IMG/VR virus record: IMGVR_UViG_3300027704_000017 | Span: 5,034 to 69,033 of that record | Length of the DNA: 64,000 bases | Source: a virus | Direction: 5' to 3' (one strand) | Shown here: in pieces, positions 1 through 64,000 of the stretch | Layout of the letters: every line of letters starts with the position of its first letter | Numbering within the stretch: the stretch's first letter is position 1 | Notes under the pieces: model-generated | What the model was told of the DNA's origin: nothing | Database searches by the model: none | What the model saw: only the letters and a program-made list of their open reading frames with translations | Translations under genes and position numbers: made by a program

Positions 1-1
1 A

Positions 2-229
2 AGTCTTACTATAAGATGTTACGTACAAGCAGAAGACGCAGTTCAAGCTCTTGACGAACTAATGGAAGACGTAGAAACAGTATTAGAAGACAACTCAAGA
101 TTAGCGTACACAAACCGCCAAGGTGGTACTGAGTACACACAACAAATCACACTAGTTAGTATTGATACTGACGAAGGTGTATTAGAACCAATGGGAGTAG
201 GAGAGATCCTACTTGAGGTTCGATATTAG
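2..229 (+). CDS. Tail terminator protein (T5 p142-like), 5'-truncated
   Basis: Manual translation ...IDTDEGVLEPMGVGEILLEVRY*; directly upstream of major tail protein as in T5. Confidence 0.75.
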   Translation, partial: SLTIRCYVQAEDAVQALDELMEDVETVLEDNSRLAYTNRQGGTEYTQQITLVSIDTDEGVLEPMGVGEILLEVRY

Positions 230-292
230 AAAATGCTGGCAAGAGCAAAAGTTCACGTCCAAGCCTTTTCAAGATAACATAGGAGATTAACT

Positions 293-1468
293 ATGGCTGA
301 TACATTATTTTTTAGCAGAGACACCAAAGTCTATGTCGCACCCTTGAATGCAGCGGGTGCAGAAGTAGCTGGTGCAATTTGGGAGATTCCTGTTTTAGAC
401 GGTTTCTCATTCTCACAAGCAACAAACAGTTCAGAGATTACTTTGAACGAAATGGAAGCATCAGGTGGCGGAAGCCGTCGTGGTCGCAAGATGTTTAACG
501 ACTCTTATGCTCCGGCAGAGTGGAGCTTTTCTACTTATGCACGTCCTTTTAAATCTGCATCTTACGCAGCTGGCGGTGCAGACAACCAAGTAGCGCATCA
601 TGCTGTAGAAGAAGCACTATGGGCTATGATGGTCGGCAACGCAGGTGCAGGATATACCGTACCTACTGCCAGTCAAGTATCTGTATGGGCTCAAGGCCTT
701 ACACAAGATGGTACAGATTTAGATATCGATTTTGCTGACTCTAACACTTCTACTTTAGGTACTGCAAACATTTACTTTGTACTGGGTAAAACAGGTGAAA
801 CCGCAACTACTTACAAGATTGCAAATTGCTGTATGAACGAAGCATCTATCGAGTTTGATATTGATGGTATTGCTACTATTGCATGGTCTGGTATGGGTAC
901 TTTCCTTAGCGAAGCATCTGCTCCAACTGCAACTCGTTATGAAGCAATCGGTTCTACTACTAACTTCATTCGCAACCGTCTAACGCAACTTGTTATGACT
1001 ACTGCTGATGATCACTTGCGTTCTACTGGCGAAAGTGCTGATGGCGATACAGATGCAGAGACTTATGCTTTGACTTTGACGGGCGGTAGTATCACTATCT
1101 CTAACAACATGACGTTCTTAACTCCTGAGACAATCGGTGTAGTTAACCAGCCACTCGGCCATGTAACAGGTACTCGTACTATTGGCGGAAGCTTTACTTG
1201 TTACCTCAACTCTGCGGCTGACTCTAGTATGGATCTGTTTGAGCGTATCATTGAAGACAGCGACACTATTACTAATAAGTTTAATCTTAACTTTAAAGTT
1301 GGTGGTGCAAGTGCTGTTCCTCGTATTGAGTTCAATATGGCAGCGTGTCACTTAGAAGTACCAACACACTCGATTGACGATGTAATCTCTTTGGAAGTGA
1401 GTTTCCATGCCCTGGGCACGGACATCAGTTCTACTGACGAGATCGCGATCAAGTATATAGGTGCGTAA
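293..1468 (+). CDS. Major tail tube protein (T5 pb6-like)
   Basis: WEIPVLDGFSFSQ...ITLNE, PAEWSFSTY motifs; AGGAG RBS; synteny. Confidence 0.9.
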   Translation: MADTLFFSRDTKVYVAPLNAAGAEVAGAIWEIPVLDGFSFSQATNSSEITLNEMEASGGGSRRGRKMFNDSYAPAEWSFSTYARPFKSASYAAGGADNQVAHHAVEEALWAMMVGNAGAGYTVPTASQVSVWAQGLTQDGTDLDIDFADSNTSTLGTANIYFVLGKTGETATTYKIANCCMNEASIEFDIDGIATIAWSGMGTFLSEASAPTATRYEAIGSTTNFIRNRLTQLVMTTADDHLRSTGESADGDTDAETYALTLTGGSITISNNMTFLTPETIGVVNQPLGHVTGTRTIGGSFTCYLNSAADSSMDLFERIIEDSDTITNKFNLNFKVGGASAVPRIEFNMAACHLEVPTHSIDDVISLEVSFHALGTDISSTDEIAIKYIGA

Positions 1469-1477
1469 AAAAAGTTC

Positions 1478-1506
1478 TTGACATAGGAGGTTATTTGGAC
1501 TATACT
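1478..1506 (+). promoter_or_regulatory. sigma70-type promoter
   Basis: TTGACA-17bp-TATACT. Confidence 0.75.
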
Positions 1507-1522
1507 ATGTTAATAGAAAAGT

Positions 1523-1548
1523 AAAGGGGCTCTTTCTGGGCCCCTTTT
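1523..1548 (+). terminator. Intrinsic terminator after major tail gene
   Basis: AAAGGGGCTC-TTTCT-GGGCCCCTTTT hairpin plus U-tract. Confidence 0.7.
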
Positions 1549-1563
1549 GCTATCCGGAGAAAA

Positions 1564-2487
1564 ATGGCTACTTACAATATTCTAAAGGAAGCGGAGGTCT
1601 ACATTGTTTACTCAGGTTCACGGTATAGATTAGACGTGACGAGTGACATAAGTTTTAGCCAAACTTTTACGGATAAAACGTACCCCCAAAAGACGTTACA
1701 TGAGCAACATAAGATGCACGAGGCTTCTAATATAAAGAAGGCAAATCCTGCAAATTTTGAGTTTACTATACCTGCCCTTACGCAGAATGCTTTAGATGTT
1801 GTCTTTAATTTATTAGTGGATTATAAGACAGGTACAAATACTTTAAACACTTTTGATTTATATATAAAACTGCCTAACGATGTTTACAAGCTAGAAAAAT
1901 GTGTTATAACGAATGGGACATTCTTAATTGAGAAATTAGAGAACCTCAAGTTGGCCATTTCTGGTGAAGCAAGCAAGTTGACAAGAAACGCTACTCTACC
2001 TACTGCTAGTACAAATCCTGCAGTTACAGTAGTTGCTCCTGGCACAAGAACGTATCAGCAAGTAAAATACTTACAATTAAAGGCTGATACCACAAACCTC
2101 ACTGAAGGAATTTATAAAGTTTCAGTAGAGCTACAAAATGATATTGAGTGGCTTAAATACGAAACTGTCAACGATGCATTAGCAGTTACTACCGCAGATA
2201 ACTCTATGTACCCCTCTGATTTTACTCTAAACAAGAGAATACTCTCCGGTTCTATCGGGCAGTATGTTCTTAGTACCTTTAATAGCGATGTACAGTCTTG
2301 GAAGACTGGCGTAGACATGGTAATTAAAGCGGGAGAGTCTGCAACACAAGGATTTCAATTTGATTTAGAGAAGTGTACCTTCACAAATAGAAATAGTGTA
2401 GCTGACGTATTCACACAGTCCTATGACTGGAAAATGAACGATAACGTTGCCAATCTCGGTGACAAAATTAAATTTAACGCAATATAA
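1564..2487 (+). CDS. Minor tail / baseplate tube protein (T5 p140-like)
   Basis: SFSQTF...KTLH, ANPANFEFTIP; size and position after tube protein. Confidence 0.8.
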   Translation: MATYNILKEAEVYIVYSGSRYRLDVTSDISFSQTFTDKTYPQKTLHEQHKMHEASNIKKANPANFEFTIPALTQNALDVVFNLLVDYKTGTNTLNTFDLYIKLPNDVYKLEKCVITNGTFLIEKLENLKLAISGEASKLTRNATLPTASTNPAVTVVAPGTRTYQQVKYLQLKADTTNLTEGIYKVSVELQNDIEWLKYETVNDALAVTTADNSMYPSDFTLNKRILSGSIGQYVLSTFNSDVQSWKTGVDMVIKAGESATQGFQFDLEKCTFTNRNSVADVFTQSYDWKMNDNVANLGDKIKFNAI

Positions 2488-2500
2488 ATAAGGAATAATA

Positions 2501-2950
2501 ATGGAACTTAAGAAATTAATGGTCGATACCAAAGCAGTCTGGGTTGACTTTCCGGGCTTACCTGGATTTGAAGTAGAGATAGCTAACTTATCTCGCAAAG
2601 AGTTGAATGGCCTTCGTAAGAAGTGTACTACAACTAAGTATGACCGTAAAACTCGTCAAGCTGTAGATAGCTTAGACGAAGAAAAGTTTGTTACAGAGTT
2701 TACCCTTGGTGTAGTTAAGGACTGGAAAGGTCTATCTTTAGAGCACCTCGAAACTTTACTACTAGTAGACATTGACGGACAAGATCCAAAGAAAGAGTTA
2801 GAATATAGCGCAGAAAACGCAGAGACTCTTGTTAGCTCTTCAACTGAATTTGACTCATGGCTCAACGAGGTAGTCTTTGATTTAGATAACTTTCGCTCAA
2901 AGCCAAAAGAACCAGTTATTCCAAAGGCTGGAAAGGTTCTTCAAGAATAG
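2501..2950 (+). CDS. Tail assembly chaperone (gpG-like)
   Basis: Acidic 149-aa ORF between tube and tape measure genes. Confidence 0.75.
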   Translation: MELKKLMVDTKAVWVDFPGLPGFEVEIANLSRKELNGLRKKCTTTKYDRKTRQAVDSLDEEKFVTEFTLGVVKDWKGLSLEHLETLLLVDIDGQDPKKELEYSAENAETLVSSSTEFDSWLNEVVFDLDNFRSKPKEPVIPKAGKVLQE

Positions 2951-2960
2951 CGACTCGAAT

Positions 2961-3281
2961 ATGACGCGAGAGCGTTATCTAAAGATGTGTGATCAACTCG
3001 GGCAAGAGCCTGATGAAGACGAGATTCCTCCTGCCTGGGAGGACTTTCCAGAAGTTGTACTAGATGCCCTAAATACTTTTAATTGTTTAGGGGATAGAAT
3101 GTACCCTGAAATAGGATACATGGGAAAAGACTTTACTAATCTAGGCTACTATATCTCTATATATGAAGTTATAGACAAAGAATTATTTTTAGAGATTCTA
3201 ACTTGGTTAGAGTCAAGGGCTATAGACCAATCTCAGAAAGCACTAAAAAGAGAGAGGGACAAGCTAAAGAGAAAAGCATAG
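2961..3281 (+). CDS. Tail assembly chaperone C-terminal part (gpT-like)
   Basis: Precedes tape measure; its frame is open from 2886, overlapping the upstream chaperone in +1 frame. Confidence 0.7.
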   Translation: MTRERYLKMCDQLGQEPDEDEIPPAWEDFPEVVLDALNTFNCLGDRMYPEIGYMGKDFTNLGYYISIYEVIDKELFLEILTWLESRAIDQSQKALKRERDKLKRKA

Positions 3282-6200
3282 TGGCTGATACGATTACAGT
3301 AACGTACAGAGTTAAAGAGGATGGTAGCTTACAAAAAATCAGTCAAGGTGCTGAAAAAGCTGCCCAGTCTACAACTAAGGCGGGAAAAGCCGGAGACCGG
3401 TATAGCAAAACCCAAAAAGGTATTGCACAAACAGGTCTTAGTGCGGGTAAGTCTATGTCTAAAATGGCCTCTGGAATGGAAGGGGGTCTTGTACCTGCTT
3501 ACGCCACTTTAGCTGCCCATGTTTTCGCAGTAACTGCTGCTTTTGGAATTCTTTCAAGATCTCAATCAGTAAAGCAGCTAAATGAAGGATTACTTTTTAC
3601 AGGTAGAGCTGCGGGTGAAAACCTAACCATCGTAACCAGACATCTTAGAGAGATAACAGATAATGCTATATCGAGTGCCGACGCTATGAAAGCGTTGGCC
3701 GTAGGCGTGTCTGCAGGCTTTAGTGAAAGTCAGATGGAAGGACTTACAAAAGTAGCCAAAGGTGCCTCTTTAGCTCTTGGAAGAGATATGACTGATGCTC
3801 TCGATAGACTTGTACGAGGTGCAGCTAAACTAGAACCAGAAATACTTGACGAATTAGGTATTATGGTAAGACTAGATACAGCAACACAAGCGTATGCAGA
3901 CACCTTAGGAGTAAGTGTAAACAGTTTAAGTCAATTTGAAAGACGAATGGCGTTTACTAATGCTATTATTGCTCAGGGGGAGGAAAAGTTTGGAGCCCTT
4001 TCATTGGCCGTAGAGTCCAATCCTTTTAATATGTTGGCAGCAACTTTTGATAACCTAGTAAAGTCTGTTATGAACTTTGTCAATACTGTAGCGGGTCCAA
4101 TAGCAGGGTTCCTCGCAGGAAATATGACAGCACTAATAGCTACTATAATGGTGCTAGGAACAGGCGTTGTAAGAATGATGGTTCCTGCCTTAACGGCGGG
4201 AGGAGCAGCTGCTGCAGAAATGGCAGAGGGTCTTGCTAAGTCTTCAAAAGCAGCAATTGGTAATACAAAAACTTTCAAAGGCGCTCCTAGAATCTATGAT
4301 TCTTTGGTTAAAAAGATACAGAGTGGCACAGCTTCTCAAAAAGACTTTGATCAGGCTACTACAAGTTTAACAAAGTCTATAAATACCCATGAAAGACAAC
4401 TTGTAAACTTTGAAAAAACTACAAAAGGTGGTACTAAAGCAGTAGAAGAAAAGAAGAAAAAATTACGAGAGAGTAAATCTGCTTTATTACAGTTAACCAC
4501 GGCCCAAGAAATGGAAACACTGGCTACGCGTAAGGCAACACAAGCTGATATACTAAATGCCGCTTCAGCAGGCGACCTTAAACTAATGATAAAACTCTTA
4601 AAAACAGAGATACTAGCAGAAAGGGCCGCAACTGTTTTATCTACTGCAGGTAAAGGTATGATGGCTGCTGCTTATCTTCAAGTAGCAGCAGCAGCAAGAA
4701 TAGCGGCTCTTAGTGTTAAAGCATTTGGACTTGCTGCTCTAAATGCTATCCCTATAATTGGCCAAGTAATAATGATTGCTATGCTACTATGGGAAGGCAT
4801 TAAATGGCTGTTTGGCTCAGATGCAGAAGAAACTATTAACCCTTTGGCAAAAGTTTTAGAAGAGGGCAAGGAACGCTTTGCTGAATTTCCAAATATTATA
4901 AATCAAATGGCAGACTCTTACGAGGCCGCTGTTACAAATTCTCAAAGATATATTATATCTATTACTGCCATGAATGGTGTCATAGCTCAGTCAGTTACTC
5001 AACTAGCTGCACTACAAAACGCTGAGAAGTCAGCGCAAAGAGCCGCTATTACGTCTGCACAACAAAAAGTAAAGCTAGCTCAAAAAGCAAAAAAAGATGC
5101 TGAGGATAGAATGGCCAACAGCGCCATAGCCGTTAATCCTGTAGAAGACGGAGAAGAGTTTGGTCTAATGGCGCAGATGTGGCAAGGCACGAAAGAGCTG
5201 GGAGGGCTTTTTACAGGTCAAACAAGTCTTTATGGGCCTTCCGCTACTGCTGACATGTCCACATATAATGACGCTCTTGAAGAAGCACAAGCTAATTTAA
5301 AAATACTAGGAGGCTTGCCTCCCGTTGGTACAACAAGTGACGCCTTATTACAGGGTACTACTGAGACTATGGCAACTCTTGTAACTACTTTGGAGGCACA
5401 AAGAGATGCAACAACAAAGGGTTCTGAGGAGTGGGAGTACTTTAATAAAACAGCAGGTGAAGCACAGACTTTATTAGATGGACTGACAAAGGAGACACTA
5501 AGCACAACTATTGGAGAGATGCAAAGATTGGAGGGGCGAGTTAGGAAAACTACTTTGTCTTTCAAAGCCTTGAGACAAATAGGTATAGATACTGCTGCTT
5601 TCTTCACCAAACAAAATGCAACTTTTGGAGACTTTAAAACTCCCGTAGACTTACTACAAAAAGCAGTATTAGCCGTTTCTGACACGAGCAAGTCTCAAGC
5701 TCAGATTGATGAAATCATTGCTTCTGTAGGCCAATTTGGAGTTACCGGACGCGAGTCCTTAACTTCGATTTCTAACGCCTATACTAAATTAAACAATCAA
5801 ATAAATGCAAATGCTCTATTAAATGCTATCGAAACAGAAAGAGCTCGTGGAGTCTCCGTATCCGATGAGGTAGCGGGTAAACAAATTCTCGCAGAGCTAG
5901 CAGCAAAGAATACTATACTGGCTTTAGACACCCTTGCCGCCTCTGCAGGAGAGAAAGACATACTAGCGGCAAAAGTAGCTCTTCTGAAGGCGGTTAATAC
6001 AGAAAGACTCGCAGAAAATGCACTAATTGATGCCCGTGTAGCTAAAGACACAAGACTTGGAGGAGACCAGTTTGGTGCTGGTCAGGCTGTCGGTGGTTAT
6101 ATGGAGAAAAATAAAGTTGAGTTTGCTGCAGCAGATGATTCCGGTAAGTTTAAAATGATGGGAGAAGCTGTCAACCCTTTAAACGAACAGTTAAAAAAGC

Positions 6201-7147
6201 TGGGACCAGAGGGAGAGCTTATAGCTTCAGTAGTCGAAGGTGCAATGATAATGGGAGAATCTTTTAGTGCCGCTTTTGACACAATGAATGATAAAAGTGC
6301 AACTACAGGAGAGAAAATGCAAGCAGGTCTGCAAGCGGCATCGTCTGCTTTGAATGCTATTGGTGGCATTATGGCGGCTAACTCCAAAGCCCAAATTAAA
6401 GAAGTAGATAATCAGATAGAAGCTGAAAAGAAGCGCGATGGCAAATCCGCAGGAAGTTTAGCAAAAATAGCTAAACTCGAAAAGAAAAAAGAAGCCATGG
6501 CTAAAAAAGCTTTTGAAGTCAATAAGAAAATGCAAATGGCTCAAGCAGTGGCAAGTACAGCAGCCGCAGTTATCGGAGCTCTAGGCGCTAAGCCTTGGGG
6601 CCCTTGGAACTTTGCACTTGCAGGAATGGTGGGCGCTATGGGCTTAGCTCAATTAGCTGTTATTTCAGGAACCTCCTTCCAAGGAGCAGGTACGAGTGCA
6701 GCTGCTCCCTCAGGCCCTTCCTCCATTTCTACAGGAAGCAGGGGTAATACTGTAGACACTGCCAAATCTAAATCAGCATCAGGAGAGCTTGGATATCTAC
6801 GTGGAGCAGATGGACAAGGTGGAGCCAATAGCTTTAAACCTGCATTCTCTGGATATAAGCACAGAGCTGGAGGAGGCTACGTAGTTGGGGAGCAAGGACC
6901 AGAGGTCTTTATGCCCGAAACTCCAGGAAACATTATCCCGTCTGGCCAAGGCATGGGCGGAACAACAAACGTTAACTTCTCTATCCAAGCAGTAGATGCA
7001 AGCGGTGTAGAAGATTTACTACTTAATCAAAGAGGAAACCTCATAGGCATGATGAGAGAAGCAGCAAACTCATACGGTCAAGACTTTATGGAAGGTATAG
7101 ACACTGCAGTATATACCCCTTCTACAGCAGGAGCTACTAAATACTAA
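3281..7147 (+). CDS. Tape measure protein (T5 pb2-like)
   Basis: Long Ala-rich helical protein; KLEPEILDELGI and GYVVGEQGPEVFMP motifs; GTG start overlapping upstream TAG. Confidence 0.9.
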   Translation: MADTITVTYRVKEDGSLQKISQGAEKAAQSTTKAGKAGDRYSKTQKGIAQTGLSAGKSMSKMASGMEGGLVPAYATLAAHVFAVTAAFGILSRSQSVKQLNEGLLFTGRAAGENLTIVTRHLREITDNAISSADAMKALAVGVSAGFSESQMEGLTKVAKGASLALGRDMTDALDRLVRGAAKLEPEILDELGIMVRLDTATQAYADTLGVSVNSLSQFERRMAFTNAIIAQGEEKFGALSLAVESNPFNMLAATFDNLVKSVMNFVNTVAGPIAGFLAGNMTALIATIMVLGTGVVRMMVPALTAGGAAAAEMAEGLAKSSKAAIGNTKTFKGAPRIYDSLVKKIQSGTASQKDFDQATTSLTKSINTHERQLVNFEKTTKGGTKAVEEKKKKLRESKSALLQLTTAQEMETLATRKATQADILNAASAGDLKLMIKLLKTEILAERAATVLSTAGKGMMAAAYLQVAAAARIAALSVKAFGLAALNAIPIIGQVIMIAMLLWEGIKWLFGSDAEETINPLAKVLEEGKERFAEFPNIINQMADSYEAAVTNSQRYIISITAMNGVIAQSVTQLAALQNAEKSAQRAAITSAQQKVKLAQKAKKDAEDRMANSAIAVNPVEDGEEFGLMAQMWQGTKELGGLFTGQTSLYGPSATADMSTYNDALEEAQANLKILGGLPPVGTTSDALLQGTTETMATLVTTLEAQRDATTKGSEEWEYFNKTAGEAQTLLDGLTKETLSTTIGEMQRLEGRVRKTTLSFKALRQIGIDTAAFFTKQNATFGDFKTPVDLLQKAVLAVSDTSKSQAQIDEIIASVGQFGVTGRESLTSISNAYTKLNNQINANALLNAIETERARGVSVSDEVAGKQILAELAAKNTILALDTLAASAGEKDILAAKVALLKAVNTERLAENALIDARVAKDTRLGGDQFGAGQAVGGYMEKNKVEFAAADDSGKFKMMGEAVNPLNEQLKKLGPEGELIASVVEGAMIMGESFSAAFDTMNDKSATTGEKMQAGLQAASSALNAIGGIMAANSKAQIKEVDNQIEAEKKRDGKSAGSLAKIAKLEKKKEAMAKKAFEVNKKMQMAQAVASTAAAVIGALGAKPWGPWNFALAGMVGAMGLAQLAVISGTSFQGAGTSAAAPSGPSSISTGSRGNTVDTAKSKSASGELGYLRGADGQGGANSFKPAFSGYKHRAGGGYVVGEQGPEVFMPETPGNIIPSGQGMGGTTNVNFSIQAVDASGVEDLLLNQRGNLIGMMREAANSYGQDFMEGIDTAVYTPSTAGATKY

Positions 7148-7872
7148 TGGCATATACAGACGTATTACCCGACCCCAATAACTTAATAACAGACTCTGGT
7201 AAAGCTAGCGGGACTGGAGGAGAAGGCTTTGCTTCGGTATCGCTTTCTTCTAAGTCTCCTACTATGTTTACACAAACTAACTCAGGAAGAATTACTTCTC
7301 GTCAAAAGGCGCAACAGAGTTGGTCTATTGATATAGGATACAATCCTATGACTCGTGAACAATTTGAGCCTGTATATAACTTTATACTTCAAAGAGGTAG
7401 AATGTCGCCTTTTAAAGTATCTTTACCTCAGAATAGAGTACCTCAAGATGCTACTTTTGCAGCGTATGTAGATGGGCCGGTTAATTTGTTTCCTACTACT
7501 AATACAGCAGGCGGGGTCACTTCGTTGCTTCTAGCTAATGATAGCGGAGATACTGGTACAGACTACGTAGTGGCAACTCATAAAACACCAAAACCCGGCG
7601 ATTTATTCAATATCTCAGACTCGAACCATAACAAAACATACCAAGTTACCAGAGTAGAAACTAATACTGACTACACAGGCTCACAGCCTACAACTAACCA
7701 AATTCGTATACAGTTTACTCCGGGTCTGTCAAAAGCTGTAACACATGCAGCGTCTGGTGTAATATTTCATAATCCGCTAATCAGAGTGTTATTAAAATCT
7801 GATGTACAACAATATTCTCTTAATGTAGACGGGCTATACTCGTTTTCATTAAAGCTACAGGAAGCATTATAA
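7147..7872 (+). CDS. Distal tail protein (T5 pb9-like)
   Basis: Follows TMP; LPDPNN...GFASVSL, WSIDIGYNPMTREQFEPV. Confidence 0.8.
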   Translation: MAYTDVLPDPNNLITDSGKASGTGGEGFASVSLSSKSPTMFTQTNSGRITSRQKAQQSWSIDIGYNPMTREQFEPVYNFILQRGRMSPFKVSLPQNRVPQDATFAAYVDGPVNLFPTTNTAGGVTSLLLANDSGDTGTDYVVATHKTPKPGDLFNISDSNHNKTYQVTRVETNTDYTGSQPTTNQIRIQFTPGLSKAVTHAASGVIFHNPLIRVLLKSDVQQYSLNVDGLYSFSLKLQEAL

Positions 7873-7873
7873 T

Positions 7874-10800
7874 ATGGCACATAGAACCCTACACGCAGAC
7901 CTCGAAGCATCTTTACTAGCGAATGATGCTTTTGCATATGCACACCTAGTAAAATTCGAAAAACCTATTGATACGGAAACAGGCTATCCCGTTAAAACAG
8001 CTAAAGACTACGCCTATATAAGCGATGGCTCTCATGATGTGTCCTTTGATGATGGAAGCAAAGATATCAATGGAAACGCTAACGGCTCACAAGTTTATAT
8101 TGCGAACAGGTTGAAGAAAGTAGGCAGTGTTACAGAAACAATACAAGCTCGCGCAAGTAATATAAATTTAGAAATAGATGCCATAGCTCTAAATACTACT
8201 TTTACGTCAGTATCTACATTTACTTCCACCACTTTCACTGCGGGGTCTAGTATAGTAGATGAGGGTTTTGCTGAAGGCGACACAATACTTTTAACTTCAT
8301 CAAACTCAAACAACACTGCTAAGATACGTATCGACTCTTTTTCTAATGAGAATAAAACTGCCTCGTATACTCCTATCAACCGATCAAGTTTATCTACTGG
8401 ATCTGCTAACTATACGTTTAGTTTTGCGTCCGACGAAGTGCAAGCAATTCTTCAAGACACTGGAGAAACCGGCTACGCAGGGTACATAAACCGAGAGGTC
8501 TTTATATATAAAGCGCATATTAACCCTGACACAGGTGTTATTATTGGAGCACCTTACTTACTTTTTAAAGGAATAATAGCTTCCGCAAAATTAAGCGAAA
8601 AATTAAGCGAAGATGTTACAAAAGACTCTAAGATTTCTTGGAGTCTTACTAGTCACTGGGGAGACTTTGTTCGTGTAAACGGTCGTCTTACTTCTGACCC
8701 AGAGCACAGAGCTTTAAACGGAGAAGGAGTATCTGACTCTTTAGCACTTATACGTCCGGAATACGGCAGCGATTTAGGATTTATGCACTCTGAACAAGCA
8801 CTTAATCTTGTTGCCAATTATAATGTTATGGTAACAAAGACTAAACTTAAAATGAAGAGAAAGTGGTATGGAGCTAAAACCTATAAGCAGGTCGAGTATC
8901 AGGAAGAGGAAGAGCGCGAAGTAGATTTACGCTTTAATCTGGATGCAAAAAGACTTCCTGTAGTTTACGGTGTTCAAAGAATCCAAAGCTTTCCTGTGTT
9001 TGTTGATACAAAGAATGATGACTCTAAGCAAGTATATGTAGCTTATGCAATGTGTGAAGGCGAGATCGGAGGTCTTTACGACATATATATAGATGACCAG
9101 TCTTCGATATGTATTGACAAAAACGACTTAACTACACGAAGTGGAGATGCTACTAACTCAGAAGTTATATGTACCGGACGTATGGATAGAGGAGACACTT
9201 TAACAGCACAAAACGTTTCTTCTGGCACAGCAGTATCTTATAATCCTATGACAGGAACTTTTGGATCGGGCTGGGAAGGTTACAATGGTACTGATGGCGC
9301 TTACGGCATATATCTTCGTAACCTCACACCTATTGCTGATACTTCAGTATCAGGCGGGGCCTCTACTCAAGGTGCCGGAATATACCATGAAAAAGGAACA
9401 AAACTAGACTCTCCTTTGCCTATGAAGCTTACTATGCACACAGGTAAACCTTTTCAAAAATCAGATGATACTTTATCTGCTATTGCTGCAGCAGGTAACT
9501 TTAAAATACAAACAGACTATTTTACAGGTACTGGAGATTACTGGGGACCTAACCATCAACTATTAGATACGGCTTATGTTACCGCACACTACACAATAGG
9601 AGAAGGCGATACAACTATTCCCGACTTAGAGTTTGTTGTAAGAGGAAAGGTTATAGATTGTTACGATTACGATGATTCTTTTGTACAAGATTCTTTTTAT
9701 TCTGGCTCTGATGCGGCTATTACCGCTTTTAATATAGGCGATATTGTAACTATAAAAAACACTAGTAATGCTACTCTAGGCACTTCTACTATTGCCGATA
9801 TATCTACTTATAAAGATACAAATAATAACGATGTTCATAGAGTTAGATTCCAAGACTTAGACAGAACTGATAGTAGTAATGTTGTGCACACTGCTTTTTA
9901 TATGTTAAACGGTAGTAATCAAAAGTATAGTTTTGCTACACATGATAATGTTTATGTTGATAGCTCTGTACCTGCAACTCTTACCGCTGTTACTTCATTC
10001 TCCGATAACTCAGGAGGTAGTAGTATAGACGCCACATTTACCTCTCCAAGCACTGCACTTCAAGAAGCTGTAAGTATATCTGACTTTGTAACAATAGTTG
10101 ATAATGCTGATTTAGCAGGCTCTGTAGCTGCTATTATTGATACTATGGGAAGTACTTTTGAGTTTACTAACTCTTCTGGAGTGCTTAGAGACATAGGCGG
10201 TGCTACTGGTGCCTCCTCGCTTGCATCAACTGCTAAAGTAATTATTAAAGATTGTATACAACTCTCAAGCTCTTCTAGCGATACGGATGATGCTTATAAT
10301 GGCATGATTGTAGAAGTTACTCGAAATTATAATGATAACTCTACGCACGTTCAAAAACATACAATTGTTGACTATGATGGAGGTACTCGAGTTGCCAAAG
10401 TTGATAAACCTTTTGATAATATCGCAGTCCCTCAAGCAGGCGATACTTTTAGAATTCTAAATAAAGGAGACAAAAGAGTTTCTTTAAACCCTACTATACA
10501 GTTGGTAGATTACTTGACTTCAGAAAGATATGGCAGAGGTCTTAATGTTCTAGAAGACCTGGACCCAGACTCTTTCAAGCAAGCAGCTCGTGATTGTGAT
10601 ACTCGATCAGACGTAACAATGCTGCTTGCAAATACGTCTGTTGCTTTAAATGCAGTGTACAAATTATTAGACACAAACAGCAAGTTAAGGTTCCAAGGAA
10701 AAGTAAAAACTATTACGGCTGTAACTGTTGGAGGAACTACCTATGACGAAGTTACCTTTACAGATGTTATAGGTAAAGTTGCCAAGAAATGGACTGACTA

Positions 10801-13800
10801 TGCTGTGTATGAAGATGCGGAATATGTGTGGCATAACGATAAAATTTACGAAAAGAGTGGAGCTGGGTCACTAGGCACAGCACCTTCTGGAAACAGCTCT
10901 AGTGTTAATCCGCTCACAAAAATCTCGGGAACGGGGCCTAGTACTATAGCTATAAATGTTTCTTTAAGTACTTTTGAAGGAAACCCTATAGTTAAAAAAT
11001 ATAACTCTAATACTACAAGCTTTGGAACAGGATACTCTTTGTATGATGCTGATAATGTAAAATATTGGAGATACTTAGGGTGGGATTCTCCTAGCCAAAG
11101 TCAAGTGACTAGGCATCAAACCAATGCTATTGTTAACACAACTAGTTCTGTATTTGAAAATATTAATGCTATGCTTGCACATTTTAATGGTATGCTTCGA
11201 TACGTTAATGGAAAGTACGAAATTGTAGTAAAGACAGCAACTGATACCTTTGGTACTGCTCAAAGTATCGGAGACGATGATATAATTGGAGCTATCAATG
11301 TTGAGGATGCAGGACAAAAAGGTACTTTTAATAGTGTTTCTGTTTCTATTCCCGACCCTCAAAACAGATACAACGGTCGCAGTGTAAACTTTATTAACTC
11401 TACCTATATAAAGCAAGATCGAAATGTTCCAAAGAAAGGAAACCTAAAAACTCCTTACATTACTAACTACTTTAACGCAAGAATAAATGCAAAACAGTAT
11501 CTTGAAGAATCCCGCAAGAACTTAAAAATAGCGTTTAAAATGGAGCCTAAAGGTTTATTGCTAACAGCAGGTAGTTTAATAAAAGTAACAAACACTAGAT
11601 TTAACTGGTCAGATAAACTCTTTAGACTTAGTAACTTAACTTTTACAGAAGACTGTCTTGTTAATGTAACTGCCGAAGAACACAGTGAAGAAGCTTTCTT
11701 AATCTCTACGATTGACGGAGGGTCTGTAACAGGTTCAGACGGTGGAGCTCCAGCAATTGTAACAATAGCTCCTCATACCAATCTTTCCATACCTGCTAAT
11801 AGTTTGAAAGGGGGTGCAAGACTTACGTGGACTAACTCAGCTAAATTTAATTCCGCTACTCATACTACGGAGATATGGAGGTCTAGTTCTAATGATGTTT
11901 CAACCGCAAGTATTGTAGGTCTAAGCAAATCTGGATTAAAAAGTGCCACAGGAGAATTTACAGATGCCGTTGTTACAGGAGGGGCCACCTTTTTTTACTG
12001 GGTTCGTTACTCGGTTGTTAATTCTGCTACTGTTATTAAAGAATTAAACTCCGTATATGTAGGGTCTGTTTCAGCTACGACCACGGACATTGTTAACGGG
12101 GTGGATGGAGATCAAGGAGTTAATACAGCTGCGGTCTACGCATACAAAAGAGCCAGCAGCGCCTTAGCGTCTTCCAACAAACCTAGTACTACTCGTACTT
12201 GGACTTTTGCTACAGGTACTTTTAACAACACAGATTTAGGAAACGGGTGGACCTCTACAGTGCCTTCAGGTACTGATGATGTATATGTTTGCGTAGCAGT
12301 ATCAGCGGCTGAGGCAGATACTGATAGTGTTGCTGCGGCTGATTGGAGCGCACCTCAACTATTTGCATCCAATGGTGCTGATGCTGTTAATAGTGCTCCT
12401 GTCTTTGCTTATAAGAGATCTGCAAGTGCAGTAAATAATAAACCTAGTACTACTCGTACTTGGACATTTTCGACAGCAGTATTTAATAACATAAATTTAG
12501 GAAATGGATTTACTTCAACAGTGCCTTCCGGTACTGATGACATTTATATATGTACTGCAGTAGCTTCTAGTGTTAACTCTACTGATAATGTTGCTGCAGC
12601 TGATTGGAGTGCTGCTGAACTTTTTGCCTCTAACGGAGACGATGGAGACGATGGAGATGATGGAGCTGACGGTGTTGACGGCATTACAGTAGTTCTGTCT
12701 AATGAAAGTCACTCTCTTCTTACAGCAGCAAACGGGGATGTTACATATACTGGCTCTGGCACTACTATACGACTATACGAAGGTACCACCGAGCTTATAT
12801 ATGACGGAGTAGGTACTGCAAGCTCTAGGTGGAAAGCGACGACAACAGGAGTTTCTGTGACTGCAGGAAGTGTTGCCGACAGTGGAGACTTTGCAACAGT
12901 AGGAAACCACAGCTCTATGACCGCTAACGTAGCTTCTGTTACTTATAACATCACGGGTAAAAGAGCAAATGGAACTGCGTTTAGCTTTGCAAGAATACAA
13001 TCTTTAACTAAAACTATAACAGGTACTGACGGAGACCCTGGTGCTGCAGGTATTAATACTGCGGTTGTATATGCGTATCAAAGAGCTAGTAGTAATCCGG
13101 GTAACAAGCCTAGCACTACCCGTACTTGGTCTTTTGGTAGTGGCTCCTTCAATTCTTCTGATCTTGGTAATAGTTGGACCTCTATTATACCTACAGGCTC
13201 TGCGGATTTGTATTTCTGTGCTGCAGTAGCTAATGGAACAGGGTCTACGGATACTGTAGCGGCAGGAGACTGGACGGCCGCGCAATTATTCTCTTCTAAT
13301 GGAGATAACGGTGCTGCGGGAGCCAATGGTGCTCCGGTATCTTTATATCGTAAAAGTACAAGTAACTCTTCTGCACCAGCTTCGTTTAGCGGTACCTTTA
13401 CATATACTTTTGCTACGGGTGCAGTAACAGGAGGTACTCTTAATAGCTGGACAGCTACAGTTCCAACTTTAGCTGCAGGAGAGTATGCATGGGTAAGACA
13501 AGCTACTGCCAGCGCCAGCGCAACTACTGATACTATTCCTACTAGCGAGTTCTCAGCTGCTGTAGTTCATAGTGGAGTAGGAGAAGATGGCGCAAGTGTG
13601 ACAGGTGCGGCAGGTAACTCTAATGCCTTAGTAGCCTTGTATAGAGTATCCAGTAGTGGTTCTTCCGCACCGGCTTCCTTTAGTGGTACCCTTACATATA
13701 CTTTTGCTACGGGTGCGGTAACAGGAGGTACTCTTAATAGCTGGACTCGTACAATACCTACAGTAGCTCAAGGGTCTTATTTATGGGTAAGACAAGCTAC

Positions 13801-14494
13801 TGCAAGTTCTAATACTAATACTGATACTATTGCTATAGGGGAATGGTCTGCTGCTGTTGTGACAAGTGCTTCTGGTGTTAATGGGGACCCAGGCGCTGCA
13901 GGTGTCAATACTGCGCCGGTCTTTGCGTATAAACGAGCTAGTAGTACACCTGGAAATAAGCCAGGCACTACCCGTACTTATACTTTCTCAACGGGTGTAT
14001 TTAATAATTCAAGTCTAGGAAATAGCTGGACTTCGACTATACCTAGCGGTACAACCAATCTGTATATATGTACTGCAATCGCATCTTCGACGTCTAGTAC
14101 GGACAATGTTGTAGCGGGGGATTGGAGTAGTGCCCAACTATTTGCAGCTAGTGGGGTTGACGGAGATACTGGGCCGAGCGGTTTCTTATTCTTTTTATCC
14201 GGAGACTCTAGTACTGATAATGCTCATATTAGTGCGAGCAGCCCCGCAACAGGACAGATAGCAATTGTAGAGAATACAAGCGGCGCGCAGGCAGGTTATA
14301 GATATAGCGGCTCGGCATGGGTATCTAAGGACCTAATTAATACAGGTATAATCGTGGCCGATGCTATTAAGTCTGAACAACTAGAAATCTCTGCGGATTC
14401 TGGCAATGATAGAATCCAGATGGACGGAACAAATAATGTAATTAAAATATACAGTGGAGGCGTTCTTCGTATTAAAATAGGAAATCTTGCCTAA
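7874..14494 (+). CDS. Baseplate hub (pb3-like) fused to repeat-containing central fibre
   Basis: AHLVKFEKP N-terminus, LPVVYG, YLTSERYGRGL hub motifs; FNIII-like segment; C-terminal IKIYSGGVLRIKIGNL typical of central fibre ends. Confidence 0.85.
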   Translation: MAHRTLHADLEASLLANDAFAYAHLVKFEKPIDTETGYPVKTAKDYAYISDGSHDVSFDDGSKDINGNANGSQVYIANRLKKVGSVTETIQARASNINLEIDAIALNTTFTSVSTFTSTTFTAGSSIVDEGFAEGDTILLTSSNSNNTAKIRIDSFSNENKTASYTPINRSSLSTGSANYTFSFASDEVQAILQDTGETGYAGYINREVFIYKAHINPDTGVIIGAPYLLFKGIIASAKLSEKLSEDVTKDSKISWSLTSHWGDFVRVNGRLTSDPEHRALNGEGVSDSLALIRPEYGSDLGFMHSEQALNLVANYNVMVTKTKLKMKRKWYGAKTYKQVEYQEEEEREVDLRFNLDAKRLPVVYGVQRIQSFPVFVDTKNDDSKQVYVAYAMCEGEIGGLYDIYIDDQSSICIDKNDLTTRSGDATNSEVICTGRMDRGDTLTAQNVSSGTAVSYNPMTGTFGSGWEGYNGTDGAYGIYLRNLTPIADTSVSGGASTQGAGIYHEKGTKLDSPLPMKLTMHTGKPFQKSDDTLSAIAAAGNFKIQTDYFTGTGDYWGPNHQLLDTAYVTAHYTIGEGDTTIPDLEFVVRGKVIDCYDYDDSFVQDSFYSGSDAAITAFNIGDIVTIKNTSNATLGTSTIADISTYKDTNNNDVHRVRFQDLDRTDSSNVVHTAFYMLNGSNQKYSFATHDNVYVDSSVPATLTAVTSFSDNSGGSSIDATFTSPSTALQEAVSISDFVTIVDNADLAGSVAAIIDTMGSTFEFTNSSGVLRDIGGATGASSLASTAKVIIKDCIQLSSSSSDTDDAYNGMIVEVTRNYNDNSTHVQKHTIVDYDGGTRVAKVDKPFDNIAVPQAGDTFRILNKGDKRVSLNPTIQLVDYLTSERYGRGLNVLEDLDPDSFKQAARDCDTRSDVTMLLANTSVALNAVYKLLDTNSKLRFQGKVKTITAVTVGGTTYDEVTFTDVIGKVAKKWTDYAVYEDAEYVWHNDKIYEKSGAGSLGTAPSGNSSSVNPLTKISGTGPSTIAINVSLSTFEGNPIVKKYNSNTTSFGTGYSLYDADNVKYWRYLGWDSPSQSQVTRHQTNAIVNTTSSVFENINAMLAHFNGMLRYVNGKYEIVVKTATDTFGTAQSIGDDDIIGAINVEDAGQKGTFNSVSVSIPDPQNRYNGRSVNFINSTYIKQDRNVPKKGNLKTPYITNYFNARINAKQYLEESRKNLKIAFKMEPKGLLLTAGSLIKVTNTRFNWSDKLFRLSNLTFTEDCLVNVTAEEHSEEAFLISTIDGGSVTGSDGGAPAIVTIAPHTNLSIPANSLKGGARLTWTNSAKFNSATHTTEIWRSSSNDVSTASIVGLSKSGLKSATGEFTDAVVTGGATFFYWVRYSVVNSATVIKELNSVYVGSVSATTTDIVNGVDGDQGVNTAAVYAYKRASSALASSNKPSTTRTWTFATGTFNNTDLGNGWTSTVPSGTDDVYVCVAVSAAEADTDSVAAADWSAPQLFASNGADAVNSAPVFAYKRSASAVNNKPSTTRTWTFSTAVFNNINLGNGFTSTVPSGTDDIYICTAVASSVNSTDNVAAADWSAAELFASNGDDGDDGDDGADGVDGITVVLSNESHSLLTAANGDVTYTGSGTTIRLYEGTTELIYDGVGTASSRWKATTTGVSVTAGSVADSGDFATVGNHSSMTANVASVTYNITGKRANGTAFSFARIQSLTKTITGTDGDPGAAGINTAVVYAYQRASSNPGNKPSTTRTWSFGSGSFNSSDLGNSWTSIIPTGSADLYFCAAVANGTGSTDTVAAGDWTAAQLFSSNGDNGAAGANGAPVSLYRKSTSNSSAPASFSGTFTYTFATGAVTGGTLNSWTATVPTLAAGEYAWVRQATASASATTDTIPTSEFSAAVVHSGVGEDGASVTGAAGNSNALVALYRVSSSGSSAPASFSGTLTYTFATGAVTGGTLNSWTRTIPTVAQGSYLWVRQATASSNTNTDTIAIGEWSAAVVTSASGVNGDPGAAGVNTAPVFAYKRASSTPGNKPGTTRTYTFSTGVFNNSSLGNSWTSTIPSGTTNLYICTAIASSTSSTDNVVAGDWSSAQLFAASGVDGDTGPSGFLFFLSGDSSTDNAHISASSPATGQIAIVENTSGAQAGYRYSGSAWVSKDLINTGIIVADAIKSEQLEISADSGNDRIQMDGTNNVIKIYSGGVLRIKIGNLA
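12110..14170 (+). repeat. Six ~85-aa internal domain repeats (two types) with Gly-X-Y linkers
   Basis: NTAxVxAYKR...KPSTTRTWTF...W...DWSAxQLF x4; LYR...APASFSGTxTYTFATG...WVRQATA x2; GDDGDDGDDGADGVDG linker. Confidence 0.85.
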
Positions 14495-14513
14495 ACCATG
14501 GAAAAAATAAATC

Positions 14514-14542
14514 TTGACATAATAGCCCAAGTTAGCTATAAT
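14514..14542 (+). promoter_or_regulatory. sigma70-type promoter for fibre operon
   Basis: TTGACA-17bp-TATAAT. Confidence 0.85.
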
Positions 14543-14562
14543 TCTGTAATGGAGAATATACA

Positions 14563-14901
14563 ATGAGTGCAGCCCGATACAACCTAGTTATTGACCAAGG
14601 TTCCGACTTTGCGATTAGCTTTACAGTTAAAGAAGATGGATCAGTTAAAAACCTGACGGGATACTCTGCGCGTGCGCAAATGAGAACATCAAGGAATGCT
14701 ACGTCTATTGCCGCTACCTTTACGTGCACTATTGCTACCCCCACTAATGGAACAGTTGTAATGTCATTGGCAAATGGTGCTAGCTCAAGCTTAACAGCAG
14801 GAACCTATGTGTATGATTTAGAAGTATTTACTGCTAATAACGCAGCTGTAGTGAGACTTATACAAGGCTCGGTAGATCTTACTCAAGAGGTTACACGATA
14901 A
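14563..14901 (+). CDS. Collar / BppU-like fibre attachment protein (T5 p132-like)
   Basis: NLVIDQGSDF...NLTGYSARAQMR...YVYDLEV...LIQG. Confidence 0.7.
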   Translation: MSAARYNLVIDQGSDFAISFTVKEDGSVKNLTGYSARAQMRTSRNATSIAATFTCTIATPTNGTVVMSLANGASSSLTAGTYVYDLEVFTANNAAVVRLIQGSVDLTQEVTR

Positions 14902-15266
14902 TGGCAATTACTATTACAGCAACACCCATACAGAACGGTATAGCAGTCTCAGGTACTACGACTACTATTACCGCATCTGGGATAGCTCTAGGAAATACTG
15001 AAGCCTCAGCAATGGGTATTAGTAATATTACAGGACTTTCTGCAACAAACGTACAAACTGCAATCGAAGAACTAGCAGGTAATAATTTTAGGCAGGATAC
15101 CACGCCTACAGGTTCACAAGTCTCCGAGGGAGATACATGGTATGACACGGATGATAATCAACTTAAAGTATATCGCGAAACAAGTAGCGGAGTTTTTCAG
15201 TGGGCACCTATAATGGTAGGTGGCGCTGGAGGAGATTCCGATACACTTGATGCAGGATCCTATTAG
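14901..15266 (+). CDS. Virion structural / fibre adaptor protein
   Basis: ATNVQTAIEEL and EGDTWYDTDDNQLKVY motifs typical of fibre proteins. Confidence 0.55.
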   Translation: MAITITATPIQNGIAVSGTTTTITASGIALGNTEASAMGISNITGLSATNVQTAIEELAGNNFRQDTTPTGSQVSEGDTWYDTDDNQLKVYRETSSGVFQWAPIMVGGAGGDSDTLDAGSY

Positions 15267-15281
15267 GATTTGGAGTAAATA

Positions 15282-16265
15282 ATGGCTCAAACAATTAAAA
15301 TTAAAAGAAGTACCGGAACGGGTAAACCCTCATCAGTAGATCAAGGCGAGTTATTCTTTGCCTATGGTACAGGCGGTACTTATGGTAAAAAACTATCTAT
15401 AGGTAACGTAGCTGGAGGAACAAATACTCCTGAGATTATTGGTGGTTCTTACTACACTGCTATAATTGATGCTGCAACTAATTCTAATACTGCAAGCAAG
15501 CTCGTTCTGCGAGACGGCTCAGGTAACTTTAGTGCAGGAACAATTACTGCAAATTTGACAGGTAACGTTAGTGGAAGCGCTGGAACTGTTACAAGTATTT
15601 CTGCACATGATACTGATGATCTAAGTGAAGGATCTAGTAACGTATACTTTACAGATGCACGAGTATCGACTAGAGCAGATACGATACTAAACCACTCTAA
15701 TCATGGTAATATTACTGTATCTAAGGTCGGAGCTGAATTACGCTTTTCAGCGGCTGCACAGTATGCCGATAGTGATGTACAATCATACTTATCTGGAGGC
15801 ACAGGAGTAACTCTTAGTGGTTCTGGTGCGTTTAGTATTGGACAGGCTGTTGCAACCAATAGCAACGTTACTTTTGGTACCATTGGTTGTGGTAATATTA
15901 CTACTTCAGGGTACATACGTGGACCTTCCACCATGACAATTGATCCTGCAACACACGGTGATGATACAGGAACACTAGTCATTGCAGGTAACTTAACAGT
16001 TCAAGGCGCTACAACTACCGTAAACTCTAATACAGTCGCTATAGGCGATAGTATTATGACATTAAACAGTGATGAGACGGGCACACCCTCTGCAAATGCA
16101 GGTCTTGAAGTAGAAAGAGGAAATGCAACAAATGTGTCTTTTCTTTGGAACGAAACAAATGATAACTGGACAGTAAGCGATGGAAGTGCTACTTCCGTTC
16201 TGTTGACCGCAGCTAACTTTGCAGCTACGTATGCAGGTACTATAGACGGCGGCACTTACTCATAA
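15282..16265 (+). CDS. Tail fibre protein
   Basis: MAQTIKIKRS N-terminus, VLRDGSGNFSAGTITANL, TDDLSEGSSNVYFT, GNLTVQGATTTVNS motifs. Confidence 0.7.
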   Translation: MAQTIKIKRSTGTGKPSSVDQGELFFAYGTGGTYGKKLSIGNVAGGTNTPEIIGGSYYTAIIDAATNSNTASKLVLRDGSGNFSAGTITANLTGNVSGSAGTVTSISAHDTDDLSEGSSNVYFTDARVSTRADTILNHSNHGNITVSKVGAELRFSAAAQYADSDVQSYLSGGTGVTLSGSGAFSIGQAVATNSNVTFGTIGCGNITTSGYIRGPSTMTIDPATHGDDTGTLVIAGNLTVQGATTTVNSNTVAIGDSIMTLNSDETGTPSANAGLEVERGNATNVSFLWNETNDNWTVSDGSATSVLLTAANFAATYAGTIDGGTYS

Positions 16266-16307
16266 TATTAATCTCTAGCGTATATACGCAGGTACTAGGA
16301 GAGCCAA

Positions 16308-16559
16308 ATGGCACAAACAATAAAATTAAAACGCTCGGCAGCGACGGGTAATGTTCCCACTGCCGCCCAAATTGACTTGGGAGAGCTTGCTATAAATACC
16401 ACAGATGGTAGGGTATACATGAAAAAGGGTGATAATAGTATTCTCACCCTTAACCCCCATGCTTTATCTGAAATTACAAATGATATGTGGGAAGTCACTA
16501 GTACAGTGCCTAGTTCCGGAGGGTCACACCCTGCAGGTTATGTCTGGTACATAGTATAA
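16308..16559 (+). CDS. Small fibre-associated protein
   Basis: MAQTIKLKRS...GELAINTTDGRVY, paralogous to the N-terminus of the previous gene. Confidence 0.65.
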   Translation: MAQTIKLKRSAATGNVPTAAQIDLGELAINTTDGRVYMKKGDNSILTLNPHALSEITNDMWEVTSTVPSSGGSHPAGYVWYIV

Positions 16560-16560
16560 C

Positions 16561-19500
16561 ATGACTATTAAGGTGCACCACGGTGGGAATCTCGTAGAGC
16601 CCACGCAGATTATTGTAAAGGGTGCTTCTGGCACTCTTCGTGCAGTTAACTTCGTCTTAGCAAAAACCGCAAACACCTTTCTTACTGCGTGGCAAGGGAT
16701 CTACTCGACTAATCGAGGGACTACTACTGCCTTTAATACTTCAACCGCTTTTACTACTACGTTCAATACCAGTGCTACTACTAATGTAAACACTACTACT
16801 GCGTATGACACTACTTTTGATACCACCATAGCTACTAGCGTAAGCACTACGACTACTTTTGACACAGTATTTGATACAAGCCTTATCACCGCTAAAAGCA
16901 CCTCTACCGCTTTCAATACCACCTTTGCTACTAGCTTAGCAACAACAGTTGGCACCTCTACCGTATACCTTACTACCTTTGAGACTACTCGGGCAAGTAA
17001 CACAGTTTACGAAACTACTAGAGGCACTAGTAAGTCTACTACGACTACTTTTGTAACGGCATTCGACACAAGTTTGGGTACTTCTCGTAGCACTACCTCT
17101 ACTTTTGCAACTAATTTTGCTACTAGTACCTCTGTGACAACAGCTACAGTGTATAATACTACACGCGCTACCTCTACAAGTCGCACCACAACGTTTGATA
17201 CAGCGTTTCAAACCTCTAATATTACTACAGTGGCTACGCTTACTTCAAGAGCTACAGGTACGAGTAAAGCTACTGCAACTGTATATAATACTACACTAGC
17301 TACGGCTACGAGTAGTATTACTGCAAGAGGGACAACTACTGTATATAATACTACTCTAAGTACTACTACTGCGTATACTACTACTTTCAATACGGCTTCT
17401 GTATTCGTAACTCAGCGAGCAACCACTACTACTTATAATACATCTTATAATACTGCTATAGCTACGGGACGTAGTACAACTACAACTTTTACAACTGCTA
17501 CTACTCGTGGTACTACTACTGCTTTCAATACTACGACTACCTTTAACACGTCGAAAGCTACAACTACTACATATACCTCTTCATTTAACACCGGCAGAGC
17601 AACTAGTAAAGCTACGGCAACTTCGAGAAATACAGTATATACGTCTACTTTTGGAACCTCTCGGGGTACTGCTACCAGTGTTGCAACTGCTACAGCCTAT
17701 ACTACTGCTACCACTTTTAACACGAGTAGGGCTACTACGAGTGTATTTAATACTGCCCGTAATACTGCTGAGAGTCGTAATACTACTACTAGTAGAAACA
17801 CGGGTACAACGTTTGGAACTACTACAGCTTATGTAACTAATAGTGTATTTGGTACAAGTATAAGTACTGCTGAGAGTCGTAATACTATCACTAGTAGAGG
17901 TACCTCTACAGCGTTTGGAACTACTACAGCTTATACTACCGGTACTACGTTTAATACAAGTATAAGTACTGCTGAGAGTCGTAATACTACTACCAGTAGA
18001 GGCACCTCTACAGCGTTTGGAACTACTACAGCTTATACTACCGGTACTACGTTTAATACCAGCAGAAACACATTGGAAACTCGTAACACCGCTCGTAACA
18101 CGGCTGAGAGTCGTAACACTGCGACCAGCAGAAACACATTGGAAAGTCGTAACACCGCTCGTAACACGGCTGAGAGTCGTAACACTGCGACCAGCAGAAA
18201 CACATTGGAAAAACACATTGGAAAGTCGTAACACCGCTCGTAACACGGCTGAGAGTCGTAACACTGCGACTAGCAGAAACACTACTACTAGCTATAATAC
18301 AGCGAAAAATACAACTACTAGCTATAACACCGCTCGTAACACCGCGGAGAGTCGTACCACTGCGACCAGTAAAAACACTACTACTAGCTATAATACAGCG
18401 AAAAATACAACTACTAGCTATAACACCGCTCGTAACACCGCTGAGACCCGTAGCACTAGTACAGTTAAAGGTACACTCACTTCGTTTAATACAGCGAAAA
18501 ATACAACTACTAGCTATAATACAGCGAGAAATACAAGTACTAGCTATAATACAGGTCGTGGCACATATAGAGGTACGTCTAGAACAACTACGGCCTCATA
18601 CAGCGCAGACCAATATAGCAGGTCCTCGCCGGTGACGTCATCATCATACTTCTGGAGACATAACGGACTCATTCCCAACCAGGCGTATCTTATATGGGCG
18701 GGGGTTGATAAGTCTCCTACTGCAATTCCTTACACGGCTACTAGTTTTGCGAATGCCGATGGGTACACGTACTATAAAAGGGCTTTAGTCGAAAATGTCG
18801 CTGGTAGTTTTAAAGGTACCGGATTCACGGAGAATTATTATAGAATAAGAAGAAGACTTACTAATGCCTCTTATACTACAAGCTTTGTAACAAGCTATCT
18901 TACTACTTTTGGTACGAGTAAAAACACTTCAACTACTTTTGGTACGAGTAAGAATACTTCAACTACTTTTGGTACAAGCAGAAATACTACTACGTCCAAG
19001 AATACAACTACAGCCTATACTACTGCAACTACTTTTGGTACGAGTAAGAATACTGCAACTACTTTTGGTACGAGTAAGAGTACTTCAACTACTTTTGGTA
19101 CAACTACAGCCTATACTACTGGAACTACTTTTGGTACGAGTAAGGCTACTTCAACTACTTTTGGTACAAGTAAGGCTACTTCAACTGTTTTTGGTACCTC
19201 TACTGCGTATACTACTGCTACTACTTTTGGTACTACTTATACTACTAACACTGTATTTGGTACTGCTACTGCGTATACTACTGCTACTACTTTTGGTACT
19301 ACTTATACTACCAACACTGTATTTGGTACTGCTACTGCGTATACTACTGCTACTACTTTTGGTACTACTTATACTACGGGCACTACTTTTAATACTAGTC
19401 GTAACACTGCTGAGTCTCGTACTACTGGAACGAGTAGAAACACTAGTACGGCCTTTGCTACTTCTACAGCGTATGTAACTAATAGTGTGTTTAATACTAG

Positions 19501-20941
19501 TCGTAATACTGCTGAGTCTCGTACCACTGGAACGAGCAGAGGTACTACTACGGCCTTTGCTACTTCTACAGCATATGTAACTACGAGTGTATTTAATACT
19601 GCCCGTAATACTGCTGAGTCTCGTACTACTGGAACGAGTAGAGGTACTACTACGGCCTTTGCTACTTCTACAGCGTATGTAACTAATAGTGCGTTTAATA
19701 CAAGTATAAGTACTGCTGAGTCTCGCACGACTTCTACTAGTAGGAACACGGGTACTGCTTTTGCAACTTCTACAGCGTACACTACGGCTACTACCTATAA
19801 TACTAGTCTCGCAACTACTACTACCTATAATACTGCTCTCAATACGGCAGAAAGTAGAAATACTAGTAGTGTATTTGGTACCTCTACCGCTTTTAACACA
19901 GGTATAGTTACAACTAGAGGCACTACTTTTAATACCACTACAGCCTATACTACTACCTTTGGAACAAGTATTATTACAGACCGTGCTACTACTACAGTCT
20001 ATGCTACTACACTAGGAACACTAACTTCTAGAAGCACTGTCAGCACCTTTGGTACAAATACTACTCGTAGCAGTACAACTACATTTACTACTACCTTTGT
20101 TACTGCTAATGCTACAACAAGAGCTACAACTTCCGTATTTAACACTAGTATTGCAGTTTCTACAAACAGAGGCACAAGCAAAGCTACGACTACTACGTTT
20201 AATACGTCTAGAGCTAGTACTACTACGTATACTACTACTTTTAATACTACTACTACGTTTAATACTAGTAAGAATACTACTACGTTGTTTAATACAACTA
20301 CTGCGTTTAATACTACGACTACATATACTACTGCGTTTGATACTGCATTAGGTACAGCTAGAACTACTACTTTTAATACGACTACTACGTTTAATACAAC
20401 GCATAATACTACGACTACGTTTAACACAACTACTGTGTTTAATACTACTATTGCTACTACTACAGCTTTTACCACTACTTTTGGTACTTCCGTAGCCACT
20501 ACGCTTGCGACAACTACCTCGTATAATACAGTATTCAATACTAGTTTAGCAACTACTACTACTTTTAATACATCTTTGAGTACCTCAAAGAGCACTACTA
20601 GTGCTTATGACACAACTTTCGATACTAGTGGAGGAACTACAAGAGCTACTACCACTACATATACAACGTTGTTTGGAACTTACGCAGCCACAACACTTGC
20701 TACAACCACTGCGTTTACTACGGCCTTTGCAACAAGCTTAGGCACAACTAAGACTACGGTCACTCCGGGCGCTGTAACAGTATATGAGACTTTAGCTACC
20801 ACTACTCTTGCTACAGCTACATCTGTTTCTACTAATACTGTAATTTATGAAAGAGTTACAGGTACGGGAGCTACTACCGAAGTTTTATCAGGGTCAGATT
20901 ATAACACATCATATTGGGATGGATCACAATGGACAGAATAG
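16561..20941 (+). CDS. Giant Thr-rich repeat fibre protein (~1455 aa), split in this sequence by a 13-bp duplication at 18198-18223
   Basis: ORFs 16561..18231 and 18017..20941 fuse in frame when one AAACACATTGGAA copy is removed; same repeat units on both sides. Confidence 0.8.
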
Positions 20942-21084
20942 AAAAAGAACTAAAAGGTATGTCTCATAGACTAGAGACTACTATTGAAATAATCATGGAG
21001 CACTTTAGAGAGACAGAAGAGCGTATAGAAGAACTTGAAGACATCATACAGGAGCTAAGAGATGGCCTTGCAAAAACTGGCTGA
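20929..21084 (+). CDS. Small coiled-coil protein (51 aa)
   Basis: Manual translation MDRIEKELKGMSHRLETTIEIIMEHFRETEERIEELEDIIQELRDGLAKTG; overlaps both neighbours. Confidence 0.65.
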   Translation: MDRIEKELKGMSHRLETTIEIIMEHFRETEERIEELEDIIQELRDGLAKTG

Positions 21085-21937
21085 AAATGATGTACTTGGA
21101 AATAGTGCTGCACACTTCTTTAAATCGGGGAACATAGTAAGGGGCTCAGAGATTGATGGTCTTGCAGAACTGAAGGACCTTCTCCCTACTAAAGGCCCTA
21201 ATGGAACTAATGTAGAGTATGATATATGGTATGATATGGCAGACCAAGAGAGAATTCATGGTTATATGTATACAGATGCAATGGCTAAGTTCTTATATAT
21301 TAGAGCTGCAGGAGCGTATTGGACACATAAGATTATGCAACAAGCCTCTAAAGAGCCTATCACAGAAGAAGGAGAAAGAATTTTTCAAGACCTTGCAGAG
21401 AATAGTGTAGACAAGTACAAACTTCGTAAAGCTAGATCCCAGCATGATTTTGTTATTTTTCTTCCTGGTACTAATATAATCAAAGAAGCTTTAGACTGGG
21501 ATAAGATGGAGAACGCTATAAAACAAGGGGCTAAGTTAAAGTGCCACCCAATTACAGCTCCTGGTCTAGTTGCCAACCTTAAACACAGGTACGGGGAAGA
21601 GAACATACTAGATAAGAAGCTCTCCGGTCACGAACTGATGGCTGGAGCAAGTATTGTAGGATGTTGCGAGAATTCAGAGATGGGTATTGTATCCCTAGCT
21701 CAGGGCAAAAAGACTTACTTGTTTGGCCACGGACATAAACATTTAACATATAGTGCTCTATACAATACTATATGGAAAGGGGGCAAGGCTGATGTAAATA
21801 AGCTAAAATCTATACTCTCTGCCAAGTATTCGGGAATGATACCAGTAATATCAGAAAGCCCTCAAGAGTATATTAACTCATACTTTAACCACTACAAGGA
21901 GATGCCTCATGTCAAACCTAGAAATAATAATCCTTGA
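21062..21937 (+). CDS. Putative GT-B glycosyltransferase (capsule biosynthesis KpsS/KpsC-like C-terminal domain)
   Basis: KCHP followed by ELMAGASIVGCCENSEMGIVSLAQGKKTYLFG resembles the KxHP...NSxxGxEA...GK pattern. Confidence 0.5.
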   Translation: MALQKLAENDVLGNSAAHFFKSGNIVRGSEIDGLAELKDLLPTKGPNGTNVEYDIWYDMADQERIHGYMYTDAMAKFLYIRAAGAYWTHKIMQQASKEPITEEGERIFQDLAENSVDKYKLRKARSQHDFVIFLPGTNIIKEALDWDKMENAIKQGAKLKCHPITAPGLVANLKHRYGEENILDKKLSGHELMAGASIVGCCENSEMGIVSLAQGKKTYLFGHGHKHLTYSALYNTIWKGGKADVNKLKSILSAKYSGMIPVISESPQEYINSYFNHYKEMPHVKPRNNNP

Positions 21938-22625
21938 GTGTAATGACTTAACGGCTTTAACAGTAAATTCAATAAAGAAAAATATGCCCAGAGCTAAGTA
22001 TAAAGTTGTACCAGCGAAAGGAAAGAGTAAGATAGGTACTGCTTTATCTCACGCAAAGGGCATAACCTTAGTAGTTACGAGCGGCTTAGTTCTTAATATT
22101 AAACATGGAGACTTGCCTCCTGAAAGTAAACTAGAGCAATATGCCTTGTCTGTTAGTAGAGAGGGGGTTTATGTAGACCATCCTAAGCACTCCACTTCTT
22201 ACAACTTAGTAAATAGCAATATAACTAAGGGCTTTATTGACCTCTGTATCTTCATAATCAATCCTGCTAAGTGGTTTGAGATACCTACTAAAGACTCAGG
22301 AGTTGTAGGAGATAAAAAGACTTTATTTATGCCTAGATATATTAATCACAAGTCAGATCCTATACTGAAGGACTGTATAGGGGCTTACGAGGCATTTAAA
22401 TACGGTATGGCAGGAGAGACTGCTGCAGTGTATAATTACTTACCTAATTTAATCTCTGGTAAAGCAACACCGATAGAGACATTTGCATATTGTTTTGATA
22501 AGCTGGAAGAGTATTCGGAAGGATTACCGGAATATAAAAGAAAACAAGTACTTAATCTTGCACAAAAAACTAAAACAAGAGTAGGTAAGCTAAGGCCTCA
22601 GCTATTGGCCACTAAAGGAGAATAA
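21909..22625 (+). CDS. Putative degenerate GT-A glycosyltransferase-like protein
   Basis: IIIL...LTVNSIKKNMP N-terminus and DLCIFIINPAKW resemble GT2/GT8 fold elements; no clear DxD. Confidence 0.35.
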   Translation: MSNLEIIILECNDLTALTVNSIKKNMPRAKYKVVPAKGKSKIGTALSHAKGITLVVTSGLVLNIKHGDLPPESKLEQYALSVSREGVYVDHPKHSTSYNLVNSNITKGFIDLCIFIINPAKWFEIPTKDSGVVGDKKTLFMPRYINHKSDPILKDCIGAYEAFKYGMAGETAAVYNYLPNLISGKATPIETFAYCFDKLEEYSEGLPEYKRKQVLNLAQKTKTRVGKLRPQLLATKGE

Positions 22626-22626
22626 A

Positions 22627-22707
22627 ATGGAACCAGATGAATTAACATATGAGGGAGACGAGGCTACAGGAGTACCCCCTACCACGTTACCCACGGTAGA
22701 GCTATAA
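22627..22707 (+). CDS. 26-aa peptide MEPDELTYEGDEATGVPPTTLPTVEL
   Basis: AAGGAG RBS; stop overlaps next start (TAATG). Confidence 0.45.
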   Translation: MEPDELTYEGDEATGVPPTTLPTVEL

Positions 22708-23393
22708 TGACTATTTCAACTACTTTTAGATTCGATACTCCAGATACCGAGGGAGACTTGGTTGTTGGAAAATCTAATAATGTCGTGTCGGGAAGGTACA
22801 TTAAAAGAGATACGCTTACTGACGCTATACACCATAATAACACTATAGTGTACCACCCAGACTATTCTTTTCTTATGGAGCTGAGGAGTCTGAATTCGGC
22901 TATATCAGGCTCTTGGGAGATTGAGTGGGAGTGGGAACCAGGTCAGTATACGGAAGCACAGATAGATACGTTTATCAGTGTCTCACATAATGATAACTAT
23001 ACAACACTAAAAGATTTTGCCAACCATAAAGTTACTAAAACTCTTGCTAATGCGGATGTTGCTTTAACTTCCTGGGGTACTGCGTTACGGCAGACCTATG
23101 GTCTAGACTCAGCAAGCTGCACTTTTAGAGCAACTTCGGAAGGTGTCTTCACTTGTCTAAGTATATACAATAATAACTATAGTTTATATACTGTAGAGTC
23201 TGTAACAATAGAGGCAGGGGCATCACTAACCATTGATAAGCAAGGCACTACGTGTCACTTATACACTATGGGAGAGTTACATAGTGGGGATACTGCGTTA
23301 CCCGGCTTTCGTATATACAACTTAACTTCTAGCAGCACAACTTTAACTAACAATAACAGTACTCGGGTTAGGATAACTCGGGTGTATAAATAG
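22707..23393 (+). CDS. Hypothetical protein (possible cupin-like beta C-terminus)
   Basis: 228-aa ORF in operon. Confidence 0.6.
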   Translation: MTISTTFRFDTPDTEGDLVVGKSNNVVSGRYIKRDTLTDAIHHNNTIVYHPDYSFLMELRSLNSAISGSWEIEWEWEPGQYTEAQIDTFISVSHNDNYTTLKDFANHKVTKTLANADVALTSWGTALRQTYGLDSASCTFRATSEGVFTCLSIYNNNYSLYTVESVTIEAGASLTIDKQGTTCHLYTMGELHSGDTALPGFRIYNLTSSSTTLTNNNSTRVRITRVYK

Positions 23394-23402
23394 GGGAATA
23401 CT

Positions 23403-24197
23403 ATGTGGAATCCAATAAAAATATTTAAATTAACGAAAATACTGTGGAGAAGAGGGGAAGGATACGAGGGCGTAGACGAGTTAGATGCAGCAAGTGTAGC
23501 CGTTCAACTAAACGGGCAAATGGAGTTTCCTTCTAACCTTAAAGTAGTACTATTTCTTAGACGTTCAGATAAAGGGCGAGATATTCTTTGGGGGCGTAAG
23601 AACTACTCTAAAGAATATCAGCAGGACACTATCATCCCCCATATTACAGATCAAAAAATTATGGAAGGGTATACACCTAATACTGTAGGGGGCCATTATC
23701 AAAACTTGATAAAGACGTGGTCTTTTAAAGAACTCTGGGATAAAAGGTTTGAGTTAAAAACTGATCACTGGAGGCACGAGGTCCGATCTAACGTCTCTAG
23801 ACACGTATTTTTATGTCATGACTTTCAGCATGTTCTGTTCAGGTATGATACGTCTCAGATGGGTGAAGCGTGTATCCAAGCCGTAACGGCTACGATGATA
23901 AAACACTCTGGACCTAAGTACGCCTCCTACGTTATAGCTCTTAGACTATGTCACCAGTATAAAAGCTGGCAGCCAATGAGAATATTAAAAGAAGCATATA
24001 CACTAGCAAAGGTTGTTGATCCCGCTTTCTGGCTGCTCAACCCGCTAGAGATTATTGGCATGGATATTCAGGAGGCTAGAGATAAGTATAATATAGGCAC
24101 TCCGGATGAGTACATAAAGTTTTCTAATAAGCATAAGGAAAACTTTAGGTTTGACCAAATACATCCAGAGTACGAGGATAAAAGAGTATGTTTATAA
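23403..24197 (+). CDS. Coq4-like metalloprotein
   Basis: PNTVGGHY and HDFQHVLFRYDTSQMGEA match the Coq4 HDxxH(x)nE motif. Confidence 0.65.
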   Translation: MWNPIKIFKLTKILWRRGEGYEGVDELDAASVAVQLNGQMEFPSNLKVVLFLRRSDKGRDILWGRKNYSKEYQQDTIIPHITDQKIMEGYTPNTVGGHYQNLIKTWSFKELWDKRFELKTDHWRHEVRSNVSRHVFLCHDFQHVLFRYDTSQMGEACIQAVTATMIKHSGPKYASYVIALRLCHQYKSWQPMRILKEAYTLAKVVDPAFWLLNPLEIIGMDIQEARDKYNIGTPDEYIKFSNKHKENFRFDQIHPEYEDKRVCL

Positions 24198-24397
24198 AAG
24201 ATAAGAAGTGGGACTGGCCAATACTTAAAGTGTTAAAAGGAGAGCGCAAACTTAGTATTAAATTCATAAGAGACCTTTTAATTTTTGTCTTTCTCTTTAA
24301 GATTATTATCATAAATGGATCAATAGTAATTTCGAATACTTTATTTGGAACAGACTTTGCTTACGGCCCAATACTAAGAGCTTTCGGCCTCTTATAA
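24188..24397 (+). CDS. Small membrane protein
   Basis: Hydrophobic segment LLIFVFLFKIIII. Confidence 0.5.
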   Translation: MFIKDKKWDWPILKVLKGERKLSIKFIRDLLIFVFLFKIIIINGSIVISNTLFGTDFAYGPILRAFGLL

Positions 24398-24405
24398 CAA
24401 CCTAT

Positions 24406-24432
24406 AAAAAAGCCCCAATTAAGGGGCTTTTC
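24406..24432. terminator. Bidirectional terminator between late and replication modules
   Basis: AAAAAAGCCCC-AATTAA-GGGGCTTTT between convergent genes. Confidence 0.85.
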
Positions 24433-24433
24433 G

Positions 24434-24664
24434 TTATGCTTCGTGTTTAAACTCTTCCATACCTTCTCGTAATAGACTAACATAACCCGATTGCATCATA
24501 TTATATCTCTGCGTCTCCAGCTCTAACTCTTCTATTTTGGCTCTAGTATGTCCAATTTGTACTAATGAGTGCCTTACCTGCTCTGGTAAGTCTTCAAAGT
24601 AGTACACTTCATCATCAATAGTTACTTCTTCTTTCTTATACTCTGCTGCTTTTATATCTGTCAT
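24434..24664 (-). CDS. Hypothetical coiled-coil protein
   Basis: 76-aa ORF with AAGGA RBS. Confidence 0.65.
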   Translation of the reverse strand: MTDIKAAEYKKEEVTIDDEVYYFEDLPEQVRHSLVQIGHTRAKIEELELETQRYNMMQSGYVSLLREGMEEFKHEA

Positions 24665-24673
24665 TTTAATTCC

Positions 24674-25636
24674 TTATTTAAAAATATCTTGCCAATTGCC
24701 AGTGGTGCTCGCTTTAGAGTACTCAGTAGCGCGGTTTTCAAAGAAGTTGGCGTGCTCAACTCCATTAAGCATATAGTCTAGCCAGTCCAAAGGATTCTTC
24801 TCACTTCCAAAAATCTTCTTCAAGCCTAGTCCTAGTAGTCTTCGATCTGCAATATACCGAATGTATAATTTTACGTCTTCAGGCGTTAGATCGGGTACAT
24901 CTGCGCCTTCAAAACATAGGTCAATAAAGGCATCTTCAAGTTCTACAGAACGTTCTGCTGCACAATAGATTTCATACTTCAAATCATCGTTCCATAGCTC
25001 TGGATTTTCTTGAATAAAGACACGGAATAACTGAGACATACCTTCAACGTGCAAACTCTCATCTCGTACAGACCAAGTAACGATCTGACCCATACCCTTC
25101 ATAAGATTATGACGAGGGAAGTTCAATAGAATTGCAAAGCTACTAAACAACTGCACACCTTCTGTGAAGCCGGAGTAGATAGCCATAGTCTTAGCAATAT
25201 CCATCTTAGTATCCATCCCGAAATTACTAAGGTGTTCATGCTTATCCATCATGGCTTTATGCTTCATGAACTCCTGGTACTCATCATCTCCGTACCCAAG
25301 AGTCTCTAGTAGTAGTGAGTATGCCTCCTGGTGTACCGCTTCCATCGCAGCAAAAGCTACTAGCATCATTCTCACTTCAGGCTGTTGAAAGGTAGGTAAG
25401 TAATGCTTAGCGTAGCCACAGCATACGTCAACGTCAGCTTGTGTAAAGAAGCGAAAGATGTTGGACAACAATAACTTGTTGCCCTCACTTAGGTTTTCAC
25501 GAAAATCTTTCAAGTCATCCGCAAGGTTTACTTCGTCTGGCAACCAGTGCATATGTTGCTGAGATTTGTAGTGTTCAAATGCCCACGGGTAATTAAACGG
25601 CTTATAAAATTCTCTTTCTTCTAGTAAATTACTCAT
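24674..25636 (-). CDS. nrdB: Ribonucleotide reductase class Ia beta subunit
   Basis: FFTQADVDV, MEAVHQEAY, EGVQLFSSF, RDESLH di-iron motifs. Confidence 0.95.
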   Translation of the reverse strand: MSNLLEEREFYKPFNYPWAFEHYKSQQHMHWLPDEVNLADDLKDFRENLSEGNKLLLSNIFRFFTQADVDVCCGYAKHYLPTFQQPEVRMMLVAFAAMEAVHQEAYSLLLETLGYGDDEYQEFMKHKAMMDKHEHLSNFGMDTKMDIAKTMAIYSGFTEGVQLFSSFAILLNFPRHNLMKGMGQIVTWSVRDESLHVEGMSQLFRVFIQENPELWNDDLKYEIYCAAERSVELEDAFIDLCFEGADVPDLTPEDVKLYIRYIADRRLLGLGLKKIFGSEKNPLDWLDYMLNGVEHANFFENRATEYSKASTTGNWQDIFK

Positions 25637-25875
25637 GCTAACCACTCTCCTATTTTCACAGCGGACTGTAGACCTACTACTCTGCGAACTTCTTTTCCTT
25701 TATCATCTACAAGTACCATTGTAGGTACTCCTCTTATTCCATAATCTCCTGCTTTCTGAGGCTTTTGATCTATGTCGATCTCTTCTAACTCATAAGGCAG
25801 TTCCATTGTATCAAGTGTTTTTCCTAACATCTTACATGGCTGGCACCAACTTGCGCCAAACTTTATTATCTTCAT
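25633..25875 (-). CDS. Thioredoxin
   Basis: WCQPC and IRGVPT. Confidence 0.9.
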   Translation of the reverse strand: MKIIKFGASWCQPCKMLGKTLDTMELPYELEEIDIDQKPQKAGDYGIRGVPTMVLVDDKGKEVRRVVGLQSAVKIGEWLA

Positions 25876-25876
25876 T

Positions 25877-27646
25877 CTAACCCTCACACGCTAAACAAGC
25901 GTTCTCGTCGATACTATCGAACATATATGCTCTTAATGCCTCATCTGATACAGTTTCGGCCCGCTTCATTGCTTCACTTCTCAAGTAGTACAGAGTTTTT
26001 ACACCCTGCTTCCAGGCCATCATGTGGATAGCGTGTAACTCTTGCTTAGCTACATCAGCAGGGAAGAATATATTCAGAGACTGACTCTGGCAAATGTGCT
26101 TCTGTCTATCTCCTGCTAACTCAATAATCCACCTCTGATCTATTTCAACTGCTGTTTTAAATACCTCTTTAGTGTAATCATCCAAGAAGTCAAGATGCTG
26201 ACAGCTACCTCCATTAGTGATAATACTCTTCCAAACTTCGTCCGTATTTTGATCAATCTCATCGAGAGCGTGTTCCAGATACTCATTTTTAAGAAGGCTT
26301 GAACCACTTTTTGTCTTTTGAGTGAACGCATTAGCTCGGTAAGGCTCAATACTAGGGCTTGTATTCCCACAAATAATACTACTAGAAGCATTAGGGGCAA
26401 CAGCAAGAAGGTGAGCGTTCCGAACACCTGAACCAACACCATCAGGGCACTCCCCTCGCTCGACTGCGAGTTCCTTTGTTGCACGTACTGCCTCCGCTTT
26501 AATTCGTGTAAACATTCTATTGTTTGCACCCTTTGCCAACACACTCTCAAATGGAATATTATGGCGTTGAAGATAAGCATGGAATCCCATAGCCCCTAAA
26601 CCGATACTTCTTTCTCTTTCGGCACTCAACTTAGCTCTGTATAGCTCATCGGGGGCGTTTTCAATAAAGTAATCTAACACATTGTCTAACATTCTTACTA
26701 GGTCAGGAATAAATTGATCATTGTCTTTCCACTCATCGTACTCTTCTAGGTTTACACTAGATAGACAGCATACTGCTGTACGCTCTGAGGTAGTCGCAAG
26801 AGTAATTTCAGAACATAAGTTAGAGTGATGTACTTGTAAACCTAGGTCTTTCTGAAATTGGGGTAAAGCTGCCTGAACTGTGTCTTTAAACATGACATAT
26901 GGCTCACCTGTTTCAACACGGTTCTGAACTAGCTTTACCCAAAGAGTCTTAGCTGATACAGTTTTTATTACTTTCTTACTATTTGGATCAATTAGATCCC
27001 ATGAGTCATCAAAACCCTCTTCTCTCGTAGCGCCTTCGATTAGCTCCATGAACTCATCAGGTATAATAATAGCATGGTGGAGATTAGTAGATTTTCGGTT
27101 AACATCACCCCCAGTTGGCTTGCGAATATCCAAGAACTCTTCGACTTCTGGGTGAGATATATCCAAATATGCTGCATAACTTCCTCTTCGTGTTACGCCT
27201 TGCGAGAATGCTAACATCTCCGCATCGACTACTTTTAAAAACGGAATTACTCCAGTACTCTCTGACCCCGCAGAGGTTTTACTACCTACTGATCTAACAT
27301 CATTCCAACAACCGCCAATACCACCACCTACGCTAGAGAGAAACGCGTTCTCCGTATAGTGACCTGTAATACCTTGACGACTATCTTCTGCATAGTTCAG
27401 AAAACAACTAATAGGCATACCGCGAGAGGTACCTCCATTAGTTAGGATAGGCGTAGAGAACATAAACCATAGCTTACTAGCATAGTCATACAATCTCTGT
27501 GCGTGTGCTTCGTCATCCGCGAAAGTACGGGCTGCTCTTGCGAACGCATCCTGGGGAGATGTTTCCCCTTCTACTAGGTAACGATCTTCTAAAGTTTTAA
27601 TACTAAACTCTGATAGATACCTATCTCTTTTATAATTAAGCTGCAT
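25877..27646 (-). CDS. nrdA: Ribonucleotide reductase class Ia alpha subunit (no ATP cone)
   Basis: PISCF, SNLCSEI, APNASSS, KTLYY, C-terminal CLACEG. Confidence 0.95.
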   Translation of the reverse strand: MQLNYKRDRYLSEFSIKTLEDRYLVEGETSPQDAFARAARTFADDEAHAQRLYDYASKLWFMFSTPILTNGGTSRGMPISCFLNYAEDSRQGITGHYTENAFLSSVGGGIGGCWNDVRSVGSKTSAGSESTGVIPFLKVVDAEMLAFSQGVTRRGSYAAYLDISHPEVEEFLDIRKPTGGDVNRKSTNLHHAIIIPDEFMELIEGATREEGFDDSWDLIDPNSKKVIKTVSAKTLWVKLVQNRVETGEPYVMFKDTVQAALPQFQKDLGLQVHHSNLCSEITLATTSERTAVCCLSSVNLEEYDEWKDNDQFIPDLVRMLDNVLDYFIENAPDELYRAKLSAERERSIGLGAMGFHAYLQRHNIPFESVLAKGANNRMFTRIKAEAVRATKELAVERGECPDGVGSGVRNAHLLAVAPNASSSIICGNTSPSIEPYRANAFTQKTKSGSSLLKNEYLEHALDEIDQNTDEVWKSIITNGGSCQHLDFLDDYTKEVFKTAVEIDQRWIIELAGDRQKHICQSQSLNIFFPADVAKQELHAIHMMAWKQGVKTLYYLRSEAMKRAETVSDEALRAYMFDSIDENACLACEG

Positions 27647-28475
27647 TCATCATTCTCCGTTCTATCTCGAACAAATTGTCCGAACCGATTGCATCATCGC
27701 AATATGTTACCAAGTCCATTAGCTCGTAGTTCATAAGTAGCACTTCTGCATTCTCATTAAGCTCTTGGATATACTTATAATGTCCTGCTAGTGGTACACT
27801 GTCATAGATTGACATTGCATCCCCGTATTGTTCAATTAGCTGTGTCGCCCTCTTGGGGCCTATGCCATTAATACCGGGGACGTTATCGCCCTTATCTCCA
27901 GTTAAGCATTTAAAGGATATATAATCCTCAGGGGCTACATCGTAGTGCTCTCCCCAATTACTTATTGTAACCTCTTTACGAGTTACATAAGAAAATCTAT
28001 TTACACCGTCTTGAATAAGTAAGTCCCAATCTCGGTCACTTGATACCATCCAAATCTCATCTAAACCGTACTTAGTCTTTTGCTTAACGAGGTGGGCAGC
28101 AAGATCATCTGCCTCTACACCTTCGAATCTAAAGATTTTATACTCATCAGATAGCAACTCCAGTGTCTCTTCATACTCTTCAAAGAAGTCTTTAAATGCC
28201 TGCTTCTCTTCATCTGTTTGCGTAGCATACTTATCTTTTCGATTTTGCTTATACTCTGGTAATATACCTTTTCGATATGTCGAAGAGCCCCAATCTGCTG
28301 TAATAATAATATTACTGCACTTGTAAGACTGTGCTAAGGATTTTACTGTCTGTACATAATCGTTTCTAAAATCGTTTCTACCTGCGTGCTTCCATCTAAA
28401 TGCTAGATTTAACGCATCTACTATAAGTGTTCTACCGGCTACACCGGCCATACCTTCATTAAAACTAAAAGCCAC
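27636..28475 (-). CDS. 5'-3' flap endonuclease (T5 D15-like)
   Basis: IVDALNLAFR, EADD, SSDRDW, GDKGDNVPGINGIGPKRA. Confidence 0.9.
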   Translation of the reverse strand: MAFSFNEGMAGVAGRTLIVDALNLAFRWKHAGRNDFRNDYVQTVKSLAQSYKCSNIIITADWGSSTYRKGILPEYKQNRKDKYATQTDEEKQAFKDFFEEYEETLELLSDEYKIFRFEGVEADDLAAHLVKQKTKYGLDEIWMVSSDRDWDLLIQDGVNRFSYVTRKEVTISNWGEHYDVAPEDYISFKCLTGDKGDNVPGINGIGPKRATQLIEQYGDAMSIYDSVPLAGHYKYIQELNENAEVLLMNYELMDLVTYCDDAIGSDNLFEIERRMMNAA

Positions 28476-28911
28476 CTATCCACTCCATCTCTTCTACCTG
28501 CAACCACTCTTCCGCTACTAGCACATAACAATTTAGAAACTTAATATACAGATAGTCTTCTGTATGTTCAGGCTTATTCTCTGTTACTACAAATACCTTT
28601 GATCGGTCATATTTAAAAAATAGCATAGGCTTTTGATCGCCTCCTGCTGCTTGTATTACTACTTTCTTCCACCACCGTATCAGATTGTTAGTCTTAGGCT
28701 GTGTAAAAAGCTTATCTGATAAGGGGGAATCCTTATAGTTCTTTACTTCGATGCAATAATGGTTTCTCTGATTAGGGACATATAAGTCCCCTTTCAGATA
28801 TTCTAGTGCACCGGATGCTGGTACTCGTTCAAACTTTAGCCCTGTAGCATCCCGTAACATATCTCGAACTAAGTATTCACCTCTAGCGCCTTTCGCCCTT
28901 GAGTCTACCAT
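28465..28911 (-). CDS. D14-like PD-(D/E)xK nuclease / Holliday junction resolvase
   Basis: SRAKGARGE, GDL...IEVKNY. Confidence 0.8.
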   Translation of the reverse strand: MVDSRAKGARGEYLVRDMLRDATGLKFERVPASGALEYLKGDLYVPNQRNHYCIEVKNYKDSPLSDKLFTQPKTNNLIRWWKKVVIQAAGGDQKPMLFFKYDRSKVFVVTENKPEHTEDYLYIKFLNCYVLVAEEWLQVEEMEWIGGF

Positions 28912-29029
28912 CCTCGTCCTCTTCTTCGTCTTCTTCTGTGTCTTGATTGACTACTTCTTCTTTAACTTCTTCCATATCATTTCTGGCTTTTAAATGTCTC
29001 CACCACAGCCTACGTCTTCCTGCACTCAT
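28883..29029 (-). CDS. 48-aa basic/acidic peptide
   Basis: Manual translation MSAGRRRLWWRHLKARNDMEEVKEEVVNQDTEEDEEEDEDGRLKGERR; start overlaps D13 stop. Confidence 0.5.
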   Translation of the reverse strand: MSAGRRRLWWRHLKARNDMEEVKEEVVNQDTEEDEEEDEDGRLKGERR

Positions 29030-30825
29030 TAACGCTCCAATTTACTGATGTTGCCATCCTTAACTACCTCGACTTTCTCTAGGAGAGGGTGAGACCAACC
29101 ATGAGATACAATATATGTATTCAAGTCTTCTCGTAGCAACACTTCTACTAGCTTCTCTCTGCCTGCATCGTCAAGTACGTTCGTAACTTCGTCTAGAAAT
29201 AGTACATTGATTCGAGACTTGGATATACTGGTCATTAGCTTTCTGATTGCAATGAGAGTGGCTGTGTTCACTCTTGCAAGTTCTCCAGAAGATAACGCTA
29301 GAATATCTACTACATTTCCATTGTCTGTAATCTGTACATTAAGTTTATCATTTGACACTACGAACTCTAGTGTGAAACGACCATCTGAAAGGTCTGCGAG
29401 ATATTCATTTGCAAGCTCTTCCAATTCTCCTACAAGATTCTCGATCTTGTATGCAAGCAGTCCATTAGTACTAAAAGACTTTTTAAGAACGTCCAAATTA
29501 GATTCTAGCTTAGTACACTCTGCAAGCTCTGCTTTTCCGCTTTCTAATTGAGCTTTAAACTCATCAGTTTGCTCTTGTATTACTTGGATTCGTGTATTTC
29601 TTTTTGTACGTCTTTCGTTCTCTGTTGTAGCGGTGTCCATCGCGCTCTTTGCTTCTGATAATCTTTTCTGAAGTTCTTCAGACTTCTCAGTAAGCGCATC
29701 TTGGTCAACAAGGCTCGAAGGCAGAGTTGCGTCCACAGATCGGAACAAGTCTTCCCAGTCTTTTTTAGCTTTTTGGTTAGCTCTAAATTCATCATTACGC
29801 GCCTTAATCCCAGTAATCTCGGGCTTGATCTTGAAAGCCTCTGCCATTGCATTGCTTTGCTTTGCCTTGGCATCTTCCAACATCTTTTCTTCTGCTGAAA
29901 TATCAATAGATTGCTTACAAGTAGGGCACTCTGCTTTAATTGATTCTAATTTACGAAGAGTTCGCCCTGCACCCGCAGCGATTGCTTGCCAAGAGCCTAG
30001 CTGTTCTTGTAAGTGGTCATAAGACTCTAGTTCGGTCATCTTAAAGTCATTCAAAGCACCTATATCTATACTATTGAGCATTGACTTATATTGATTATTT
30101 GTTGTAATTTTTTTATTTTTATCAGAGATATTTGCAATCTCTATCATTACAGAACGGAGAGCTTGTTCATCTTCAGATGTATCAAAATCTAAATCCAACA
30201 TGGGTAGTATGTTGGTATCACTCAACTTATTATCATTTAACCACTTCTCAACTGTCGCAACTTTAGAACTAATTGCTGTAGACCTAGTTGATACGTCTTT
30301 AGATGCTGCTTTAAATACTTCGAATAACTCAACGTACTTTTCAAGGTGCAGCAAATCAATAAGAAACTTCTTACGGTTAGCGTCTGTAGCAGTTAAAAAC
30401 TGCAAACTAGCATTAGTATTCTGATATACTAGCTGCGAGAAGGTTTTAAAGTCAATACCTACAATGTCTTGAATAGTCTTATAGGTATTTGTTGCGGTAT
30501 GACTCGATATATCTGCGCCATCTTTCTCTAATTTTACTTTGATAGAGGACTTACGATTAATATCAATAAGATACCTACTATCATCTTTAGTGAACTCTAG
30601 CTGTATACTATAGCCGTCATTCACATACCTGTTAGGTATGTCTGCCTTCTTGATGCCTTTTGAGTTCTTGTTGTACAATGCTTCTTCAATGATTAACGGT
30701 ATGGAAGACTTGCCCATACCGTTAGTACCGAGGATCTGCGTTACGGTTGTATCATCGAGGCTCAATTCATTATCAGCACCATAGCTAAAACAGTTACTCC
30801 ATCTCAACGTTCGCAGTGTAATCAT
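29029..30825 (-). CDS. Rad50/SbcC-like ATPase (T5 D13-like)
   Basis: GTNGMGKS Walker A, CPTC zinc hook, LSSGE signature, FLDE Walker B. Confidence 0.92.
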   Translation of the reverse strand: MITLRTLRWSNCFSYGADNELSLDDTTVTQILGTNGMGKSSIPLIIEEALYNKNSKGIKKADIPNRYVNDGYSIQLEFTKDDSRYLIDINRKSSIKVKLEKDGADISSHTATNTYKTIQDIVGIDFKTFSQLVYQNTNASLQFLTATDANRKKFLIDLLHLEKYVELFEVFKAASKDVSTRSTAISSKVATVEKWLNDNKLSDTNILPMLDLDFDTSEDEQALRSVMIEIANISDKNKKITTNNQYKSMLNSIDIGALNDFKMTELESYDHLQEQLGSWQAIAAGAGRTLRKLESIKAECPTCKQSIDISAEEKMLEDAKAKQSNAMAEAFKIKPEITGIKARNDEFRANQKAKKDWEDLFRSVDATLPSSLVDQDALTEKSEELQKRLSEAKSAMDTATTENERRTKRNTRIQVIQEQTDEFKAQLESGKAELAECTKLESNLDVLKKSFSTNGLLAYKIENLVGELEELANEYLADLSDGRFTLEFVVSNDKLNVQITDNGNVVDILALSSGELARVNTATLIAIRKLMTSISKSRINVLFLDEVTNVLDDAGREKLVEVLLREDLNTYIVSHGWSHPLLEKVEVVKDGNISKLER

Positions 30826-31753
30826 TATAAGTGCCTATTATGTCTGGGATCTTTTCGGGTTTAATTTCAAGAATGTAAGTTAGATACTCTACTAGCTCGT
30901 CTGGTATAGACATTTCTTTATCTATAATCAATGTCGCTTCTGACTTTCTAACTACTACTTTCTTATCTAACAGTTCTGAGTTTTTTACTGAAGCAAGGTC
31001 TTGTATGTCTCCCTCTACTTCATAGATTGTGTGATCGAAATCAGTAGCAATCATATCTGCTTCATTAGTAACAGTCTTTCGGATAAGCTGGGGAAGTATA
31101 AACTCTTCCCACATCCAGCTCCAGTCTCCTTCGTTAATAAGTAGATACCCTGTCTTTACTTTATTTCTATGAAAAGAAGTAGTCATTGGACTACCTGGGT
31201 ATACTATATTACGTTGGGTATTACTATGAGCGTGTAAGTCGCCTGCAAATACAACAGGAAAGTCGGATAGCAGGTCAAGGTCTATCTCTGGTTTAACGTG
31301 GGGCGGTATCTCGCCACGCACATGGGTGAATAAGGGCATTCTCTTATCAAAATGATCTATACTACCTTTTCTATGAAGATCAGCGTAAGGCAATATGCCA
31401 TAGCCTAAGTCTTCATCTATATATGATATATCTACTATGTTTATCAAAGGGTTGATATCGCGAGACACTTGCTTTAACTGCGTAAAGAATGTCTTATGCT
31501 TTTTAGTAGCTTCATGGTTGCCATCATAAATAATAGTTGGAATCTTTACTCCACGAATAAACGTGAAGTAAAGTTCTAACTCTTCCATATTCGGAAGACG
31601 ATCAAAGAGATCGCCTCCGATAATATGCATATTACACTGGCTCTCTAACTCATATATCTGCTTAAAGAACATTTGATAACGGTTTAGTGCCCACTTAACT
31701 GGGACATTCTTCTGTCCCAGCTTTATGTGCCAGTCTGCCGTATATAATATCAC
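30794..31753 (-). CDS. Mre11/SbcD-like nuclease (T5 D12-like)
   Basis: ADWH, GGDLFD, GNHE, GDLH, YPGS. Confidence 0.92.
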   Translation of the reverse strand: MILYTADWHIKLGQKNVPVKWALNRYQMFFKQIYELESQCNMHIIGGDLFDRLPNMEELELYFTFIRGVKIPTIIYDGNHEATKKHKTFFTQLKQVSRDINPLINIVDISYIDEDLGYGILPYADLHRKGSIDHFDKRMPLFTHVRGEIPPHVKPEIDLDLLSDFPVVFAGDLHAHSNTQRNIVYPGSPMTTSFHRNKVKTGYLLINEGDWSWMWEEFILPQLIRKTVTNEADMIATDFDHTIYEVEGDIQDLASVKNSELLDKKVVVRKSEATLIIDKEMSIPDELVEYLTYILEIKPEKIPDIIGTYNDYTANVEME

Positions 31754-32382
31754 CCTACGTTAAACTCAGCTTCTAACATTTCGTCATCGTTATCCTTGCC
31801 CGCGTTACGAACACGATCCAACAACTCTTTCTGTGCATCAGCAGTAGGACGTGTCATAACTTCATCCATAGACTTTAGGTCTGTAATGAGGCCTAGTTCG
31901 TCTTCGGTGAGAGCACGAGGCTTGCACTTCAATGCTTGGAGTTGGTACTCTACATTGTAAGGCAGTGGGCCGGTCTTTACTCGCTTGAAACAAATGTCCC
32001 AGCCAGTTGCAGGGTCAGTAGGATCTCCAAGGTCTTCTGCGGCAGTAATAATTTGCTCCCACAGCTTCTTCTTTAGATTTGCTACTTTAACCTTACCGTC
32101 AGTAGGGTCAATAACTTGACAAGCATAGCTCCAGCCACACTTTAGGTCTGGGTAGTACTCGCGAACCCAGTCTTGTTCTTTATTGGTAAATCGCTCAGAA
32201 TTTCTATCGAAAGATAGGCATTCTAAAGGAATGTTTTTACCGTTCTCTCCTTCAATCCAATAGACATAACGTGCAAGAATGTCGCCAACTACGCGCATCT
32301 TGTTGTCTCCGTCTTTGTAAGTGAAAGTACTGATTGATGATTTCTGGGCTCCGCCCGTTTGCTTATTAAATGATAATGCCAT
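31750..32382 (-). CDS. ssDNA-binding protein (T5 D11-like)
   Basis: LGDPTDPATGWD...KTGPLPYNVEY; acidic tail; synteny. Confidence 0.8.
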   Translation of the reverse strand: MALSFNKQTGGAQKSSISTFTYKDGDNKMRVVGDILARYVYWIEGENGKNIPLECLSFDRNSERFTNKEQDWVREYYPDLKCGWSYACQVIDPTDGKVKVANLKKKLWEQIITAAEDLGDPTDPATGWDICFKRVKTGPLPYNVEYQLQALKCKPRALTEDELGLITDLKSMDEVMTRPTADAQKELLDRVRNAGKDNDDEMLEAEFNVG

Positions 32383-32783
32383 TAGTGTATATTCTCCGGT
32401 GTGACTTCTTCGTACTTAAAGTGGATGTTTCCATCTAAGATTCCGAGTAGCCTATTTTCTGTTAAGGTATCTAGACATACAGGACTATGTAGTGTGTCTA
32501 GTGTGGTTTTTTGTGACACTATATACTCTGGCAAACTGCGTAGTGCAGCAAGCGCATAGTATACTGTAATGTCACGAGTTGAGTACTTATAAGAGTTGTA
32601 TAGAAGGACGTCTGGATGCAACAGAAAGCTGCCTCCGAAGAAGTCCATCTCAGAATATTTATAGATAGGGTCGTACTTATTCTTAGGAACACGCTTAGTT
32701 ATAAGCATCTCCATAATCATAGCACAACGGGAAATGTTTCCCTCTGCCGTATCGTAAACCTTCTGCCAGTCAAATAAGAACAT
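32382..32783 (-). CDS. Conserved T5-like hypothetical protein
   Basis: MFLFDWQKV start; position between D10 and D11. Confidence 0.7.
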   Translation of the reverse strand: MFLFDWQKVYDTAEGNISRCAMIMEMLITKRVPKNKYDPIYKYSEMDFFGGSFLLHPDVLLYNSYKYSTRDITVYYALAALRSLPEYIVSQKTTLDTLHSPVCLDTLTENRLLGILDGNIHFKYEEVTPENIH

Positions 32784-32784
32784 T

Positions 32785-32813
32785 ATTATACATCAAAATT
32801 GGGTTAAAGTCAA
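32785..32813 (-). promoter_or_regulatory. sigma70-type promoter
   Basis: TTGACT-17bp-TATAAT. Confidence 0.75.
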
Positions 32814-33619
32814 GAATTATTTTTTTCAAAGTCATAATAGTCTCGGTCTATTGGTCGCTTTCCTGCATTTTCCATTAGAGGCACTGAGATTGAAACTCGG
32901 GCCGAGGCAGGGGTTGCTTTGTGAAACATTCCAGAGGGAATATATAATAAATCCCCTGGCTCTAGTATTGTATCAATTACGGGAGTGTACTTACTTGCCT
33001 CTTTATCAGTCATTGTAAGTCGAGTAGTAAACTTCTTTCTGCCAGCTACGATCTCACTCCTGGCGAATACATTATATACTTTCCAGTGTACCCTGCCTAT
33101 GGCGTGTACTAGGAAGTTATCGTCTTGATCAGCATGAGTCTCGAAAGAAACCGCATTCTTCTTTCCAGAGCAGTAGAAGTGTGCGTCTGCTGCACTATTC
33201 TTGAATCTTGCTTCCAGAGCATTACCTACAGCGGACATATTGGGACTCATCATAGATGCTTTGGTAAGTATTATACTACCTCCTTCTCCCCACATTTTGC
33301 CTACTAGTTGTTTATCATACCAATCATTTTTAGTCCATGCAGGTTGAGGTCGATTATGACAATTTCCCTTTTCCATACATAGTTTGTCTCCCTTAGGGGT
33401 AATTACCTGCAACCCCGCAGAGGCTCTATCATTAGCTACGTACTGGGAGATCTGCTCCCAGCTAGTAATATTACTAAAGAAGTTTTTCTTAAAGTTGTCT
33501 CCTCTAATAACCAAAGCCTTCTTGCCTTTCACAGTAGACATAAAGGCTTCGTCTGTCATGGGGGCTATTAAGTCTTCCCATGTAAATTCAGGTCTTATCA
33601 TAAGTATTTTATCTCCCAA
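32810..33619 (-). CDS. JmjC / cupin-4 Fe(II)-2OG oxygenase (RoxA/YcfD-like)
   Basis: HADQDDNF...LEPGDLLYIPSGMFH (HxD...H triad). Confidence 0.85.
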   Translation of the reverse strand: MGDKILMIRPEFTWEDLIAPMTDEAFMSTVKGKKALVIRGDNFKKNFFSNITSWEQISQYVANDRASAGLQVITPKGDKLCMEKGNCHNRPQPAWTKNDWYDKQLVGKMWGEGGSIILTKASMMSPNMSAVGNALEARFKNSAADAHFYCSGKKNAVSFETHADQDDNFLVHAIGRVHWKVYNVFARSEIVAGRKKFTTRLTMTDKEASKYTPVIDTILEPGDLLYIPSGMFHKATPASARVSISVPLMENAGKRPIDRDYYDFEKNNS

Positions 33620-34881
33620 CCCTGTTTCATGTAGAACCCCATACGGTTAGAGGCCTGCTTTCTAGCGGTATTACCTCTTAAGTGTATGTCTACAACTACA
33701 GGGTCTATCTTTCCTTCTCTTAATCTTATCACTCGTCCTACAAGCTGGGTGAGTAAGGGTTCGTTGTTAACAGGTGTTCCTAGTATCAAACAGCTAAGAG
33801 AGTCTACTGATATACCTTCTGAAAATATAGACTGTGTACCATATAGTACGTTCTTATTTCCAGACAATACTTCTTCTACTAAGGCTTCACGTTCTTCGTG
33901 AGAAACGTCTCCAGTCACACATACTGCTCTGTCCCCCGTTAACTCAGAACACGCTTTGAGAAAACTAACTCTGTCACTTACTACTAGAACTTTGTGTCCT
34001 CGTGCCGCATACGCTGCTGCTAACATTGATACAGTATGTCGGTACTCTTCATCGTTTGATAATTTTGTAACTCTATTTGCCCAAGGAGTTTTAGCTCCAT
34101 CCATAAAGCGGATCTCCGAATGAACAGTATGCACAGTAGGCGTCATATAGTTCTCTTTAGGGGGCTGAAATAGAGTGTTACCAAAGTAATCTCTGAATAC
34201 TACGTGCTTACCATCCTTACGTTCTATGGTTCCTGATAACCCTATCTTATAGCGACAATGGTTTGTATCAAGAACTTTGGAAAAGGTCGGACTACTTACG
34301 TGATGCATTTCATCCAAGATGATAGTGCCAAACTCTTTACGAATCTTGTCTAGGTTTCGGTAAAGTGTTTGGGTATTCCCAATAACGATAGGAGCATCAA
34401 GTTCAAATCTACCACTGCCTATGATGCCAGGTTCAAAACCATAGACTTTCTTTACTTCTTTCGCCCATTGATTACGTAGAGCTACAGTGTGGGTAACAAC
34501 AAGTGTTTTCTGACCTAACTTACCCGCGATTGCTAAACCTGTAAAAGTCTTTCCCCAGCTAACCCATGCGTTGATTATAGCGTTGTCTTCGATCTTGTCA
34601 TAAACCTCTTTCTGGCTTGGTCGTAACTCGAACCTAAACTCAGGAAAGTCTACTGGTATGTTTACGCGCTTATCTACTATATCGTAATTGGACGGTATCA
34701 AATCAATACGACCTGCGGGTATAGAGACGAGTCCATTGCGTATAATACCCATATTCTTAATCATTAGAGGGGGGTCTAACGGGTTATGTGTCGGTATTGC
34801 ATAAGTAAGTTCTTTATCTATTTTATCTTGCAATTCGGCACTACAATCCATGTATATTCTGTTACTAATTACTGCTTTCAT
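33598..34881 (-). CDS. SF2 helicase (T5 D10-like)
   Basis: WGKT, DEMHH, SGT, QLVGRVIR. Confidence 0.92.
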   Translation of the reverse strand: MKAVISNRIYMDCSAELQDKIDKELTYAIPTHNPLDPPLMIKNMGIIRNGLVSIPAGRIDLIPSNYDIVDKRVNIPVDFPEFRFELRPSQKEVYDKIEDNAIINAWVSWGKTFTGLAIAGKLGQKTLVVTHTVALRNQWAKEVKKVYGFEPGIIGSGRFELDAPIVIGNTQTLYRNLDKIRKEFGTIILDEMHHVSSPTFSKVLDTNHCRYKIGLSGTIERKDGKHVVFRDYFGNTLFQPPKENYMTPTVHTVHSEIRFMDGAKTPWANRVTKLSNDEEYRHTVSMLAAAYAARGHKVLVVSDRVSFLKACSELTGDRAVCVTGDVSHEEREALVEEVLSGNKNVLYGTQSIFSEGISVDSLSCLILGTPVNNEPLLTQLVGRVIRLREGKIDPVVVDIHLRGNTARKQASNRMGFYMKQGWEIKYL

Positions 34882-35407
34882 TTTGTAGACTCCAAAGGTA
34901 GATGCCCTTATCGTGCTGTAACATCTTGTAGTTGTACCTGTCTTGCATAGTTAAGTCTGGTATATCTACATCTGTGCTCATAATAGTTTTGATCATCTCG
35001 TACACATGACCCCACGCAAGGCTGGGGAGCTTGCTGTCCATAAGACCTAGATTTAATGTAGTAATTCTACACTGTTTGCTTAGGCAGTTGTAAGTTAGAT
35101 TATCTGCATAGTGATTCAATGCCGCTTTCTGAGCTGCATACATATATCCACTAGAGATATTTGGTTGAGCAGCCCTAGAGGATATATTTATTATGAGCTT
35201 ACTTGTATCATTTTGCCACTCATTGAACACATACTCTAATAGCTCTACTTGTTTGAAGCCTACGTGAGCATAGTTGATAAAGACATCGTATTCATCGAGT
35301 ACAACCTCGCCCCTTAGTATCTCTTCGATTCTGCAGCTAGTAGTAGAAAGAAGTCTCTCATGAAGCAAACTTGCAAGGCTACTTCTACCTGTTATTAGAA
35401 TTTTCAT
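34865..35407 (-). CDS. Short-chain dehydrogenase/reductase-like protein
   Basis: ILITG, IINISS, YAAQK (YxxxK). Confidence 0.75.
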   Translation of the reverse strand: MKILITGRSSLASLLHERLLSTTSCRIEEILRGEVVLDEYDVFINYAHVGFKQVELLEYVFNEWQNDTSKLIINISSRAAQPNISSGYMYAAQKAALNHYADNLTYNCLSKQCRITTLNLGLMDSKLPSLAWGHVYEMIKTIMSTDVDIPDLTMQDRYNYKMLQHDKGIYLWSLQNESSN

Positions 35408-36299
35408 AGTGCTCCTTTAGTAAATCAAACGAGGGCTTTCCAAAGAGAGACCCGTCTACACTACACTTATTACAAGGAGAGTTGCTTCTATCTCCTTTCA
35501 TTAACTTCTTCCGTATCTTAGTCATGGGCTTGCCCAGCCAAACGCTCGAGAGATCCTGCATTAGTAGGTTACCTACTACGTGCTCGCGTCCCCAGTCATT
35601 GCTACAGAACAGCACATCACCATTCCAATCTACAAACATTTTATAGAAGGGGTAGTGACAAGGCTTACCTTGTAAAGCAGTAACACTACTTTCTTCTACT
35701 CCTACCCAATCCATAACACCGCTTCTATTGTTCAAAATTAAACCATGCTTTTCAAAATCTCCCCAGTGCATACGGTACTTAAACTTACTTGTAGGGACAT
35801 CTCGCATAACTTTATCGAAATGCTCCATCTGCTCTATACCATCATACAGATTAATATAGAGTAAGTCCAGGCCGCATACATCAAACAAATCTCTAGCGAG
35901 TTCGTAGGTCAGCTTATCCCCGTTGGTATTACACTCTACTGTAGCGTCGGGCAGGCTATGTTTAAATATCTGCACTATCTGAGGAAAGTCAGGGTTAAGT
36001 AGGTTCTCTCCGAACCCGCTGAGAGATATCTTGCCTCTAAAATCATTAGCAGCAAGCTCTGTAGCTATTATCAGTGCCCCTTTAGGACTCATATGAAGGT
36101 TCCTGTTGGGGAATACTTCAGGATTGTGCCTAGGGCAAAATACACAGGTTCTATTACACAACTCGGTAGTATTTACTTCTACCGTAAGTATGGAACGCAG
36201 AAGGGAATCTGTTGGATTGTTAGTCCAGTGCAGGGTTTCCTGATCTCGTCTATGTTTTAAAAAGTCATGCTGATCAACAGCTACTGTTGGGATAATCAT
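35385..36299 (-). CDS. Radical SAM protein with SPASM/twitch domain
   Basis: CNRTCVFC; PCHYP...DWNGDVLFC...GN...PCNKC. Confidence 0.9.
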   Translation of the reverse strand: MIIPTVAVDQHDFLKHRRDQETLHWTNNPTDSLLRSILTVEVNTTELCNRTCVFCPRHNPEVFPNRNLHMSPKGALIIATELAANDFRGKISLSGFGENLLNPDFPQIVQIFKHSLPDATVECNTNGDKLTYELARDLFDVCGLDLLYINLYDGIEQMEHFDKVMRDVPTSKFKYRMHWGDFEKHGLILNNRSGVMDWVGVEESSVTALQGKPCHYPFYKMFVDWNGDVLFCSNDWGREHVVGNLLMQDLSSVWLGKPMTKIRKKLMKGDRSNSPCNKCSVDGSLFGKPSFDLLKEHYENSNNR

Positions 36300-36955
36300 A
36301 AGTTTAATTCATTCTTAGCTATAATGTAGTCTTTAACAAACTCAGACCTAACAATGTCTTCTACTTGGAAGTCAATGAAGGTAAAGCGTTCCATTCGTTT
36401 TAGTACACGAATAAAATCTTGTAGGCCGTTAGCCTTTAAGTCTGCCTGTCTAAAGTCTCCGCAGAACATGATTCTACAGTTCTCACCCATACGAGTGATG
36501 ATAGAATCTAATTCATGAAAACTCATGTTTTGGCACTCATCAATAAGGATGACTGCATCTCTTAGTGTTATACCTCTAATAAAAGAAGTAGTCATAAAGT
36601 GTACTAAACTCTTGTTCTTCAGGATCTCATACGCATCCCCTCTTCCAAACAAGTCTATAGCAATATCTTTATAAGGCTCCTCATATACTGAACCTTTTTC
36701 TTTCTCAGTTCCCGGTAGAAATCCTATGTCTCGGGTTGGTACTGCGCTACGAATAATTACTAAGTTCTGATACTTACCCTTCGCCATATCATCGTATGCT
36801 AGATAGGAGGAGATAAATGTTTTACCTGTACCTGCCAATCCGTGCAATACTAAGTTTTTCTCTGACTCAAATGCTGTCAGCTGATTTCTGGTTAATGGTT
36901 CGATCTCCCTTAGCTCCAAGCTCGCGCCAGCGAGTGTCTTCCGTTTTTTAGCCAT
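36296..36955 (-). CDS. phoH: PhoH-family ATPase
   Basis: GLAGTGKT, GFLPG, IRGITL, IDECQN, GDFRQAD, DIVRS. Confidence 0.92.
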   Translation of the reverse strand: MAKKRKTLAGASLELREIEPLTRNQLTAFESEKNLVLHGLAGTGKTFISSYLAYDDMAKGKYQNLVIIRSAVPTRDIGFLPGTEKEKGSVYEEPYKDIAIDLFGRGDAYEILKNKSLVHFMTTSFIRGITLRDAVILIDECQNMSFHELDSIITRMGENCRIMFCGDFRQADLKANGLQDFIRVLKRMERFTFIDFQVEDIVRSEFVKDYIIAKNELNL

Positions 36956-36956
36956 A

Positions 36957-37448
36957 TTATACTTTTCTTCTAGTGTCTTTGAGTTTCGTTGCCGAATACT
37001 CATAAAGCATCCACGGTAGCTTATGCAGATGCAAAACCCCTGCCCATACCATTTCTGGGTCGGGAGGGCGTGGGATTGTAAAAGGAACAGTACTTCCTTT
37101 TACAAAAACGAGAGAGCCAGTACCTTTTTTCTCTACTCGTTTTATTTTTAGATATTTTAGTGGCAAGAACCTAGTTTTTATATAGGTAAAGGGCACGCCC
37201 TTGTTATCTATAAAGTAGCTAGTGCTTTGCTTTAAAACACCATTAGGCGTACTTATCATCTTCCTGAGAGGCACTAAATCATTGAAAGGAGATTGCAATC
37301 TTCGTGCGCCTAGTGTTGCGCCAGATTGATTCCTATCATCAAGGACTTGCCCGTCTAAGAATAGTATGCCGTCTGCCAGCTCCCAGTTTCCAGAATCTAA
37401 TAGAAATATAGGGAACTCTAAATTGTGTATTGTATTATACGTTATCAT
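36957..37448 (-). CDS. Conserved T5-like hypothetical protein
   Basis: LDDRNQSGATLGARRLQ; normally follows DNA polymerase in T5-like phages. Confidence 0.7.
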   Translation of the reverse strand: MITYNTIHNLEFPIFLLDSGNWELADGILFLDGQVLDDRNQSGATLGARRLQSPFNDLVPLRKMISTPNGVLKQSTSYFIDNKGVPFTYIKTRFLPLKYLKIKRVEKKGTGSLVFVKGSTVPFTIPRPPDPEMVWAGVLHLHKLPWMLYEYSATKLKDTRRKV

Positions 37449-38386
37449 TCTTCTACAAAAATTGGTCGCATCTCTACGCCCTTTAGCTCATCATCAAAGC
37501 GAGCACCCTTCCTAGAGGAGGGACAAATTATAAACTTATAGGGGTCTTGGTTTTTTACTTTCTTAATCACCCGTAGAGACTGAGGTCTGCCTCCCTGCTT
37601 ATCATCACAAACAGAGCAAGGAAGTATTGCGTTCCTATCTCCGTTTAAAAGCCTCCATCTTATCCTGTTTAATTTATCATCGTTCTCATACATATCCATT
37701 AAGCTACGCTCATGAACATTGCCAATTATTATCTGGTACTTCCAGTCATTACAGCACATCTGATAGTTGCCATGATAGTCTATAAAAATTTGTCTCATGG
37801 GGTGGAAGCAAGGCTCCTTAACACTCTCTTCACTAAACACGCCTGCTCTGTTATTGAATAGGTAGGTAAAGTAGAGACCGTCTTCCTTGGTAGTGTCTTG
37901 TTGTGGACCTAGCTTATTCATCTCTTCTACACTGAGCGTGTCTGGCTTAAAGTAATGTTCTATACGCTTACCGTTAGGCAGCTTAACATACTTTTTTCGC
38001 ATGAAGTCAGAATCTTCTTGGTTAGTATAAGTATTAAGTATTAGCTCGTCTATCTTGGCGTATACGCCCCACAACTTATCTATTCTATAGCCATTTGTGG
38101 TTACTCTTACTTCCCACTTGCGTGGTTGTGCAGTAACTAAGTCTACTACTTTATCAAACTTATTATGCAGAGTAGGCTCACCCCTTCCCGCTAGTTCTAT
38201 AACTCCTTTGAAATCGATAGCTCGTAGCTCTGCCAGTACTATCTCTATAGTCTCTAAGCTCATATGCTCGTTTACGTTAGGGTAGGACTTAAACGTGCGA
38301 GGACAAAAGTAACAAGTACGATTGCACAAGCCCGTCAAGTCTAGGTCTACCCTGTAGAGGTAGTGGGATACGTCTTTAGGCCCCAT
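37445..38386 (-). CDS. Radical SAM protein with SPASM/twitch domain
   Basis: CNRTCYFC, GRGEPTL, TTNG; PCFHP...CCNDW...PCSVC. Confidence 0.9.
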   Translation of the reverse strand: MGPKDVSHYLYRVDLDLTGLCNRTCYFCPRTFKSYPNVNEHMSLETIEIVLAELRAIDFKGVIELAGRGEPTLHNKFDKVVDLVTAQPRKWEVRVTTNGYRIDKLWGVYAKIDELILNTYTNQEDSDFMRKKYVKLPNGKRIEHYFKPDTLSVEEMNKLGPQQDTTKEDGLYFTYLFNNRAGVFSEESVKEPCFHPMRQIFIDYHGNYQMCCNDWKYQIIIGNVHERSLMDMYENDDKLNRIRWRLLNGDRNAILPCSVCDDKQGGRPQSLRVIKKVKNQDPYKFIICPSSRKGARFDDELKGVEMRPIFVEE

Positions 38387-40646
38387 ACATTTTCTCGAAT
38401 TTACCACCGGAGTAGTCTTGGTGTATGATCTCAAAGTCACATCCGACCGGAACACCTGGGATGGAGATGCCTCTATCCATCTGAACGAAAGAAGCAAGTT
38501 TTAACATATACTCGTCTACTTCTGCATTTGGTACTTCTGCTAGGATTGAATCGTGTACAAGAGCAAAGATACGTGCACCCTTGTTGTTAGACTTAATCCA
38601 AGCATTCATATCTATTGCACCTAGTAAGTTAATATCAGAAGCAGCAGACTGCACCAGAAAATTAAGACCAGACCTAATACTATGACTTTGGATGCCCGAG
38701 TCTGTCGATGCGACATTTGGTAATCTCCTTTTCCTGCCGAAGTAACTATATATAAAGCCATTTTGTTTAATAAACTTTTTGTTATCTTCGATCCATTCTT
38801 TTAGTTTATGGAACTCTGCAAAGTAATCATCAATTACTTCTTGAGCTTCATTCTTGGTAAAAGGCTTACCACTATCTTTAGTAACCTGCTCACTAATCTT
38901 GTTTGCACCGGCACCATACATAATACCAAAGGTTACAGCTTTAGCAGCCTGTCTTTGCATACCGTATAATTTGGCTACTTCACTAGGCTCGCAAGGTAGT
39001 TTAAACACTTTATGAGCAATAGCTGAGTGGAAGTTACCTCCCGCCTTGAACACTTCAATGAGTGCTTTATCTTTTGCTAGGATAGCTGCAACATATACTT
39101 CTGCTGTTGTTAAATCCATTGCGACAATAGTATTGCCAGGGGCTGCTTTAATACAGCCTTTTACAATAGGATTGTCACGAGGGAGCTGTTGCATATTAAG
39201 CTTCCCACTAGAGCTAAGCCTCCCACTAGTTGTACTATGTAGATTAAAACCTGTACGTAACCTGCTATCTCTATCCAGCTGAGGTATGATTTTGTCCAAA
39301 TAAGTATTTTTAATTTTTGATTTCTGTCTAATAGCAAGGATAAGTCCGGGGATGTCGGACTGCTGAGCCAGCTCCTCAAGAACTTCTGCATCTGTGCTAT
39401 TTGCTCCCGTGCCAGTTTTCTTTCCAGTTGGAGAGAGCCCCAAGAAATCAAACAAAAGACTACGAAGCTGCACAGTGCTATTAGGATTAAAGTGTTTTCC
39501 ATTAATTGTCTCGAATTTAGCAATACCTTCGTTTTCATAAAGTTTTGCTATGGCCTCATCAATCTCTTTTTGCATTAGAGTCTGAGACTTAGTTAATCGG
39601 CCTACATCAAAAGGTACGCCATTGTCTTGAACATCTGTCAAGAATCTACAGCCTGGTATAAGTATATTCTCGTACACACTACACAAGCGTTTGTTTTGTT
39701 TAATTTTTACAAACTTCTCATAGAGCAAGAAAGTACACGCAGCATCCATACCTGCGTATAGCTTCATAATATCAAAAGGAATATCGCCCCAGTTAAAGTC
39801 AGCCTTGAGGATGCCATGTTCCTTACGATACTTATCAATCCAATCATACATAGGCTTCTCATAGTCGCCATAGATTGTATACTTCATGGATAGCTGTTTC
39901 AGGCCATGTGTGCCTGGATTCTCGTCAATAAGATAGTGAAGTAGCATAGTATCTTCGAAGCGAGGAAAGTTAAAGTTGAAGTGGTACTCAAAGAACGCCA
40001 AGTCAAACTTAGCATTATGAAATACTACTATCTTCTTATCGAATAGCTCTTGTAGTAACCGCTCTGATTCTTCGTCTAAGCACTCTGTATCTATGTAAGC
40101 ACCACGATCTGCTTCGTAAGACAAGCTCAGCCCTAATACGTGACCATTTCTAGGCCATAAGGCTGTTGTCTCGGAGTCGAGTGCAACATAAGGGAGGGGT
40201 GCGTCAATAGCTGCTTGAAAGAAAGCATTGGCTTCTGCCGTATCTTGAATACCCCAAGCGTTATATGTAGTAATTACCGTGTCTTGTTTATCACCGGTGA
40301 TATACTCTATAATACTCTGCTTAGAGTCGTCCCAGGTACGTTGAGCTTCTGGCTTAAATGCAAGCATTGCAGGGTTGATAACAGGTAAGTACTTCTCTTC
40401 TACTTTCTTGCCAGAGTACTCTGTTACGGAGTTAGTCTTGGTAAAGTACTTGAGTGCGTCACTACCTACTAGGATAATCCAGTCGTATGCGTCAACATCA
40501 ATTTCGATGTCACAGTCTCGTTTTAGTACTTTCTTTAGGTTGGGGTCAGAGCAAAGCTGATACTGGTCAAACTCAAATGACTCATCAAACTCTGACTTAA
40601 AATTGGTTCTACTCGGTTTGGTTTCTATTAGGGCAACCTTAGCCAT
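38376..40646 (-). CDS. polA: Family A DNA polymerase with 3'-5' exonuclease
   Basis: DSET, HNAKFD, SGRLSS, DLTTAE, RQAAKAVTFGIMYG, VHDS. Confidence 0.95.
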   Translation of the reverse strand: MAKVALIETKPSRTNFKSEFDESFEFDQYQLCSDPNLKKVLKRDCDIEIDVDAYDWIILVGSDALKYFTKTNSVTEYSGKKVEEKYLPVINPAMLAFKPEAQRTWDDSKQSIIEYITGDKQDTVITTYNAWGIQDTAEANAFFQAAIDAPLPYVALDSETTALWPRNGHVLGLSLSYEADRGAYIDTECLDEESERLLQELFDKKIVVFHNAKFDLAFFEYHFNFNFPRFEDTMLLHYLIDENPGTHGLKQLSMKYTIYGDYEKPMYDWIDKYRKEHGILKADFNWGDIPFDIMKLYAGMDAACTFLLYEKFVKIKQNKRLCSVYENILIPGCRFLTDVQDNGVPFDVGRLTKSQTLMQKEIDEAIAKLYENEGIAKFETINGKHFNPNSTVQLRSLLFDFLGLSPTGKKTGTGANSTDAEVLEELAQQSDIPGLILAIRQKSKIKNTYLDKIIPQLDRDSRLRTGFNLHSTTSGRLSSSGKLNMQQLPRDNPIVKGCIKAAPGNTIVAMDLTTAEVYVAAILAKDKALIEVFKAGGNFHSAIAHKVFKLPCEPSEVAKLYGMQRQAAKAVTFGIMYGAGANKISEQVTKDSGKPFTKNEAQEVIDDYFAEFHKLKEWIEDNKKFIKQNGFIYSYFGRKRRLPNVASTDSGIQSHSIRSGLNFLVQSAASDINLLGAIDMNAWIKSNNKGARIFALVHDSILAEVPNAEVDEYMLKLASFVQMDRGISIPGVPVGCDFEIIHQDYSGGKFEKMYGA

Positions 40647-41466
40647 ATAATTTTCTCTTTAAAGTGTTAACTGCTTTTTGATTTAAGGCTCCAGGATCTG
40701 TATCCTTGAGGCATATGTTTCGATGTGCTAAGCCTACTTGCTCACACATCTCCTTTACACGCTCTGCTGCGTGTTGTCCTGCATCATCTCCGTCAAAGAA
40801 AACATCTATACTATCTACTCCTTGAATGGAGAGCATCCGTAGTTTATCTTCATTGATATTCTTAGTACCAAAGGTACAAACTGCATTAGTTAGCCCTTTG
40901 TCTTGTAAATTTACCATATCGTATATACCTTCTACTAGGATGACTTTACCTTGTATTGGTACTACTATAGGGAACAAAGGCATCTTAGCACCCGCAGGCG
41001 AGATCATATACTTAGGCGTACCACCTGTAGTGTGACGACCATTAAAGGCTACTATTCTACCTGATATATCCCTGATAGGGAAGTTTATTCTACCTATGAA
41101 GTTTGCATCGTGCTGTTGAAATGCCTCGAACCTCTTATAAGTAGCTGGCTTAATATCACGCCAGTCTCCAACGTAGGGTACTGCACCCTTGGGAAAAGAC
41201 AAACCAACCGACTCTGACCTCTTATCTTTAATTTTTTTCTTTAAAAGTTCTCGTCTGAGTTGTAGTTGATTTGCCTTTTCCCCAAAGTGCGAAAAGACGT
41301 TGCCTTTGTACTCACAGGAAAAACACTGGTATATGCCTGTGATGTTGTCAATCCTCATACTAGGATTTCTATCTGCGTGCTCAGGATTAAAGCAGCTTAC
41401 TAGGTAATCTGCTCCTTTCGGTATGAAATAAATGTCACGTTGTTTTAGTAGTTCTTCTACTGTCAC
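40639..41466 (-). CDS. DNA primase
   Basis: C..H...C..C zinc finger; VEGIYD, FDGDDAG TOPRIM. Confidence 0.92.
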   Translation of the reverse strand: MTVEELLKQRDIYFIPKGADYLVSCFNPEHADRNPSMRIDNITGIYQCFSCEYKGNVFSHFGEKANQLQLRRELLKKKIKDKRSESVGLSFPKGAVPYVGDWRDIKPATYKRFEAFQQHDANFIGRINFPIRDISGRIVAFNGRHTTGGTPKYMISPAGAKMPLFPIVVPIQGKVILVEGIYDMVNLQDKGLTNAVCTFGTKNINEDKLRMLSIQGVDSIDVFFDGDDAGQHAAERVKEMCEQVGLAHRNICLKDTDPGALNQKAVNTLKRKLYG

Positions 41467-41744
41467 CGACCGATATCCTTTATGTTATCTGCACTAATTA
41501 CTTGGTATGCGCCCTTGTTATAAGCAGGGGCTATTGTGAATTTGGAACCTTCTGTATATGAACGGTCTGGGGCTTCGCAATCCCCGCCTATAGCACTAGC
41601 AGACTTATACTCTACTGTATCTCTACGATAGGTATCTGAGTCTTCCAATGCTTGAAACTTAGGGGTATACTTACGAGGCTTAGGCAAGGCTTTCCGCCTA
41701 CGACCTGAGGTTGTGAATCTTAAACTGCCAAACGTGTGTGCCAT
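41463..41744 (-). CDS. Hypothetical phage protein
   Basis: IAPAYNKGAYQVI motif; own promoter and RBS. Confidence 0.7.
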   Translation of the reverse strand: MAHTFGSLRFTTSGRRRKALPKPRKYTPKFQALEDSDTYRRDTVEYKSASAIGGDCEAPDRSYTEGSKFTIAPAYNKGAYQVISADNIKDIGR

Positions 41745-41770
41745 ATGCGCTCCTCTGTTTACGAAGAACT

Positions 41771-41799
41771 ATTATACTGAACTTTGGCTTACTTGTCAA
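41771..41799 (-). promoter_or_regulatory. sigma70-type promoter
   Basis: TTGACA-17bp-TATAAT. Confidence 0.85.
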
Positions 41800-41807
41800 G
41801 AACTATT

Positions 41808-43154
41808 TTAAAGATCGTGGACGTCTTCGCCCGTTTTATGGGATGAATCGTCTTTCTCTTGAGGCGTCAAGGCGGACTCGGGACCGATTTTTAGAGTATC
41901 CCAGTCCACAGTTGAGGTGAACGAATCCATGCCTCCTCTACGCATCTTCACACAGTTCAGAGTGATACAAGCATCCTCATGATCCCATGTTTCTAACGTA
42001 TAGGCCGCATCAGCAGCATCTAGGATGCCTTTTGCGAAACGTGCTTCTCCACTTGCGTCTGTTTGATATGGTGTCATAACAGTACAGTTGTACTCTTGTG
42101 CCATTTCTTTGAGGGCTTTACTAACTTCTATCTGCTCAGTCCAGTCATACTGACCACCTCTATTGGGAAGACTCGACCGCTTTACTTGGTTTATATAGTC
42201 AACAATAATGATACCTACGTTCAACGGACGAACTTTTTTATCAAGCTCGGCACGAATCTTAGCAAGGGTCAAAGAAGGTTCATAGATAACGTCAAGTTGC
42301 TGAGTCGGGAGGAGCTCACCTTCTTTAAGTCTAGTATGAAACTTACTAAAATCACGATGTTGTTTATATTCTTTCAAACGGTCTTGCCCCAACACGAAGC
42401 GTTCAGACCACCAGGTAGCTACCTTATCCCATTCAACAATACTAAGATTCTTAGTACGCAGACGAGAGAAGGGAACACCAGTGGCGATTGAACAGCACCG
42501 CTGTATGATATCTCTGCTATCCATCTCAATAGTGAAATACATAGCAGATTTACCAGAAGCGATAACACTGTTAGCAATGTTTGCACATATAACTGACTTA
42601 CCAGCTCCACGCTTACCACCAACCATTACAAGATCCTTGGGAGAAAATTGTACTGAGTGGTCGTACTCGGCATTAAGTCCGAGAGGTATGTACTTAGCTA
42701 TATCTTCTTCTGGTTCAAACAAGTCAATACGTTGCATACTTTCTTGTGGATCTTCCAAATCAACTCTACCTTCTATGTCTAAGACAATTTGATGTAGGTG
42801 ATCGACAGACTCTTGTGCATCCTCAAACGCAACAGAGTTATCAATGAAATCTTCCAATGAATCCAGAATTTGTTTTTGAGTATACTCGTTCTTCAGATAT
42901 TCGAGAAGCATATATGGTTCTGAATCGACCTGAACGGCCTCAACAGCATATAATTTATCTCTAGTATCTGAATCACGGATCTCAAGTTTCAGGTCTTCAA
43001 TCGAGGGCATCTTATGAAATGTCTCGCAATGCTTTTCAATAACCCCGTAGAGGCTATGGTACTCTGCTGGCATATAATGCTTGTGAGTAACAGACCAAGT
43101 CTCAAAGTCTTGGACGGTCAGCACTTGCTTTATAAGCGCACTTGCAATATTCAA
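41808..43154 (-). CDS. Replicative DnaB-like helicase
   Basis: GKRGAGKS, FTIEM, IVDYINQ; probably TTG start. Confidence 0.9.
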   Translation of the reverse strand: MNIASALIKQVLTVQDFETWSVTHKHYMPAEYHSLYGVIEKHCETFHKMPSIEDLKLEIRDSDTRDKLYAVEAVQVDSEPYMLLEYLKNEYTQKQILDSLEDFIDNSVAFEDAQESVDHLHQIVLDIEGRVDLEDPQESMQRIDLFEPEEDIAKYIPLGLNAEYDHSVQFSPKDLVMVGGKRGAGKSVICANIANSVIASGKSAMYFTIEMDSRDIIQRCCSIATGVPFSRLRTKNLSIVEWDKVATWWSERFVLGQDRLKEYKQHRDFSKFHTRLKEGELLPTQQLDVIYEPSLTLAKIRAELDKKVRPLNVGIIIVDYINQVKRSSLPNRGGQYDWTEQIEVSKALKEMAQEYNCTVMTPYQTDASGEARFAKGILDAADAAYTLETWDHEDACITLNCVKMRRGGMDSFTSTVDWDTLKIGPESALTPQEKDDSSHKTGEDVHDL

Positions 43155-43234
43155 TGAGATTCTCCCGAAATCATTACCTGAAAAAGTGAGCAGACCCCGA
43201 AGAGCCTGCTCGTTGAAACTATACTAGATAGTTA

Positions 43235-43960
43235 TTAGCCAGCTGCTTTAGCAGACTTGGCCGCGCCATCATAGTCGGCGGCACTAATGCCTCGACGAGT
43301 TAGCATAGTCTTAACGCCACGAGCAGTTTTACCAATTGACTCAGCAATTGCTTCAACAGTCATGCCACCGATATCAGAAAGTGAGGCCAATGGATCTTCT
43401 TTAGAAGCGCCTTTGGTAGTTTCCTGACGGGGGATAGCGTCAATGTCACCAGAGCGAAGCAAGCTAAGAGCTTTACCACGTACTGAGTTGACAGAACGAT
43501 CAAGAGCATCAGCAATAGCTTCAACAAATGCACCGTCTTGAACCATACCAACAAAAGTTACTTCTTCTTCTGGGCTATACGTGCGTACAGCTTCGACTTT
43601 AGGAGCAGGCTTTACATGGCCGGTTAGTTCCATAGACAAAATCTTGCCTTGGATTGACTTAGCAGAAAAGTGACCATCTTCAAAATGACCAGCGATCTCA
43701 GCATAAGTATATTCACCACTGTTGTCTGCAACGAATGCAGCTAGAGTAGCTTCTTGAGCATCAGTAAAGGCACGGGTAGCACCGGCTGAAGCTAATTCTA
43801 CATCAAAGCCCATCTTTCGCAGTTTGCTAGAGATAGAACGAGTAGAGGTTTCAAGCTGGTCAGCTGCTTCTGCAACAGTAGCTTGTGTAATTGGGCTTTC
43901 GCCACCGACAAAATCGGTTAGTTGAGCTGTACGCTCATCAGTCCACTTAGGTAAGGACAT
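43235..43960 (-). CDS. DNA-binding protein (T5 D5-like)
   Basis: Repeated HTH units RSISSKL/KSIQGKI/NSVRGKA; KTMLTRRG..ADYDGAAK. Confidence 0.85.
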   Translation of the reverse strand: MSLPKWTDERTAQLTDFVGGESPITQATVAEAADQLETSTRSISSKLRKMGFDVELASAGATRAFTDAQEATLAAFVADNSGEYTYAEIAGHFEDGHFSAKSIQGKILSMELTGHVKPAPKVEAVRTYSPEEEVTFVGMVQDGAFVEAIADALDRSVNSVRGKALSLLRSGDIDAIPRQETTKGASKEDPLASLSDIGGMTVEAIAESIGKTARGVKTMLTRRGISAADYDGAAKSAKAAG

Positions 43961-43964
43961 ATTT

Positions 43965-44714
43965 TTATTCTCCAATGAATTCTAAAAGGTTAGTTACAAT
44001 TTGAACGCCAGCATCTCTGGCCTTCTTGGTTTTTGCGGACTCTATTCCGCTTTCGTTTACTAGGATTGTTACATCCTTTGTTAAGCTAGATTTGTGACCA
44101 TACCCAACTTCTTCAAGTGCCGCGTGAGCCAAAGCCTTAGTTTTATAACTAACCAGCTTACCTGTGATACATACTGTACCCAGAGCTGTAGGCTTGCTAC
44201 TAGGAGCGTCAAACTTGAAACTAAATGGTAGATTACCTAGCAGGTAGAACTCTTCGTCTAGCCATGCTAATAGGTTGGCTGTAGACTTCTCACCTAGGCC
44301 AGCCTCTTTACAAGTATCGTAGTCTATTTCATCAATATCTGTACAAACTTTTGATAATTTTGCTGATGCTGTTTTGCCTATTAGTGGAATACTAAAAGCC
44401 GGTAATAGCACATTTAGAGGTGCACCAGTGGAACGCTGAATCTCAGCATACAACTTCTCGCCTAGCTTCAAGGAGCCAAGACCTTCAGAGCAGTCATCTA
44501 AATCTAAACGGTACAGCTCATCAAGAGACTGAATATCTAGTTTTTGTACTGCTACTGGGCCAAGACCTTTGATCTTGAGGGTACTAGCGAAATGCTCCAT
44601 GAGCTTCGATATCTTTGTTCCACAGGATGCGTTTCTACAATATAAGAGTTGATTGACTACTTCTAACACCGAACTACACGAGGGGCAGTTTGTTGGGGCT
44701 TCGATTGTGGTCAT
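43965..44714 (-). CDS. NAD-dependent DNA ligase subunit B (Zn finger, HhH, BRCT)
   Basis: PTNCPSC...C...C, IKGLG, VCITGKL, KTKKA. Confidence 0.9.
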   Translation of the reverse strand: MTTIEAPTNCPSCSSVLEVVNQLLYCRNASCGTKISKLMEHFASTLKIKGLGPVAVQKLDIQSLDELYRLDLDDCSEGLGSLKLGEKLYAEIQRSTGAPLNVLLPAFSIPLIGKTASAKLSKVCTDIDEIDYDTCKEAGLGEKSTANLLAWLDEEFYLLGNLPFSFKFDAPSSKPTALGTVCITGKLVSYKTKALAHAALEEVGYGHKSSLTKDVTILVNESGIESAKTKKARDAGVQIVTNLLEFIGE

Positions 44715-44740
44715 TTAGTTTCCTCTCAAATTGAATATGT

Positions 44741-44769
44741 ATTATACGGAACTTTGGGTTTGTAGTCAA
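44741..44769 (-). promoter_or_regulatory. sigma70-type promoter
   Basis: TTGACT-17bp-TATAAT. Confidence 0.85.
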
Positions 44770-44793
44770 GAACTATTTTTGCGAAGGTAGCAA

Positions 44794-45723
44794 TCAATCT
44801 ATGCGTCTTACGACACGAGGTATGATCTCTCCTGAGCGTATTACTTCTACACTACAACCTATCTCAAGGTTGAGGTCGCGTATATACTCAATGTTGTGTA
44901 GTGTAGCCCTAGCAACAACCGCATCACCAATCGTAATCGGGGACAGGATTGCTACAGGACTTACAACCCCACTCTTGCCTATCTGCCATACGACATCTAG
45001 GAGAGTAGTCTCCACGCCAGTGGCTTGTTCTTTAAGAGCAAACGCACCGCGAGGATGTTTAGCAGTGTGACCCAAGTCTCTAAACTTGTTGCCATCCCAT
45101 AACTTGTATACTGTACCATCCGTAGGATAGCGAGTACAATCGAACAAGGTTACAACATTAAAGCCACAACCATGACGAAGCCAGTTCATCTCCTCAGAGT
45201 AGTTATCATAAAGATTACTACTATCATAGGCTACAAAGACCAAGGGCCTTTGCATGAACTCTTCAAGACCCTTGAGTCCTTTAAGTCCGAGAGATCCCGA
45301 AGCAAAGTTACGAGAATTTGTAACACTACTTGGAGCAACAACTTCACCTGTAATCTGAACAACACCTGAGTACTTAATAATATTAGGTACTAAATGCTTC
45401 ATCTTATCAGTGATGTCTCTACCATGTATGCCGTCACCGCGTGTTAACGCTAACGCTAACTCACCGTTGACATATAGAATAGATACTGCTGCTCCATCTA
45501 GTTTAGGGGATACTATGCATTCAAGAATGTTAATCGGAGCTTTAGTAATGTCAAAACACTTCTGCAACGAATACATTTGGTATGTATGTGGCACTGCATC
45601 AGTAACCTCATACCCAACTGTCGTGTAGTTATGTTTAGTTGCTAGGAAGTCAAACTCCGCATCTGAAAGAAGAGGAGTACCTTCGTAGTATAACTTACTT
45701 GCCCGATCTAAAAACTCTCGCAT
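44794..45723 (-). CDS. ligA: NAD-dependent DNA ligase subunit A (adenylation + OB)
   Basis: KLDG, TRGDG, ATLHN, RSGEIIP. Confidence 0.92.
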   Translation of the reverse strand: MREFLDRASKLYYEGTPLLSDAEFDFLATKHNYTTVGYEVTDAVPHTYQMYSLQKCFDITKAPINILECIVSPKLDGAAVSILYVNGELALALTRGDGIHGRDITDKMKHLVPNIIKYSGVVQITGEVVAPSSVTNSRNFASGSLGLKGLKGLEEFMQRPLVFVAYDSSNLYDNYSEEMNWLRHGCGFNVVTLFDCTRYPTDGTVYKLWDGNKFRDLGHTAKHPRGAFALKEQATGVETTLLDVVWQIGKSGVVSPVAILSPITIGDAVVARATLHNIEYIRDLNLEIGCSVEVIRSGEIIPRVVRRID

Positions 45724-45748
45724 ATTATTTCCCTAAATAAGAAAGTTT

Positions 45749-45777
45749 ATTATACGCAGTTTTAAGATAAGAGTCAA
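45749..45777 (-). promoter_or_regulatory. sigma70-type promoter
   Basis: TTGACT-17bp-TATAAT. Confidence 0.85.
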
Positions 45778-45780
45778 GAA

Positions 45781-46080
45781 CTATTTATACAGATCCTTAA
45801 TTAAATCTAAAAAATGTTCCTCAACCATTTCTTTTGACTCTGCTAGTGATAGTATCTCTACCAACCCCATAAACATCTCGCGTGAGTTACTAAGATCAAG
45901 TGGCATTGCTACACCTTCAGGCGTAGGTTTCCATTCTTCATCGAAGTCCATGTAGTATTTACGCAAATGCAAATACTCTATGCCACGAAAGGTATTGATG
46001 GTTAGTCTAACCTGAACTTCCTTGAGAGAGTCATAATGTATTACACGGGAGTAGGCTTCAGGAGCCTCGTGTAAGTCCAT
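45781..46080 (-). CDS. PC4/YdbC-like ssDNA-binding protein
   Basis: FRGIEYLHLRKYY...WKPTPEGV. Confidence 0.75.
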   Translation of the reverse strand: MDLHEAPEAYSRVIHYDSLKEVQVRLTINTFRGIEYLHLRKYYMDFDEEWKPTPEGVAMPLDLSNSREMFMGLVEILSLAESKEMVEEHFLDLIKDLYK

Positions 46081-46352
46081 TACGGTCTCCTATCGTTTTT
46101 CAAGATAGATGAGAGAGGTACTACACTAGATACACTTCCGGGCTTTAATAAACGGTACGAATCAGTATCCCAGCAAAAGAACAGAAGAGTATCATCTGTT
46201 TCTGAAGCGCGATTCTTTTTCTTCTGTATATAGGGCGTAGAGAAGTCGAGAGTACAAACATTGTATTTTAACTTTCTGGAGTGCTCACTACGATAGGTAA
46301 TGATAGCGTCTCCATAATCATGCACTAACTGTGCCAGTTCTTGCTTTTTCAC
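46080..46352 (-). CDS. Conserved T5-like hypothetical protein
   Basis: YNVCTLDF, FCWDTDSYR; GTG start likely. Confidence 0.7.
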   Translation of the reverse strand: MKKQELAQLVHDYGDAIITYRSEHSRKLKYNVCTLDFSTPYIQKKKNRASETDDTLLFFCWDTDSYRLLKPGSVSSVVPLSSILKNDRRP

Positions 46353-46427
46353 TATAGTTTCCTTCTGGTAGTAGTTTAGCAATCATTATTACTATGTACT
46401 TACTCAGAGGTGATTTATAGTAGATGC

Positions 46428-46463
46428 AAAAAAGCCCCACTAGGCGAACCTAGTGAGGTTTTT
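46428..46463 (-). terminator. Intrinsic terminator after D3
   Basis: Minus strand CCTCACTAGG-TTCG-CCTAGTGGGG-CTTTTTT. Confidence 0.8.
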
Positions 46464-46469
46464 GTTTTA

Positions 46470-46823
46470 TTACTCTTCGTTTGAAAGAAGAGTAGTAAAG
46501 TACTGTGCCGCTTTGCCTGTCAACTTAGAGATAATCTCTTCGTCAACTGCTTTGCCTGCATCAGTGATCGCGGCAGTAAGAGCTTCTTGAGCTGCTACTT
46601 TAGAAACACGAGTGCCTCCAGTAGAGCCTGTTGATGCTGCTTTTGCTGCGGGGGTCTTTTTAACGTAGACGCCAGCCTTTGTTAAAATCATACGAACACC
46701 ATTTGGTGATTCGTCTAGTTCTTCTGCAATGTCTTTTACGATCTCCATAGATGTTTCTGGAGTAGGTGATGCTGCTTCGTATAGAGTTACTGCTTCTGCT
46801 TTTTTATCGTCATCCCAAGCCAC
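46470..46823 (-). CDS. DNA-binding protein (T5 D3-like)
   Basis: ESPNGVRMILTKAGVYVKK, SKLTGKAA; GTG start. Confidence 0.8.
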   Translation of the reverse strand: MAWDDDKKAEAVTLYEAASPTPETSMEIVKDIAEELDESPNGVRMILTKAGVYVKKTPAAKAASTGSTGGTRVSKVAAQEALTAAITDAGKAVDEEIISKLTGKAAQYFTTLLSNEE

Positions 46824-46933
46824 TTTTCGTGTCCTCTTGTTAGGGTTTTTATTACCTGGACAATTGCCCAGAGTTTTAAGTTGCTGATTGTAAAATCGGT
46901 CGCCCATGGCTTCCTCTCTAAATTTGAAAGACT

Positions 46934-46962
46934 ATTATATGGGATTTTAAGCTCCACGTCAA
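46934..46962 (-). promoter_or_regulatory. sigma70-type promoter
   Basis: TTGACG-17bp-TATAAT. Confidence 0.8.
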
Positions 46963-46972
46963 GAAATATTTT

Positions 46973-47722
46973 TCATAACCTCTGCAAGTTTACACCATAC
47001 TTTTCTAAATGTAGTAGCTTGCCTAGCTCATACGCGGGAGCATACGCACTAAAACCGCCTGCTTGTACGCTAGAAAAGAAGGTGTCCTCACTATCTACAT
47101 CTTGTACTATATAAATTGCGTAACATGGACAGCCATACTTAGACTCATAGTCTACCACGGTCATGCCCTTCTTACTTTCAAGGAACTCTGGAGTCAGTCG
47201 TTCTTTAACTATTACTGTACTATGATACGTTGATGACCACGCTACTTCCCCGTAAGCGAAATCGTCTGACACACACTCATCAGGAAAATAATGAGGCGTT
47301 AGTCTTTCTTCTTTGTTTGCGGGTCGTGCCGGGACTCCAACTCTTTCAAGAATTGTTCGTACAAACCCTGCTGAACGAAAGAGTCGTTTTGAAATATCTG
47401 TAAGAGTATGTCCTCCGAGGAAATCTGTGCACGCTTCAGAGATTTCTGCATCACTCGCTGGACGACCCCGCAAAGCTGACTTACGTTTTTTAGTATATGC
47501 TTTTTGATCATTATGATCTTCTATAATCTTACTTAGCCTAGTAGTGTTGTAGGCAATGTTAAGGATGTCACACGCTTCTTTCTTACTTATTGGTTTTACC
47601 GTAGCTTGGTCCGAAGTAGGCTGGCCCGTTGAGCCAACTTTCGGAGGGTTCAGGAGTCCTATTACTTTGTCTATGTTCTGCTTCGTCAGGTTCTCGTAGC
47701 TTTTCTTCTTTACCCTTCCCAT
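46973..47722 (-). CDS. T5 D2-like DNA-binding protein
   Basis: SKKEACDILNIAYNTTRL, YELGKLLHL. Confidence 0.75.
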   Translation of the reverse strand: MGRVKKKSYENLTKQNIDKVIGLLNPPKVGSTGQPTSDQATVKPISKKEACDILNIAYNTTRLSKIIEDHNDQKAYTKKRKSALRGRPASDAEISEACTDFLGGHTLTDISKRLFRSAGFVRTILERVGVPARPANKEERLTPHYFPDECVSDDFAYGEVAWSSTYHSTVIVKERLTPEFLESKKGMTVVDYESKYGCPCYAIYIVQDVDSEDTFFSSVQAGGFSAYAPAYELGKLLHLEKYGVNLQRL

Positions 47723-48065
47723 CTTCTAACTCCAATTCTAATTTAAACATTAAACAGCAAATAGCGTGTGCTAGATGCGATAAGTTTGTTTCTGGATCTT
47801 CTAGCTCTCCATCCAGATGGGAGAATATGTGCCGAAGTGCACCGCCACTGTATCTATTCTGGGCATCTTCTAGCTTACGCCAGTTATCTTCATCATACTT
47901 AGCCGCACCAAAGGTCAATACTTTAGCTACTTCGACTGTAGCTTTTGGAGGTAGAAGATACATCTTAGGTTTCTCACTATCAAACTTCTTGCCTGGAGCC
48001 TCCCACTTCGGAAGCTCTCCGCTAGCAGCTACATTGATAAAGCCTTTTAAGTCTTTAATCTCCAT
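47583..48065 (-). CDS. dATP/dGTP diphosphohydrolase domain (DUF5664-like)
   Basis: KFDSEKP...LTFGAAKYDEDNW...RH...DPETNLSHLAHA. Confidence 0.85.
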   Translation of the reverse strand: MEIKDLKGFINVAASGELPKWEAPGKKFDSEKPKMYLLPPKATVEVAKVLTFGAAKYDEDNWRKLEDAQNRYSGGALRHIFSHLDGELEDPETNLSHLAHAICCLMFKLELELEDGKGKEEKLREPDEAEHRQSNRTPEPSESWLNGPAYFGPSYGKTNK

Positions 48066-48768
48066 GTACGAAGTCCTTAATCATAGGAAAGAACTTATTA
48101 ATTTCATATGCACACTCTCGTGCAATATTCATATGCTCTTTCTGAGTACCTGGTGTAGTGCGTACATCTACAAAGTGAATCCACGATCTTACAGTTCCTG
48201 ACATATAAAGACGAGTCTTTGTTAAGCCTTCTGGAAGTACGGCTCTGGCCTGCTCTTTAGCGATACCATTAGCTAAAGCCCAGTTATATGCACTAGAGGC
48301 GGCATCAATTACGCCCTTCTGTTGTGCTATCCAATGCTTATGTAAGAGATCGTCATCCGTTTCAACACTGTTCTGTCTGTTCTTAGCGTCTTGTAAGCGA
48401 CACTCTCGTAGCTCAAAAGGATAGCCCATCTCTTTTGGGTCTGCATATCTCTGGCTAAACTCCTGAAAAGCAAAACTACGGTGACGCACGATCTGGTGAG
48501 CAATATCCCTAGTAGTGTTAATCTCTATAGTAATACTAGCCATCTCAAAAGGTGACCAGTGGTTATGTTTAATTAGATACCGTACTAACTTCTCTGAAGT
48601 TTCAGTATTATACTGGTTACTAGGGTTTGATACTTGTTTAATTAGATACCGTACTAACTTCTCTGAAGTTTCAGTATTATACTGGTTACTAGGGTTTGAT
48701 ACTCTAGCCATCATTGCGATATCTTCTAATATGTTCTCTGCTGATGCTGATATTAATCTTACTGTCAT
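48055..48768 (-). CDS. thyX: Flavin-dependent thymidylate synthase (carries a 69-bp in-frame duplication)
   Basis: HWSPFE, RHRSFAFQEFSQRY, EQARAVLP. Confidence 0.93.
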   Translation of the reverse strand: MTVRLISASAENILEDIAMMARVSNPSNQYNTETSEKLVRYLIKQVSNPSNQYNTETSEKLVRYLIKHNHWSPFEMASITIEINTTRDIAHQIVRHRSFAFQEFSQRYADPKEMGYPFELRECRLQDAKNRQNSVETDDDLLHKHWIAQQKGVIDAASSAYNWALANGIAKEQARAVLPEGLTKTRLYMSGTVRSWIHFVDVRTTPGTQKEHMNIARECAYEINKFFPMIKDFVHGD

Positions 48769-48769
48769 T

Positions 48770-49363
48770 TTATTGTCCTGAAATTCTGTTGTCATAGTCG
48801 GCTAGTTCTTCGTCCCACCAGTGTGGTTTGTCTCTATGTTTCCACGCAGCGAACGTAGCTTTGTCGAGCATATAGAAATTGCGATAAGACTGTATAGGAT
48901 TATCATAGTCCTTTAACTCCTCTGTCATTGCCAGGGCGAACTTGGTGAAGCCGTGGTCTTCCATGTGTTTAGGTTCTGGCAAGGCTCTAAGCATTGCTAG
49001 ACTTTTATGATCACTACCATAACGATAGTGTGCTTCGCTACCGAGAGCAAAGGCGTAACAGTTTGTCCAGAAGTAATTTTCTAACGAAGAACGCACCCAT
49101 ACACAACTAGGATGGTTCTGCATAGTAGGCAGATACGGAAAGATGCGGTCTTCCATAGGAAGCTCTTTCTGTTGCTTACGAGTAGTCTGGAGAATAGCAT
49201 TCTCTTCTTTAGTGATAGCACGAGGAACAAAACCGAATAGATGATCTATCCAGAGATTTGTATTGATAAGCTGTGCGGCTTCTAGTATCATTTTGTTGAC
49301 GTGTTTATCAACATGAAACTCTGCACATTTGTCAAGGTCTTCGTCTAAGTAGAATAAATTCAT
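48770..49363 (-). CDS. Pyrimidine dimer DNA glycosylase / DenV-like family protein
   Basis: MNLFYLD...HVDKHVNKMILEAAQL, NHPSCVW. Confidence 0.75.
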   Translation of the reverse strand: MNLFYLDEDLDKCAEFHVDKHVNKMILEAAQLINTNLWIDHLFGFVPRAITKEENAILQTTRKQQKELPMEDRIFPYLPTMQNHPSCVWVRSSLENYFWTNCYAFALGSEAHYRYGSDHKSLAMLRALPEPKHMEDHGFTKFALAMTEELKDYDNPIQSYRNFYMLDKATFAAWKHRDKPHWWDEELADYDNRISGQ

Positions 49364-49389
49364 GTGGTACTCTCTGAAATTGAATATGT

Positions 49390-49418
49390 ATTATACGCAA
49401 TTTCAGAATGCTTGTCAA
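49390..49418 (-). promoter_or_regulatory. sigma70-type promoter
   Basis: TTGACA-17bp-TATAAT. Confidence 0.85.
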
Positions 49419-49421
49419 GAA

Positions 49422-50150
49422 CTATTCTTTCGTTGCTTCGGATCTTCCGTGTGTCCATACGACCCTAGGGGTAGGAATGAATTTGCTTTTATCTTCAAAG
49501 GTTCCTTTCCAATAAGTGTTGGGAAAGGTTAAAAGGTCTTTGTATATACGCTGTTCTACTTCAGGATCGTGAGCAGGATGTTGATCGCCTTCAGAAGGTC
49601 TCCACCCTACATAGTCTTGTCTTAGCAAGGGTATGTGCCAACTGGTTGCAATTGAGTCTTTCCCTGCACCGTCATCGTGGTACACAAACCAGTTACGAAA
49701 ACAATCGAAGTTAACCCATGTAAGACTTTTCCAACCAGAAACTCGGTTAGCCAACCAATGACTTGTAACACACCCTGCACTTAGTCGACGCCCTTCTTGT
49801 ATACCATAATCTTCTGCTAGTGCACAAATCTCTTCTTCCGTATACATCTGTAGATGATCTTCTTTTAATCTACCAAACTTCTTAGAGTACAGAGAATTGT
49901 TGAAGAGTATCTTTGTGTCCTTTGGGATATTAGTAACACTAGCCTGTCTTAACTGTCCTGTGACCCAAATATCTGTATAGTCACCTATATACCTGCCAGT
50001 CTTGTCGTTCGGGATACCTTTACCAAAGCGCAGAACTACGTCATGCTCGTTGATATAGTTACCATTTTCTACAGTCAGGGCGTTAAGATCGTTCCCTACT
50101 AGGATTATATCCTTGCCTCTGACGTACTCATTAAAATCTTCTAAAGTCAT
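49422..50150 (-). CDS. GT29 (sialyltransferase-like) glycosyltransferase
   Basis: IILVGN...INEHDVVLRFG...IGDYTD (sialylmotif L-like), RLSAG, H..EVE. Confidence 0.7.
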   Translation of the reverse strand: MTLEDFNEYVRGKDIILVGNDLNALTVENGNYINEHDVVLRFGKGIPNDKTGRYIGDYTDIWVTGQLRQASVTNIPKDTKILFNNSLYSKKFGRLKEDHLQMYTEEEICALAEDYGIQEGRRLSAGCVTSHWLANRVSGWKSLTWVNFDCFRNWFVYHDDGAGKDSIATSWHIPLLRQDYVGWRPSEGDQHPAHDPEVEQRIYKDLLTFPNTYWKGTFEDKSKFIPTPRVVWTHGRSEATKE

Positions 50151-50772
50151 TATAGTCCTCTGCGAATTCTTCTGTGGCATAGTCCCCGTAGAGAGGTGTA
50201 CCATCTGTAAAGTGTACTGCTACTGGGTCTTTTAGAAAGGAATAATAACCTACTAGATAATTAAATGTCTCTGGTAGGCTTCCTATTTCTCCTGTCCAAG
50301 TCATACGATGAAGCCAGGAAGCTTCTGCTTCGTTTATACACTCTACTGTTAGTTGTTTGAGGTGGGGGTGCGAGCAGTCGAAGTACATTAGAGAAGACCA
50401 CCATTTTCTAGGGTACCACTCGTTCTTGTGTTTCGAGAACTTCATATCCTCACGTACTTGCTTTACTAGATGTTTTACGCAGTTTACTGCTACATCTGGT
50501 TTTATGTGTAGTAGTATCTTAGCAGGGTCTTTTCTCCAGATGAAATCTCCATCACAGAAAAGGGCACCGCCTTGATAGTTACATAGATAAGGAACTAAAA
50601 AGCGAGTATAAGTAAACTCAGTGGAACCGTCTTCGTCCCTTGAGTACCCATGCTCGCTTTGAAGTTGTGCGCGATCCAGAAGTATAACTTCGTGACCGAA
50701 TTGTTTAATAGACTCCACACAAGCCTGTGTGTTCTCAGGCTGTCTGGAGTCGTGTCCTACAAATATCCTCAC
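50131..50772 (-). CDS. GT8-like glycosyltransferase
   Basis: IFVGHDSR, STEFTYTRFLVP, FCDGDF, WSSLMYF, HFTDGTP. Confidence 0.8.
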   Translation of the reverse strand: MRIFVGHDSRQPENTQACVESIKQFGHEVILLDRAQLQSEHGYSRDEDGSTEFTYTRFLVPYLCNYQGGALFCDGDFIWRKDPAKILLHIKPDVAVNCVKHLVKQVREDMKFSKHKNEWYPRKWWSSLMYFDCSHPHLKQLTVECINEAEASWLHRMTWTGEIGSLPETFNYLVGYYSFLKDPVAVHFTDGTPLYGDYATEEFAEDYNDFRRF

Positions 50773-51176
50773 TTTTCTCTGGATACTTTTTGTACTTTCT
50801 CTACTGTTCTCATTGCGCCTAATCCTAGCATACCCATCAATACGGGCATCATCTGAGTTGTATCAATCATTGGAATAGTAATAGCAGCTTCTGCTATTGC
50901 CAACCCAAAGTTTGCCATAGGTATTAAAATAAAATTAGACAAGAATCCTATACCACAAACCCACCCAATAAAGGGTCGCCATCCAGCTACAAACAAGGAC
51001 TTGTGTGCTGCCTCTGTTTTATTAACTTCTAACTGGCCTTTAGCAAGCTCTTGTGCGTGCTTTTCTGCCATGGTACTGATGTCATGTGCTAACTGATTCT
51101 TTACATCTTTGTCTTCGATGAACTTATCGAGTAGACCTGTTACTGGCCCTGCTAATGCGCTAAGTACTTGTAACAT
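50769..51176 (-). CDS. Holin (3TM, GTA-holin-like)
   Basis: AGWRPFIGWVC, MLGLGAMRTVEK; directly downstream of endolysin. Confidence 0.8.
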   Translation of the reverse strand: MLQVLSALAGPVTGLLDKFIEDKDVKNQLAHDISTMAEKHAQELAKGQLEVNKTEAAHKSLFVAGWRPFIGWVCGIGFLSNFILIPMANFGLAIAEAAITIPMIDTTQMMPVLMGMLGLGAMRTVEKVQKVSREK

Positions 51177-51615
51177 TCTCTAGTTTCTCCATCAACCGTT
51201 CTGCACGGTTACCTACCTGGCGATACCAAAGAGAGTCTCTCCCTTCAACAGCGGCAAGCGCCCAATCACGAGAGTCTACTGCCTTTCTCATGTTTTTAAA
51301 CTTACTAAGTCTAGGACGTCCGAGGTTGAACATCATATTGACAAGTATTCCCTGCACTTCGTCCGGTAGTCCGTCAAAAGCCCCTGTTCCGTATAGAGTG
51401 TTACACTCTGAGATGGCTGTGTTGAGGTCTTTATCAAAGCACTCTGCCACTCTTTCTTCGGTGATAGGGGTTCCAGTTGGCTGGTTATACTCGGGGTCAC
51501 TTTCAAGTACGAGGTGGCCAACTCCAAATGTCGGATACCCAAGATGGTCGTTATAGATTTCATACTTTACTCCCTCGTCAATCTTTAGTTGTTCAAATAC
51601 TTCTGTCCTATTCAA
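51160..51615 (-). CDS. Endolysin, T4-lysozyme family (GH24)
   Basis: DEG...YNDHLGYPTFGVGHL, NMMFNLG, SLWYRQVGNRA; TTG start after AGGAG. Confidence 0.9.
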   Translation of the reverse strand: MNRTEVFEQLKIDEGVKYEIYNDHLGYPTFGVGHLVLESDPEYNQPTGTPITEERVAECFDKDLNTAISECNTLYGTGAFDGLPDEVQGILVNMMFNLGRPRLSKFKNMRKAVDSRDWALAAVEGRDSLWYRQVGNRAERLMEKLENVTST

Positions 51616-51626
51616 TTTGCTTCTCC

Positions 51627-51734
51627 TTATGCTGCTAGTACGCTGGCGTATATTGTCAAAAACGGCAAGGCTAAACAGCATACTGCTGTAACCGTGTTGC
51701 AGAATATGCACGCGGCCTCATTACTATGTGTCAC
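51627..51734 (-). CDS. 35-aa Cys-rich hydrophobic peptide
   Basis: GTG start after AAGGAG; MTHSNEAACIFCNTVTAVCCLALPFLTIYASVLAA. Confidence 0.45.
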   Translation of the reverse strand: MTHSNEAACIFCNTVTAVCCLALPFLTIYASVLAA

Positions 51735-51804
51735 TACTATGTCTCCTTTGGAAACTTGGGCTGACTGCCCTACTTTAGTCTACTAAAAGGCGAGACTACT
51801 TTGC

Positions 51805-51993
51805 CTAGACTGCGTTACGCTTTACTAACTCGTTACGAATCTTTTGTTTGCGAGGCCCACGAGTACTGCTTGAGTTGAAGGCTTCTAATAATTGGTCTGT
51901 AGTCGTAGCGTGCATATAAAAGTTCTGAGTTCTATACTTCTTCGCTTGACGATCTACTAAGATTTTGGTTGTTTCTTTAAATTTAACTGGCAT
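51805..51993 (-). CDS. Small basic hypothetical protein
   Basis: 62-aa ORF with GGAG RBS. Confidence 0.6.
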   Translation of the reverse strand: MPVKFKETTKILVDRQAKKYRTQNFYMHATTTDQLLEAFNSSSTRGPRKQKIRNELVKRNAV

Positions 51994-52280
51994 TTTGTAG
52001 CTCCCGTTGGTATTCTAGTTTAAGGTTTCTTACTAACTCTTCTGCTACGGCTAGGTTGCCTGTTAGCATATACACTTGGTGTGCATCTTCCACGATATAG
52101 CGAATAGTGTGATCGTCTAGTACCTCTTCGCGTAGTATTAATCTATTCTTCATCTATTTCTAGCATCCCGTTATCGACTAAGTGTTCAATAGCCGCTGCG
52201 ATACCTTCTTGCTTTCCTACAGCGTGGCAGCTTACACCGCACCCTATAAGGCAAAACACAAATATCGCTAGTTCTATCAT
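51983..52280 (-). CDS. Two small overlapping hypothetical ORFs (approx. 52143-52280 membrane; 51983-52153)
   Basis: Manual translation MIELAIFVFCLIGCGVS... and MKNRLILREEVLDDHTIRY... Confidence 0.5.
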
Positions 52281-52325
52281 AAGTATCTCCGTTTCTTTAA
52301 TGGGTAACTCCATTTCAGAATAACT

Positions 52326-52491
52326 ATTATACGCAGTTTAAGGTAATGTGTCAAGAACTATCTTATAATTACCCAGTTCTTTTCTTAACTTCTTAATGAG
52401 CATTATACCTGAAAAAGAGGATAATGTCAAGGAGAATTTTTGACCATGCCCTAAAAAATATCTTGACATAGCTGTCCGTTGGCAGTATAAT
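52326..52491. promoter_or_regulatory. Divergent promoter cluster: two leftward (52326-52354, 52402-52430), one rightward (52463-52491)
   Basis: Three TTGACA-17bp-TATAAT matches at the strand switch. Confidence 0.85.
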
Positions 52492-52497
52492 ACTCCC

Positions 52498-52668
52498 ATG
52501 AAAAAATATAAAAACAAGCCGTGGACAGAAAGAGAGCGTAAGCATCTTACTCAATATTACCATCATGCGTCTATAGACGAGATGTGCGATATGCTACCAG
52601 ACAGAACAGAGCAGAGTGTTCGTAATCAAGTAAACTACTTAAAGAAAAGAGGTGTCAGATTTAAATGA
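52498..52668 (+). CDS. Small Myb/HTH-like protein, probably leaderless
   Basis: MKKYKNKPWTERERKHL...LPDRTEQSVRNQV; ATG 6 nt after TATAAT. Confidence 0.65.
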   Translation: MKKYKNKPWTERERKHLTQYYHHASIDEMCDMLPDRTEQSVRNQVNYLKKRGVRFK

Positions 52669-52748
52669 CACCTTTAGAAATAGCCCTCGTATTCGCAGCA
52701 CTATTCCTGTGGATATTTACTAGGGACAGGGACGATTGGGATGAATAA

Positions 52749-52952
52749 ATGCAAGTAAAAGTCAGAAACAACAACGTAGAGCAAGCTCTGCGTATTTTTC
52801 GTAGAAAAGTGACAGAGAGTAACTTACTCTATCAGTACAAAGAGAAACAACAATACGAGAAGCCCACTACTAAAAAGCAGAGAAAGAAGGCAGCGGCCAA
52901 GCAGAGGGAACGTAAAAGGCAAGGGTCAACTAATCCTCCTAAATTATTTTAA
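52749..52952 (+). CDS. rpsU: Ribosomal protein bS21
   Basis: VKVRNNNVEQALRIFRRK...YEKPTTKKQRKKAAA. Confidence 0.88.
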   Translation: MQVKVRNNNVEQALRIFRRKVTESNLLYQYKEKQQYEKPTTKKQRKKAAAKQRERKRQGSTNPPKLF

Positions 52953-52955
52953 GAC

Positions 52956-52984
52956 TTGACTTTCTCCTTAAAAGCCCGTATAAT
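52956..52984 (+). promoter_or_regulatory. sigma70-type promoter
   Basis: TTGACT-17bp-TATAAT. Confidence 0.85.
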
Positions 52985-53007
52985 AGCTTTATAAACTGGA
53001 GAAACAA

Positions 53008-53448
53008 ATGATTAACGTACAAATTGAAGGCATACTCGACACTAAATACAATCAGTTCATTGATGACTGTGTTACTACTCTATTCCCTACGGATGCTGTT
53101 TACGACATCACAATAGTTGTTGGCAAATTCATTGGTGAACCTAATGAGCACCATGCCGGGCTTTGTACAGGCGATGACGTAGAGTCTGTTATCGACATAG
53201 CTACACACTGGATCTGTGAAGGCGAAGAGATAGAGTTCTTTCCTCACGAGATAGCGGAAGCAATTGCTCACGAGCTTACACACGCCAAGCAATTCTGTAG
53301 AAAGCAGATCAACATGGACAACGATGTATGGACTAACTCTACCACTGTAATCGACTGCTCTTTACTAGAGTACGCTGAGACCCCGTGGGAAGTTGAAGCC
53401 TACGGCTTTGAAGACATACTAACCGACCTATACTGGAATGAACAATGA
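53008..53448 (+). CDS. Zn metallopeptidase-like protein
   Basis: AHELTHAKQ (HExxH) and PWEVEAY. Confidence 0.7.
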   Translation: MINVQIEGILDTKYNQFIDDCVTTLFPTDAVYDITIVVGKFIGEPNEHHAGLCTGDDVESVIDIATHWICEGEEIEFFPHEIAEAIAHELTHAKQFCRKQINMDNDVWTNSTTVIDCSLLEYAETPWEVEAYGFEDILTDLYWNEQ

Positions 53449-53553
53449 CAGGACATGAGATTATATCAACTATAATAGGCTCTACTGCTGCTGTTATGTT
53501 TTTCATAGGAGCATACGGAGCCGCTAAACAATACCAGAACAAAGGAGAAGGGA

Positions 53554-53724
53554 ATGAGCAAGATAACGACTAAAGAATGTCCTAATTGCGGTAATACCCA
53601 TCTTATACTACTGTCTACCCTTAATCTAAAGCTATGCTGTGATTGTCAAACTGAGATACCTTGGTATTTAGATGAGGGACAAAAACCCTTACTTGGCACA
53701 GGAGGCTGTAATGACCCCGAATGA
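53554..53724 (+). CDS. Small zinc-ribbon protein
   Basis: Manual translation with CPNC...CCDC. Confidence 0.6.
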   Translation: MSKITTKECPNCGNTHLILLSTLNLKLCCDCQTEIPWYLDEGQKPLLGTGGCNDPE

Positions 53725-53941
53725 TATATGTGATTTTAAACGAAAATGGCTGATGGCTAGTTACTACCAGGTCTTCATTCATACCGATATGCGAAACCGT
53801 ACTAAAGACTGGCTTAAACTTAATGTTCCTAAGCACCTGCATGATGTTAAAACTTTTACAAATGTGGACGAGGATTGTGTTAGATTTGAGAACGGCAAAC
53901 ATTTTGACCAGTTTGCAACTTGGTACAAAGAAAGTAGATAA
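53711..53941 (+). CDS. Hypothetical protein
   Basis: ORF with GGAGG RBS. Confidence 0.6.
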   Translation: MTPNDICDFKRKWLMASYYQVFIHTDMRNRTKDWLKLNVPKHLHDVKTFTNVDEDCVRFENGKHFDQFATWYKESR

Positions 53942-54013
53942 CAACTCTGCCCTAACTACCTTAGGGCCGACCCGAGTATGTCACGAAACTGCTCACCTCC
54001 TCTTAAATATTTC

Positions 54014-54042
54014 TTGACAATCCCCTCTTAAACGCGTATAAT
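54014..54042 (+). promoter_or_regulatory. sigma70-type promoter
   Basis: TTGACA-17bp-TATAAT. Confidence 0.85.
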
Positions 54043-54074
54043 ACCTTCATAAACTTGAAAAAGGAAGGTAAATT

Positions 54075-54608
54075 ATGAACAATGATATGACTTGGTGCCT
54101 TGCACCTCACGGTAAATCCTACGAAGTAGCTTCTTGGGTCGTGCAAAACTACAAACGAGATACTTACCCTACTAAAATGCAAGCCATGTGGGTTGATGCT
54201 TCTCAGCAAATTCTTGACAAGCTTGCCTCTCGTAATCTAATCTATAACGCTATTCAGACTCCTGACGGAACTATACTCGAGTCAAAGCATAGACATGATT
54301 ACCGATCTCATAATGATGCAAACGGCAAAACTTATGTTATTGATGGTGGACTAGACTATGTGAGAACTACTATACACGCGGATCAGACATCTTTAGCACT
54401 CTATGATGACGAAGTACACGCAGTACAAGCACATTATCTTACTTGGGGTACCTTCGGTATACGAGGCGACCAACCCCGTAGCGATATTCGTATCGCTGAC
54501 ATGGAGACTGCACACCTTGAGGCTGTACTGAGAGAGTGCCACCCTACTCCGGTTCTCAAGAAATGTATGACAAAAGAATTGGAACAAAAGAAGGTGATTA
54601 CTTTATGA
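54075..54608 (+). CDS. Hypothetical phage protein
   Basis: ESKHRHDY...IDGGLDY motif. Confidence 0.7.
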   Translation: MNNDMTWCLAPHGKSYEVASWVVQNYKRDTYPTKMQAMWVDASQQILDKLASRNLIYNAIQTPDGTILESKHRHDYRSHNDANGKTYVIDGGLDYVRTTIHADQTSLALYDDEVHAVQAHYLTWGTFGIRGDQPRSDIRIADMETAHLEAVLRECHPTPVLKKCMTKELEQKKVITL

Positions 54609-54832
54609 ATAAGTGGTGGAGAATCTGGGCTAAATCATTAGGAGAGAAAGTAGGTGAAACTGATAGACAAGCAAACACTATTGCCGGTATTAGGAGCGTG
54701 TGGTGGTTTACACATATGCTTACTTGTTTGGCAATCATACTTAACGCTATAGCCAATCATGGCTGGGGACTAATTGGAGCAATCATACTTAACGCTATAG
54801 CCAATCATGGCTGGGGACTAATTGGATTCTGA
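54605..54832 (+). CDS. Small membrane protein (48-bp duplication at 3' end)
   Basis: WRIWAKSLGEK; AIILNAIANHGWGLIG twice. Confidence 0.6.
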   Translation: MNKWWRIWAKSLGEKVGETDRQANTIAGIRSVWWFTHMLTCLAIILNAIANHGWGLIGAIILNAIANHGWGLIGF

Positions 54833-55125
54833 TGAAAAGATTGTGGACAATATGGAAACACGCACTAGGCTCCTTTGACGAAGAGGATGGCTATGATGTA
54901 CAGAATGAAGATAGAATCTCGTATATCCGCACGTTTGTTGTATTGTCTAATCTTTTATGTGTATATTTAATTATGATTAACATTGTTATAGGGTGGCTAT
55001 GAAACTTAAGAAAGAGTGGGGTGAATGGTTTTGGGTAAGCATAACAGAAGCTGTTATTAGCCCTCGCTTTACAACTAAGTCGGAAGCCTGCTACTGGCTA
55101 ATACAATTTGAACTAGGGGAAGAAG

Positions 55126-55449
55126 ATGAGCATTGAAAGACCAGACAACTGGGTAGTACTAAAAATAGCTAATAAAGACAATGACGAGATCACCTATAAG
55201 GTACTTGCAGGTTGGAGTGGAGGCTACCTAGGAAGCGATAGTTGGAGGCTCAATAGCGGTATTACAGAGGTTGAGATATATGGAGAGCACTATATCTTCC
55301 GTGGCTACTCAGGTTCTGAATACTGGTGTCATATGGAGACATATGGCCTCAAAATGAACAATGCTGGCGTCTGGAAGGATATTTCAGAGGCGTTCCCTGA
55401 CACAGTGTCCTTGATGGATGAGAAAACTAATTGGAGTAAGCTAGTATGA
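55126..55449 (+). CDS. Hypothetical phage protein
   Basis: PDNWVVLK...GWSGGYLGSDSWRLNSGI. Confidence 0.7.
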   Translation: MSIERPDNWVVLKIANKDNDEITYKVLAGWSGGYLGSDSWRLNSGITEVEIYGEHYIFRGYSGSEYWCHMETYGLKMNNAGVWKDISEAFPDTVSLMDEKTNWSKLV

Positions 55450-55919
55450 AAGTATGGATGACGAAAACTAAAAACTTTGTAAAAATTGATAAGTGGGATA
55501 CTTGGTCTATGGATCATACCCTAGCACATATTGTTGTGCCTATGTTGATTCAACTTAAAGCAGACACTCATGGTGCTCCTCTCGTTGCCTTTGAAGATCG
55601 TCCTGATGAGCTGATTGGCACTATTCCTCGAAAAGACAAGTGGGAAACCGATGAGTTTCACTTTGAGGCATGGGATTGGGCACTAGACGAGATGATTTTT
55701 GCCTTTAGCTCGAAATTTGAGGACGACGACTGGCAGCAGCAGTTTTATAGTGGCAAGACAGACTTCGAGTGGATACCCTTACCGAGTGGGGCAGCGGAGC
55801 TAAAGAAAGGAAAAAGAGATACGTTCAAAGTCGATAAAGAAGGTATGAAAGTTTATCAGGATAGAATTAGTAACGGCTTCCGTTTGTTCGGGAAATACTA
55901 TGAAAACCTTTGGGATTAA
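55446..55919 (+). CDS. Hypothetical phage protein
   Basis: DTWSMDHTLA...GFRLFGKYYENLWD. Confidence 0.7.
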   Translation: MKVWMTKTKNFVKIDKWDTWSMDHTLAHIVVPMLIQLKADTHGAPLVAFEDRPDELIGTIPRKDKWETDEFHFEAWDWALDEMIFAFSSKFEDDDWQQQFYSGKTDFEWIPLPSGAAELKKGKRDTFKVDKEGMKVYQDRISNGFRLFGKYYENLWD

Positions 55920-55931
55920 CATAGAAAGTTC

Positions 55932-55960
55932 TTGACAATATAACTGAACAGAGGTATAAT
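55932..55960 (+). promoter_or_regulatory. sigma70-type promoter
   Basis: TTGACA-17bp-TATAAT. Confidence 0.85.
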
Positions 55961-55988
55961 AGTTACATAATTTAAAGGAGATACCATT

Positions 55989-56354
55989 TTGAACAAAGCA
56001 TACGAATTTATTGCACATCCATACGAGTGCGAGTTTGGGTCTAGTCCCAACACTACAATTAACTATACCATTAACACTAAGGACATGACCAAAGACGACT
56101 TACTTGAGTCTTTTACATACTTTATGAGAGCCTGTGGCTACTCTATTGGGACTGAAGAAGTCCTTGAGTTTGTTGACTACTCCGAGCCAGAGCCTTTGCC
56201 TGCTACGCCTTATGGTCTTGACCAAGAGTTTGCAGACATTACGAGAGTAGAGCTGATTGATGGTGAAGGACGGCGATACACCAACCATGACGTTGCGTAT
56301 CTCGGAATAAGCCTGCAAGATGATAACCGTACCATGAAGGTGTTTGTACAATGA
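55989..56354 (+). CDS. Hypothetical protein
   Basis: TTG start after AAGGAG. Confidence 0.6.
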   Translation: MNKAYEFIAHPYECEFGSSPNTTINYTINTKDMTKDDLLESFTYFMRACGYSIGTEEVLEFVDYSEPEPLPATPYGLDQEFADITRVELIDGEGRRYTNHDVAYLGISLQDDNRTMKVFVQ

Positions 56355-56599
56355 GTGGACAGACACACGGGGGCAAGGGCGACCGCCCCAGAGTTATAGA
56401 AGATCGTAGCCAATATGAGAGCAATTGGGATAAGATTTTTGGAAATAAGGAAGACTACTTGCATCACGACTACGAGGATACATCAACCCCACGAGAGGTT
56501 TTTGCTACCACAGTATACATTACCGAATATGGTTCACCTAAAGATATGTCTCTGTGTCTCAGGAAGAGATTGATCGTAGGCTTAAAGAGTGGAACATGA
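56351..56599 (+). CDS. Hypothetical protein
   Basis: GGKGDRPR...YESNWDKIF. Confidence 0.55.
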   Translation: MSGQTHGGKGDRPRVIEDRSQYESNWDKIFGNKEDYLHHDYEDTSTPREVFATTVYITEYGSPKDMSLCLRKRLIVGLKSGT

Positions 56600-56678
56600 T
56601 GTATGACTGCTTGCAGAATATACACTTATATGAGTACCCAATAGAAGAAGTCAAAGAACTACTAAAGAGGATTAAAGT

Positions 56679-57059
56679 ATGATACAAGCAACAAATTTTG
56701 AGAAAGCCGGTGATTTTATGGAGGCTTTCGGACAAGAAGTTCGCTATATCCCTATCATCCCCGCAGTGAGTGAGATGGCATTACGACTAGACCTTATCGA
56801 AGAAGAAGTACAAGAGCTTCGTGATGGTATGGGCAAAGCCTCCTTACTAGAGATAGCTGATGCACTTACTGACATTTTATATGTAGTGTATGGAGCAGGG
56901 CATACCTTTGGTATTGATCTGGACGAATGTTATAACGAAGTACACCGTAGTAACATGACTAAGCTCGGAGAAGACGGCAGACCTATGTACCGCCCTGATG
57001 GTAAGGTAATGAAAGGCCCGAACTACGAAGAACCCAACTTAATCCCATTTGTGAACTAG
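56679..57059 (+). CDS. MazG-like / PRA-PH nucleotide pyrophosphohydrolase
   Basis: LIEEEVQEL, DALTDILYV, EVHRSNMTK, DGKVMKGPNY. Confidence 0.88.
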   Translation: MIQATNFEKAGDFMEAFGQEVRYIPIIPAVSEMALRLDLIEEEVQELRDGMGKASLLEIADALTDILYVVYGAGHTFGIDLDECYNEVHRSNMTKLGEDGRPMYRPDGKVMKGPNYEEPNLIPFVN

Positions 57060-57068
57060 GAGAATACT

Positions 57069-57266
57069 ATGTTTGATACCTTTGGTACCTTTGGTATGTT
57101 TAAAGAAATTGATGAGCAAGCGCAGTTTGAGCTAGTAGAGAATGGCTTTGTCCTTAGACTCTCTGGCCGTGATGCAAAAGACGACTACGTTAATAAGTCT
57201 TTTATCTACGCTACTAAAGAAGACTTCTTTGAAGCACTGAGTGACTTAGTGGAGGAGAGAAAATGA
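57069..57266 (+). CDS. Hypothetical protein
   Basis: ORF with AGGAG RBS. Confidence 0.6.
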   Translation: MFDTFGTFGMFKEIDEQAQFELVENGFVLRLSGRDAKDDYVNKSFIYATKEDFFEALSDLVEERK

Positions 57267-57532
57267 AAAAAGTATTAGTAGAGACAATCTATACTTTTAA
57301 GCACAGCTACCTCTGTGACATTCCTGATGAGTCTCCCAAAGAGTGGGCAATGGATATTGTTACTATGGAGGAAGCAGAGGAGTTTACACAGGAGGGCATG
57401 GGTGAGATGATCATTGGTTGTCGTGTTGTGAGCACTGAAGAAGCTGTTGAATACTACAACGAAGTCAACCCGAACTTTCCAGTTACTAAGATTGATAGAT
57501 TCGTAACCCCGTGGAGCCAGGATGATGAGTGA
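57263..57532 (+). CDS. Hypothetical protein
   Basis: Coupled ORF in operon. Confidence 0.6.
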   Translation: MKKVLVETIYTFKHSYLCDIPDESPKEWAMDIVTMEEAEEFTQEGMGEMIIGCRVVSTEEAVEYYNEVNPNFPVTKIDRFVTPWSQDDE

Positions 57533-57746
57533 TATGCTCAAGAAGTATAACCACTTCGTACACGAGATGTGGAACGCTAACACAGAGGAGCGGCAAGCCT
57601 ATGGTGAGCCTATCCTCAGTAAGGAAGAATACATACTAGAGAATAATACCTTTCTCGAAGATACTTTTTGGATAAATCAGTATGGAGATAAGGTTTGGGA
57701 CGGTGAGAAATACACCGAGCGGAGAAACATAGATGGCGTACAGTAA
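57522..57746 (+). CDS. Hypothetical protein
   Basis: Coupled ORF in operon. Confidence 0.55.
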   Translation: MMSDMLKKYNHFVHEMWNANTEERQAYGEPILSKEEYILENNTFLEDTFWINQYGDKVWDGEKYTERRNIDGVQ

Positions 57747-58173
57747 ACAACTATTAGACCACTACGAGAACCCACGCAATGTGGGTACAATGGATGAAGA
57801 TGCTAGTAATGTAGGTACTGGTATGGTTGGAGCACCAGCCTGTGGAGATGTTATGCGTGATGAAGATGCTAGTAATGTAGGTACTGGTATGGTTGGAGCA
57901 CCAGCCTGTGGAGATGTTATGCGTCTTCAGATTAAAGTAGAGAATGATATAATTGTAGATGCTAAGTTTAAGACTTACGGTTGCGGTAGTGCAATAGCAT
58001 CTTCAAGTCTTCTTACTGACTGGGTGAAAGGAATGCACCTAGATGATGCTAATCAAGTTAAGAACACACAACTAGCGCAAGAACTAGCATTACCACCTGT
58101 GAAGATACATTGTTCCGTACTCGCAGAGGATGCGATAAAGTCAGCCATTCAAAACTACAGAAGTAAGGGCTAG
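57733..58173 (+). CDS. iscU: Fe-S cluster scaffold (carries a 66-bp in-frame duplication)
   Basis: DHYENPRNVG, GAPACGDVM, FKTYGCGSAIASSS, LPPVKIHCS. Confidence 0.93.
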   Translation: MAYSKQLLDHYENPRNVGTMDEDASNVGTGMVGAPACGDVMRDEDASNVGTGMVGAPACGDVMRLQIKVENDIIVDAKFKTYGCGSAIASSSLLTDWVKGMHLDDANQVKNTQLAQELALPPVKIHCSVLAEDAIKSAIQNYRSKG

Positions 58174-58255
58174 GAAAAATAAATTGTGTAAGTCAGCTTC
58201 ATATTCCTACTTTTTCATTCAGTCTAAAACAATATACCTACCCAAAAATTAGACC

Positions 58256-58284
58256 TTTACAGATTTGAAAATGTGTGATATAAT
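58256..58284 (+). promoter_or_regulatory. sigma70-type promoter facing an ORF-less region
   Basis: TTTACA-17bp-TATAAT with extended TG. Confidence 0.7.
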
Positions 58285-58290
58285 AAATCA

Positions 58291-58580
58291 TAATTTGATA
58301 CTAGAGACCAACAACAAGGTCACTCAATACTTCTTCTCAACTAGATAATAATTGTTTTAATAGAGGTGATGTTGCAAGACACCCTGGAACCTAAGTGTAA
58401 GGGTGTTGTCTTGTGTTACCTCTGATTAAACTGATTATTATAAATCAACACATATACTGTGTATCAACTAAGAGTTACCTATGACCAATTGTTGATGACT
58501 AAGAACAATCAAACAGGACTGCGATAAACCCTTATCAACAAGCAGTCTTAATCTATTTAACTAAAACTCCCTTTTTACTA
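58291..58580 (+). ncRNA. Candidate structured RNA (or origin-like DNA element)
   Basis: 95-nt imperfect hairpin 58346-58440 and second hairpin 58514-58548; no ORF. Confidence 0.4.
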
Positions 58581-58714
58581 CAACTATGTCTAAGAGCGAA
58601 ATTGTACCCGATTCGCGATTGGTCATTAAAACTCGTATTCCTTTACCATAATTGTTTACAATTCTTTATGCTTGCACTAGTAGCAGGGTAATCTTTCCTT
58701 ACTTTTCTAGATAA

Positions 58715-58748
58715 TAAAAAGCTCCAGCCTATTTCTAGACCAGAGCTA
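58715..58748 (-). terminator. Intrinsic terminator
   Basis: Minus strand AGCTCTGGTCTA-GAAA-TAGGCTGGAGCT-TTTTT. Confidence 0.8.
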
Positions 58749-58790
58749 CTACGCATAATCCCCGTGGACGGGGTTAAGGCTTGTTACTTG

Positions 58791-59106
58791 TTATGTCCCC
58801 GTAGCGAGTTCCAACGCTTTGAGAGCTGCCTTCGGACTTTTATCGAGACCCACCAGATCCTCAATCTCAATGTCCAGATTCTCAGCGATATTAGACACCA
58901 GCTCCATTTTCGTAACAGGTAACAGGTGTTTCACCGGTCTTGCTTGTATAGATAGCACGTTGATATACTCCTTCTCTTGATAGCTTACCAATGATACTCT
59001 TAGGGCTCTTCCCTAGCTCATCAGCCAGCTTATCCACTGTCTTAGTAGACGGGTTGCTTTTATACTCTTCCACAATATATGTAGTGAGATCATTAGTGTA
59101 GTTCAT
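58791..59106 (-). CDS. A2-like DNA-binding protein, frameshifted here by a 7-bp duplication (58912-58925)
   Basis: Removing one GTAACAG joins NYT...KSIIGKLSREGVY to PVTKMELV...GLDKSPKAAL. Confidence 0.7.
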
Positions 59107-59225
59107 AGCTAAATACATTCTCCTGTATGTCTAAAGTTTTCATCACAGATTCTACTGTGCAGTTGTACTTTTCTGCTATGTCGTAGATAGTCCAACCAGT
59201 TTCCCACAATCCTAGAATATCATCT

Positions 59226-59561
59226 TTAATCTTCATTTAGTTCTCCTATTACGTGCGTGTCGCTGTTACCCCAACGTATTGTTATCTCATCTTTATCAGC
59301 GTCTACTTCTAGTATTGATAGAGTACTGTACTCAAAGAAACCTACTTCGATATTGTTATCCCCTACTACTTGCCCATACGCTCGAAGAGCTACATCATAG
59401 TCTTTCTCTAGCGTTTTAAGCTCATGCTCTAGGCTGTTCATCTCAGCGTGCATTGCATCTAGTACTTGATACCGTTCCTCTAGGTTTTCTACTTGTGTTT
59501 TGAGGTTATTAAACATTACCTCGCCTCTTGCTTCAGTTGGAAACTCTACTACATTACCCAT
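59226..59561 (-). CDS. Hypothetical coiled-coil protein
   Basis: GGAG RBS; heptad pattern. Confidence 0.65.
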   Translation of the reverse strand: MGNVVEFPTEARGEVMFNNLKTQVENLEERYQVLDAMHAEMNSLEHELKTLEKDYDVALRAYGQVVGDNNIEVGFFEYSTLSILEVDADKDEITIRWGNSDTHVIGELNED

Positions 59562-59739
59562 TTAAATTCTCCAGATACGCTTTTAAGTGTTGGTTGGCTG
59601 TTCTATGGTCTACTGGCCCTAGTGTCATAACTACTTTTCTATGCCCGCTAGGGTCTACTTGCATGATCCACCAGTTGCCTGTGTTATGGTCTTGTTGTAA
59701 TTCGTAATGCATCATATGCTTCTCCTTTTTATAGTTATA

Positions 59740-59768
59740 ATTATACAGAACCTTCAGAAATTTGTCAA
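59740..59768 (-). promoter_or_regulatory. sigma70-type promoter
   Basis: TTGACA-17bp-TATAAT. Confidence 0.85.
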
Positions 59769-59787
59769 GAAATATTTTATCGTAGGC

Positions 59788-59813
59788 AAAAAAATACCCT
59801 CCGAAGAGGGTAC
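59788..59813 (-). terminator. Intrinsic terminator ending candidate ncRNA
   Basis: Minus strand TACCCTC-TTCG-GAGGGTA-TTTTTTT. Confidence 0.9.
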
Positions 59814-60199
59814 TAAACCAGCTACTACACTGTTAAAAAGTGCTACACCCTGCCCATCCACCAGGATTGTGTAGCGATTGACCCTCAACTTAGCGTTTTT
59901 AGAGAAAGGATAAACGTAGTCTACGACCACAAACCTACTTTGTTCGGTACAAAGATACAAAACCCCCTACTTGCCATACGCTTTATACACCTCTCAAGTG
60001 GGTAAGGTGTGCCAGTCTGTCCGCGAGATCAAAGAACACCAAAGGTTAATCAGATCACTCAAGCATTGTTACTGGACTTAACGAGCAGTTGGTAGCACTT
60101 ATTTATAGTCCCTGCATATCACAGACGCTCACCAGCTTAGGACTTACAGTGAAGGTACAGGGAGACGCTTTATCAGTGCGTTCCTTTCCTCACTTTTGA
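59790..60199 (-). ncRNA. Candidate ~410-nt structured non-coding RNA
   Basis: Own promoter and terminator, no credible ORF, multiple stems. Confidence 0.6.
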
Positions 60200-60205
60200 A
60201 ACACT

Positions 60206-60234
60206 ATTATACTTACTTTTAACCAAATCGTCAA
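60206..60234 (-). promoter_or_regulatory. sigma70-type promoter of candidate ncRNA
   Basis: TTGACG-17bp-TATAAT. Confidence 0.85.
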
Positions 60235-60450
60235 GAACTATTTTTGGAATCCTTAAACTATTTGCTAGGAATCAAGCCATTCCTGAAAGGTTTTAATATA
60301 CTCACCAGAGCCTTTCATACAACTAACATAAATTTCGTATCTATCGTACATCGCACTCATACTAACCTCCCATACATACTAGAACTAAAGGGAAGAAGAA
60401 TAGCGTAGCTACGAACCACGCTATACCACTATACTTTTGTGACGCGGACA

Positions 60451-60774
60451 CTATAGTGCTGCCAAAGCATTTACTAGTGACTCAAGGTCTTGCTTAGATG
60501 CTTTCTCAAGTGTAGACAACTCTACACCAAGTGCTTCGTTGATCTGTGCTACTAGCTCTGCTTTACGGATTACCGGAGCACCAGTCTTGGTGACTCGTGG
60601 AGCTGCTTTGTAAACGCCCTCACGCACTAGCTTAGCAACAATAGATCGTGTAGTCTTGCTGAACTCTTCAGACAATCTAGCAACTGTCTCTGGAGTTGGG
60701 TTATCTTGATAGTCGGCAACCATAGCCTGTACCATTTCTTCTGTGTAGTTTACTGCTTTAGTTACTTCTGTCAT
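60451..60774 (-). CDS. A2-like DNA-binding protein
   Basis: VNYTEEM...RSIVAKLVREGVY...IRKAELV...LEKASKQDL. Confidence 0.75.
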   Translation of the reverse strand: MTEVTKAVNYTEEMVQAMVADYQDNPTPETVARLSEEFSKTTRSIVAKLVREGVYKAAPRVTKTGAPVIRKAELVAQINEALGVELSTLEKASKQDLESLVNALAAL

Positions 60775-60837
60775 AATCTTGTCTCCCGATAAGAATGCTT
60801 TGATTTGTTTGATTAGGTTCTTTGTTTTCATGTTTCT

Positions 60838-60866
60838 ATTATACGGCTAATTAGGTATTCTGTCAA
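60838..60866 (-). promoter_or_regulatory. sigma70-type promoter
   Basis: TTGACA-17bp-TATAAT. Confidence 0.85.
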
Positions 60867-60869
60867 GAC

Positions 60870-61079
60870 TTATTTTATTTCTGGTATAGTCTCGAAGAAC
60901 ATTTCTTCACCCCAGATCATCTCTATAAGCTCTTCTGCATCCAGAGCCTCGCTACCTTCAAAGCCATCATCTTCTAGCTCTTGACGCCATGTAGATAGTT
61001 GACTGTTCCACATATCGTTAGTGTAGAAGTCGAAGCTACCGTCTGCTATATCGAATGTCACTACTGTTGCAATTGCCAT
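60870..61079 (-). CDS. Small acidic hypothetical protein
   Basis: AAGGA RBS; own promoter at 61121-61149. Confidence 0.65.
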   Translation of the reverse strand: MAIATVVTFDIADGSFDFYTNDMWNSQLSTWRQELEDDGFEGSEALDAEELIEMIWGEEMFFETIPEIK

Positions 61080-61120
61080 GTTAAATCCTTAATTTAGTTG
61101 TTTTCTTGGTTTATGCGTGT

Positions 61121-61149
61121 ATTATACGCCCATATCACCATGTTGTCAA
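61121..61149 (-). promoter_or_regulatory. sigma70-type promoter
   Basis: TTGACA-17bp-TATAAT. Confidence 0.85.
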
Positions 61150-61720
61150 TAACTTTCGGGCAAACACGGTGACCAAACGCAGTTTAATTCTCGGGGGCCC
61201 GACGCGACCTCGACGTGTCAAGTATTATTTTCCCTAATTGTCCAAAATTATATCGTCCCCGCCCAGGTTTTCAAAGACTAGACACTTCTATCCCTAATTT
61301 GCCCAAATTTGATTTAGTACTTGACATTGTTGGTGTACTACTGCTATAATCGGCGCCTTTGGCAGCAACTTTCATTTACTTGGTCGAATTTGCTCGGGGT
61401 CACAGAAAAGACTTGACATTGTTGAACTACTACTGTACAATCGGCGCAGGCTACTCTTGGGAGCAATCGTAGTACTACTCAATCGTTGTTCTACTACTGG
61501 CGCCCCCGCGCCGACCATGTCAAAAAAAGACCTGACCAATTGCCCCCAACCTGGTCACACGTTTTTGAGGCCCATTCAAATAAATCATTGTTGTTCTACT
61601 ACTGGCGCCCCCGCGCCAAAAAAATCATAAAGTCAAGCATTATTTTGCTTTTTTTATGATTTTTCTGGAAAAAGAAAAAATCCGCAATTTTTCTTTTTTG
61701 CGGATTTTTGGGTTTTGCAG

Positions 61721-61736
61721 TGTTCCACGTGGAACA
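61721..61736. promoter_or_regulatory. parS: parS consensus site
   Basis: Perfect palindrome TGTTCCACGTGGAACA. Confidence 0.7.
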
Positions 61737-61745
61737 TTGAGAGGG

Positions 61746-61776
61746 CTTCTAAATGAGAATGGATCTCATTTAGAAG
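61746..61776. promoter_or_regulatory. Inverted repeat containing Fur-box-like site
   Basis: CTTCTAAATGAGA-ATGGA-TCTCATTTAGAAG. Confidence 0.5.
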
Positions 61777-61792
61777 TTGGCACGATTCTTGC
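61777..61792 (+). promoter_or_regulatory. sigma54 (-24/-12) consensus
   Basis: TTGGCACGATTCTTGC = TGGCAC-N5-TTGC. Confidence 0.55.
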
Positions 61793-61914
61793 CTAGTAAA
61801 TTTCTATAATGATAAAAAGTTGAATTAAAATCATAATCAGTGGGCAAATCGTGCGGATTATTTCCATTTTCATTTTAAGGCGGATTAACTCCGCCTTGTC
61901 TCTGTTTTTTAAGC

Positions 61915-62565
61915 TCATCGCCCTAGCTCCAGAAGTTGAGCGCGGGTCGTATCGCGCAGAATGTGGGTGAGAATTGCGGCCTCATAATCTCGCGCATCTT
62001 CTAGCGCGGTGTGTGGCTCATCTTCTAGCGAATCGCCTAGAATAAATTTTGCCATCGCGTCAGCAGTCATTTGTGGCTTGCGTCCCTTAGCAGTCAAGAG
62101 GCCGCGATCTATACAAAATTGCTGATATTCTGCCAAAACGCCGATTTTACGTTTGGCCGCCTTCATTAGACAAAACCGCTCTGCAAAGATGCCGAGATTA
62201 ATGCGAGTATTGCGACATTTACCAAGATCGAACGAAACATTGTAAGCAGTCAATACAGGCGAATATTGAGCATTGACGCGCACCAACCATTGATTAATTA
62301 AGCCAACACCAGCAATTGAGCGATGACCGTCTTCGACCATTTGGTCATAATCCTTTAGCCTACGTTGTGCCGATTGCTCAGACCAAAACGCGTCAGGGTC
62401 AGCCAGTGGGTCGGAGAATAGCGGGAATTTGCCAAAATGCCCATTTACAAGGTGGCCGACCTGCTCCACAATTTCGCCCTGCTTGGTTACGATTACCGCG
62501 CCAAAGTCTGCAACGGTTTGCTTTTTGGTGGTTTCAGTGTCTACGATCAGATAAAAATGTTTCAT
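61915..62565 (-). CDS. DEDDh 3'-5' exonuclease (DnaQ-like)
   Basis: VDTET, AYNVSFD, HTALEDA. Confidence 0.85.
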   Translation of the reverse strand: MKHFYLIVDTETTKKQTVADFGAVIVTKQGEIVEQVGHLVNGHFGKFPLFSDPLADPDAFWSEQSAQRRLKDYDQMVEDGHRSIAGVGLINQWLVRVNAQYSPVLTAYNVSFDLGKCRNTRINLGIFAERFCLMKAAKRKIGVLAEYQQFCIDRGLLTAKGRKPQMTADAMAKFILGDSLEDEPHTALEDARDYEAAILTHILRDTTRAQLLELGR

Positions 62566-62568
62566 GGT

Positions 62569-63054
62569 TTACGCTCTCAGTTCTAGTAGTTTGGAATTTA
62601 ATTGTACAGCATTACGGGTACGAATGCCAAATTTTTCTGCCATATTTAACACGCCCATATTATCATCGTAAAAGGTAGCGTTTCGAGTCCAACGTGCAAA
62701 GGGTATTTTGAGGTCAGCAAATAGCGCCAACAATTTAGCGCGTTTCATCTCAGCATCACCGCGATTGTCACCGAGAGCGCGAGACAATACAAAGTGCGCC
62801 TTGATACCATGATCAGCCAGAAAAACCTTATCCCAAACACCCAACACCCTAGCAGTGCAGATAATAACAACATCGCCATTTGCATAATTTGATTGCATCA
62901 ACCGCGCCAGTGGGAGCAGTGTATCGCGCTCGATATTCTCGCGAGTGTTATCAGCGATCCATTTTGGCAAATCAATATCACCGTTTGCCAGTGTCGAATA
63001 TCGGTGGCTTGAGTCGATCACCGTACCATCCAAATCCCAGATTTTATATTGCAT
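62569..63054 (-). CDS. HAD-family phosphatase (PNK 3'-phosphatase-like)
   Basis: DLDGT, CTAR, K, YDDN. Confidence 0.85.
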   Translation of the reverse strand: MQYKIWDLDGTVIDSSHRYSTLANGDIDLPKWIADNTRENIERDTLLPLARLMQSNYANGDVVIICTARVLGVWDKVFLADHGIKAHFVLSRALGDNRGDAEMKRAKLLALFADLKIPFARWTRNATFYDDNMGVLNMAEKFGIRTRNAVQLNSKLLELRA

Positions 63055-63057
63055 GGT

Positions 63058-63258
63058 TTACGCTCCCATCAATTGAACAGCAAAGCCGCCAATTGATACC
63101 AAGTTAAGGACGACCAGATTCCAGATTCTGGCATAGGTCATTTGGACGGTCAGCAATGCAAGGCCGAGGATTGCAATAACAGGTAGCATGGTGAAAGAAA
63201 AAACAGCCATAACGAGCGCGCCAACGTATCCGATAGCAGTAGCAGTTGTATTATTCAT
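63058..63258 (-). CDS. Small membrane protein
   Basis: Hydrophobic throughout; GGAG RBS. Confidence 0.65.
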   Translation of the reverse strand: MNNTTATAIGYVGALVMAVFSFTMLPVIAILGLALLTVQMTYARIWNLVVLNLVSIGGFAVQLMGA

Positions 63259-63283
63259 AAAGTTCTCCAGTGATTAAGCCCTA

Positions 63284-63313
63284 ATTATACAGGGCTTAAT
63301 CATAGTTAGTCAA
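63284..63313 (-). promoter_or_regulatory. sigma70-type promoter embedded in an inverted repeat
   Basis: TTGACT-18bp-TATAAT. Confidence 0.7.
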
Positions 63314-63317
63314 GCGT

Positions 63318-63626
63318 TTATTTGATTGAAGATAAAAGAGTTGCTAGGCTTTGGCCGGTGGCTTTTTCTAGTCCCGCGCATGATTCCAGATCCAAGCCCG
63401 CGCATATAGCCGCGACCATATCGGTTTTTGTTGGAGCCGCTTTCTTTTTAGCAGGGGCAGGCTTGCTAATGTATTCGATGCCCTCACGCTTGCATTTTGC
63501 AATGATGGATCTCACACCGCGATCTAGTTGGACAGCCAAAGCCTGCGCTTTTTCGTGGTTGATAGGAGCCGCGTCAGTTAGGACAGCGATCATTTCGGGA
63601 GTATAGTTTACAGTTGTAGTAGTCAT
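63318..63626 (-). CDS. A2-like DNA-binding protein
   Basis: VNYTPEM...RSIIAKCKREGIEY...TKTDMV...GLEKAT. Confidence 0.7.
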   Translation of the reverse strand: MTTTTVNYTPEMIAVLTDAAPINHEKAQALAVQLDRGVRSIIAKCKREGIEYISKPAPAKKKAAPTKTDMVAAICAGLDLESCAGLEKATGQSLATLLSSIK

Positions 63627-64000
63627 ATTTTGTAGCCTTTTAGTATTATTAAGAATGAAATTTATTATAACATTAAAATTGTATAGAGTGCAACAAATAA
63701 AACGCATCCGCCCATAACAATTGTGAAAGTAGCTTCGAGTATTGCATTGAGTAAGTCGCGCATTTTTTTGTTTCCCTATCTGTCTAATGAAGTGATAGTA
63801 TACCACAGCCAGCGAATGAGTCAAGCATTAATAAAATTTTTCTGCATGTTTTTTAGAACAAAAAAGCATATAAAGGGGGGCGGTTAGACGACCTGGTTAT
63901 AAGCAGGCGCTCTGCGCTCCCCCACACGTACTACTTTAAGAAAAAGTCATAAACCAAAAGGGTGTATACTAAAAAAATTCTTGACAATTTACCCAAACCC

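What the first reader, a model, noticed from the sequence alone, without database searches (positions are those of the whole stretch)
16561..20941. Self-complementary giant Thr-rich protein: a mirror code implying one very long antiparallel beta-hairpin fibre
Seen: both arms are T-x-T-x strands punctuated every 4 or 6 residues by a large residue. Reading outward from the central domain, the 4/6 spacing of the N-arm (read backwards) equals that of the C-arm (read forwards), and identities are complementary. First 25 pairs by hand: R-F,R-Y,R-F,Y-K,R-F,Y-K,K-F,F-R,K-K,R-Y,R-F,Y-K,K-F,Y-K,K-F,R-Y,R-F,Y-K,K-F,Y-K,R-F,R-Y,R-F,R-Y,R-F (24 of 25 basic-aromatic). The all-Arg 22-aa repeat x3 (TLESRNTARNTAESRNTATSRN) faces an all-aromatic 22-aa repeat x3 (AYTTATTFGTTYTTNTVFGTAT). 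After skipping one 34-aa unit the register continues nearly to the termini, with F/Y mostly opposite R/K/L/I/V. Inference: the chain folds back on itself into a two-stranded beta-ribbon zipped by cross-strand cation-pi/hydrophobic pairs, a protein analogue of an RNA stem-loop; ~620 residues per arm at ~0.33 nm would be up to ~200 nm. Both termini would sit at the virion anchor. I know of no described phage fibre built this way.
Basis: partly seen in the sequence, partly recalled or inferred. Interest (0 to 1): 0.95.

Follow-up and report, generated by a model that had tools for sequence, protein, structure and literature searches.

The report
Fold-back threonine-rich phage fibre gene
A giant threonine-rich tail-fibre gene of an uncultured marine phage has two halves that match like the strands of a hairpin, which points to a very long fold-back beta-ribbon fibre of a kind not described before; in this copy the gene is broken by a 13-base duplication.

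Summary
The mirror pattern is real. Read through a 13-nt tandem duplication that breaks the frame here (18198-18223), the gene gives a 1455-aa, 37% Thr protein. All large residues lie on one phase of a dipeptide repeat for about 620 residues per arm.

A 97%-identical relative (L002) has the intact 1469-aa gene. It pairs in one ungapped antiparallel register with 111 aromatic/non-aromatic pairs, against 56.9±5.3 when identities are permuted. Its score is 160.75, against 11.6-21.4 for block shuffles and 22.75 for the parallel control.

The family is large and marine, 282-1781 aa. The best register is anchored at the termini in 31 of 33 metagenomic members. In eight proteins, 738 of 748 partners of R/K are aromatic. 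Indels are compensated at mirror positions, four pairs between L029 and L055. Block polarity and single pairs swap between lineages.

Best reading (about 0.72): the chain folds back into a very long antiparallel beta-ribbon with a variable tip domain. Oligomeric state is open.

Caveats: there is no confident structure model of the arms. Thirteen of 29 long members show one register jump. The fibre role rests on synteny alone. No matching family or paper was found.

The parts
16308..16559 (+). 83-aa ORF abutting the fibre gene (stop TAA 16557-16559, fibre ATG 16561). It has a tail-fibre N-terminal attachment motif (MAQTIKLKRS...) and is a candidate adaptor between virion and fibre.
   Evidence: PHROGs tail-fibre N-terminus hits to residues 1-50, best 1.4e-9. 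Junction sequence. A small 72-83 aa ORF abuts the fibre start in 9 of the 15 loci inspected, in two sequence types that both end ..G[HY]VW[FY][I]V. A tblastn homologue lies upstream in 11 of 46 loci.
16561..18231 (+). ORF1 as given (556 aa): N-terminal domain and most of the N arm. The last 6 codons (KHIGKS) are out-of-frame read-out after the duplication.
18198..18223 (+). Exact 13-nt tandem duplication (AAACACATTGGAA x2) inside the third 22-aa R-repeat. It shifts the frame by +1 and breaks the gene.
   Evidence: TRF period 13, 2.1 copies, 100% matches. L002 lacks exactly 13 nt here. The duplicated junction is in no other viral contig (0 matches). Public-run contigs do not bridge it.
18212..20941 (+). 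Second reading frame: rest of the N arm, tip domain, C arm, C-terminal domain and stop. It has no start codon of its own in register with the repeat.
16561..16710 (+). Conserved N-terminal domain (about 50 aa, MTIKV..G..VEP.QI.VKG..GTLR.VN.V).
   Evidence: Conserved in all full-length relatives. AF2 pLDDT of 74-82 for residues 1-30 of relative P0030.
16711..18583 (+). N arm (residues about 51-670 of the read-through protein). It has a strict (T/large)-(small) dipeptide phase.
17763..18059 (+). N-arm 34-aa (102-nt) unit, 2.9 copies (R,R,R,F,Y,F). L002 has one more copy.
18064..18277 (+). Block with Arg as its only large basic or aromatic residue, 3 x 22 aa, R502-R568. It faces the aromatic-only block.
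18584..18883 (+). Central Thr-poor, Tyr/Trp-rich tip domain (residues about 671-770, ending ..YYRIRRR). It is the candidate receptor-binding domain.
   Evidence: 89% identical to L002 here (11 of 100 positions differ) against about 97.8% elsewhere. The domain is hypervariable between lineages but shares the GGY.Y.RG...YY.[IV]RRR motif. AF2 pLDDT is about 90 for the homologous domain of P0030.
18884..20803 (+). C arm (residues about 771-1410), with the same dipeptide phase rule.
19190..19390 (+). Aromatic-only block, 3 x 22 aa, F873-F939. It is the mirror partner of the R-only block.
19388..19779 (+). C-arm 34-aa unit, 3.8 copies. That is one more than in the N arm of this window, which causes the 34-aa register jump.
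20804..20941 (+). Conserved C-terminal domain (..ER.T..G..TEV.SGS..N..YWDGSQWTE) and stop.
21062..21937 (+). Conserved 291-aa gene directly downstream of the fibre gene (phrog_26179, function unknown). There is a weak lead to capsule-synthesis-type glycosyltransferases.
   Evidence: Present within 600 nt downstream in 62 of 65 loci that have at least 1 kb downstream. PF05159 matches 6 of 23 members, best E 0.015, below the cut-off. An Atlas cluster at rank 17 has 13% PF05159. No PDB sequence match.
21909..22625 (+). Conserved 238-aa gene, second member of the cassette. There is a weak lead to family-2 glycosyltransferases.
   Evidence: tblastn hits in 59 loci. Atlas named clusters with PF00535, score 0.94, 149-154 shared features. 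No Pfam or PDB sequence match.

Best explanation
This is the long side-fibre gene of an uncultured marine siphophage distantly related to T5. Its product is built as one giant hairpin.

The first ~50 and last ~45 residues are conserved and are inferred to meet at the virion-proximal end. From there the N arm (~620 aa) runs out and the C arm (~640 aa) runs back, paired antiparallel in a fixed register. A ~100-aa variable, Tyr/Trp-rich domain sits at the turn and is the likely receptor-binding tip.

Every second residue of each arm lies on one face. That face is a ladder of Thr-Thr pairs, interrupted every 4 or 6 residues by an aromatic residue on one strand opposite Arg, Lys or an aliphatic residue on the other. 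These pairs set the register. The opposite face carries only small residues (Ala, Ser, Thr, Asn, Gly). I infer that this face is packed against something, most simply other copies, for example three hairpins forming a six-stranded tube.

Fibre length evolves by gain and loss of repeat units, which have to be matched in both arms.

Shown: the mirror complementarity, its conservation, the compensated indels and swaps, the central position of the tip, and the tail-module context. Inferred: beta-ribbon geometry, an intramolecular rather than intermolecular pairing, the length of about 200 nm, and the fibre and receptor-binding roles.

In this window the gene is broken by a 13-nt duplication and lacks one 34-aa N-arm unit. 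Whether that is an assembly error or a real defective variant could not be decided.
For: Context: tail tube, p140-like baseplate tube, chaperones, tape measure, pb9-like distal tail protein, a 2206-aa hub protein and an LtfC-like collar protein lie directly upstream. The upstream 83-aa ORF has a fibre attachment motif.

Dipeptide phase is unbroken over about 616 and 635 residues.

In L002 (intact, 1469 aa) one ungapped register, n+c=1489, gives 111 complementary pairs and 3 same-class pairs. Nulls are 56.9+/-5.3 and 23.0+/-4.0. Other antiparallel registers reach at most 42 and parallel registers at most 39. Block-shuffle nulls are 11.6-21.4 (max 34.2) against 151-165 observed in L002, L008 and L005.

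C-arm-only fragments give only background scores of 8-14, so local hairpins do not explain the signal.

Across the family, 31 of 33 unique full-length metagenomic members (311-1781 aa) have their best register at S-L = 15-23. The longest spans 789 aa per arm in one register. In eight proteins, 738 of 748 partners of R/K are F/Y/W.

Compensated indels: with four pairs in mirror order between L029 and L055. Side swaps of single pairs. Block polarity swapped between lineages. Tip central, r=0.88, n=66.

A second, unrelated context shows the same kind of single dominant antiparallel register. Six of the seven baseplate-wedge fusion proteins P0005-P0011 score 31.8-37.5, against 8.0-8.3 for shuffles; the seventh, P0007, scored 18.5 and got no shuffle control.

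In the AF2 model of the short relative P0030, strands 130-140 and 220-230 flank a confident tip. The register predicts 130-140 opposite 222-232.

The tip evolves faster than the arms: 89% against about 97.8% identity.

Thr-rich peptides are reported to favour beta-hairpins (PMC11936462, abstract read).
Against: There is no structural evidence for the arms. AF2 left them unstructured at pLDDT below 40, which is uninformative rather than contrary.

Thirteen of 29 long full-length members, this window included, need one register jump of 6-66 aa, that is, an uncompensated unit.

Some of the complementarity follows automatically from units that are self-complementary on reversal (the 10-aa K-6-F-4 unit and the 34-aa RRRFYF unit) and occur in both arms. 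The block-order, R-only/aromatic-only and covariation results are what go beyond this.

A hairpin and an antiparallel intermolecular pairing predict the same sequence pattern.

The fibre role rests on synteny and on a neighbouring attachment motif. There is no virion proteomics, no cultured relative and no family match. The gene is not intact in this window.
Confidence: 0.72

Rival explanations
1. The same N-arm/C-arm pairing is intermolecular. Two or more chains lie antiparallel or domain-swapped, with the N arm of one chain zipped to the C arm of another, instead of each chain folding back on itself.
For: The sequence rule n+c = constant cannot tell a hairpin from an antiparallel duplex. The size-restricted small face suggests contacts between chains.
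Against: Some members have only a 16-25 aa turn between the arms (L075, L062, L091), which fits a hairpin. A fibre needs one proximal and one distal end. The variable tip sits exactly at the symmetry centre. Zipping from a turn is the simpler folding path (inference).
Confidence: 0.1
2. The arms form a beta-solenoid or a parallel in-register trimer (triple beta-helix or spiral), like known fibres. On this view the mirror pattern is a by-product of repeat evolution.
For: Most known phage fibres are parallel trimers (PMC12143355, passages read). The TxT motif recalls solenoid antifreeze proteins (recalled). Some repeat units are palindromic by themselves.
Against: No phase break occurs in more than 600 residues, whereas solenoid turns normally interrupt the alternation. 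A parallel trimer would stack the 66-aa Arg-only block on itself. Parallel registers score 15-23 against 151-165. Compensated indels in mirror order and side swaps have no explanation in a parallel model.
Confidence: 0.06
3. The arms are extended, largely disordered, heavily O-glycosylated mucin-like spacers. They are stiffened by sugars added by the two conserved downstream genes and are not a paired ribbon.
For: The protein is 37% Thr. Two conserved neighbours have weak glycosyltransferase leads and lie downstream in 59-62 loci. AF2 gives the arms no structure.
Against: Only 6 Pro occur in 1455 aa. The strict dipeptide phase and the long-range complementarity with covariation are not expected of a disordered spacer. 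The glycosyltransferase assignments are below every curated threshold. Glycosylation of a paired ribbon remains possible and is not exclusive.
Confidence: 0.06
4. In this particular genome the locus is a dead gene. The 13-nt duplication and the missing 34-aa unit are real, and this phage lineage makes no functional long fibre, as laboratory lambda lost its side fibres (recalled).
For: The frame is broken. The N arm has one unit fewer than the C arm. Side fibres are dispensable in some phages (recalled).
Against: The rest of the gene is 97% identical to the intact L002 gene, with no further stops. The record is a metagenomic assembly, and both defects lie in tandem repeats where short-read assembly errs. 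Near-identical contigs elsewhere differ by single units.
Confidence: 0.4

Closest known systems
[quoted passage not shown]
   Same: The chain runs out to the distal tip and comes back, so N- and C-terminal parts of the domain lie together. Domain D10 is made of residues 811-881 and 1010-1026 (PMC6957217, passages read). It is a thin beta structure with the receptor-binding part at the turn. Recalled and not read here: six antiparallel strands from three chains.
   Different: In gp37 the fold-back part is about 200 residues at the end of a 1026-aa otherwise one-way fibre and is held by seven iron ions bound by His. Here the whole protein of up to 1781 aa is the fold-back, there are 4 His in 1455 aa, the arms are Thr-rich with an aromatic/basic pairing rule, and no sequence or profile similarity was found.
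L-shaped tail fibre pb1 of phage T5 and the lateral fibres of T5-like phages
   Same: Same place in a T5-like tail module, after the hub and an LtfC-like collar gene. Similar size: pb1 is 1396 aa (PMC4690869, abstract in search listing). The presumed role as a long side fibre for first host contact is also shared.
   Different: pb1 is a parallel homotrimer with a C-terminal intramolecular chaperone that is cleaved off (same abstract). Here there is no such domain or any Pfam/PHROGs hit, and the two halves are mirror-complementary.
Thr-rich beta-hairpin peptides and TxT antifreeze beta-solenoids
   Same: Thr strongly favours beta-strands, and Thr-rich hydrophilic peptides form hairpins (PMC11936462, abstract read). 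Flat Thr ladders on a beta-sheet face occur in TxT antifreeze proteins (recalled).
   Different: Those are short peptides or compact solenoids of tens of residues per strand or coil. Here a single register runs for 573-789 residues per arm, with a second-letter code of aromatic opposite R/K/aliphatic.
Fold-back stalk of streptococcal antigen I/II adhesins (recalled, not checked here)
   Same: A long surface fibre made by one chain folding back on itself. Two complementary repeat regions are wound together, an adhesive domain sits at the far tip, and both termini lie at the anchor.
   Different: That stalk pairs an alpha-helix with a polyproline-II helix and is about 50 nm long. Here both arms are beta-type dipeptide repeats and the inferred length is about four times greater.

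Membership tests
T4 gp37-type fold-back needle | Chain goes out to the tip and returns, so both ends of the domain are proximal | tested here: met
   Met at the level of sequence inference only. A single antiparallel register is anchored at the termini (S-L = 15-23) in 31 of 33 members, with compensated indels.
T4 gp37-type fold-back needle | His (HxH) repeats coordinating iron along the axis | tested here: not met
   4 His in 1455 aa, and none periodic in the arms of the window protein. The feature was taken from PMC6957217.
T4 gp37-type fold-back needle | Detectable sequence or profile similarity to gp37-like fibres | tested here: not met
   No PHROGs or Pfam family for either piece or for the intact L002 protein.
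T4 gp37-type fold-back needle | Homotrimer | not testable with these tools
   No result here bears on the oligomeric state. Only the indirect hint stands that one face carries small residues alone.
T5 pb1-type L-shaped tail fibre | C-terminal intramolecular chaperone (peptidase S74-like) domain | tested here: not met
   No Pfam hit. The C-terminal 45 aa form a small conserved domain, YWDGSQWTE, of its own family.
T5 pb1-type L-shaped tail fibre | Gene in the tail module next to the collar (LtfC/p132-like) gene | tested here: met
   An LtfC-like ORF at 14563-14901 (PF23926 E 6e-4; phrog_3304 1.5e-19) lies 1.7 kb upstream.
TxT beta-solenoid (antifreeze-type) | Short coils with turns, the same position stacking on itself in parallel | tested here: not met
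   The dipeptide phase is unbroken over more than 600 residues. Parallel registers score 15-23 against 151-165 for the antiparallel register.
Mucin-like disordered Ser/Thr/Pro region | Pro-rich, aperiodic, no long-range sequence constraint | tested here: not met
   6 Pro in 1455 aa, strict periodicity and long-range covariation.
The new family itself (N-terminal MTIKV..EP.QI.VKG..GTL and C-terminal TEV.S.S..N.RYWDGSQWTE, with Thr-rich arms between) | Both terminal domains present, arms balanced, tip central | tested here: met
   The window protein (read through) aligns end to end with L002, L005, L007, L008 and L009. 66 members have a central tip.

The most novel reading that the evidence does not exclude
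A new class of fibrous protein. It is a length-programmable fold-back beta-ribbon whose register is written in a two-letter cross-strand code, aromatic opposite Arg/Lys/aliphatic on a Thr-Thr ladder. It behaves in evolution like an RNA stem, with compensatory swaps, matched indels and bulges. It reaches about 200-260 nm from a single chain. It is probably bundled through its small-residue face, and possibly decorated by two dedicated phage glycosyltransferases. The same module is reused on siphophage side fibres and on myophage baseplate-wedge proteins across the ocean virome.
Probability: 0.5. Interest if true: 0.95.

Novelty: categorically new. Interest (0 to 1): 0.9.

Why it matters
If the reading holds, this adds a fibrous-protein architecture to the short known list (coiled coil, collagen, triple beta-spiral or helix, solenoid, cross-beta). 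Here strand register over hundreds of residues is set by a simple, readable pairing rule.

That rule makes the fold testable by swap mutants. It could also be used in design, for rods of chosen length with a binding domain at the tip.

For phage biology it would explain a widespread, so far unannotated gene cassette of marine viruses. The window stretch is held in public marine and seawater runs of 11 studies, and 80 related metagenome loci were kept of at least 91 found.

It also suggests how oceanic phages build very long, thin host-finding fibres whose length varies six-fold within one family. That the length serves host encounter is my inference.

Finally, it gives a clean natural example of protein-level compensatory evolution of indels.

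Tried and rejected
AF2 of the window's own centre plus flanks (residues 551-890, 2-row alignment) gave mean pLDDT 34 and is unusable.

AF2 of the short relative P0030 with 32 rows left the arms at pLDDT below 40 with no secondary structure. Only the tip and the N-terminal domain were confident.

Fold searches with that model gave no clear match. pdb_via_wide gave a best Z of 3.4. BFVD gave a best E of 5.8e-3 to an unnamed 347-aa protein and E 0.12 to a Gp38-domain protein.

Complex prediction with three copies of the 301-aa relative P0038 returned 'no answer' (score 0.00). It is no evidence either way. Four earlier hand-ins were turned back by a full queue.

Public-run contigs laid on 17500-18700 fragment into pieces of 57-140 nt inside the repeats. 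No listed piece bridges 18198-18223, so the duplication is neither confirmed nor refuted.

A search with the tip domain over 1.84 billion representatives gave 3 hits, all unrelated repeat proteins on inspection.

tblastn of the tip and of the N- and C-terminal 60 aa against 50,697 GenBank phage records gave no match.

A search for longer proteins fusing the 83-aa ORF to a fibre found none, which is weak evidence.

A DNA palindrome as the cause of the mirror is rejected.

A local-hairpin (meander) model is rejected, because C-arm-only fragments give only background.

A second constant register that would mark an inter-subunit interface could not be identified. Only offsets of +/-2 avoid clashes.

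Profile searches of the two downstream genes against PDB sequences gave nothing.

Six full-text searches found no description of such a fibre. The one 'threonine-rich' phage paper concerned a host S-layer.


Full report
WHAT IS IN THE WINDOW.

The window is part of a 69,033-base IMG/VR virus record, about 70% complete. The stretch 17900-18500 is held in marine and seawater metagenome runs of 11 studies.

Positions 293-16559 are a tail module of a distant T5-like siphophage:
- tail tube;
- p140-like baseplate tube;
- two chaperones;
- tape measure;
- pb9-like distal tail protein;
- a 2206-aa hub protein;
- an LtfC-like collar protein;
- three small or medium ORFs, two of which have a tail-fibre N-terminal motif.

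The tail tube is only about 31% identical to those of cultured T5-like phages.

The finding's gene follows directly. It is not one open frame as given. ORF1 runs 16561-18231 and the rest is read in the frame of 18212-20941. The break is an exact 13-nt tandem duplication at 18198-18223, inside the third copy of a 22-aa repeat.

Read through by coordinates in a script, the product is 1455 aa with 536 Thr. Over residues about 50-665 all F, Y, R, K, E and most L and I lie on even positions. Over about 766-1400 they lie on odd positions. The other phase holds only A, S, T, N, G and some V. There is no phase slip in either arm.

The Arg-only block R502-R568 lies exactly opposite the aromatic-only block F939-F873. 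After a 34-aa jump (n+c=1475) the register runs on to about residue 82 and residue 1393.

The mirror is not at the DNA level.

IS IT MORE THAN REPEATS LOOKING AT THEMSELVES?

Partly it is automatic. A 10-aa unit K-6-F-4 and the 34-aa unit R,R,R,F,Y,F turn into their own complement when reversed. Two arms that share such units will therefore look complementary. I tested what goes beyond that, in three ways.

(a) In the intact relative L002, one ungapped register gives 111 complementary and 3 same-class pairs. The count is 56.9+/-5.3 when identities are permuted at fixed positions. It is at most 42 in any other antiparallel register and at most 39 in any parallel one.

(b) I shuffled the C arm in blocks of 10 or 34 residues, which keeps the units but not their order. 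The best score falls from 151-165 to 11-21 (max 34.2) in L002, L008 and L005. The parallel controls score 15-23.

(c) C-arm-only fragments (L006, L010, L011) give only 8-14, so the units do not pair locally.

RELATIVES.

A scan with the tip domain found L002, an IMG/VR contig with an intact 1469-aa ORF that is 97% identical. It lacks exactly the 13 nt. It has four copies of the 34-aa N-arm unit where the window has three. It also lacks 10 aa in the N arm (W643-652) and 10 aa within the tandem copies W779-798, whose range includes the mirror partner 789-798. That is a compensated indel.

Scans with the C-terminal domain found four more full-length genes in viral contigs, at 54-60% identity between lineages. 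They also found 80 metagenome loci. From these I took 33 unique full-length proteins of 311-1781 aa. A protein search gave 28 short relatives of 275-352 aa.

All share the N-terminal MTIKV..EP.QI.VKG..GTL domain and the C-terminal TEV.S.S..N.RYWDGSQWTE domain. None of it is in Pfam or PHROGs. tblastn with the tip and with the N- and C-terminal 60 aa found no match in 50,697 GenBank phage records.

FAMILY-WIDE TESTS.

In 31 of 33 metagenomic full-length members the best antiparallel register has S-L = 15-23. That means residue about 20 pairs with the last residue, whatever the length. In the two exceptions that register ranks second or third.

The longest member, L055, pairs N65-853 with C950-1738 in one register.

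In eight proteins with one long register, 738 of 748 partners of R/K are F, Y or W. Aromatic residues face R, K, I, L or V. Summed over those eight proteins the register gives:

| Pair type | Count |
|---|---|
| aromatic-basic | 707 |
| aromatic-aliphatic | 173 |
| aromatic-aromatic | 9 |
| basic-basic | 3 |

.

The Thr-poor tip, located by composition alone, is central. The N and C flank lengths correlate with r=0.88 (n=66), with a median difference of 12 residues. Two outliers, L075 and L083, are cases where the lowest-Thr window lies away from the register's centre; L075 has only a short turn and no tip domain.

Three members (L075, L062, L091) have only a 16-25 aa turn and no tip domain.

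COVARIATION.

In the well-aligned outer arms of four lineages the pair positions are conserved. Three pairs change sides: n=296 R/F against F/K and F/L, n=316 R/F against F/K, and n=356 R/F against F/K and F/R.

The inner blocks have opposite polarity in different lineages. They are basic in the N arm and aromatic in the C arm in the window and L002. The reverse holds in L005, L008 and L009.

Between L029 and L055 (84% identical, both in one register), L055 has insertions of 32, 14, 12 and 76 aa going inward along the N arm. It has insertions of 76, 12, 14 and 16+16 aa going outward along the C arm. These lie at mirror positions for S=1803, within a few residues for the three inner pairs; the split 16+16 insertion lies up to about 30 residues from its mirror range.

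That is four compensated indel pairs. It is the protein counterpart of compensatory change in an RNA stem.

RESULTS AGAINST, OR NOT FITTING.

Of 29 long (at least 700 aa) full-length members, 16 pair in one register and 13 need one jump of 6-66 aa. The window (34), L007 (22) and L009 (44) are among the 13 (my count from those tables).

In the close pairs I compared, the uncompensated differences are single repeat units between nearly identical contigs:
- L008 and L007 are 100% identical and differ by 22 aa.
- L009 and L024 are 100% identical and differ by 22 aa.
- L077 and L078 are 99.6% identical and differ by 20 aa.
- L025 and L026 are 99.7% identical and differ by 16 aa.
- L087 and L089 are 99.8% identical. 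A 42-aa unit is present only in the N arm of one and only in the C arm of the other. Their balanced relative L091 lacks both.

This pattern fits assembly collapse in tandem repeats or young variants. It also fits tolerated bulges. I cannot tell which.

The extra 34-aa unit of the window is self-complementary (R16/F22, R10/Y28, R4/F34). It could in principle fold into a small side hairpin. That is inference.

Structure prediction did not help with the arms. Its one relevant feature is that strands 130-140 and 220-230 flank the confident tip of P0030. The register (S=362) predicts 130-140 opposite 222-232.

HOW IT MOST LIKELY WORKS.

Cross-strand neighbours in an antiparallel ladder point to the same face, and alternate pairs share a face (established beta-sheet geometry). 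A strict two-residue phase with n+c constant and odd therefore puts all large residues and half of the Thr on one face. That face carries Thr/Thr and aromatic/cation or aromatic/aliphatic pairs. All small residues go on the other face.

The large pairs come every 4 or 6 residues. Any slip by a non-zero even number gives either large opposite Thr (offset 2) or many same-class clashes (offsets 4-14). The pairs thus act as register pins.

The small face excludes every large polar residue over more than 600 residues. A solvent-exposed face would not need that. I therefore infer that the ribbon packs through this face, most simply as three hairpins in a narrow six-stranded tube like the T4 gp37 needle. 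No result here tests the oligomeric state.

At about 0.33 nm per residue, 620 residues per arm would give up to about 200 nm, and 789 residues about 260 nm. Twist or supercoiling would shorten this. All of this is inference.

The tip is the fastest-evolving part, at 89% against about 97.8% identity to L002. It has no detectable relatives outside the family. That fits a receptor-binding role.

The conserved termini would form the proximal end. The 83-aa ORF that abuts the start codon carries a fibre attachment motif and is a plausible adaptor. No test supports binding.

THE SAME CODE ELSEWHERE.

Seven proteins of about 1075-1315 aa fuse a baseplate-wedge domain (PF23786, phrog_17744) and a middle domain of unknown family to a C-terminal Thr-rich region.

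In six of them one antiparallel register of about 160-265 residues per arm dominates. It scores 31.8-37.5, against 8.0-8.3 (max 12.8) for block shuffles. P0007 scored 18.5 and was not put through the shuffle control.

The principle is thus not confined to one gene family or one tail type.

COMPARISON WITH WHAT IS KNOWN.

The closest known topology is the gp37 needle of T4, whose collar domain is made of residues 811-881 and 1010-1026 with the tip between them (PMC6957217, passages). It differs in scale, chemistry (iron and His) and sequence.

By position in the genome the gene corresponds to the L-shaped fibre pb1 of T5, a parallel trimer with a cleaved C-terminal chaperone (PMC4690869, abstract in listing). 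Those features are absent here.

A recent atlas of 16 tail-fibre structural classes does not contain the words hairpin or threonine (PMC12143355, term search).

Thr-rich peptides are reported to favour beta-hairpins (PMC11936462, abstract).

Six full-text searches found no description of such a fibre. Subscription journals and supplements were not searched.

VERDICT.

The core of the interpretation, an antiparallel fold-back pairing of the two arms fixed by a cross-strand code, is supported by independent family-wide evidence, including compensated indels.

Still open:
- the geometry;
- the oligomeric state;
- the fibre role;
- the status of the frameshift in this window.

Noticed in passing
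window 21062-21937 and 21909-22625: Two conserved genes follow the fibre gene almost everywhere. The 291-aa gene lies directly downstream in 62 of 65 loci with enough sequence, and the 238-aa gene has hits in 59 loci. Both have weak, sub-threshold leads to glycosyltransferases: PF05159 in 6 of 23 members, best E 0.015, and Atlas clusters with PF00535. They could be fibre-specific chaperones, or enzymes that glycosylate the Thr ladder.
   Followed up: partly
P0005-P0011 (proteins; no window coordinates): Baseplate-wedge (PF23786) fusion proteins of other uncultured phages carry a C-terminal Thr-rich region. In six of the seven it has its own single antiparallel mirror register, at 31.8-37.5 against 8.0-8.3 in shuffles. 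The fold-back module seems to be reused on a different tail part.
   Followed up: partly
L075, L062, L091: Some family members have no tip domain at all. The two arms are joined by a turn of only 16-25 residues. In these, receptor binding, if any, must lie elsewhere, or they serve another role.
   Followed up: no
window 16308-16559; loci: The small ORF abutting the fibre start comes in two unrelated N-terminal types, MAQTIKLKRS.. and MGQKLDFNIEDAG... Both end with the same short motif ..G[HY]VW[FY][I]V just before the fibre's start codon. This hints at a conserved docking strand.
   Followed up: partly
L087, L089, L091: Two 99.8%-identical 956-aa genes each carry a 42-aa unit, one only in the N arm and the other only in the C arm. 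A relative 93% identical to both lacks both units. This may be a snapshot of compensation in progress, or of repeat collapse in assembly.
   Followed up: partly
window 7874-14494: A 2206-aa ORF sits in the place of the T5 hub and central-fibre proteins. It has only a weak Phage-tail_3 match (E 1.1e-6) and no PHROGs family.
   Followed up: no
window 15282-16265: A 327-aa ORF has the same fibre N-terminal motif (MAQTIKIKRS) as the 83-aa ORF and matches to virion structural protein families. It is a second, shorter fibre or a proximal fibre segment. Homologues lie upstream of the long fibre gene in several loci.
   Followed up: no
BFVD entry W8G0E8: The best viral structure match of the tip-domain model is an unnamed 347-aa viral protein (E 5.8e-3, 112 columns, 18% identity). 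It has the same length as the short family members and may be a family member in a named virus.
   Followed up: no

Follow-up and report, generated by a model that had tools for sequence, protein, structure and literature searches.

A stretch of some 0.4 kb that carries a strong promoter and a terminator, with no evident gene between them, raises the question of whether the transcript is itself the product and, if so, what it does for the phage that encodes it. The locus considered here lies in a 64-kb stretch of DNA (the window) that belongs to a 69-kb IMG/VR virus record, estimated to be 70% complete. The replicon is a T5-like siphophage: the window encodes major tail and tape-measure proteins, an SbcC-like nuclease, a ribonucleotide reductase and a family-A DNA polymerase that, among cultured phages, is closest to those of the Demerecviridae (approximately 45% identity). 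The locus sits in a run of small minus-strand genes, each served by a near-perfect sigma-70 promoter.

The initial annotation of this DNA had described a minus-strand consensus promoter, no RBS-led ORF and then a UUCG terminator, and from these it proposed a stand-alone, large and possibly novel structured phage RNA. All three observations hold in our analysis (Table 1), including the absence of any RBS-led ORF on the minus strand between promoter and terminator. Transcription is expected to start near 60199, and the unit measures 418 nt from the -10 box to the U-run. Past the terminator, a second consensus promoter is available to the next gene.

Table 1. Predicted features of the RNA locus, listed in the direction of transcription (positions are those of the window)
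Feature	Position	Strand	Basis
Sigma-70-type promoter TTGACG-17-TATAAT with an A-rich stretch upstream	60234..60206	minus	11/12 consensus matches
RNA gene, predicted transcript of ~410 nt	59788..60199	minus	ends inferred from promoter and terminator
5' closing helix S1, AGUGAGG 60194..60188 / CCUUCACU 60155..60148	60148..60194	minus	compensatory variants
Small hairpin ACGC/GCGU inside S1	60181..60165	minus	relatives compared; these have ACGAG/CTCGT
Optional inserted module X, GUCC/GGAC and CUG/CAG stems	60080..60145	minus	read by eye
Core 5' domain (Pa, Pb, UGAU/UGAU loop, Pc)	60011..60079	minus	family alignment
Hairpin Pd, ACACCU 60010..60005 / AGGUGU 59992..59987, plus pseudoknot	59962..60010	minus	covariation
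Hairpin Pe, CUUUGU-ACCGA-ACAAAG	59938..59954	minus	5/5 pairs change on both sides, 98.2% paired
Junction, Pf and GAGG region	59883..59936	minus	duplex energies, family alignment
Long-range helix Pf, GACUACG / CGCUAAGUU	59921..59915 / 59895..59887	minus	duplex energies and covariation
G-loop hairpin, GCUACAC/GUGUAGC enclosing CCUG/CAGG, apical loop GUGGAUGGG	59842..59875	minus	relatives compared
Small hairpin with UGUAGUAG loop, directly upstream of the terminator	59816..59834	minus	read by eye
Intrinsic terminator ACCCUC-UUCG-GAGGGU, 9-bp stem, UUCG loop, U-run	59814..59793 (to 59788 with tail)	minus	sequence
Next-gene promoter TTGACA-17-TATAAT, past the RNA terminator	59768..59740	minus	sequence

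Homologs were reached through a neighbouring gene. Tracing the upstream 126-aa gene to its relatives in IMG/VR uncovered two contigs in which a homologous non-coding stretch is present, with 83% and 73% core identity to the window. Three conserved words from the first three homologs were used as a fishing pattern, and because this pattern fixes CGCGGA, CTGG and TAAAGYGTATGG, the invariance of those words in the family is partly by construction. Scanning metagenomes with the pattern gave 68 loci, mostly marine. A covariance model built from three sequences only (R1) confirmed 60 of them at 96 to 220 bits, and the remaining 8 were chance pattern matches. Five further IMG/VR contigs carry the RNA, three of them found via other patterns, so that at least 65 homologs are known. 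The window, which is among the build sequences of both models, is given 233.2 bits by R1 and 226.8 bits by a second model, R2. A 216-aa exonuclease-like neighbour protein is also encoded in four of four IMG/VR contigs tested, and so the carriers of the RNA form one phage lineage.

A core of approximately 220 nt, comprising Pa, Pb, the UGAU/UGAU loop, Pd with its pseudoknot, Pe, Pf and GAGG, defines the family, and the window carries all of these elements. Members differ in the 5' modules that they carry, while the core and the 3' part are conserved, and complete transcription units, measured between the -10 box and the U-run, range from 325 to 620 nt. In six loci (L015, L028, L029, L030, L045 and L061) the RNA is followed by a further, tandem copy of its 3' half only, and this half thus behaves as a module of its own; in L074, a second model match adjoins runs of N in the contig. 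The RNA has its own promoter, with no more than one mismatch from consensus, in 57 of 63 primary loci, where the promoter ends 19 to 228 nt upstream of the model start. The other six loci have merely 0 to 139 nt of upstream sequence on their contigs. Most relatives show a T-run approximately 80 to 100 nt past the core, and in the window and most relatives the order is promoter, RNA and terminator, after which the next gene has a consensus promoter of its own. The family is best read as an uncatalogued, modular ('ornate') RNA of 325 to 620 nt in uncultured marine T5-like siphophages, and we are highly confident that it is a real family of structured non-coding RNAs.

The locus could instead encode one or more small proteins, or an RNA with a dual function, since the window holds a 68-aa sense frame beginning with TTG and frames of 28 to 36 aa on the opposite strand. 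The sense frame (59754..59960) is the sole ORF of more than 40 aa on the RNA strand, and it crosses both the terminator and the next promoter. Read from its aligned column, it meets a stop within 0 to 38 codons in 43 of the 45 aligned members, staying open in the window and L067, and 29 of the 45 have no ATG, GTG or TTG start codon at that column. Across the same 45 sequences no ORF is conserved, and in none of them does the core have an open frame on the sense strand. Most of the indels are frame-breaking (237 of 249 pairwise indels in the family alignment are not multiples of three), and substitutions in the stems are compensatory. Together these observations make a coding explanation extremely improbable.

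Support for a structure comes from the relatives and not from folding energy, since the window RNA on its own folds no better than shuffled sequences (MFE of -119.8 against a shuffle mean of -118.6 kcal/mol, z = -0.23). The helices of the family covary. The refined nested structure has 29 pairs, scored over 34 distinct sequences and 971 cells; 97.3% of the cells in this core can pair, compared to 86.8% in shuffles and 31 to 44% in slid controls, and substitutions on both sides are seen in 12 of the 29 pairs. The covariation score reaches 0.279 versus 0.101, a value that 0 of 500 shuffles attained. Because the sequences share ancestry and were aligned to a model, these pair figures favour structure and the shuffle counts overstate the significance. 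Three helices of the automatic three-sequence consensus were dropped when the wider set was used, namely an outer closing helix, paired in 69.3% of cells, and two long-range helices, for which the values were 39.6% and 64.9%. For regions such as the pseudoknot, where MAFFT and the model placed gaps inconsistently, pairing was judged by duplex energies calculated per sequence, comparing each sequence's own partner (cognate) with partners taken from other variants (non-cognate).

Judged this way, the 5' closing helix S1 is well supported, with a cognate mean of -10.6 versus -8.3 kcal/mol for non-cognate duplexes and many compensatory variants, such as GGGGAAGG/CCUUCCC and AGAUUGG/CCAAUCU. A helix between the very ends of the transcript (5' AAAAGUG with 3' CACUUUU) can also be drawn by eye in the window; it overlaps S1, which has covariation support. 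A stem GCACT/AGTGT in the initial annotation was not supported; its GCAC falls within the loop and stem of the local ACGC/GCGT hairpin inside S1. Downstream of S1, module X is bounded by two AAGUCC words (60145..60140 and 60079..60074) and is absent from minimal members. The annotated stem AGTCC/GGACT is present, and by eye relatives have GCCCC/GGGGC in its place.

In the core 5' domain, helix Pa is formed by G60077 and then C60075..U60071, paired with A60016..C60011, leaving U60076 bulged. At the bulged position 39 of 45 sequences have U and five have another base, with one unaligned, and the two strands of Pa enclose only some 55 to 100 nt. Helix Pb pairs UGC..GAG with CUC-GCG, and the symmetric UGAU/UGAU internal loop is made up of 60057..60054 and 60031..60028. 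Pairing is nearly complete in both helices (Pa 99%, Pb 98.5%); since they hardly vary and parts of them are fixed by the fishing pattern, we consider Pa and Pb to be consistent with the data but unproven. The domain also holds a variable hairpin, Pc, whose basal pairs covary.

Hairpins Pd and Pe had both been noticed in the single sequence, as ACACCT/AGGTGT and CTTTGT/ACAAAG, and the family bears both out. In Pd, three of six pairs change on both sides, and in Pe all of those scored do. The loop of Pd (approximately 60003..59996) forms an H-type pseudoknot with approximately 59972..59962, the segment after GUAUGG, and the conserved linker UAUAAAGCGUAUGGC (59987..59973) separates Pd from this partner. 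Loop and partner occur in 23 distinct variants with a cognate energy of -9.27 versus -5.94 kcal/mol for non-cognate pairs, and clear swaps include CCUCUAC/GUAGAGG, AGCUAAUAG/CUAUUAGC, CCUAAC/GUUAGG and ACCUUAGU/ACUAAGG. The words UAUGG and CCUAAG presumably resemble a GAAA-tetraloop receptor, an assignment that we rejected on finding that CCUAAG varies within a stem in relatives.

Between Pe and Pf lies the conserved junction AGGUUUGUGGUC, which as a family element reads GGUUUGUG. The long-range helix Pf has a cognate energy of -4.99 compared to -3.00 kcal/mol for non-cognate pairs, with variants such as GAUUCAG/CUGAAUU, and it encloses a pyrimidine-rich stretch and an AAAAA loop. It was preferred over an overlapping local helix, GUAG/CUAC, because the latter is not compensated in L050-type sequences (-0.2 kcal/mol). 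Pairing of the junction AGGUUUGUG with the Pf loop was likewise discarded, as cognate and non-cognate energies were equal (-3.82 and -3.79 kcal/mol). The GAGG that follows Pf (59886..59883) is invariant in 45 of 45 sequences. A pseudoknot between this GAGG and a CCU of the Pf loop is sterically doubtful, and the pairing partners of GAGG and of the G-rich loop downstream are beyond the reach of covariation because both elements are invariant or nearly so.

The G-loop hairpin was another of the stems originally noticed (GCTACAC/GTGTAGC around CCTG/CAGG), and it is present. Relatives swap complementary stems, for example GUUAUAG/CUAUAAC with ACUG/CAGU, and keep a GGNGG-type purine loop on quite different stems. 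The hairpin was tallied in 37 of 37 tails, a count that includes six in which the script picked the terminator hairpin instead. At the position of the small hairpin before the terminator, relatives carry a (Y)UAGUAAG loop where the window has UGUAGUAG.

None of these features led to a catalogued RNA. A search of the whole window at gathering scores with all 4227 models of Rfam 15 gave no match, and at E <= 10 the 801 nt of 59600-60400 returned noise only, at 13 to 17 bits. The same library found only tRNAs and one abiF motif elsewhere on seven related viral loci and, at E <= 1, only flanking tRNAs and tmRNA on 18 family loci. The initial annotation had recognised no hallmarks of tRNA, tmRNA or RNase P, and this view is upheld. 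Identity with tRNA or tmRNA was rejected as ARAGORN found neither in the window and the corresponding models match only flanking genes in relatives. A riboswitch, T-box or other Rfam leader was set aside on the lack of a model match and the separate consensus promoter past the terminator, and a group I intron on the lack of a model match in a stand-alone unit with its own promoter.

Searches at the sequence level point the same way. Neither blastn with 601 nt against 50,697 cultured-phage records nor tblastn of the 126-aa neighbour against cultured phages gave a match. Model R2 at E <= 1 found no copy in whole T5, Aeromonas phage Akh-2, Proteus phage 1 or two related IMG/VR contigs, whereas the same procedure, applied as a positive control to the 69-kb record that contains the window, recovered a single copy. 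Scanning one genome each of 185,579 bacterial and archaeal species gave three loci, a result that tests the fishing pattern only and not the absence of the RNA; neither R1 nor R2 confirmed any of the three, and we regard them as chance matches. A catalogue of viral structured RNAs holds approximately 10,000 candidates of 29 to 151 nt, according to the portion of PMC10690425 consulted, and four 12-mers of the core do not occur in six of its supplementary text files. No published description of the RNA was found in the literature searched.

The surroundings of the RNA in its relatives are more informative. Genes for tRNA or tmRNA lie within 900 nt of the RNA in 18 of 63 loci, and in the 16 loci where such a gene is within 330 nt of the core, all are on the strand of the RNA. 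In 11 loci the tRNA genes lie downstream, within 330 nt and before the terminator, and are those for tRNA-Met with or without tRNA-Glu, or tRNA-Asn. In five loci they lie upstream, outside the transcription unit of the RNA. The upstream gene is that for tRNA-Trp, accompanied by further tRNAs or, in three loci, by a permuted tmRNA (tag ANDDVYSLAA). ARAGORN found no tRNA gene in the 64-kb window itself, so the RNA is kept even where the tRNAs have gone, and since 45 of the 63 loci, including the window, have no tRNA within reach, the link is frequent and not obligate. In L005, a related IMG/VR contig, the homolog of the 126-aa gene is followed at the same place by tRNA-Thr, tRNA-Met and a sequence matching the abiF RNA motif (45.4 bits, gathering score 37). 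The modular build of the RNA and its frequent place within a tRNA/tmRNA island go beyond what the initial annotation had seen.

A number of known RNAs share this setting. GOLLD, a large folded RNA of phages and prophages that is often found beside tRNA genes, joins a conserved 3' part to a variable 5' one; its marine example adjoins tRNA-Met, and the RNA has been pulled down with ribosomes. ROOL is likewise phage-borne, multi-pseudoknotted and near tRNA islands, and very abundant in at least one strain; both are described as phage RNAs that occur near tRNA islands and assemble into cages made of RNA alone (these statements follow the portion of PMC12286853 consulted). Our family resembles GOLLD (RF01998) in its phage setting near tRNA genes, its modular 5' part and its conserved core and 3' part, a likeness of context only and not of homology, and it too often adjoins tRNA-Met. 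It differs in that the GOLLD model matches neither the window nor 18 members, in its length of 325 to 620 nt versus more than 800 (under half) and in its occurrence in marine T5-like phages instead. With ROOL (RF03087) it shares being a phage-borne pseudoknotted RNA near tRNA islands, whereas the fold and sequence are different, the model matches neither the window nor 18 members, and ROOL comes from rumen organisms and Lactobacillales in place of marine phages.

Two other comparisons are with RNAs long known. The species 1 and 2 RNAs of phage T4 are stable, partly tRNA-like molecules of approximately 140 nt that are co-processed within the phage tRNA cluster. They have in common with our RNA that a non-tRNA RNA lies in a phage tRNA gene cluster, but the window RNA is two to four times larger, has its own promoter and usually stands alone, and neither ARAGORN nor the tRNA model finds a tRNA-like part in it. 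In RNase P RNA, helix P4 has a universally conserved bulged U, and its strands join distant 5' and 3' regions so that it encloses nearly the whole molecule. The AAGUCC word followed by the bulged-U helix Pa, which we take from an unaligned comparison to resemble P4, and a locus tied to tRNA genes make up the likeness. Against it, no RNase P model (bacterial A or B, archaeal, nuclear or type T) matches even at permissive E-values, Pa encloses a small domain, its bulged base varies and all other hallmarks of RNase P are missing. The family is new, with no homolog among catalogued RNAs, and its kind is known: it belongs with the large ornate phage RNAs found at tRNA islands.

As to function, the reading that we favour, and consider somewhat likely overall, is an independently transcribed, stable and structured non-coding RNA gene of the GOLLD and ROOL kind, without homology to either, that acts in trans. 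Action in trans rather than in cis is in itself a probable inference. The parallel would draw on shared context, that is, the phage setting, the tRNA islands and the variable 5' and conserved 3' parts. Host RNA polymerase would start at the strong near-consensus promoter, which is of the same type as those of the neighbouring small genes, and stop at the intrinsic terminator. In some relatives transcription would first pass through one to two tRNA genes, so that RNase P would cut the 3' end of the RNA. The transcript would fold in the order of closing helix with swappable modules, 5' domain, pseudoknot, hairpin, long-range helix, GAGG and GGNGG-loop hairpin, and the folded RNA may work in trans alone, as a multimer or with a protein. 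It would thus form part of a phage tRNA/tmRNA island that reshapes or protects translation, as is thought for GOLLD and ROOL. Because GAGG(U)G and the G-rich loop are exposed, purine-rich and Shine-Dalgarno-like, the ribosome or tRNA 3' ends appear to be the likeliest partners, and we tentatively suggest the translation apparatus, and within it the small ribosomal subunit or the 3' ends of tRNAs, as a possible though far from certain target. A bolder proposal, which we regard as quite unlikely, is that the family makes up a third class of ornate phage RNA, unrelated to GOLLD and ROOL and directed at translation, either an RNA-only assembly or a particle binding ribosomes or tRNA, whose GAGG and G-loops would sit on the anti-Shine-Dalgarno end of 16S rRNA or on tRNA 3' ends, or a small tRNA-directed ribozyme with an RNase-P-like bulged-U helix, with 5' modules that would tune it to different hosts.

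The main rival is a counter-defence decoy, an RNA that would mimic or sequester an RNA-directed host defence factor, for example as an antitoxin-like molecule or as bait for a nuclease that cleaves tRNAs or ribosomes. T5-family tRNA islands have been reported as counter-defence arsenals whose tRNAs neutralise PARIS and a retron (from the portions of PMC11464382 and 10.1101/2023.03.15.532788 consulted), the slot in L005 with its two tRNAs and abiF motif fits such a role, and shuffled 5' modules would suit a locus in an arms race. The RNA nevertheless shows no likeness to a tRNA, a tmRNA, a ToxI-type repeat or any Rfam RNA linked to defence, no defence gene is tied to it, and its large invariant core favours a fixed complex fold over mimicry of a simple substrate, leaving the decoy an unlikely explanation. 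The RNA might alternatively be a cis element, acting on co-transcribed tRNAs as their leader or processing scaffold, or attenuating read-through into the genes downstream. The 11 loci with same-strand tRNA genes before the terminator would suit a scaffold, and in the window the CCCUC arm of the terminator offers a possible pairing partner for the invariant GAGG. This complementarity amounts to just 4 to 5 bp in relatives and is inconsistent among them, however, and the tRNAs of five loci lie upstream of the unit. As the terminator ends the unit and the next gene has a promoter of its own in the window and most relatives, no cis target is left there, and a pseudoknotted core of approximately 220 nt far exceeds what a leader needs; regulation in cis is thus very unlikely.

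Also considered was a ribozyme or tRNA-binding RNA for tRNA metabolism, convergent with RNase P RNA or remotely derived from it, in which the bulged-U helix after AAGUCC and the GGU-containing G-loops would form a core that is catalytic or binds tRNA 3' ends. Pa (AAG-U-CCAGU / ACUGG-C), with a bulged U after an A-rich junction, recalls P4, many junction nucleotides are invariant and tRNA genes adjoin the RNA in 18 of 63 loci. Yet no RNase P model matches the window at E <= 10 or the 18 members at E <= 1, the strands of Pa lie only approximately 55 to 100 nt apart, where those of P4 in RNase P enclose nearly the whole RNA, U occupies the bulge in no more than 39 of 45 sequences and the phage of the window has no tRNA gene in 64 kb. 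We hold this explanation to be highly improbable, and a trans-acting structured RNA of the GOLLD and ROOL kind remains our preferred reading.

Large and intricately folded RNAs of bacteria and phages are, to our knowledge, rare, and OLE, GOLLD, ROOL and raiA each opened new biology or architecture. The family described here is compact and modular, has a strong promoter and comes in many natural variants, an aid to structure determination. It offers a handle on why phages keep non-tRNA RNAs in their tRNA islands, and adding it to family libraries would fill a blank 0.4-kb gap in phage annotations. The lineage that carries it is related to the well-studied phage T5, and the RNA is present in ocean metatranscriptome assemblies.

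Between 13 and 40% of the sampled words of the stretch are present in 24 public runs, which belong to 13 studies and include 18 recorded as RNA. Marine metatranscriptome contigs cover the core (approximately 59930-60145) in four of four runs from four studies, with DNA carry-over a possible source; these are short contigs and speak to presence in RNA libraries, not to transcript ends, strand or level. In run X12 the core bins are far deeper than the flanks. Since contig depth cannot rank genes, only presence and missing flank cover are used as a hint, and a weak one: two runs have no cover on the flanks at 59300-59900 or 60170-60800. In two metatranscriptome runs one contig spans the core without a single differing letter, and one contig runs on into a relative's version of the 5' module.

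A diverged second copy of the large RNA, limited to its 3' half, was found in six related loci (L028, L029, L015, L030, L045 and L061), where it lies in tandem between the full large RNA and the tRNAs. The successive elements of this copy are Pe, the junction, Pf, AAGG in place of GAGG, and the G-loop hairpin. In three other related loci (L038, L056 and L057), a phage-encoded permuted tmRNA gene is closely followed downstream by tRNA-Trp and the large RNA. These tmRNA genes score 85 to 93 bits with the Rfam tmRNA_permuted model, ARAGORN agrees, and the encoded tag is ANDDVYSLAA.

Features in the window and in related loci
Feature	Location	Strand	Remark
IscU/NifU-like gene	window 57733-58173	+	Pfam NifU_N, E = 1.8e-53
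75-aa protein gene	window 58891-59118	-	downstream of large RNA
126-aa protein gene	window 60451-60831	-	upstream of large RNA
Second 3'-half copy	L028 921-1106; L029 461-646; L015 958-1113; L030 648-803; L045 1048-1203; L061 1048-1203		
Permuted (two-piece) tmRNA genes, phage-encoded	L038 1470-1782; L056 185-598; L057 69-381		ARAGORN + Rfam tmRNA_permuted
tRNA-Thr, tRNA-Met and Rfam abiF RNA motif match	L005 3012-3211		slot after 126-aa gene homolog
Degenerate tRNA-like sequence	L003 3715-3790		position of tRNA-Met in L002

On the related IMG/VR contig L005, the large RNA is replaced by two tRNAs (tRNA-Thr and tRNA-Met) and a sequence that matches the abiF RNA motif (45.4 bits versus the Rfam gathering score of 37). 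The tRNA-like sequence in the related locus L003 was not called as a tRNA by ARAGORN or the tRNA model; it retains a T-arm-like AGAGG-UUCAAAC-CCUCU and an acceptor-like stem of 6 bp.

The C-terminal parts of the 126-aa and 75-aa proteins have a stretch in common (..S.VAKL.REGVY..), for which Pfam gives a weak IF2_N-like match. The two look like small paralogous DNA- or RNA-binding proteins. The IscU/NifU-like gene is an unusual auxiliary gene in a T5-like phage. Within it, a segment encoding 22 residues (DEDASNVGTGMVGAPACGDVMR) is repeated exactly and in tandem; this duplication is either genuine or an assembly artefact.

Few ORFs and several consensus promoters on both strands are present between window positions 61100 and 61700. 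A unit of 25 to 45 nt (ACTTGACATTGTTG..CTACTACTG) occurs there as three to four direct copies spaced 92 to 169 nt apart, two of which are followed by the palindrome GGCGCCCCCGCGCC. These repeats could be a small RNA gene array, promoter decoys or origin iterons.

Follow-up and report, generated by a model that had tools for sequence, protein, structure and literature searches.

A host-type parS palindrome, a T5-type inverted repeat and a sigma-54 element beside a putative pre-early operon of an uncultured marine T5-like phage

Introduction

How bacteriophage T5 stops and restarts the injection of its DNA is a question that has been open for decades, and the sole proposal for a host factor involved is docking on DnaA. 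The annotated injection stop signal (iss) of T5, located at 9140-10149 between the last pre-early gene and the converging ends of the early genes, holds repeated TTAAATGAGAATCATT units, the palindrome AAATGAGATTGATTCTCATT, DnaA boxes and a major nick. In T5 the signal is part of a long terminal repeat and halts the entry of DNA, which needs A1 and A2 to continue. The T5 repeats have been described as likely iss candidates without an assigned function, and in the model put forward in the same work the DnaA boxes dock on membrane-bound host DnaA (Davison preprint, bioRxiv 10.1101/866236). The words Fur, ParB and sigma are absent from the main text of this preprint (bioRxiv 10.1101/866236).

Sites for a host chromosome segregation protein on the DNA of virulent phages are known from the Bacillus phages phi29 and Nf, which carry host-type parS sites together with Spo0A boxes; in phi29 there are five parS sites, reported to be read by the host Spo0J/ParB protein and used for entrapment of the phage DNA in spores (PMC2731898). 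The general parS consensus is TGTTNCACGTGAAACA (PMC4368675; PMC7022226). A review of these systems names both GTTCCAC and GTTTCAC as ParB half-sites, gives a V. cholerae consensus with N at both ends and reports that chromosomal par genes are absent from the Enterobacteriaceae (PMC7022226).

Here we describe a short stretch of phage DNA for which an earlier note had proposed three unrelated host binding sites in a row, a parS, a Fur-like box and a sigma-54 promoter element, read as an array that docks or titrates host proteins, perhaps during two-step injection. We find that the observation is real for the parS and the sigma-54 site, and that the third element is likewise real but had been mislabelled.

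Results

Genomic setting

The window, as we call the whole stretch of 64 kb that was analysed, runs from base 5034 to base 69033 of a linear viral contig, which measures 69,033 bp and is an estimated 70% complete; the G+C content is 41%. It holds a T5-type gene set with a major tail protein, a family A DNA polymerase, an SbcC-like nuclease and a ribonucleotide reductase, the polymerase being only ~44% identical to those of cultured Demerecviridae (phages of Proteus, Aeromonas, Vibrio and Escherichia). The metagenome runs that hold the stretch are of marine origin and come from at least 8 studies, and a near-identity search with 61100-62600 among 50,697 phage records returned no near-identical record. 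Rfam gave no family in the whole window, a tRNA scan found none, and a Pfam search with 13 local proteins yielded no match for the genes adjoining the stretch. Judged from its sequence, the phage is an uncultured marine relative of T5, and the stretch lies in repeat-rich non-coding DNA (Table 1).

Table 1. Features of the locus and their positions in the window
Feature	Position	Strand	Remarks
Near-consensus sigma-70 promoter, 12/12	61321-61350	+	Faces the stretch under study; no ORF after it
Near-consensus sigma-70 promoter, 11/12	61413-61441	+	Faces the stretch under study; no ORF after it
Repeat ATYGTTGTTCTACTACTGGCGCCCCCGCGCC (family D2), two copies	61482-61526, 61587-61631	.	Clade-wide element of the repeat region
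Bidirectional intrinsic terminator, stem ATCCGCAA / TTGCGGAT (inverted-repeat pair I1)	61675-61710	both	A-run before, T-run after
Host-type parS TGTTCCACGTGGAACA, 16-bp palindrome	61721-61736	.	16/16 identical to P. aeruginosa parS2/parS3
Inverted repeat CTTCTAAATGAGA-ATGGA-TCTCATTTAGAAG, 13-bp arms, 5-nt loop (pair I4)	61746-61776	.	
Sigma-54 -24/-12 element TGGCACGATTCTTGC	61778-61792	+	GG 61779-61780, GC 61791-61792; points into the convergent operon 3' end
41-aa membrane-peptide gene MSLKNRDKAELIRLKMKMEIIRTICPLIMILIQLFIIIEIY	61793-61918	-	ATGA overlap of its start codon with the 216-aa gene's stop
Hairpin AAGGCGGA-TTAAC-TCCGCCTT inside the 41-aa ORF	61876-61898	+	-13.5 kcal/mol; terminator-like in this window only
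216-aa gene, phrog_20187	61915-62565	-	Weak match to DNA polymerase exonuclease subunit family
161-aa homolog of T5 pre-early protein Dmp (deoxynucleoside-5'-monophosphatase), phrog_415	62569-63054	-	30% identity, E 3e-18 vs T5.001

The Dmp homolog, the 216-aa gene and, in last position, the 41-aa peptide gene follow one another in a minus-strand operon. As the homolog of Dmp, in T5 a pre-early protein of the first-step-transfer DNA, lies upstream in the same operon, the three motifs are enclosed by the end of an operon of pre-early type and by a terminator, and they face a repeat region with orphan promoters. The earlier note was correct in stating that no gene is positioned to be regulated by these sites and that the downstream gene is convergent; to this we add the 41-aa ORF, which had not been listed and whose stop codon (61793-61795) abuts the sigma-54 element. 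The peptide is charged at its N-terminus and hydrophobic in its tail, and since the peptide family is conserved in seven relatives (L002, L007, L010, L013, L016, L023 and L024) we consider the ORF a real gene. Relatives keep the stem of the hairpin inside this ORF, not its T-run. A 46-aa plus-strand ORF running through all motifs (61656-61796) was not accepted as a gene, since it crosses the terminator and the relatives show indels of at least 5 nt there.

On the side of the repeat region, the terminator is predicted to fold with -14.5 kcal/mol on the plus strand and -13.1 kcal/mol on the minus strand, with a U-tract after each stem. The orphan sigma-70 promoters belong to the direct-repeat families D1 and D13, both copies of the D2 repeat end in ACTACTGGCGCCCCCGCGCC, and the ATYGTTGTTCTACTACTGGCGCCCCCGCGCC unit is found left of parS in most relatives. 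RNA libraries from four runs contributed short contigs for parts of the region, mostly from relatives at 90-95% identity and without strand, start or usable depth, so that gaps in coverage carry no meaning. One of these contigs bridges the 41-aa ORF and the 216-aa gene, and another one, from a relative without the repeat or the sigma-54 site, links 61737, which immediately follows parS, straight to the small ORF (61795-61884). Because strand and start are lacking and DNA carry-over is possible for both, the contigs do not choose between the readings discussed below.

The parS palindrome

The palindrome next to the terminator shares all its positions with two of the P. aeruginosa sites tabulated in PMC4368675, and it fits the general consensus in its GTTCCAC half-site variant. 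In the window as well as in the whole 69-kb contig it is the sole match to TGTTNCACGTGNAACA at fewer than 3 mismatches. Perfect 16-bp palindromes of any sequence are expected about once per window (1.2 in shuffles), so the significance of the site rests on its specific sequence and on its conservation. Using the 216-aa gene as an anchor for finding relatives, we collected 31 viral loci that encode a homolog at 48-99% identity, including the near-duplicate rows L008/L009, L014/L015 and L004/L005. In 23 of the 31 relatives the anchor gene is followed downstream, towards the repeat region, by a parS with at most one mismatch, and 18 of these 23 copies are exact. Six of the eight relatives without parS have no more than 486 nt of downstream DNA; the near-duplicates L004 and L005 have 1.9-4 kb of it and no parS.

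The 18 exact copies differ from each other only at positions 5 and 12, with the other 14 of 16 positions fixed: ten carry CC/GG (TGTTCCACGTGGAACA), seven carry TT/AA (TGTTTCACGTGAAACA) and one is mixed. In the five copies with one mismatch the change affects position 1 or 16, or a central base. At the level of the sequence, the variation among the exact copies is the one known for ParB sites, and outside the palindrome the flanks are otherwise unalignable between distant relatives. This pattern suggests a parS kept under selection, its variation confined to positions that ParB tolerates.

A complete relative of 82.8 kb (G004) contains exactly one parS. The ParB_N domain was found neither in this genome nor in G000, G001, G002, G005 and G006, and since the contigs searched hold no ParB gene, a host ParB is the most likely reader of the site. 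Within one mismatch, no parS was detected in T5, pVp-1, VPG01 or Akh-2. Across viruses, at least 121 loci of diverse kinds contain the 16-mer.

The inverted repeat

The element between parS and the sigma-54 site had been identified as a Fur-like box, a claim that did not hold up. Measured against the 19-bp Fur box consensus GATAATGATAATCATTATC, the best score anywhere in 61700-61800 is 11/19, at the inverted repeat, and with 243 sites of the window scoring exactly 11 and 78 scoring higher this is background, so that a Fur box was rejected here. The T5 iss units score 14-15/19 against the same consensus.

The element is instead an inverted repeat of T5 type. Its core, AATGAGAAT-NN-TTCTCATT, recurs in the T5 iss and in T5-like phages of Vibrio and Aeromonas (other Demerecviridae); in T5 the motif is found within the iss, at 9552-9709, and likewise in the right-repeat copy of the iss. 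When AATGAGAATNNTTCTCATT was scanned for with as many as 3 mismatches, T5 showed 8 forward and 10 reverse matches, in both terminal repeats, and pVp-1, VPG01 and Akh-2 showed 3-5 matches each, lying near the record ends in VPG01 and Akh-2 and in the interior of the pVp-1 record. The control, the same pattern read backwards, gave 0-3 matches per record. The complete relative G004 carries a perfect copy of the AATGAGAATNNTTCTCATT repeat, and in the window the repeat is unique, with one site within 4 mismatches of AATGAGAATNNTTCTCATT. Because both the core and the scan matches recur across T5-like phages, the supposed Fur-like box is an element of the injection-stop region throughout the Demerecviridae. 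As minus-strand RNA the repeat is predicted to fold with -17.3 kcal/mol (z -9.2), and in two relatives (L002 and L013) its halves differ without compensating changes.

The sigma-54 element

Enhancer-dependent promoters recognised by sigma-54 (RpoN) have the consensus TGGCAC-N5-TTGC. The element TGGCACGATTCTTGC is the only exact match to it in the window, and with 1 mismatch allowed there are 5 matches vs 2.77 expected. Downstream of it we find the antisense strand of the 41-aa and 216-aa genes only and no sense transcription unit; the palindromes upstream of it are parS and the T5-type repeat. Among the 23 relatives that bear parS the site is kept in only six (L002, L012, L013, L021, L023 and L024), in the form TGGCAYGATTNTTGC / TTGGCAYGATTNTTGCY, where GG and TTGC are invariant while the spacer and a C/T position vary. 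Since its distances to the repeat and to the stop codon are variable among relatives, the site is an independent unit. No such site is present in the complete G004 or in G005, G007 and G008, and with only 2 sites in G006 sigma-54 was rejected as a general transcription strategy of the clade. The Sigma54_activat domain was not found in G000, G001, G002, G006, G009 or G010. An identical 17-mer, TTGGCACGATTCTTGCC, occurs inside a small membrane-protein ORF in L010 (codons LGTILA), with variants in L013, L017, L019 and L020 and an imperfect inverted duplicate within the ORF in L017, L019 and L020, so the motif may partly reflect shared ancestry or coding sequence.

All three elements that the earlier note had set in a row are present at its coordinates, with parS exact and the sigma-54 element perfect; the Fur score of the middle one is at background. 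As regards conservation of the triplet in related phages, it is borne out for parS and, in T5-like phages, for the core of the inverted repeat, but for the sigma-54 site only in that minority of 6/23.

Pairing of parS with sigma-54 sites in viruses and bacteria

In the 121 palindrome-bearing viral loci, a sigma-54-type site lies within 400 nt of the palindrome in L035 (two sites), L096, L111 and one relative of our phage, where an estimated ~0.09 loci would be expected by chance at this distance. A scan of the viral collection for parS followed by TGGCAYG-N4-TTGC returned 15 loci at 1-30 nt and 10 at 31-60 nt, and the reverse order, with the sigma-54 site ahead of parS, was seen in 10 loci; the control with the sigma-54 pattern reversed gave 0 viral loci. 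A fixed orientation of the two sites was rejected on these counts (15 loci vs 10). When both motifs were masked, the pair loci formed 13 blastn clusters, corresponding to 12 groups because two of the clusters are the two ends of one contig, and the present clade is one of these groups. Stacked arrangements occur as well, with parS, three sigma-54 sites and a second parS in L165 and two sites of each kind in L190. The gap between parS and the -24 element is 7-10 nt in L163, L164, L165 and L169 from outside the clade and in relatives of the L168 type within it.

Across 185,579 bacterial and archaeal species genomes the pair was found once, in a scan that covered only the CC/GG form at a gap of 1-30 nt. 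Recurrent in viruses and found once in these genomes, the pairing is a feature of phage DNA rather than a host regulatory module at the spacing scanned, and the idea that the palindrome is a short-range host enhancer for sigma-54 promoters was rejected on the same single case. PHROG annotation near the modules of G001 and G002 was uninformative except for a terminase match. Our literature search found no paper on parS and sigma-54 pairing in phages; among the matches listed, none linked parS with T5-like phages, and none of the listed papers naming RpoN, parS, ParB and phage together dealt with such sites on phage genomes.

Discussion

The region corresponds by position as well as content to the T5 injection-stop region that the earlier note had invoked, with a Dmp homolog adjacent and an inverted-repeat motif common to the T5 iss, and the earlier interpretation appears to be a reasonable extension of the published T5 hypothesis. 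Taken as a whole, our best explanation, which we favour by inclination more than with assurance, is that the 80 bp under study would form the inner edge of a control region of the T5 injection-stop type (Repeat Region 3) with three separate cis elements. In functional terms we lean towards regarding the stretch as a candidate landing pad on which host ParB and sigma-54 polymerase would settle, within the counterpart of the T5 injection-stop region.

The most secure step of this proposal is that a host ParB, assuming that the host has one, reads the phage parS, which we consider quite likely; ParB would then load as CTP clamps onto phage DNA next to the pre-early operon. The inverted repeat would be this clade's counterpart of the AATGAGAAT..ATTCTCATT units known from the T5 iss and could be bound by a factor common to T5-like infections, not convincingly Fur. 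Sigma-54 holoenzyme, if the host has RpoN, would probably dock beside parS, a step whose chances we put at about even, and it would do so as a closed complex that stays closed without an activator. Docked in this way, it might serve as a roadblock next to the place where ParB loads, bounding the sliding of ParB or blocking read-through into parS; alternatively, the sigma-54 site might be a counter-promoter that fires against the operon only when a host activator is active. The resulting complex may tether the DNA that enters first or fix its position, in line with the DnaA-docking idea for T5, or it may secure the inheritance of a stalled genome, as reported for phi29.

Whether such a complex would take part in stopping injection is more doubtful, and we would rate it unlikely. 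Homologs of T5 A1 were not found in G000, the complete G004 or G005, an empty answer that carries little weight in this search. Consensus DnaA boxes are absent from 60000-62500, with one in the whole 64-kb window. With no A1 homolog found, no DnaA boxes in the region and a linear fragment of the genome to judge from, two-step injection in this clade is an analogy. The cultured T5-like phages T5, pVp-1, VPG01 and Akh-2 have no parS within one mismatch and this region of the window lacks a DnaA box, so that next to the T5-type repeat our phage has a parS in place of the DnaA boxes of T5.

Several other readings of the same stretch were weighed. It might be an ordinary phage control region, where regulators encoded by the phage, such as D5-like or DNA-binding small proteins from nearby genes, use the palindrome and the inverted repeat as their operators, and where the likeness to host sites is coincidental or convergent. 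In favour of this reading are the promoter-dense surroundings, with a terminator on one side and the end of an operon on the other, and the ORFs 60451-60831 and 63318-63824 (-), which match phage DNA-binding / D5-like regulator families weakly (E ~2e-4); T5 A2 showed no significant similarity to either of them (E 0.87 and 0.37). That the inverted repeat is common to T5-like phages of different hosts also fits a phage-encoded binder. Yet among its exact copies the palindrome shows no variation beyond the two half-sites documented for ParB, and its other copies are changed at an outermost position or in the centre. The 16-mer also recurs in at least 121 viral loci and has sigma-54 sites as partners in 12 groups without relationship to each other, a pattern that speaks for universal host readers. 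We consider phage operators an unlikely account of the locus.

Somewhat less probable still is a functional sigma-54 promoter with an enhancer, in which the palindromes would be activator sites and transcription would yield an antisense RNA of ~105 nt (~61803-61905) against the 41-aa peptide, in a circuit resembling type I toxin-antitoxin systems or one that shuts off the pre-early operon. The -24/-12 element is perfect, its target would be a real small hydrophobic peptide, a plus-strand hairpin with a T-run follows at 61876-61910, and the palindrome upstream of the site has the form TGT-N10-ACA, which is a NifA-type pattern. But no activator gene was found in the contigs searched, and the 7-10 nt that separate the palindrome from the -24 element in other lineages leave too little room for the looping by which enhancers usually act. 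The T-run after the hairpin is not conserved in relatives, the predicted RNA as a whole folds no better than shuffles (z -1.27), and most relatives retain the peptide or parS without the sigma-54 site. A type I toxin-antitoxin system would call for a conserved antisense promoter and terminator around the peptide gene; here the peptide is conserved, but the sigma-54 site is restricted to a sub-clade and the T-run is not kept.

The stacking of sites in several lineages (L165 and L190) would be expected of pure decoys, that is, of sites working only by titrating scarce host ParB and sigma-54 off the chromosome after amplification of the phage DNA. Sigma-54 is indeed a low-abundance factor. What makes this reading improbable is that genomes of the present clade have one parS and at most one intergenic sigma-54 site each, at a fixed place beside the pre-early operon, which suggests that the sites act locally and by virtue of their position. 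A function as RNA is conceivable because all three elements would be transcribed as the 3' untranslated end of the minus-strand operon, where, between its stop codon at 61793 and the terminator, stem-loops might stabilise or process the mRNA, but despite the strong predicted fold of the inverted repeat and the RNA-library contigs joining 61737 to the small ORF and this ORF to the 216-aa gene (with DNA carry-over possible), we regard this reading as the least probable of all, since a mere hairpin would tolerate compensating stem changes, yet the 18 exact copies of parS agree at 14 of its 16 positions, the repeat halves of L002 and L013 differ without compensation, and other phages have the motifs in different contexts and orientations.

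The landing-pad proposal can be extended, at the cost of a good deal of confidence. The pair was observed in 12 viral groups and is nearly absent from bacteria, which suggests a general exploitation by phages of two universal host DNA-binding machines. It is conceivable, if improbable in this full form, that many unrelated phages independently built a parS and sigma-54 module that bacteria almost never did, that in marine T5-like phages this module replaces the DnaA boxes of T5, and that first-entering DNA is paused or anchored by whichever origin-region or closed-complex proteins the host offers, DnaA in enterics and ParB with sigma-54 polymerase elsewhere.

Compared with the systems from which its parts are known, the locus combines familiar elements in an unfamiliar place. 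The 16-mer is the same as that of the Pseudomonas chromosomal parS2/parS3 and shows the same two half-site variants, but the phage copy is single, lies on a phage and is far from any par operon or oriC. Like bacterial sigma-54 promoters, the neighbouring element has an exact TGGCAC-N5-TTGC with GG and GC correctly spaced; unlike them, it comes with no downstream sense gene and no evident distant enhancer, the nearest palindrome being parS at 7-50 nt, and no activator gene was found in the contigs searched. With phi29, the published precedent, our phage shares a chromosomal-type parS on DNA of a virulent type, but here a single parS, with a sigma-54 element as its partner, keeps a constant position bordering the pre-early operon, in a T5-like phage with sigma-70 promoters of the TTGACA/TATAAT type. 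The closest likeness is to T5 itself, whose Repeat Region 3 in the left terminal repeat is also a large non-coding region rich in repeats and palindromes that adjoins pre-early genes, represented here by the Dmp homolog. As in the T5 iss there are AATGAGAAT..ATTCTCATT units, of which one copy is present here, and as with the DnaA boxes of T5 a site for a host origin-region protein, in this case parS, stands beside the shared repeat units. The two differ in that parS takes the place of the DnaA boxes, that a sigma-54 site is present and that the order of the parS/DnaA-type element and the repeat relative to the operon end is not the same. A distant clade that has the T5 repeat but carries parS where T5 has its DnaA boxes offers a natural and testable comparison for the injection stop of T5.

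Sequence context of the sites in related and unrelated phages

In several relatives (L012, L014, L017, L020, L021, L025 and L032) an additional gene separates the 216-aa gene from parS. In the relative L029 an inserted gene contains the parS site (about 5159, one mismatch) within its coding sequence, while the AATGAGAATGGTTCTCA repeat is still intergenic there. A 17-mer resembling the sigma-54 site is found in frame, encoding LGTILA, within an ORF that lies upstream of the operon and encodes a small membrane protein, and in L017, L019 and L020 it is doubled inside this ORF as an imperfect inverted repeat. Dense clusters of parS and sigma-54-type sites also occur in unrelated phages (L165/L187, an 11-kb viral contig, and L190/L194): one consists of parS, three tandem sigma-54 sites, two more parS and then (GGCAAGC)n repeats, while another has two parS and two sigma-54 sites at the two ends of an 11-kb contig.

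The conserved 41-aa membrane-peptide gene contains, in the codons for EAE..RL, a conserved hairpin, GAGGCGGA..TCCGCCTC, with a variable loop; in other relatives its position is taken by a different small membrane peptide of the MKTKILA... type. A GC-rich element, GGGGGCGGTTA...CGCTCCCCC...GTACTACTTT, is conserved 5' of the pre-early-type operon, and in the complete relative G004 a perfect AATGAGAATGATTCTCATT palindrome immediately precedes it. Two small proteins encoded in the window are candidate binders of the inverted repeat.

Coordinates of features in the window and in other viral loci
Feature	Position	Strand	Remarks
Sigma-54-like 17-mer in small membrane-protein ORF	L010 2784-2800; L013 about 2850; L017 2282-2320
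Two small proteins	window 60451-60831 and 63318-63824	-	families of phage DNA-binding or D5-like regulators matched weakly (E about 2e-4)
GC-rich element	window about 63885-63950; L158 8120-8185; L025 about 2440-2520		upstream of pre-early-type operon
Conserved 41-aa membrane-peptide gene	window 61793-61918	-	translational coupling (ATGA) with 216-aa gene

Repeat units and orphan promoters

The region 61319-61631 of the window contains one repeat unit, ..TTGAC..ACTACTACTG[TATAAT C]GGCGC.., in promoter-like and non-promoter versions. It includes two near-consensus to perfect sigma-70 promoters that drive no ORF, and positions 61360-61419 are covered by one RNA-library contig. The GGCGC-CCCC-GCGCC hairpins of this region resemble the GCGC surroundings of the T5 nick (..CCCTGCGC at 9748), a context associated with nicking.
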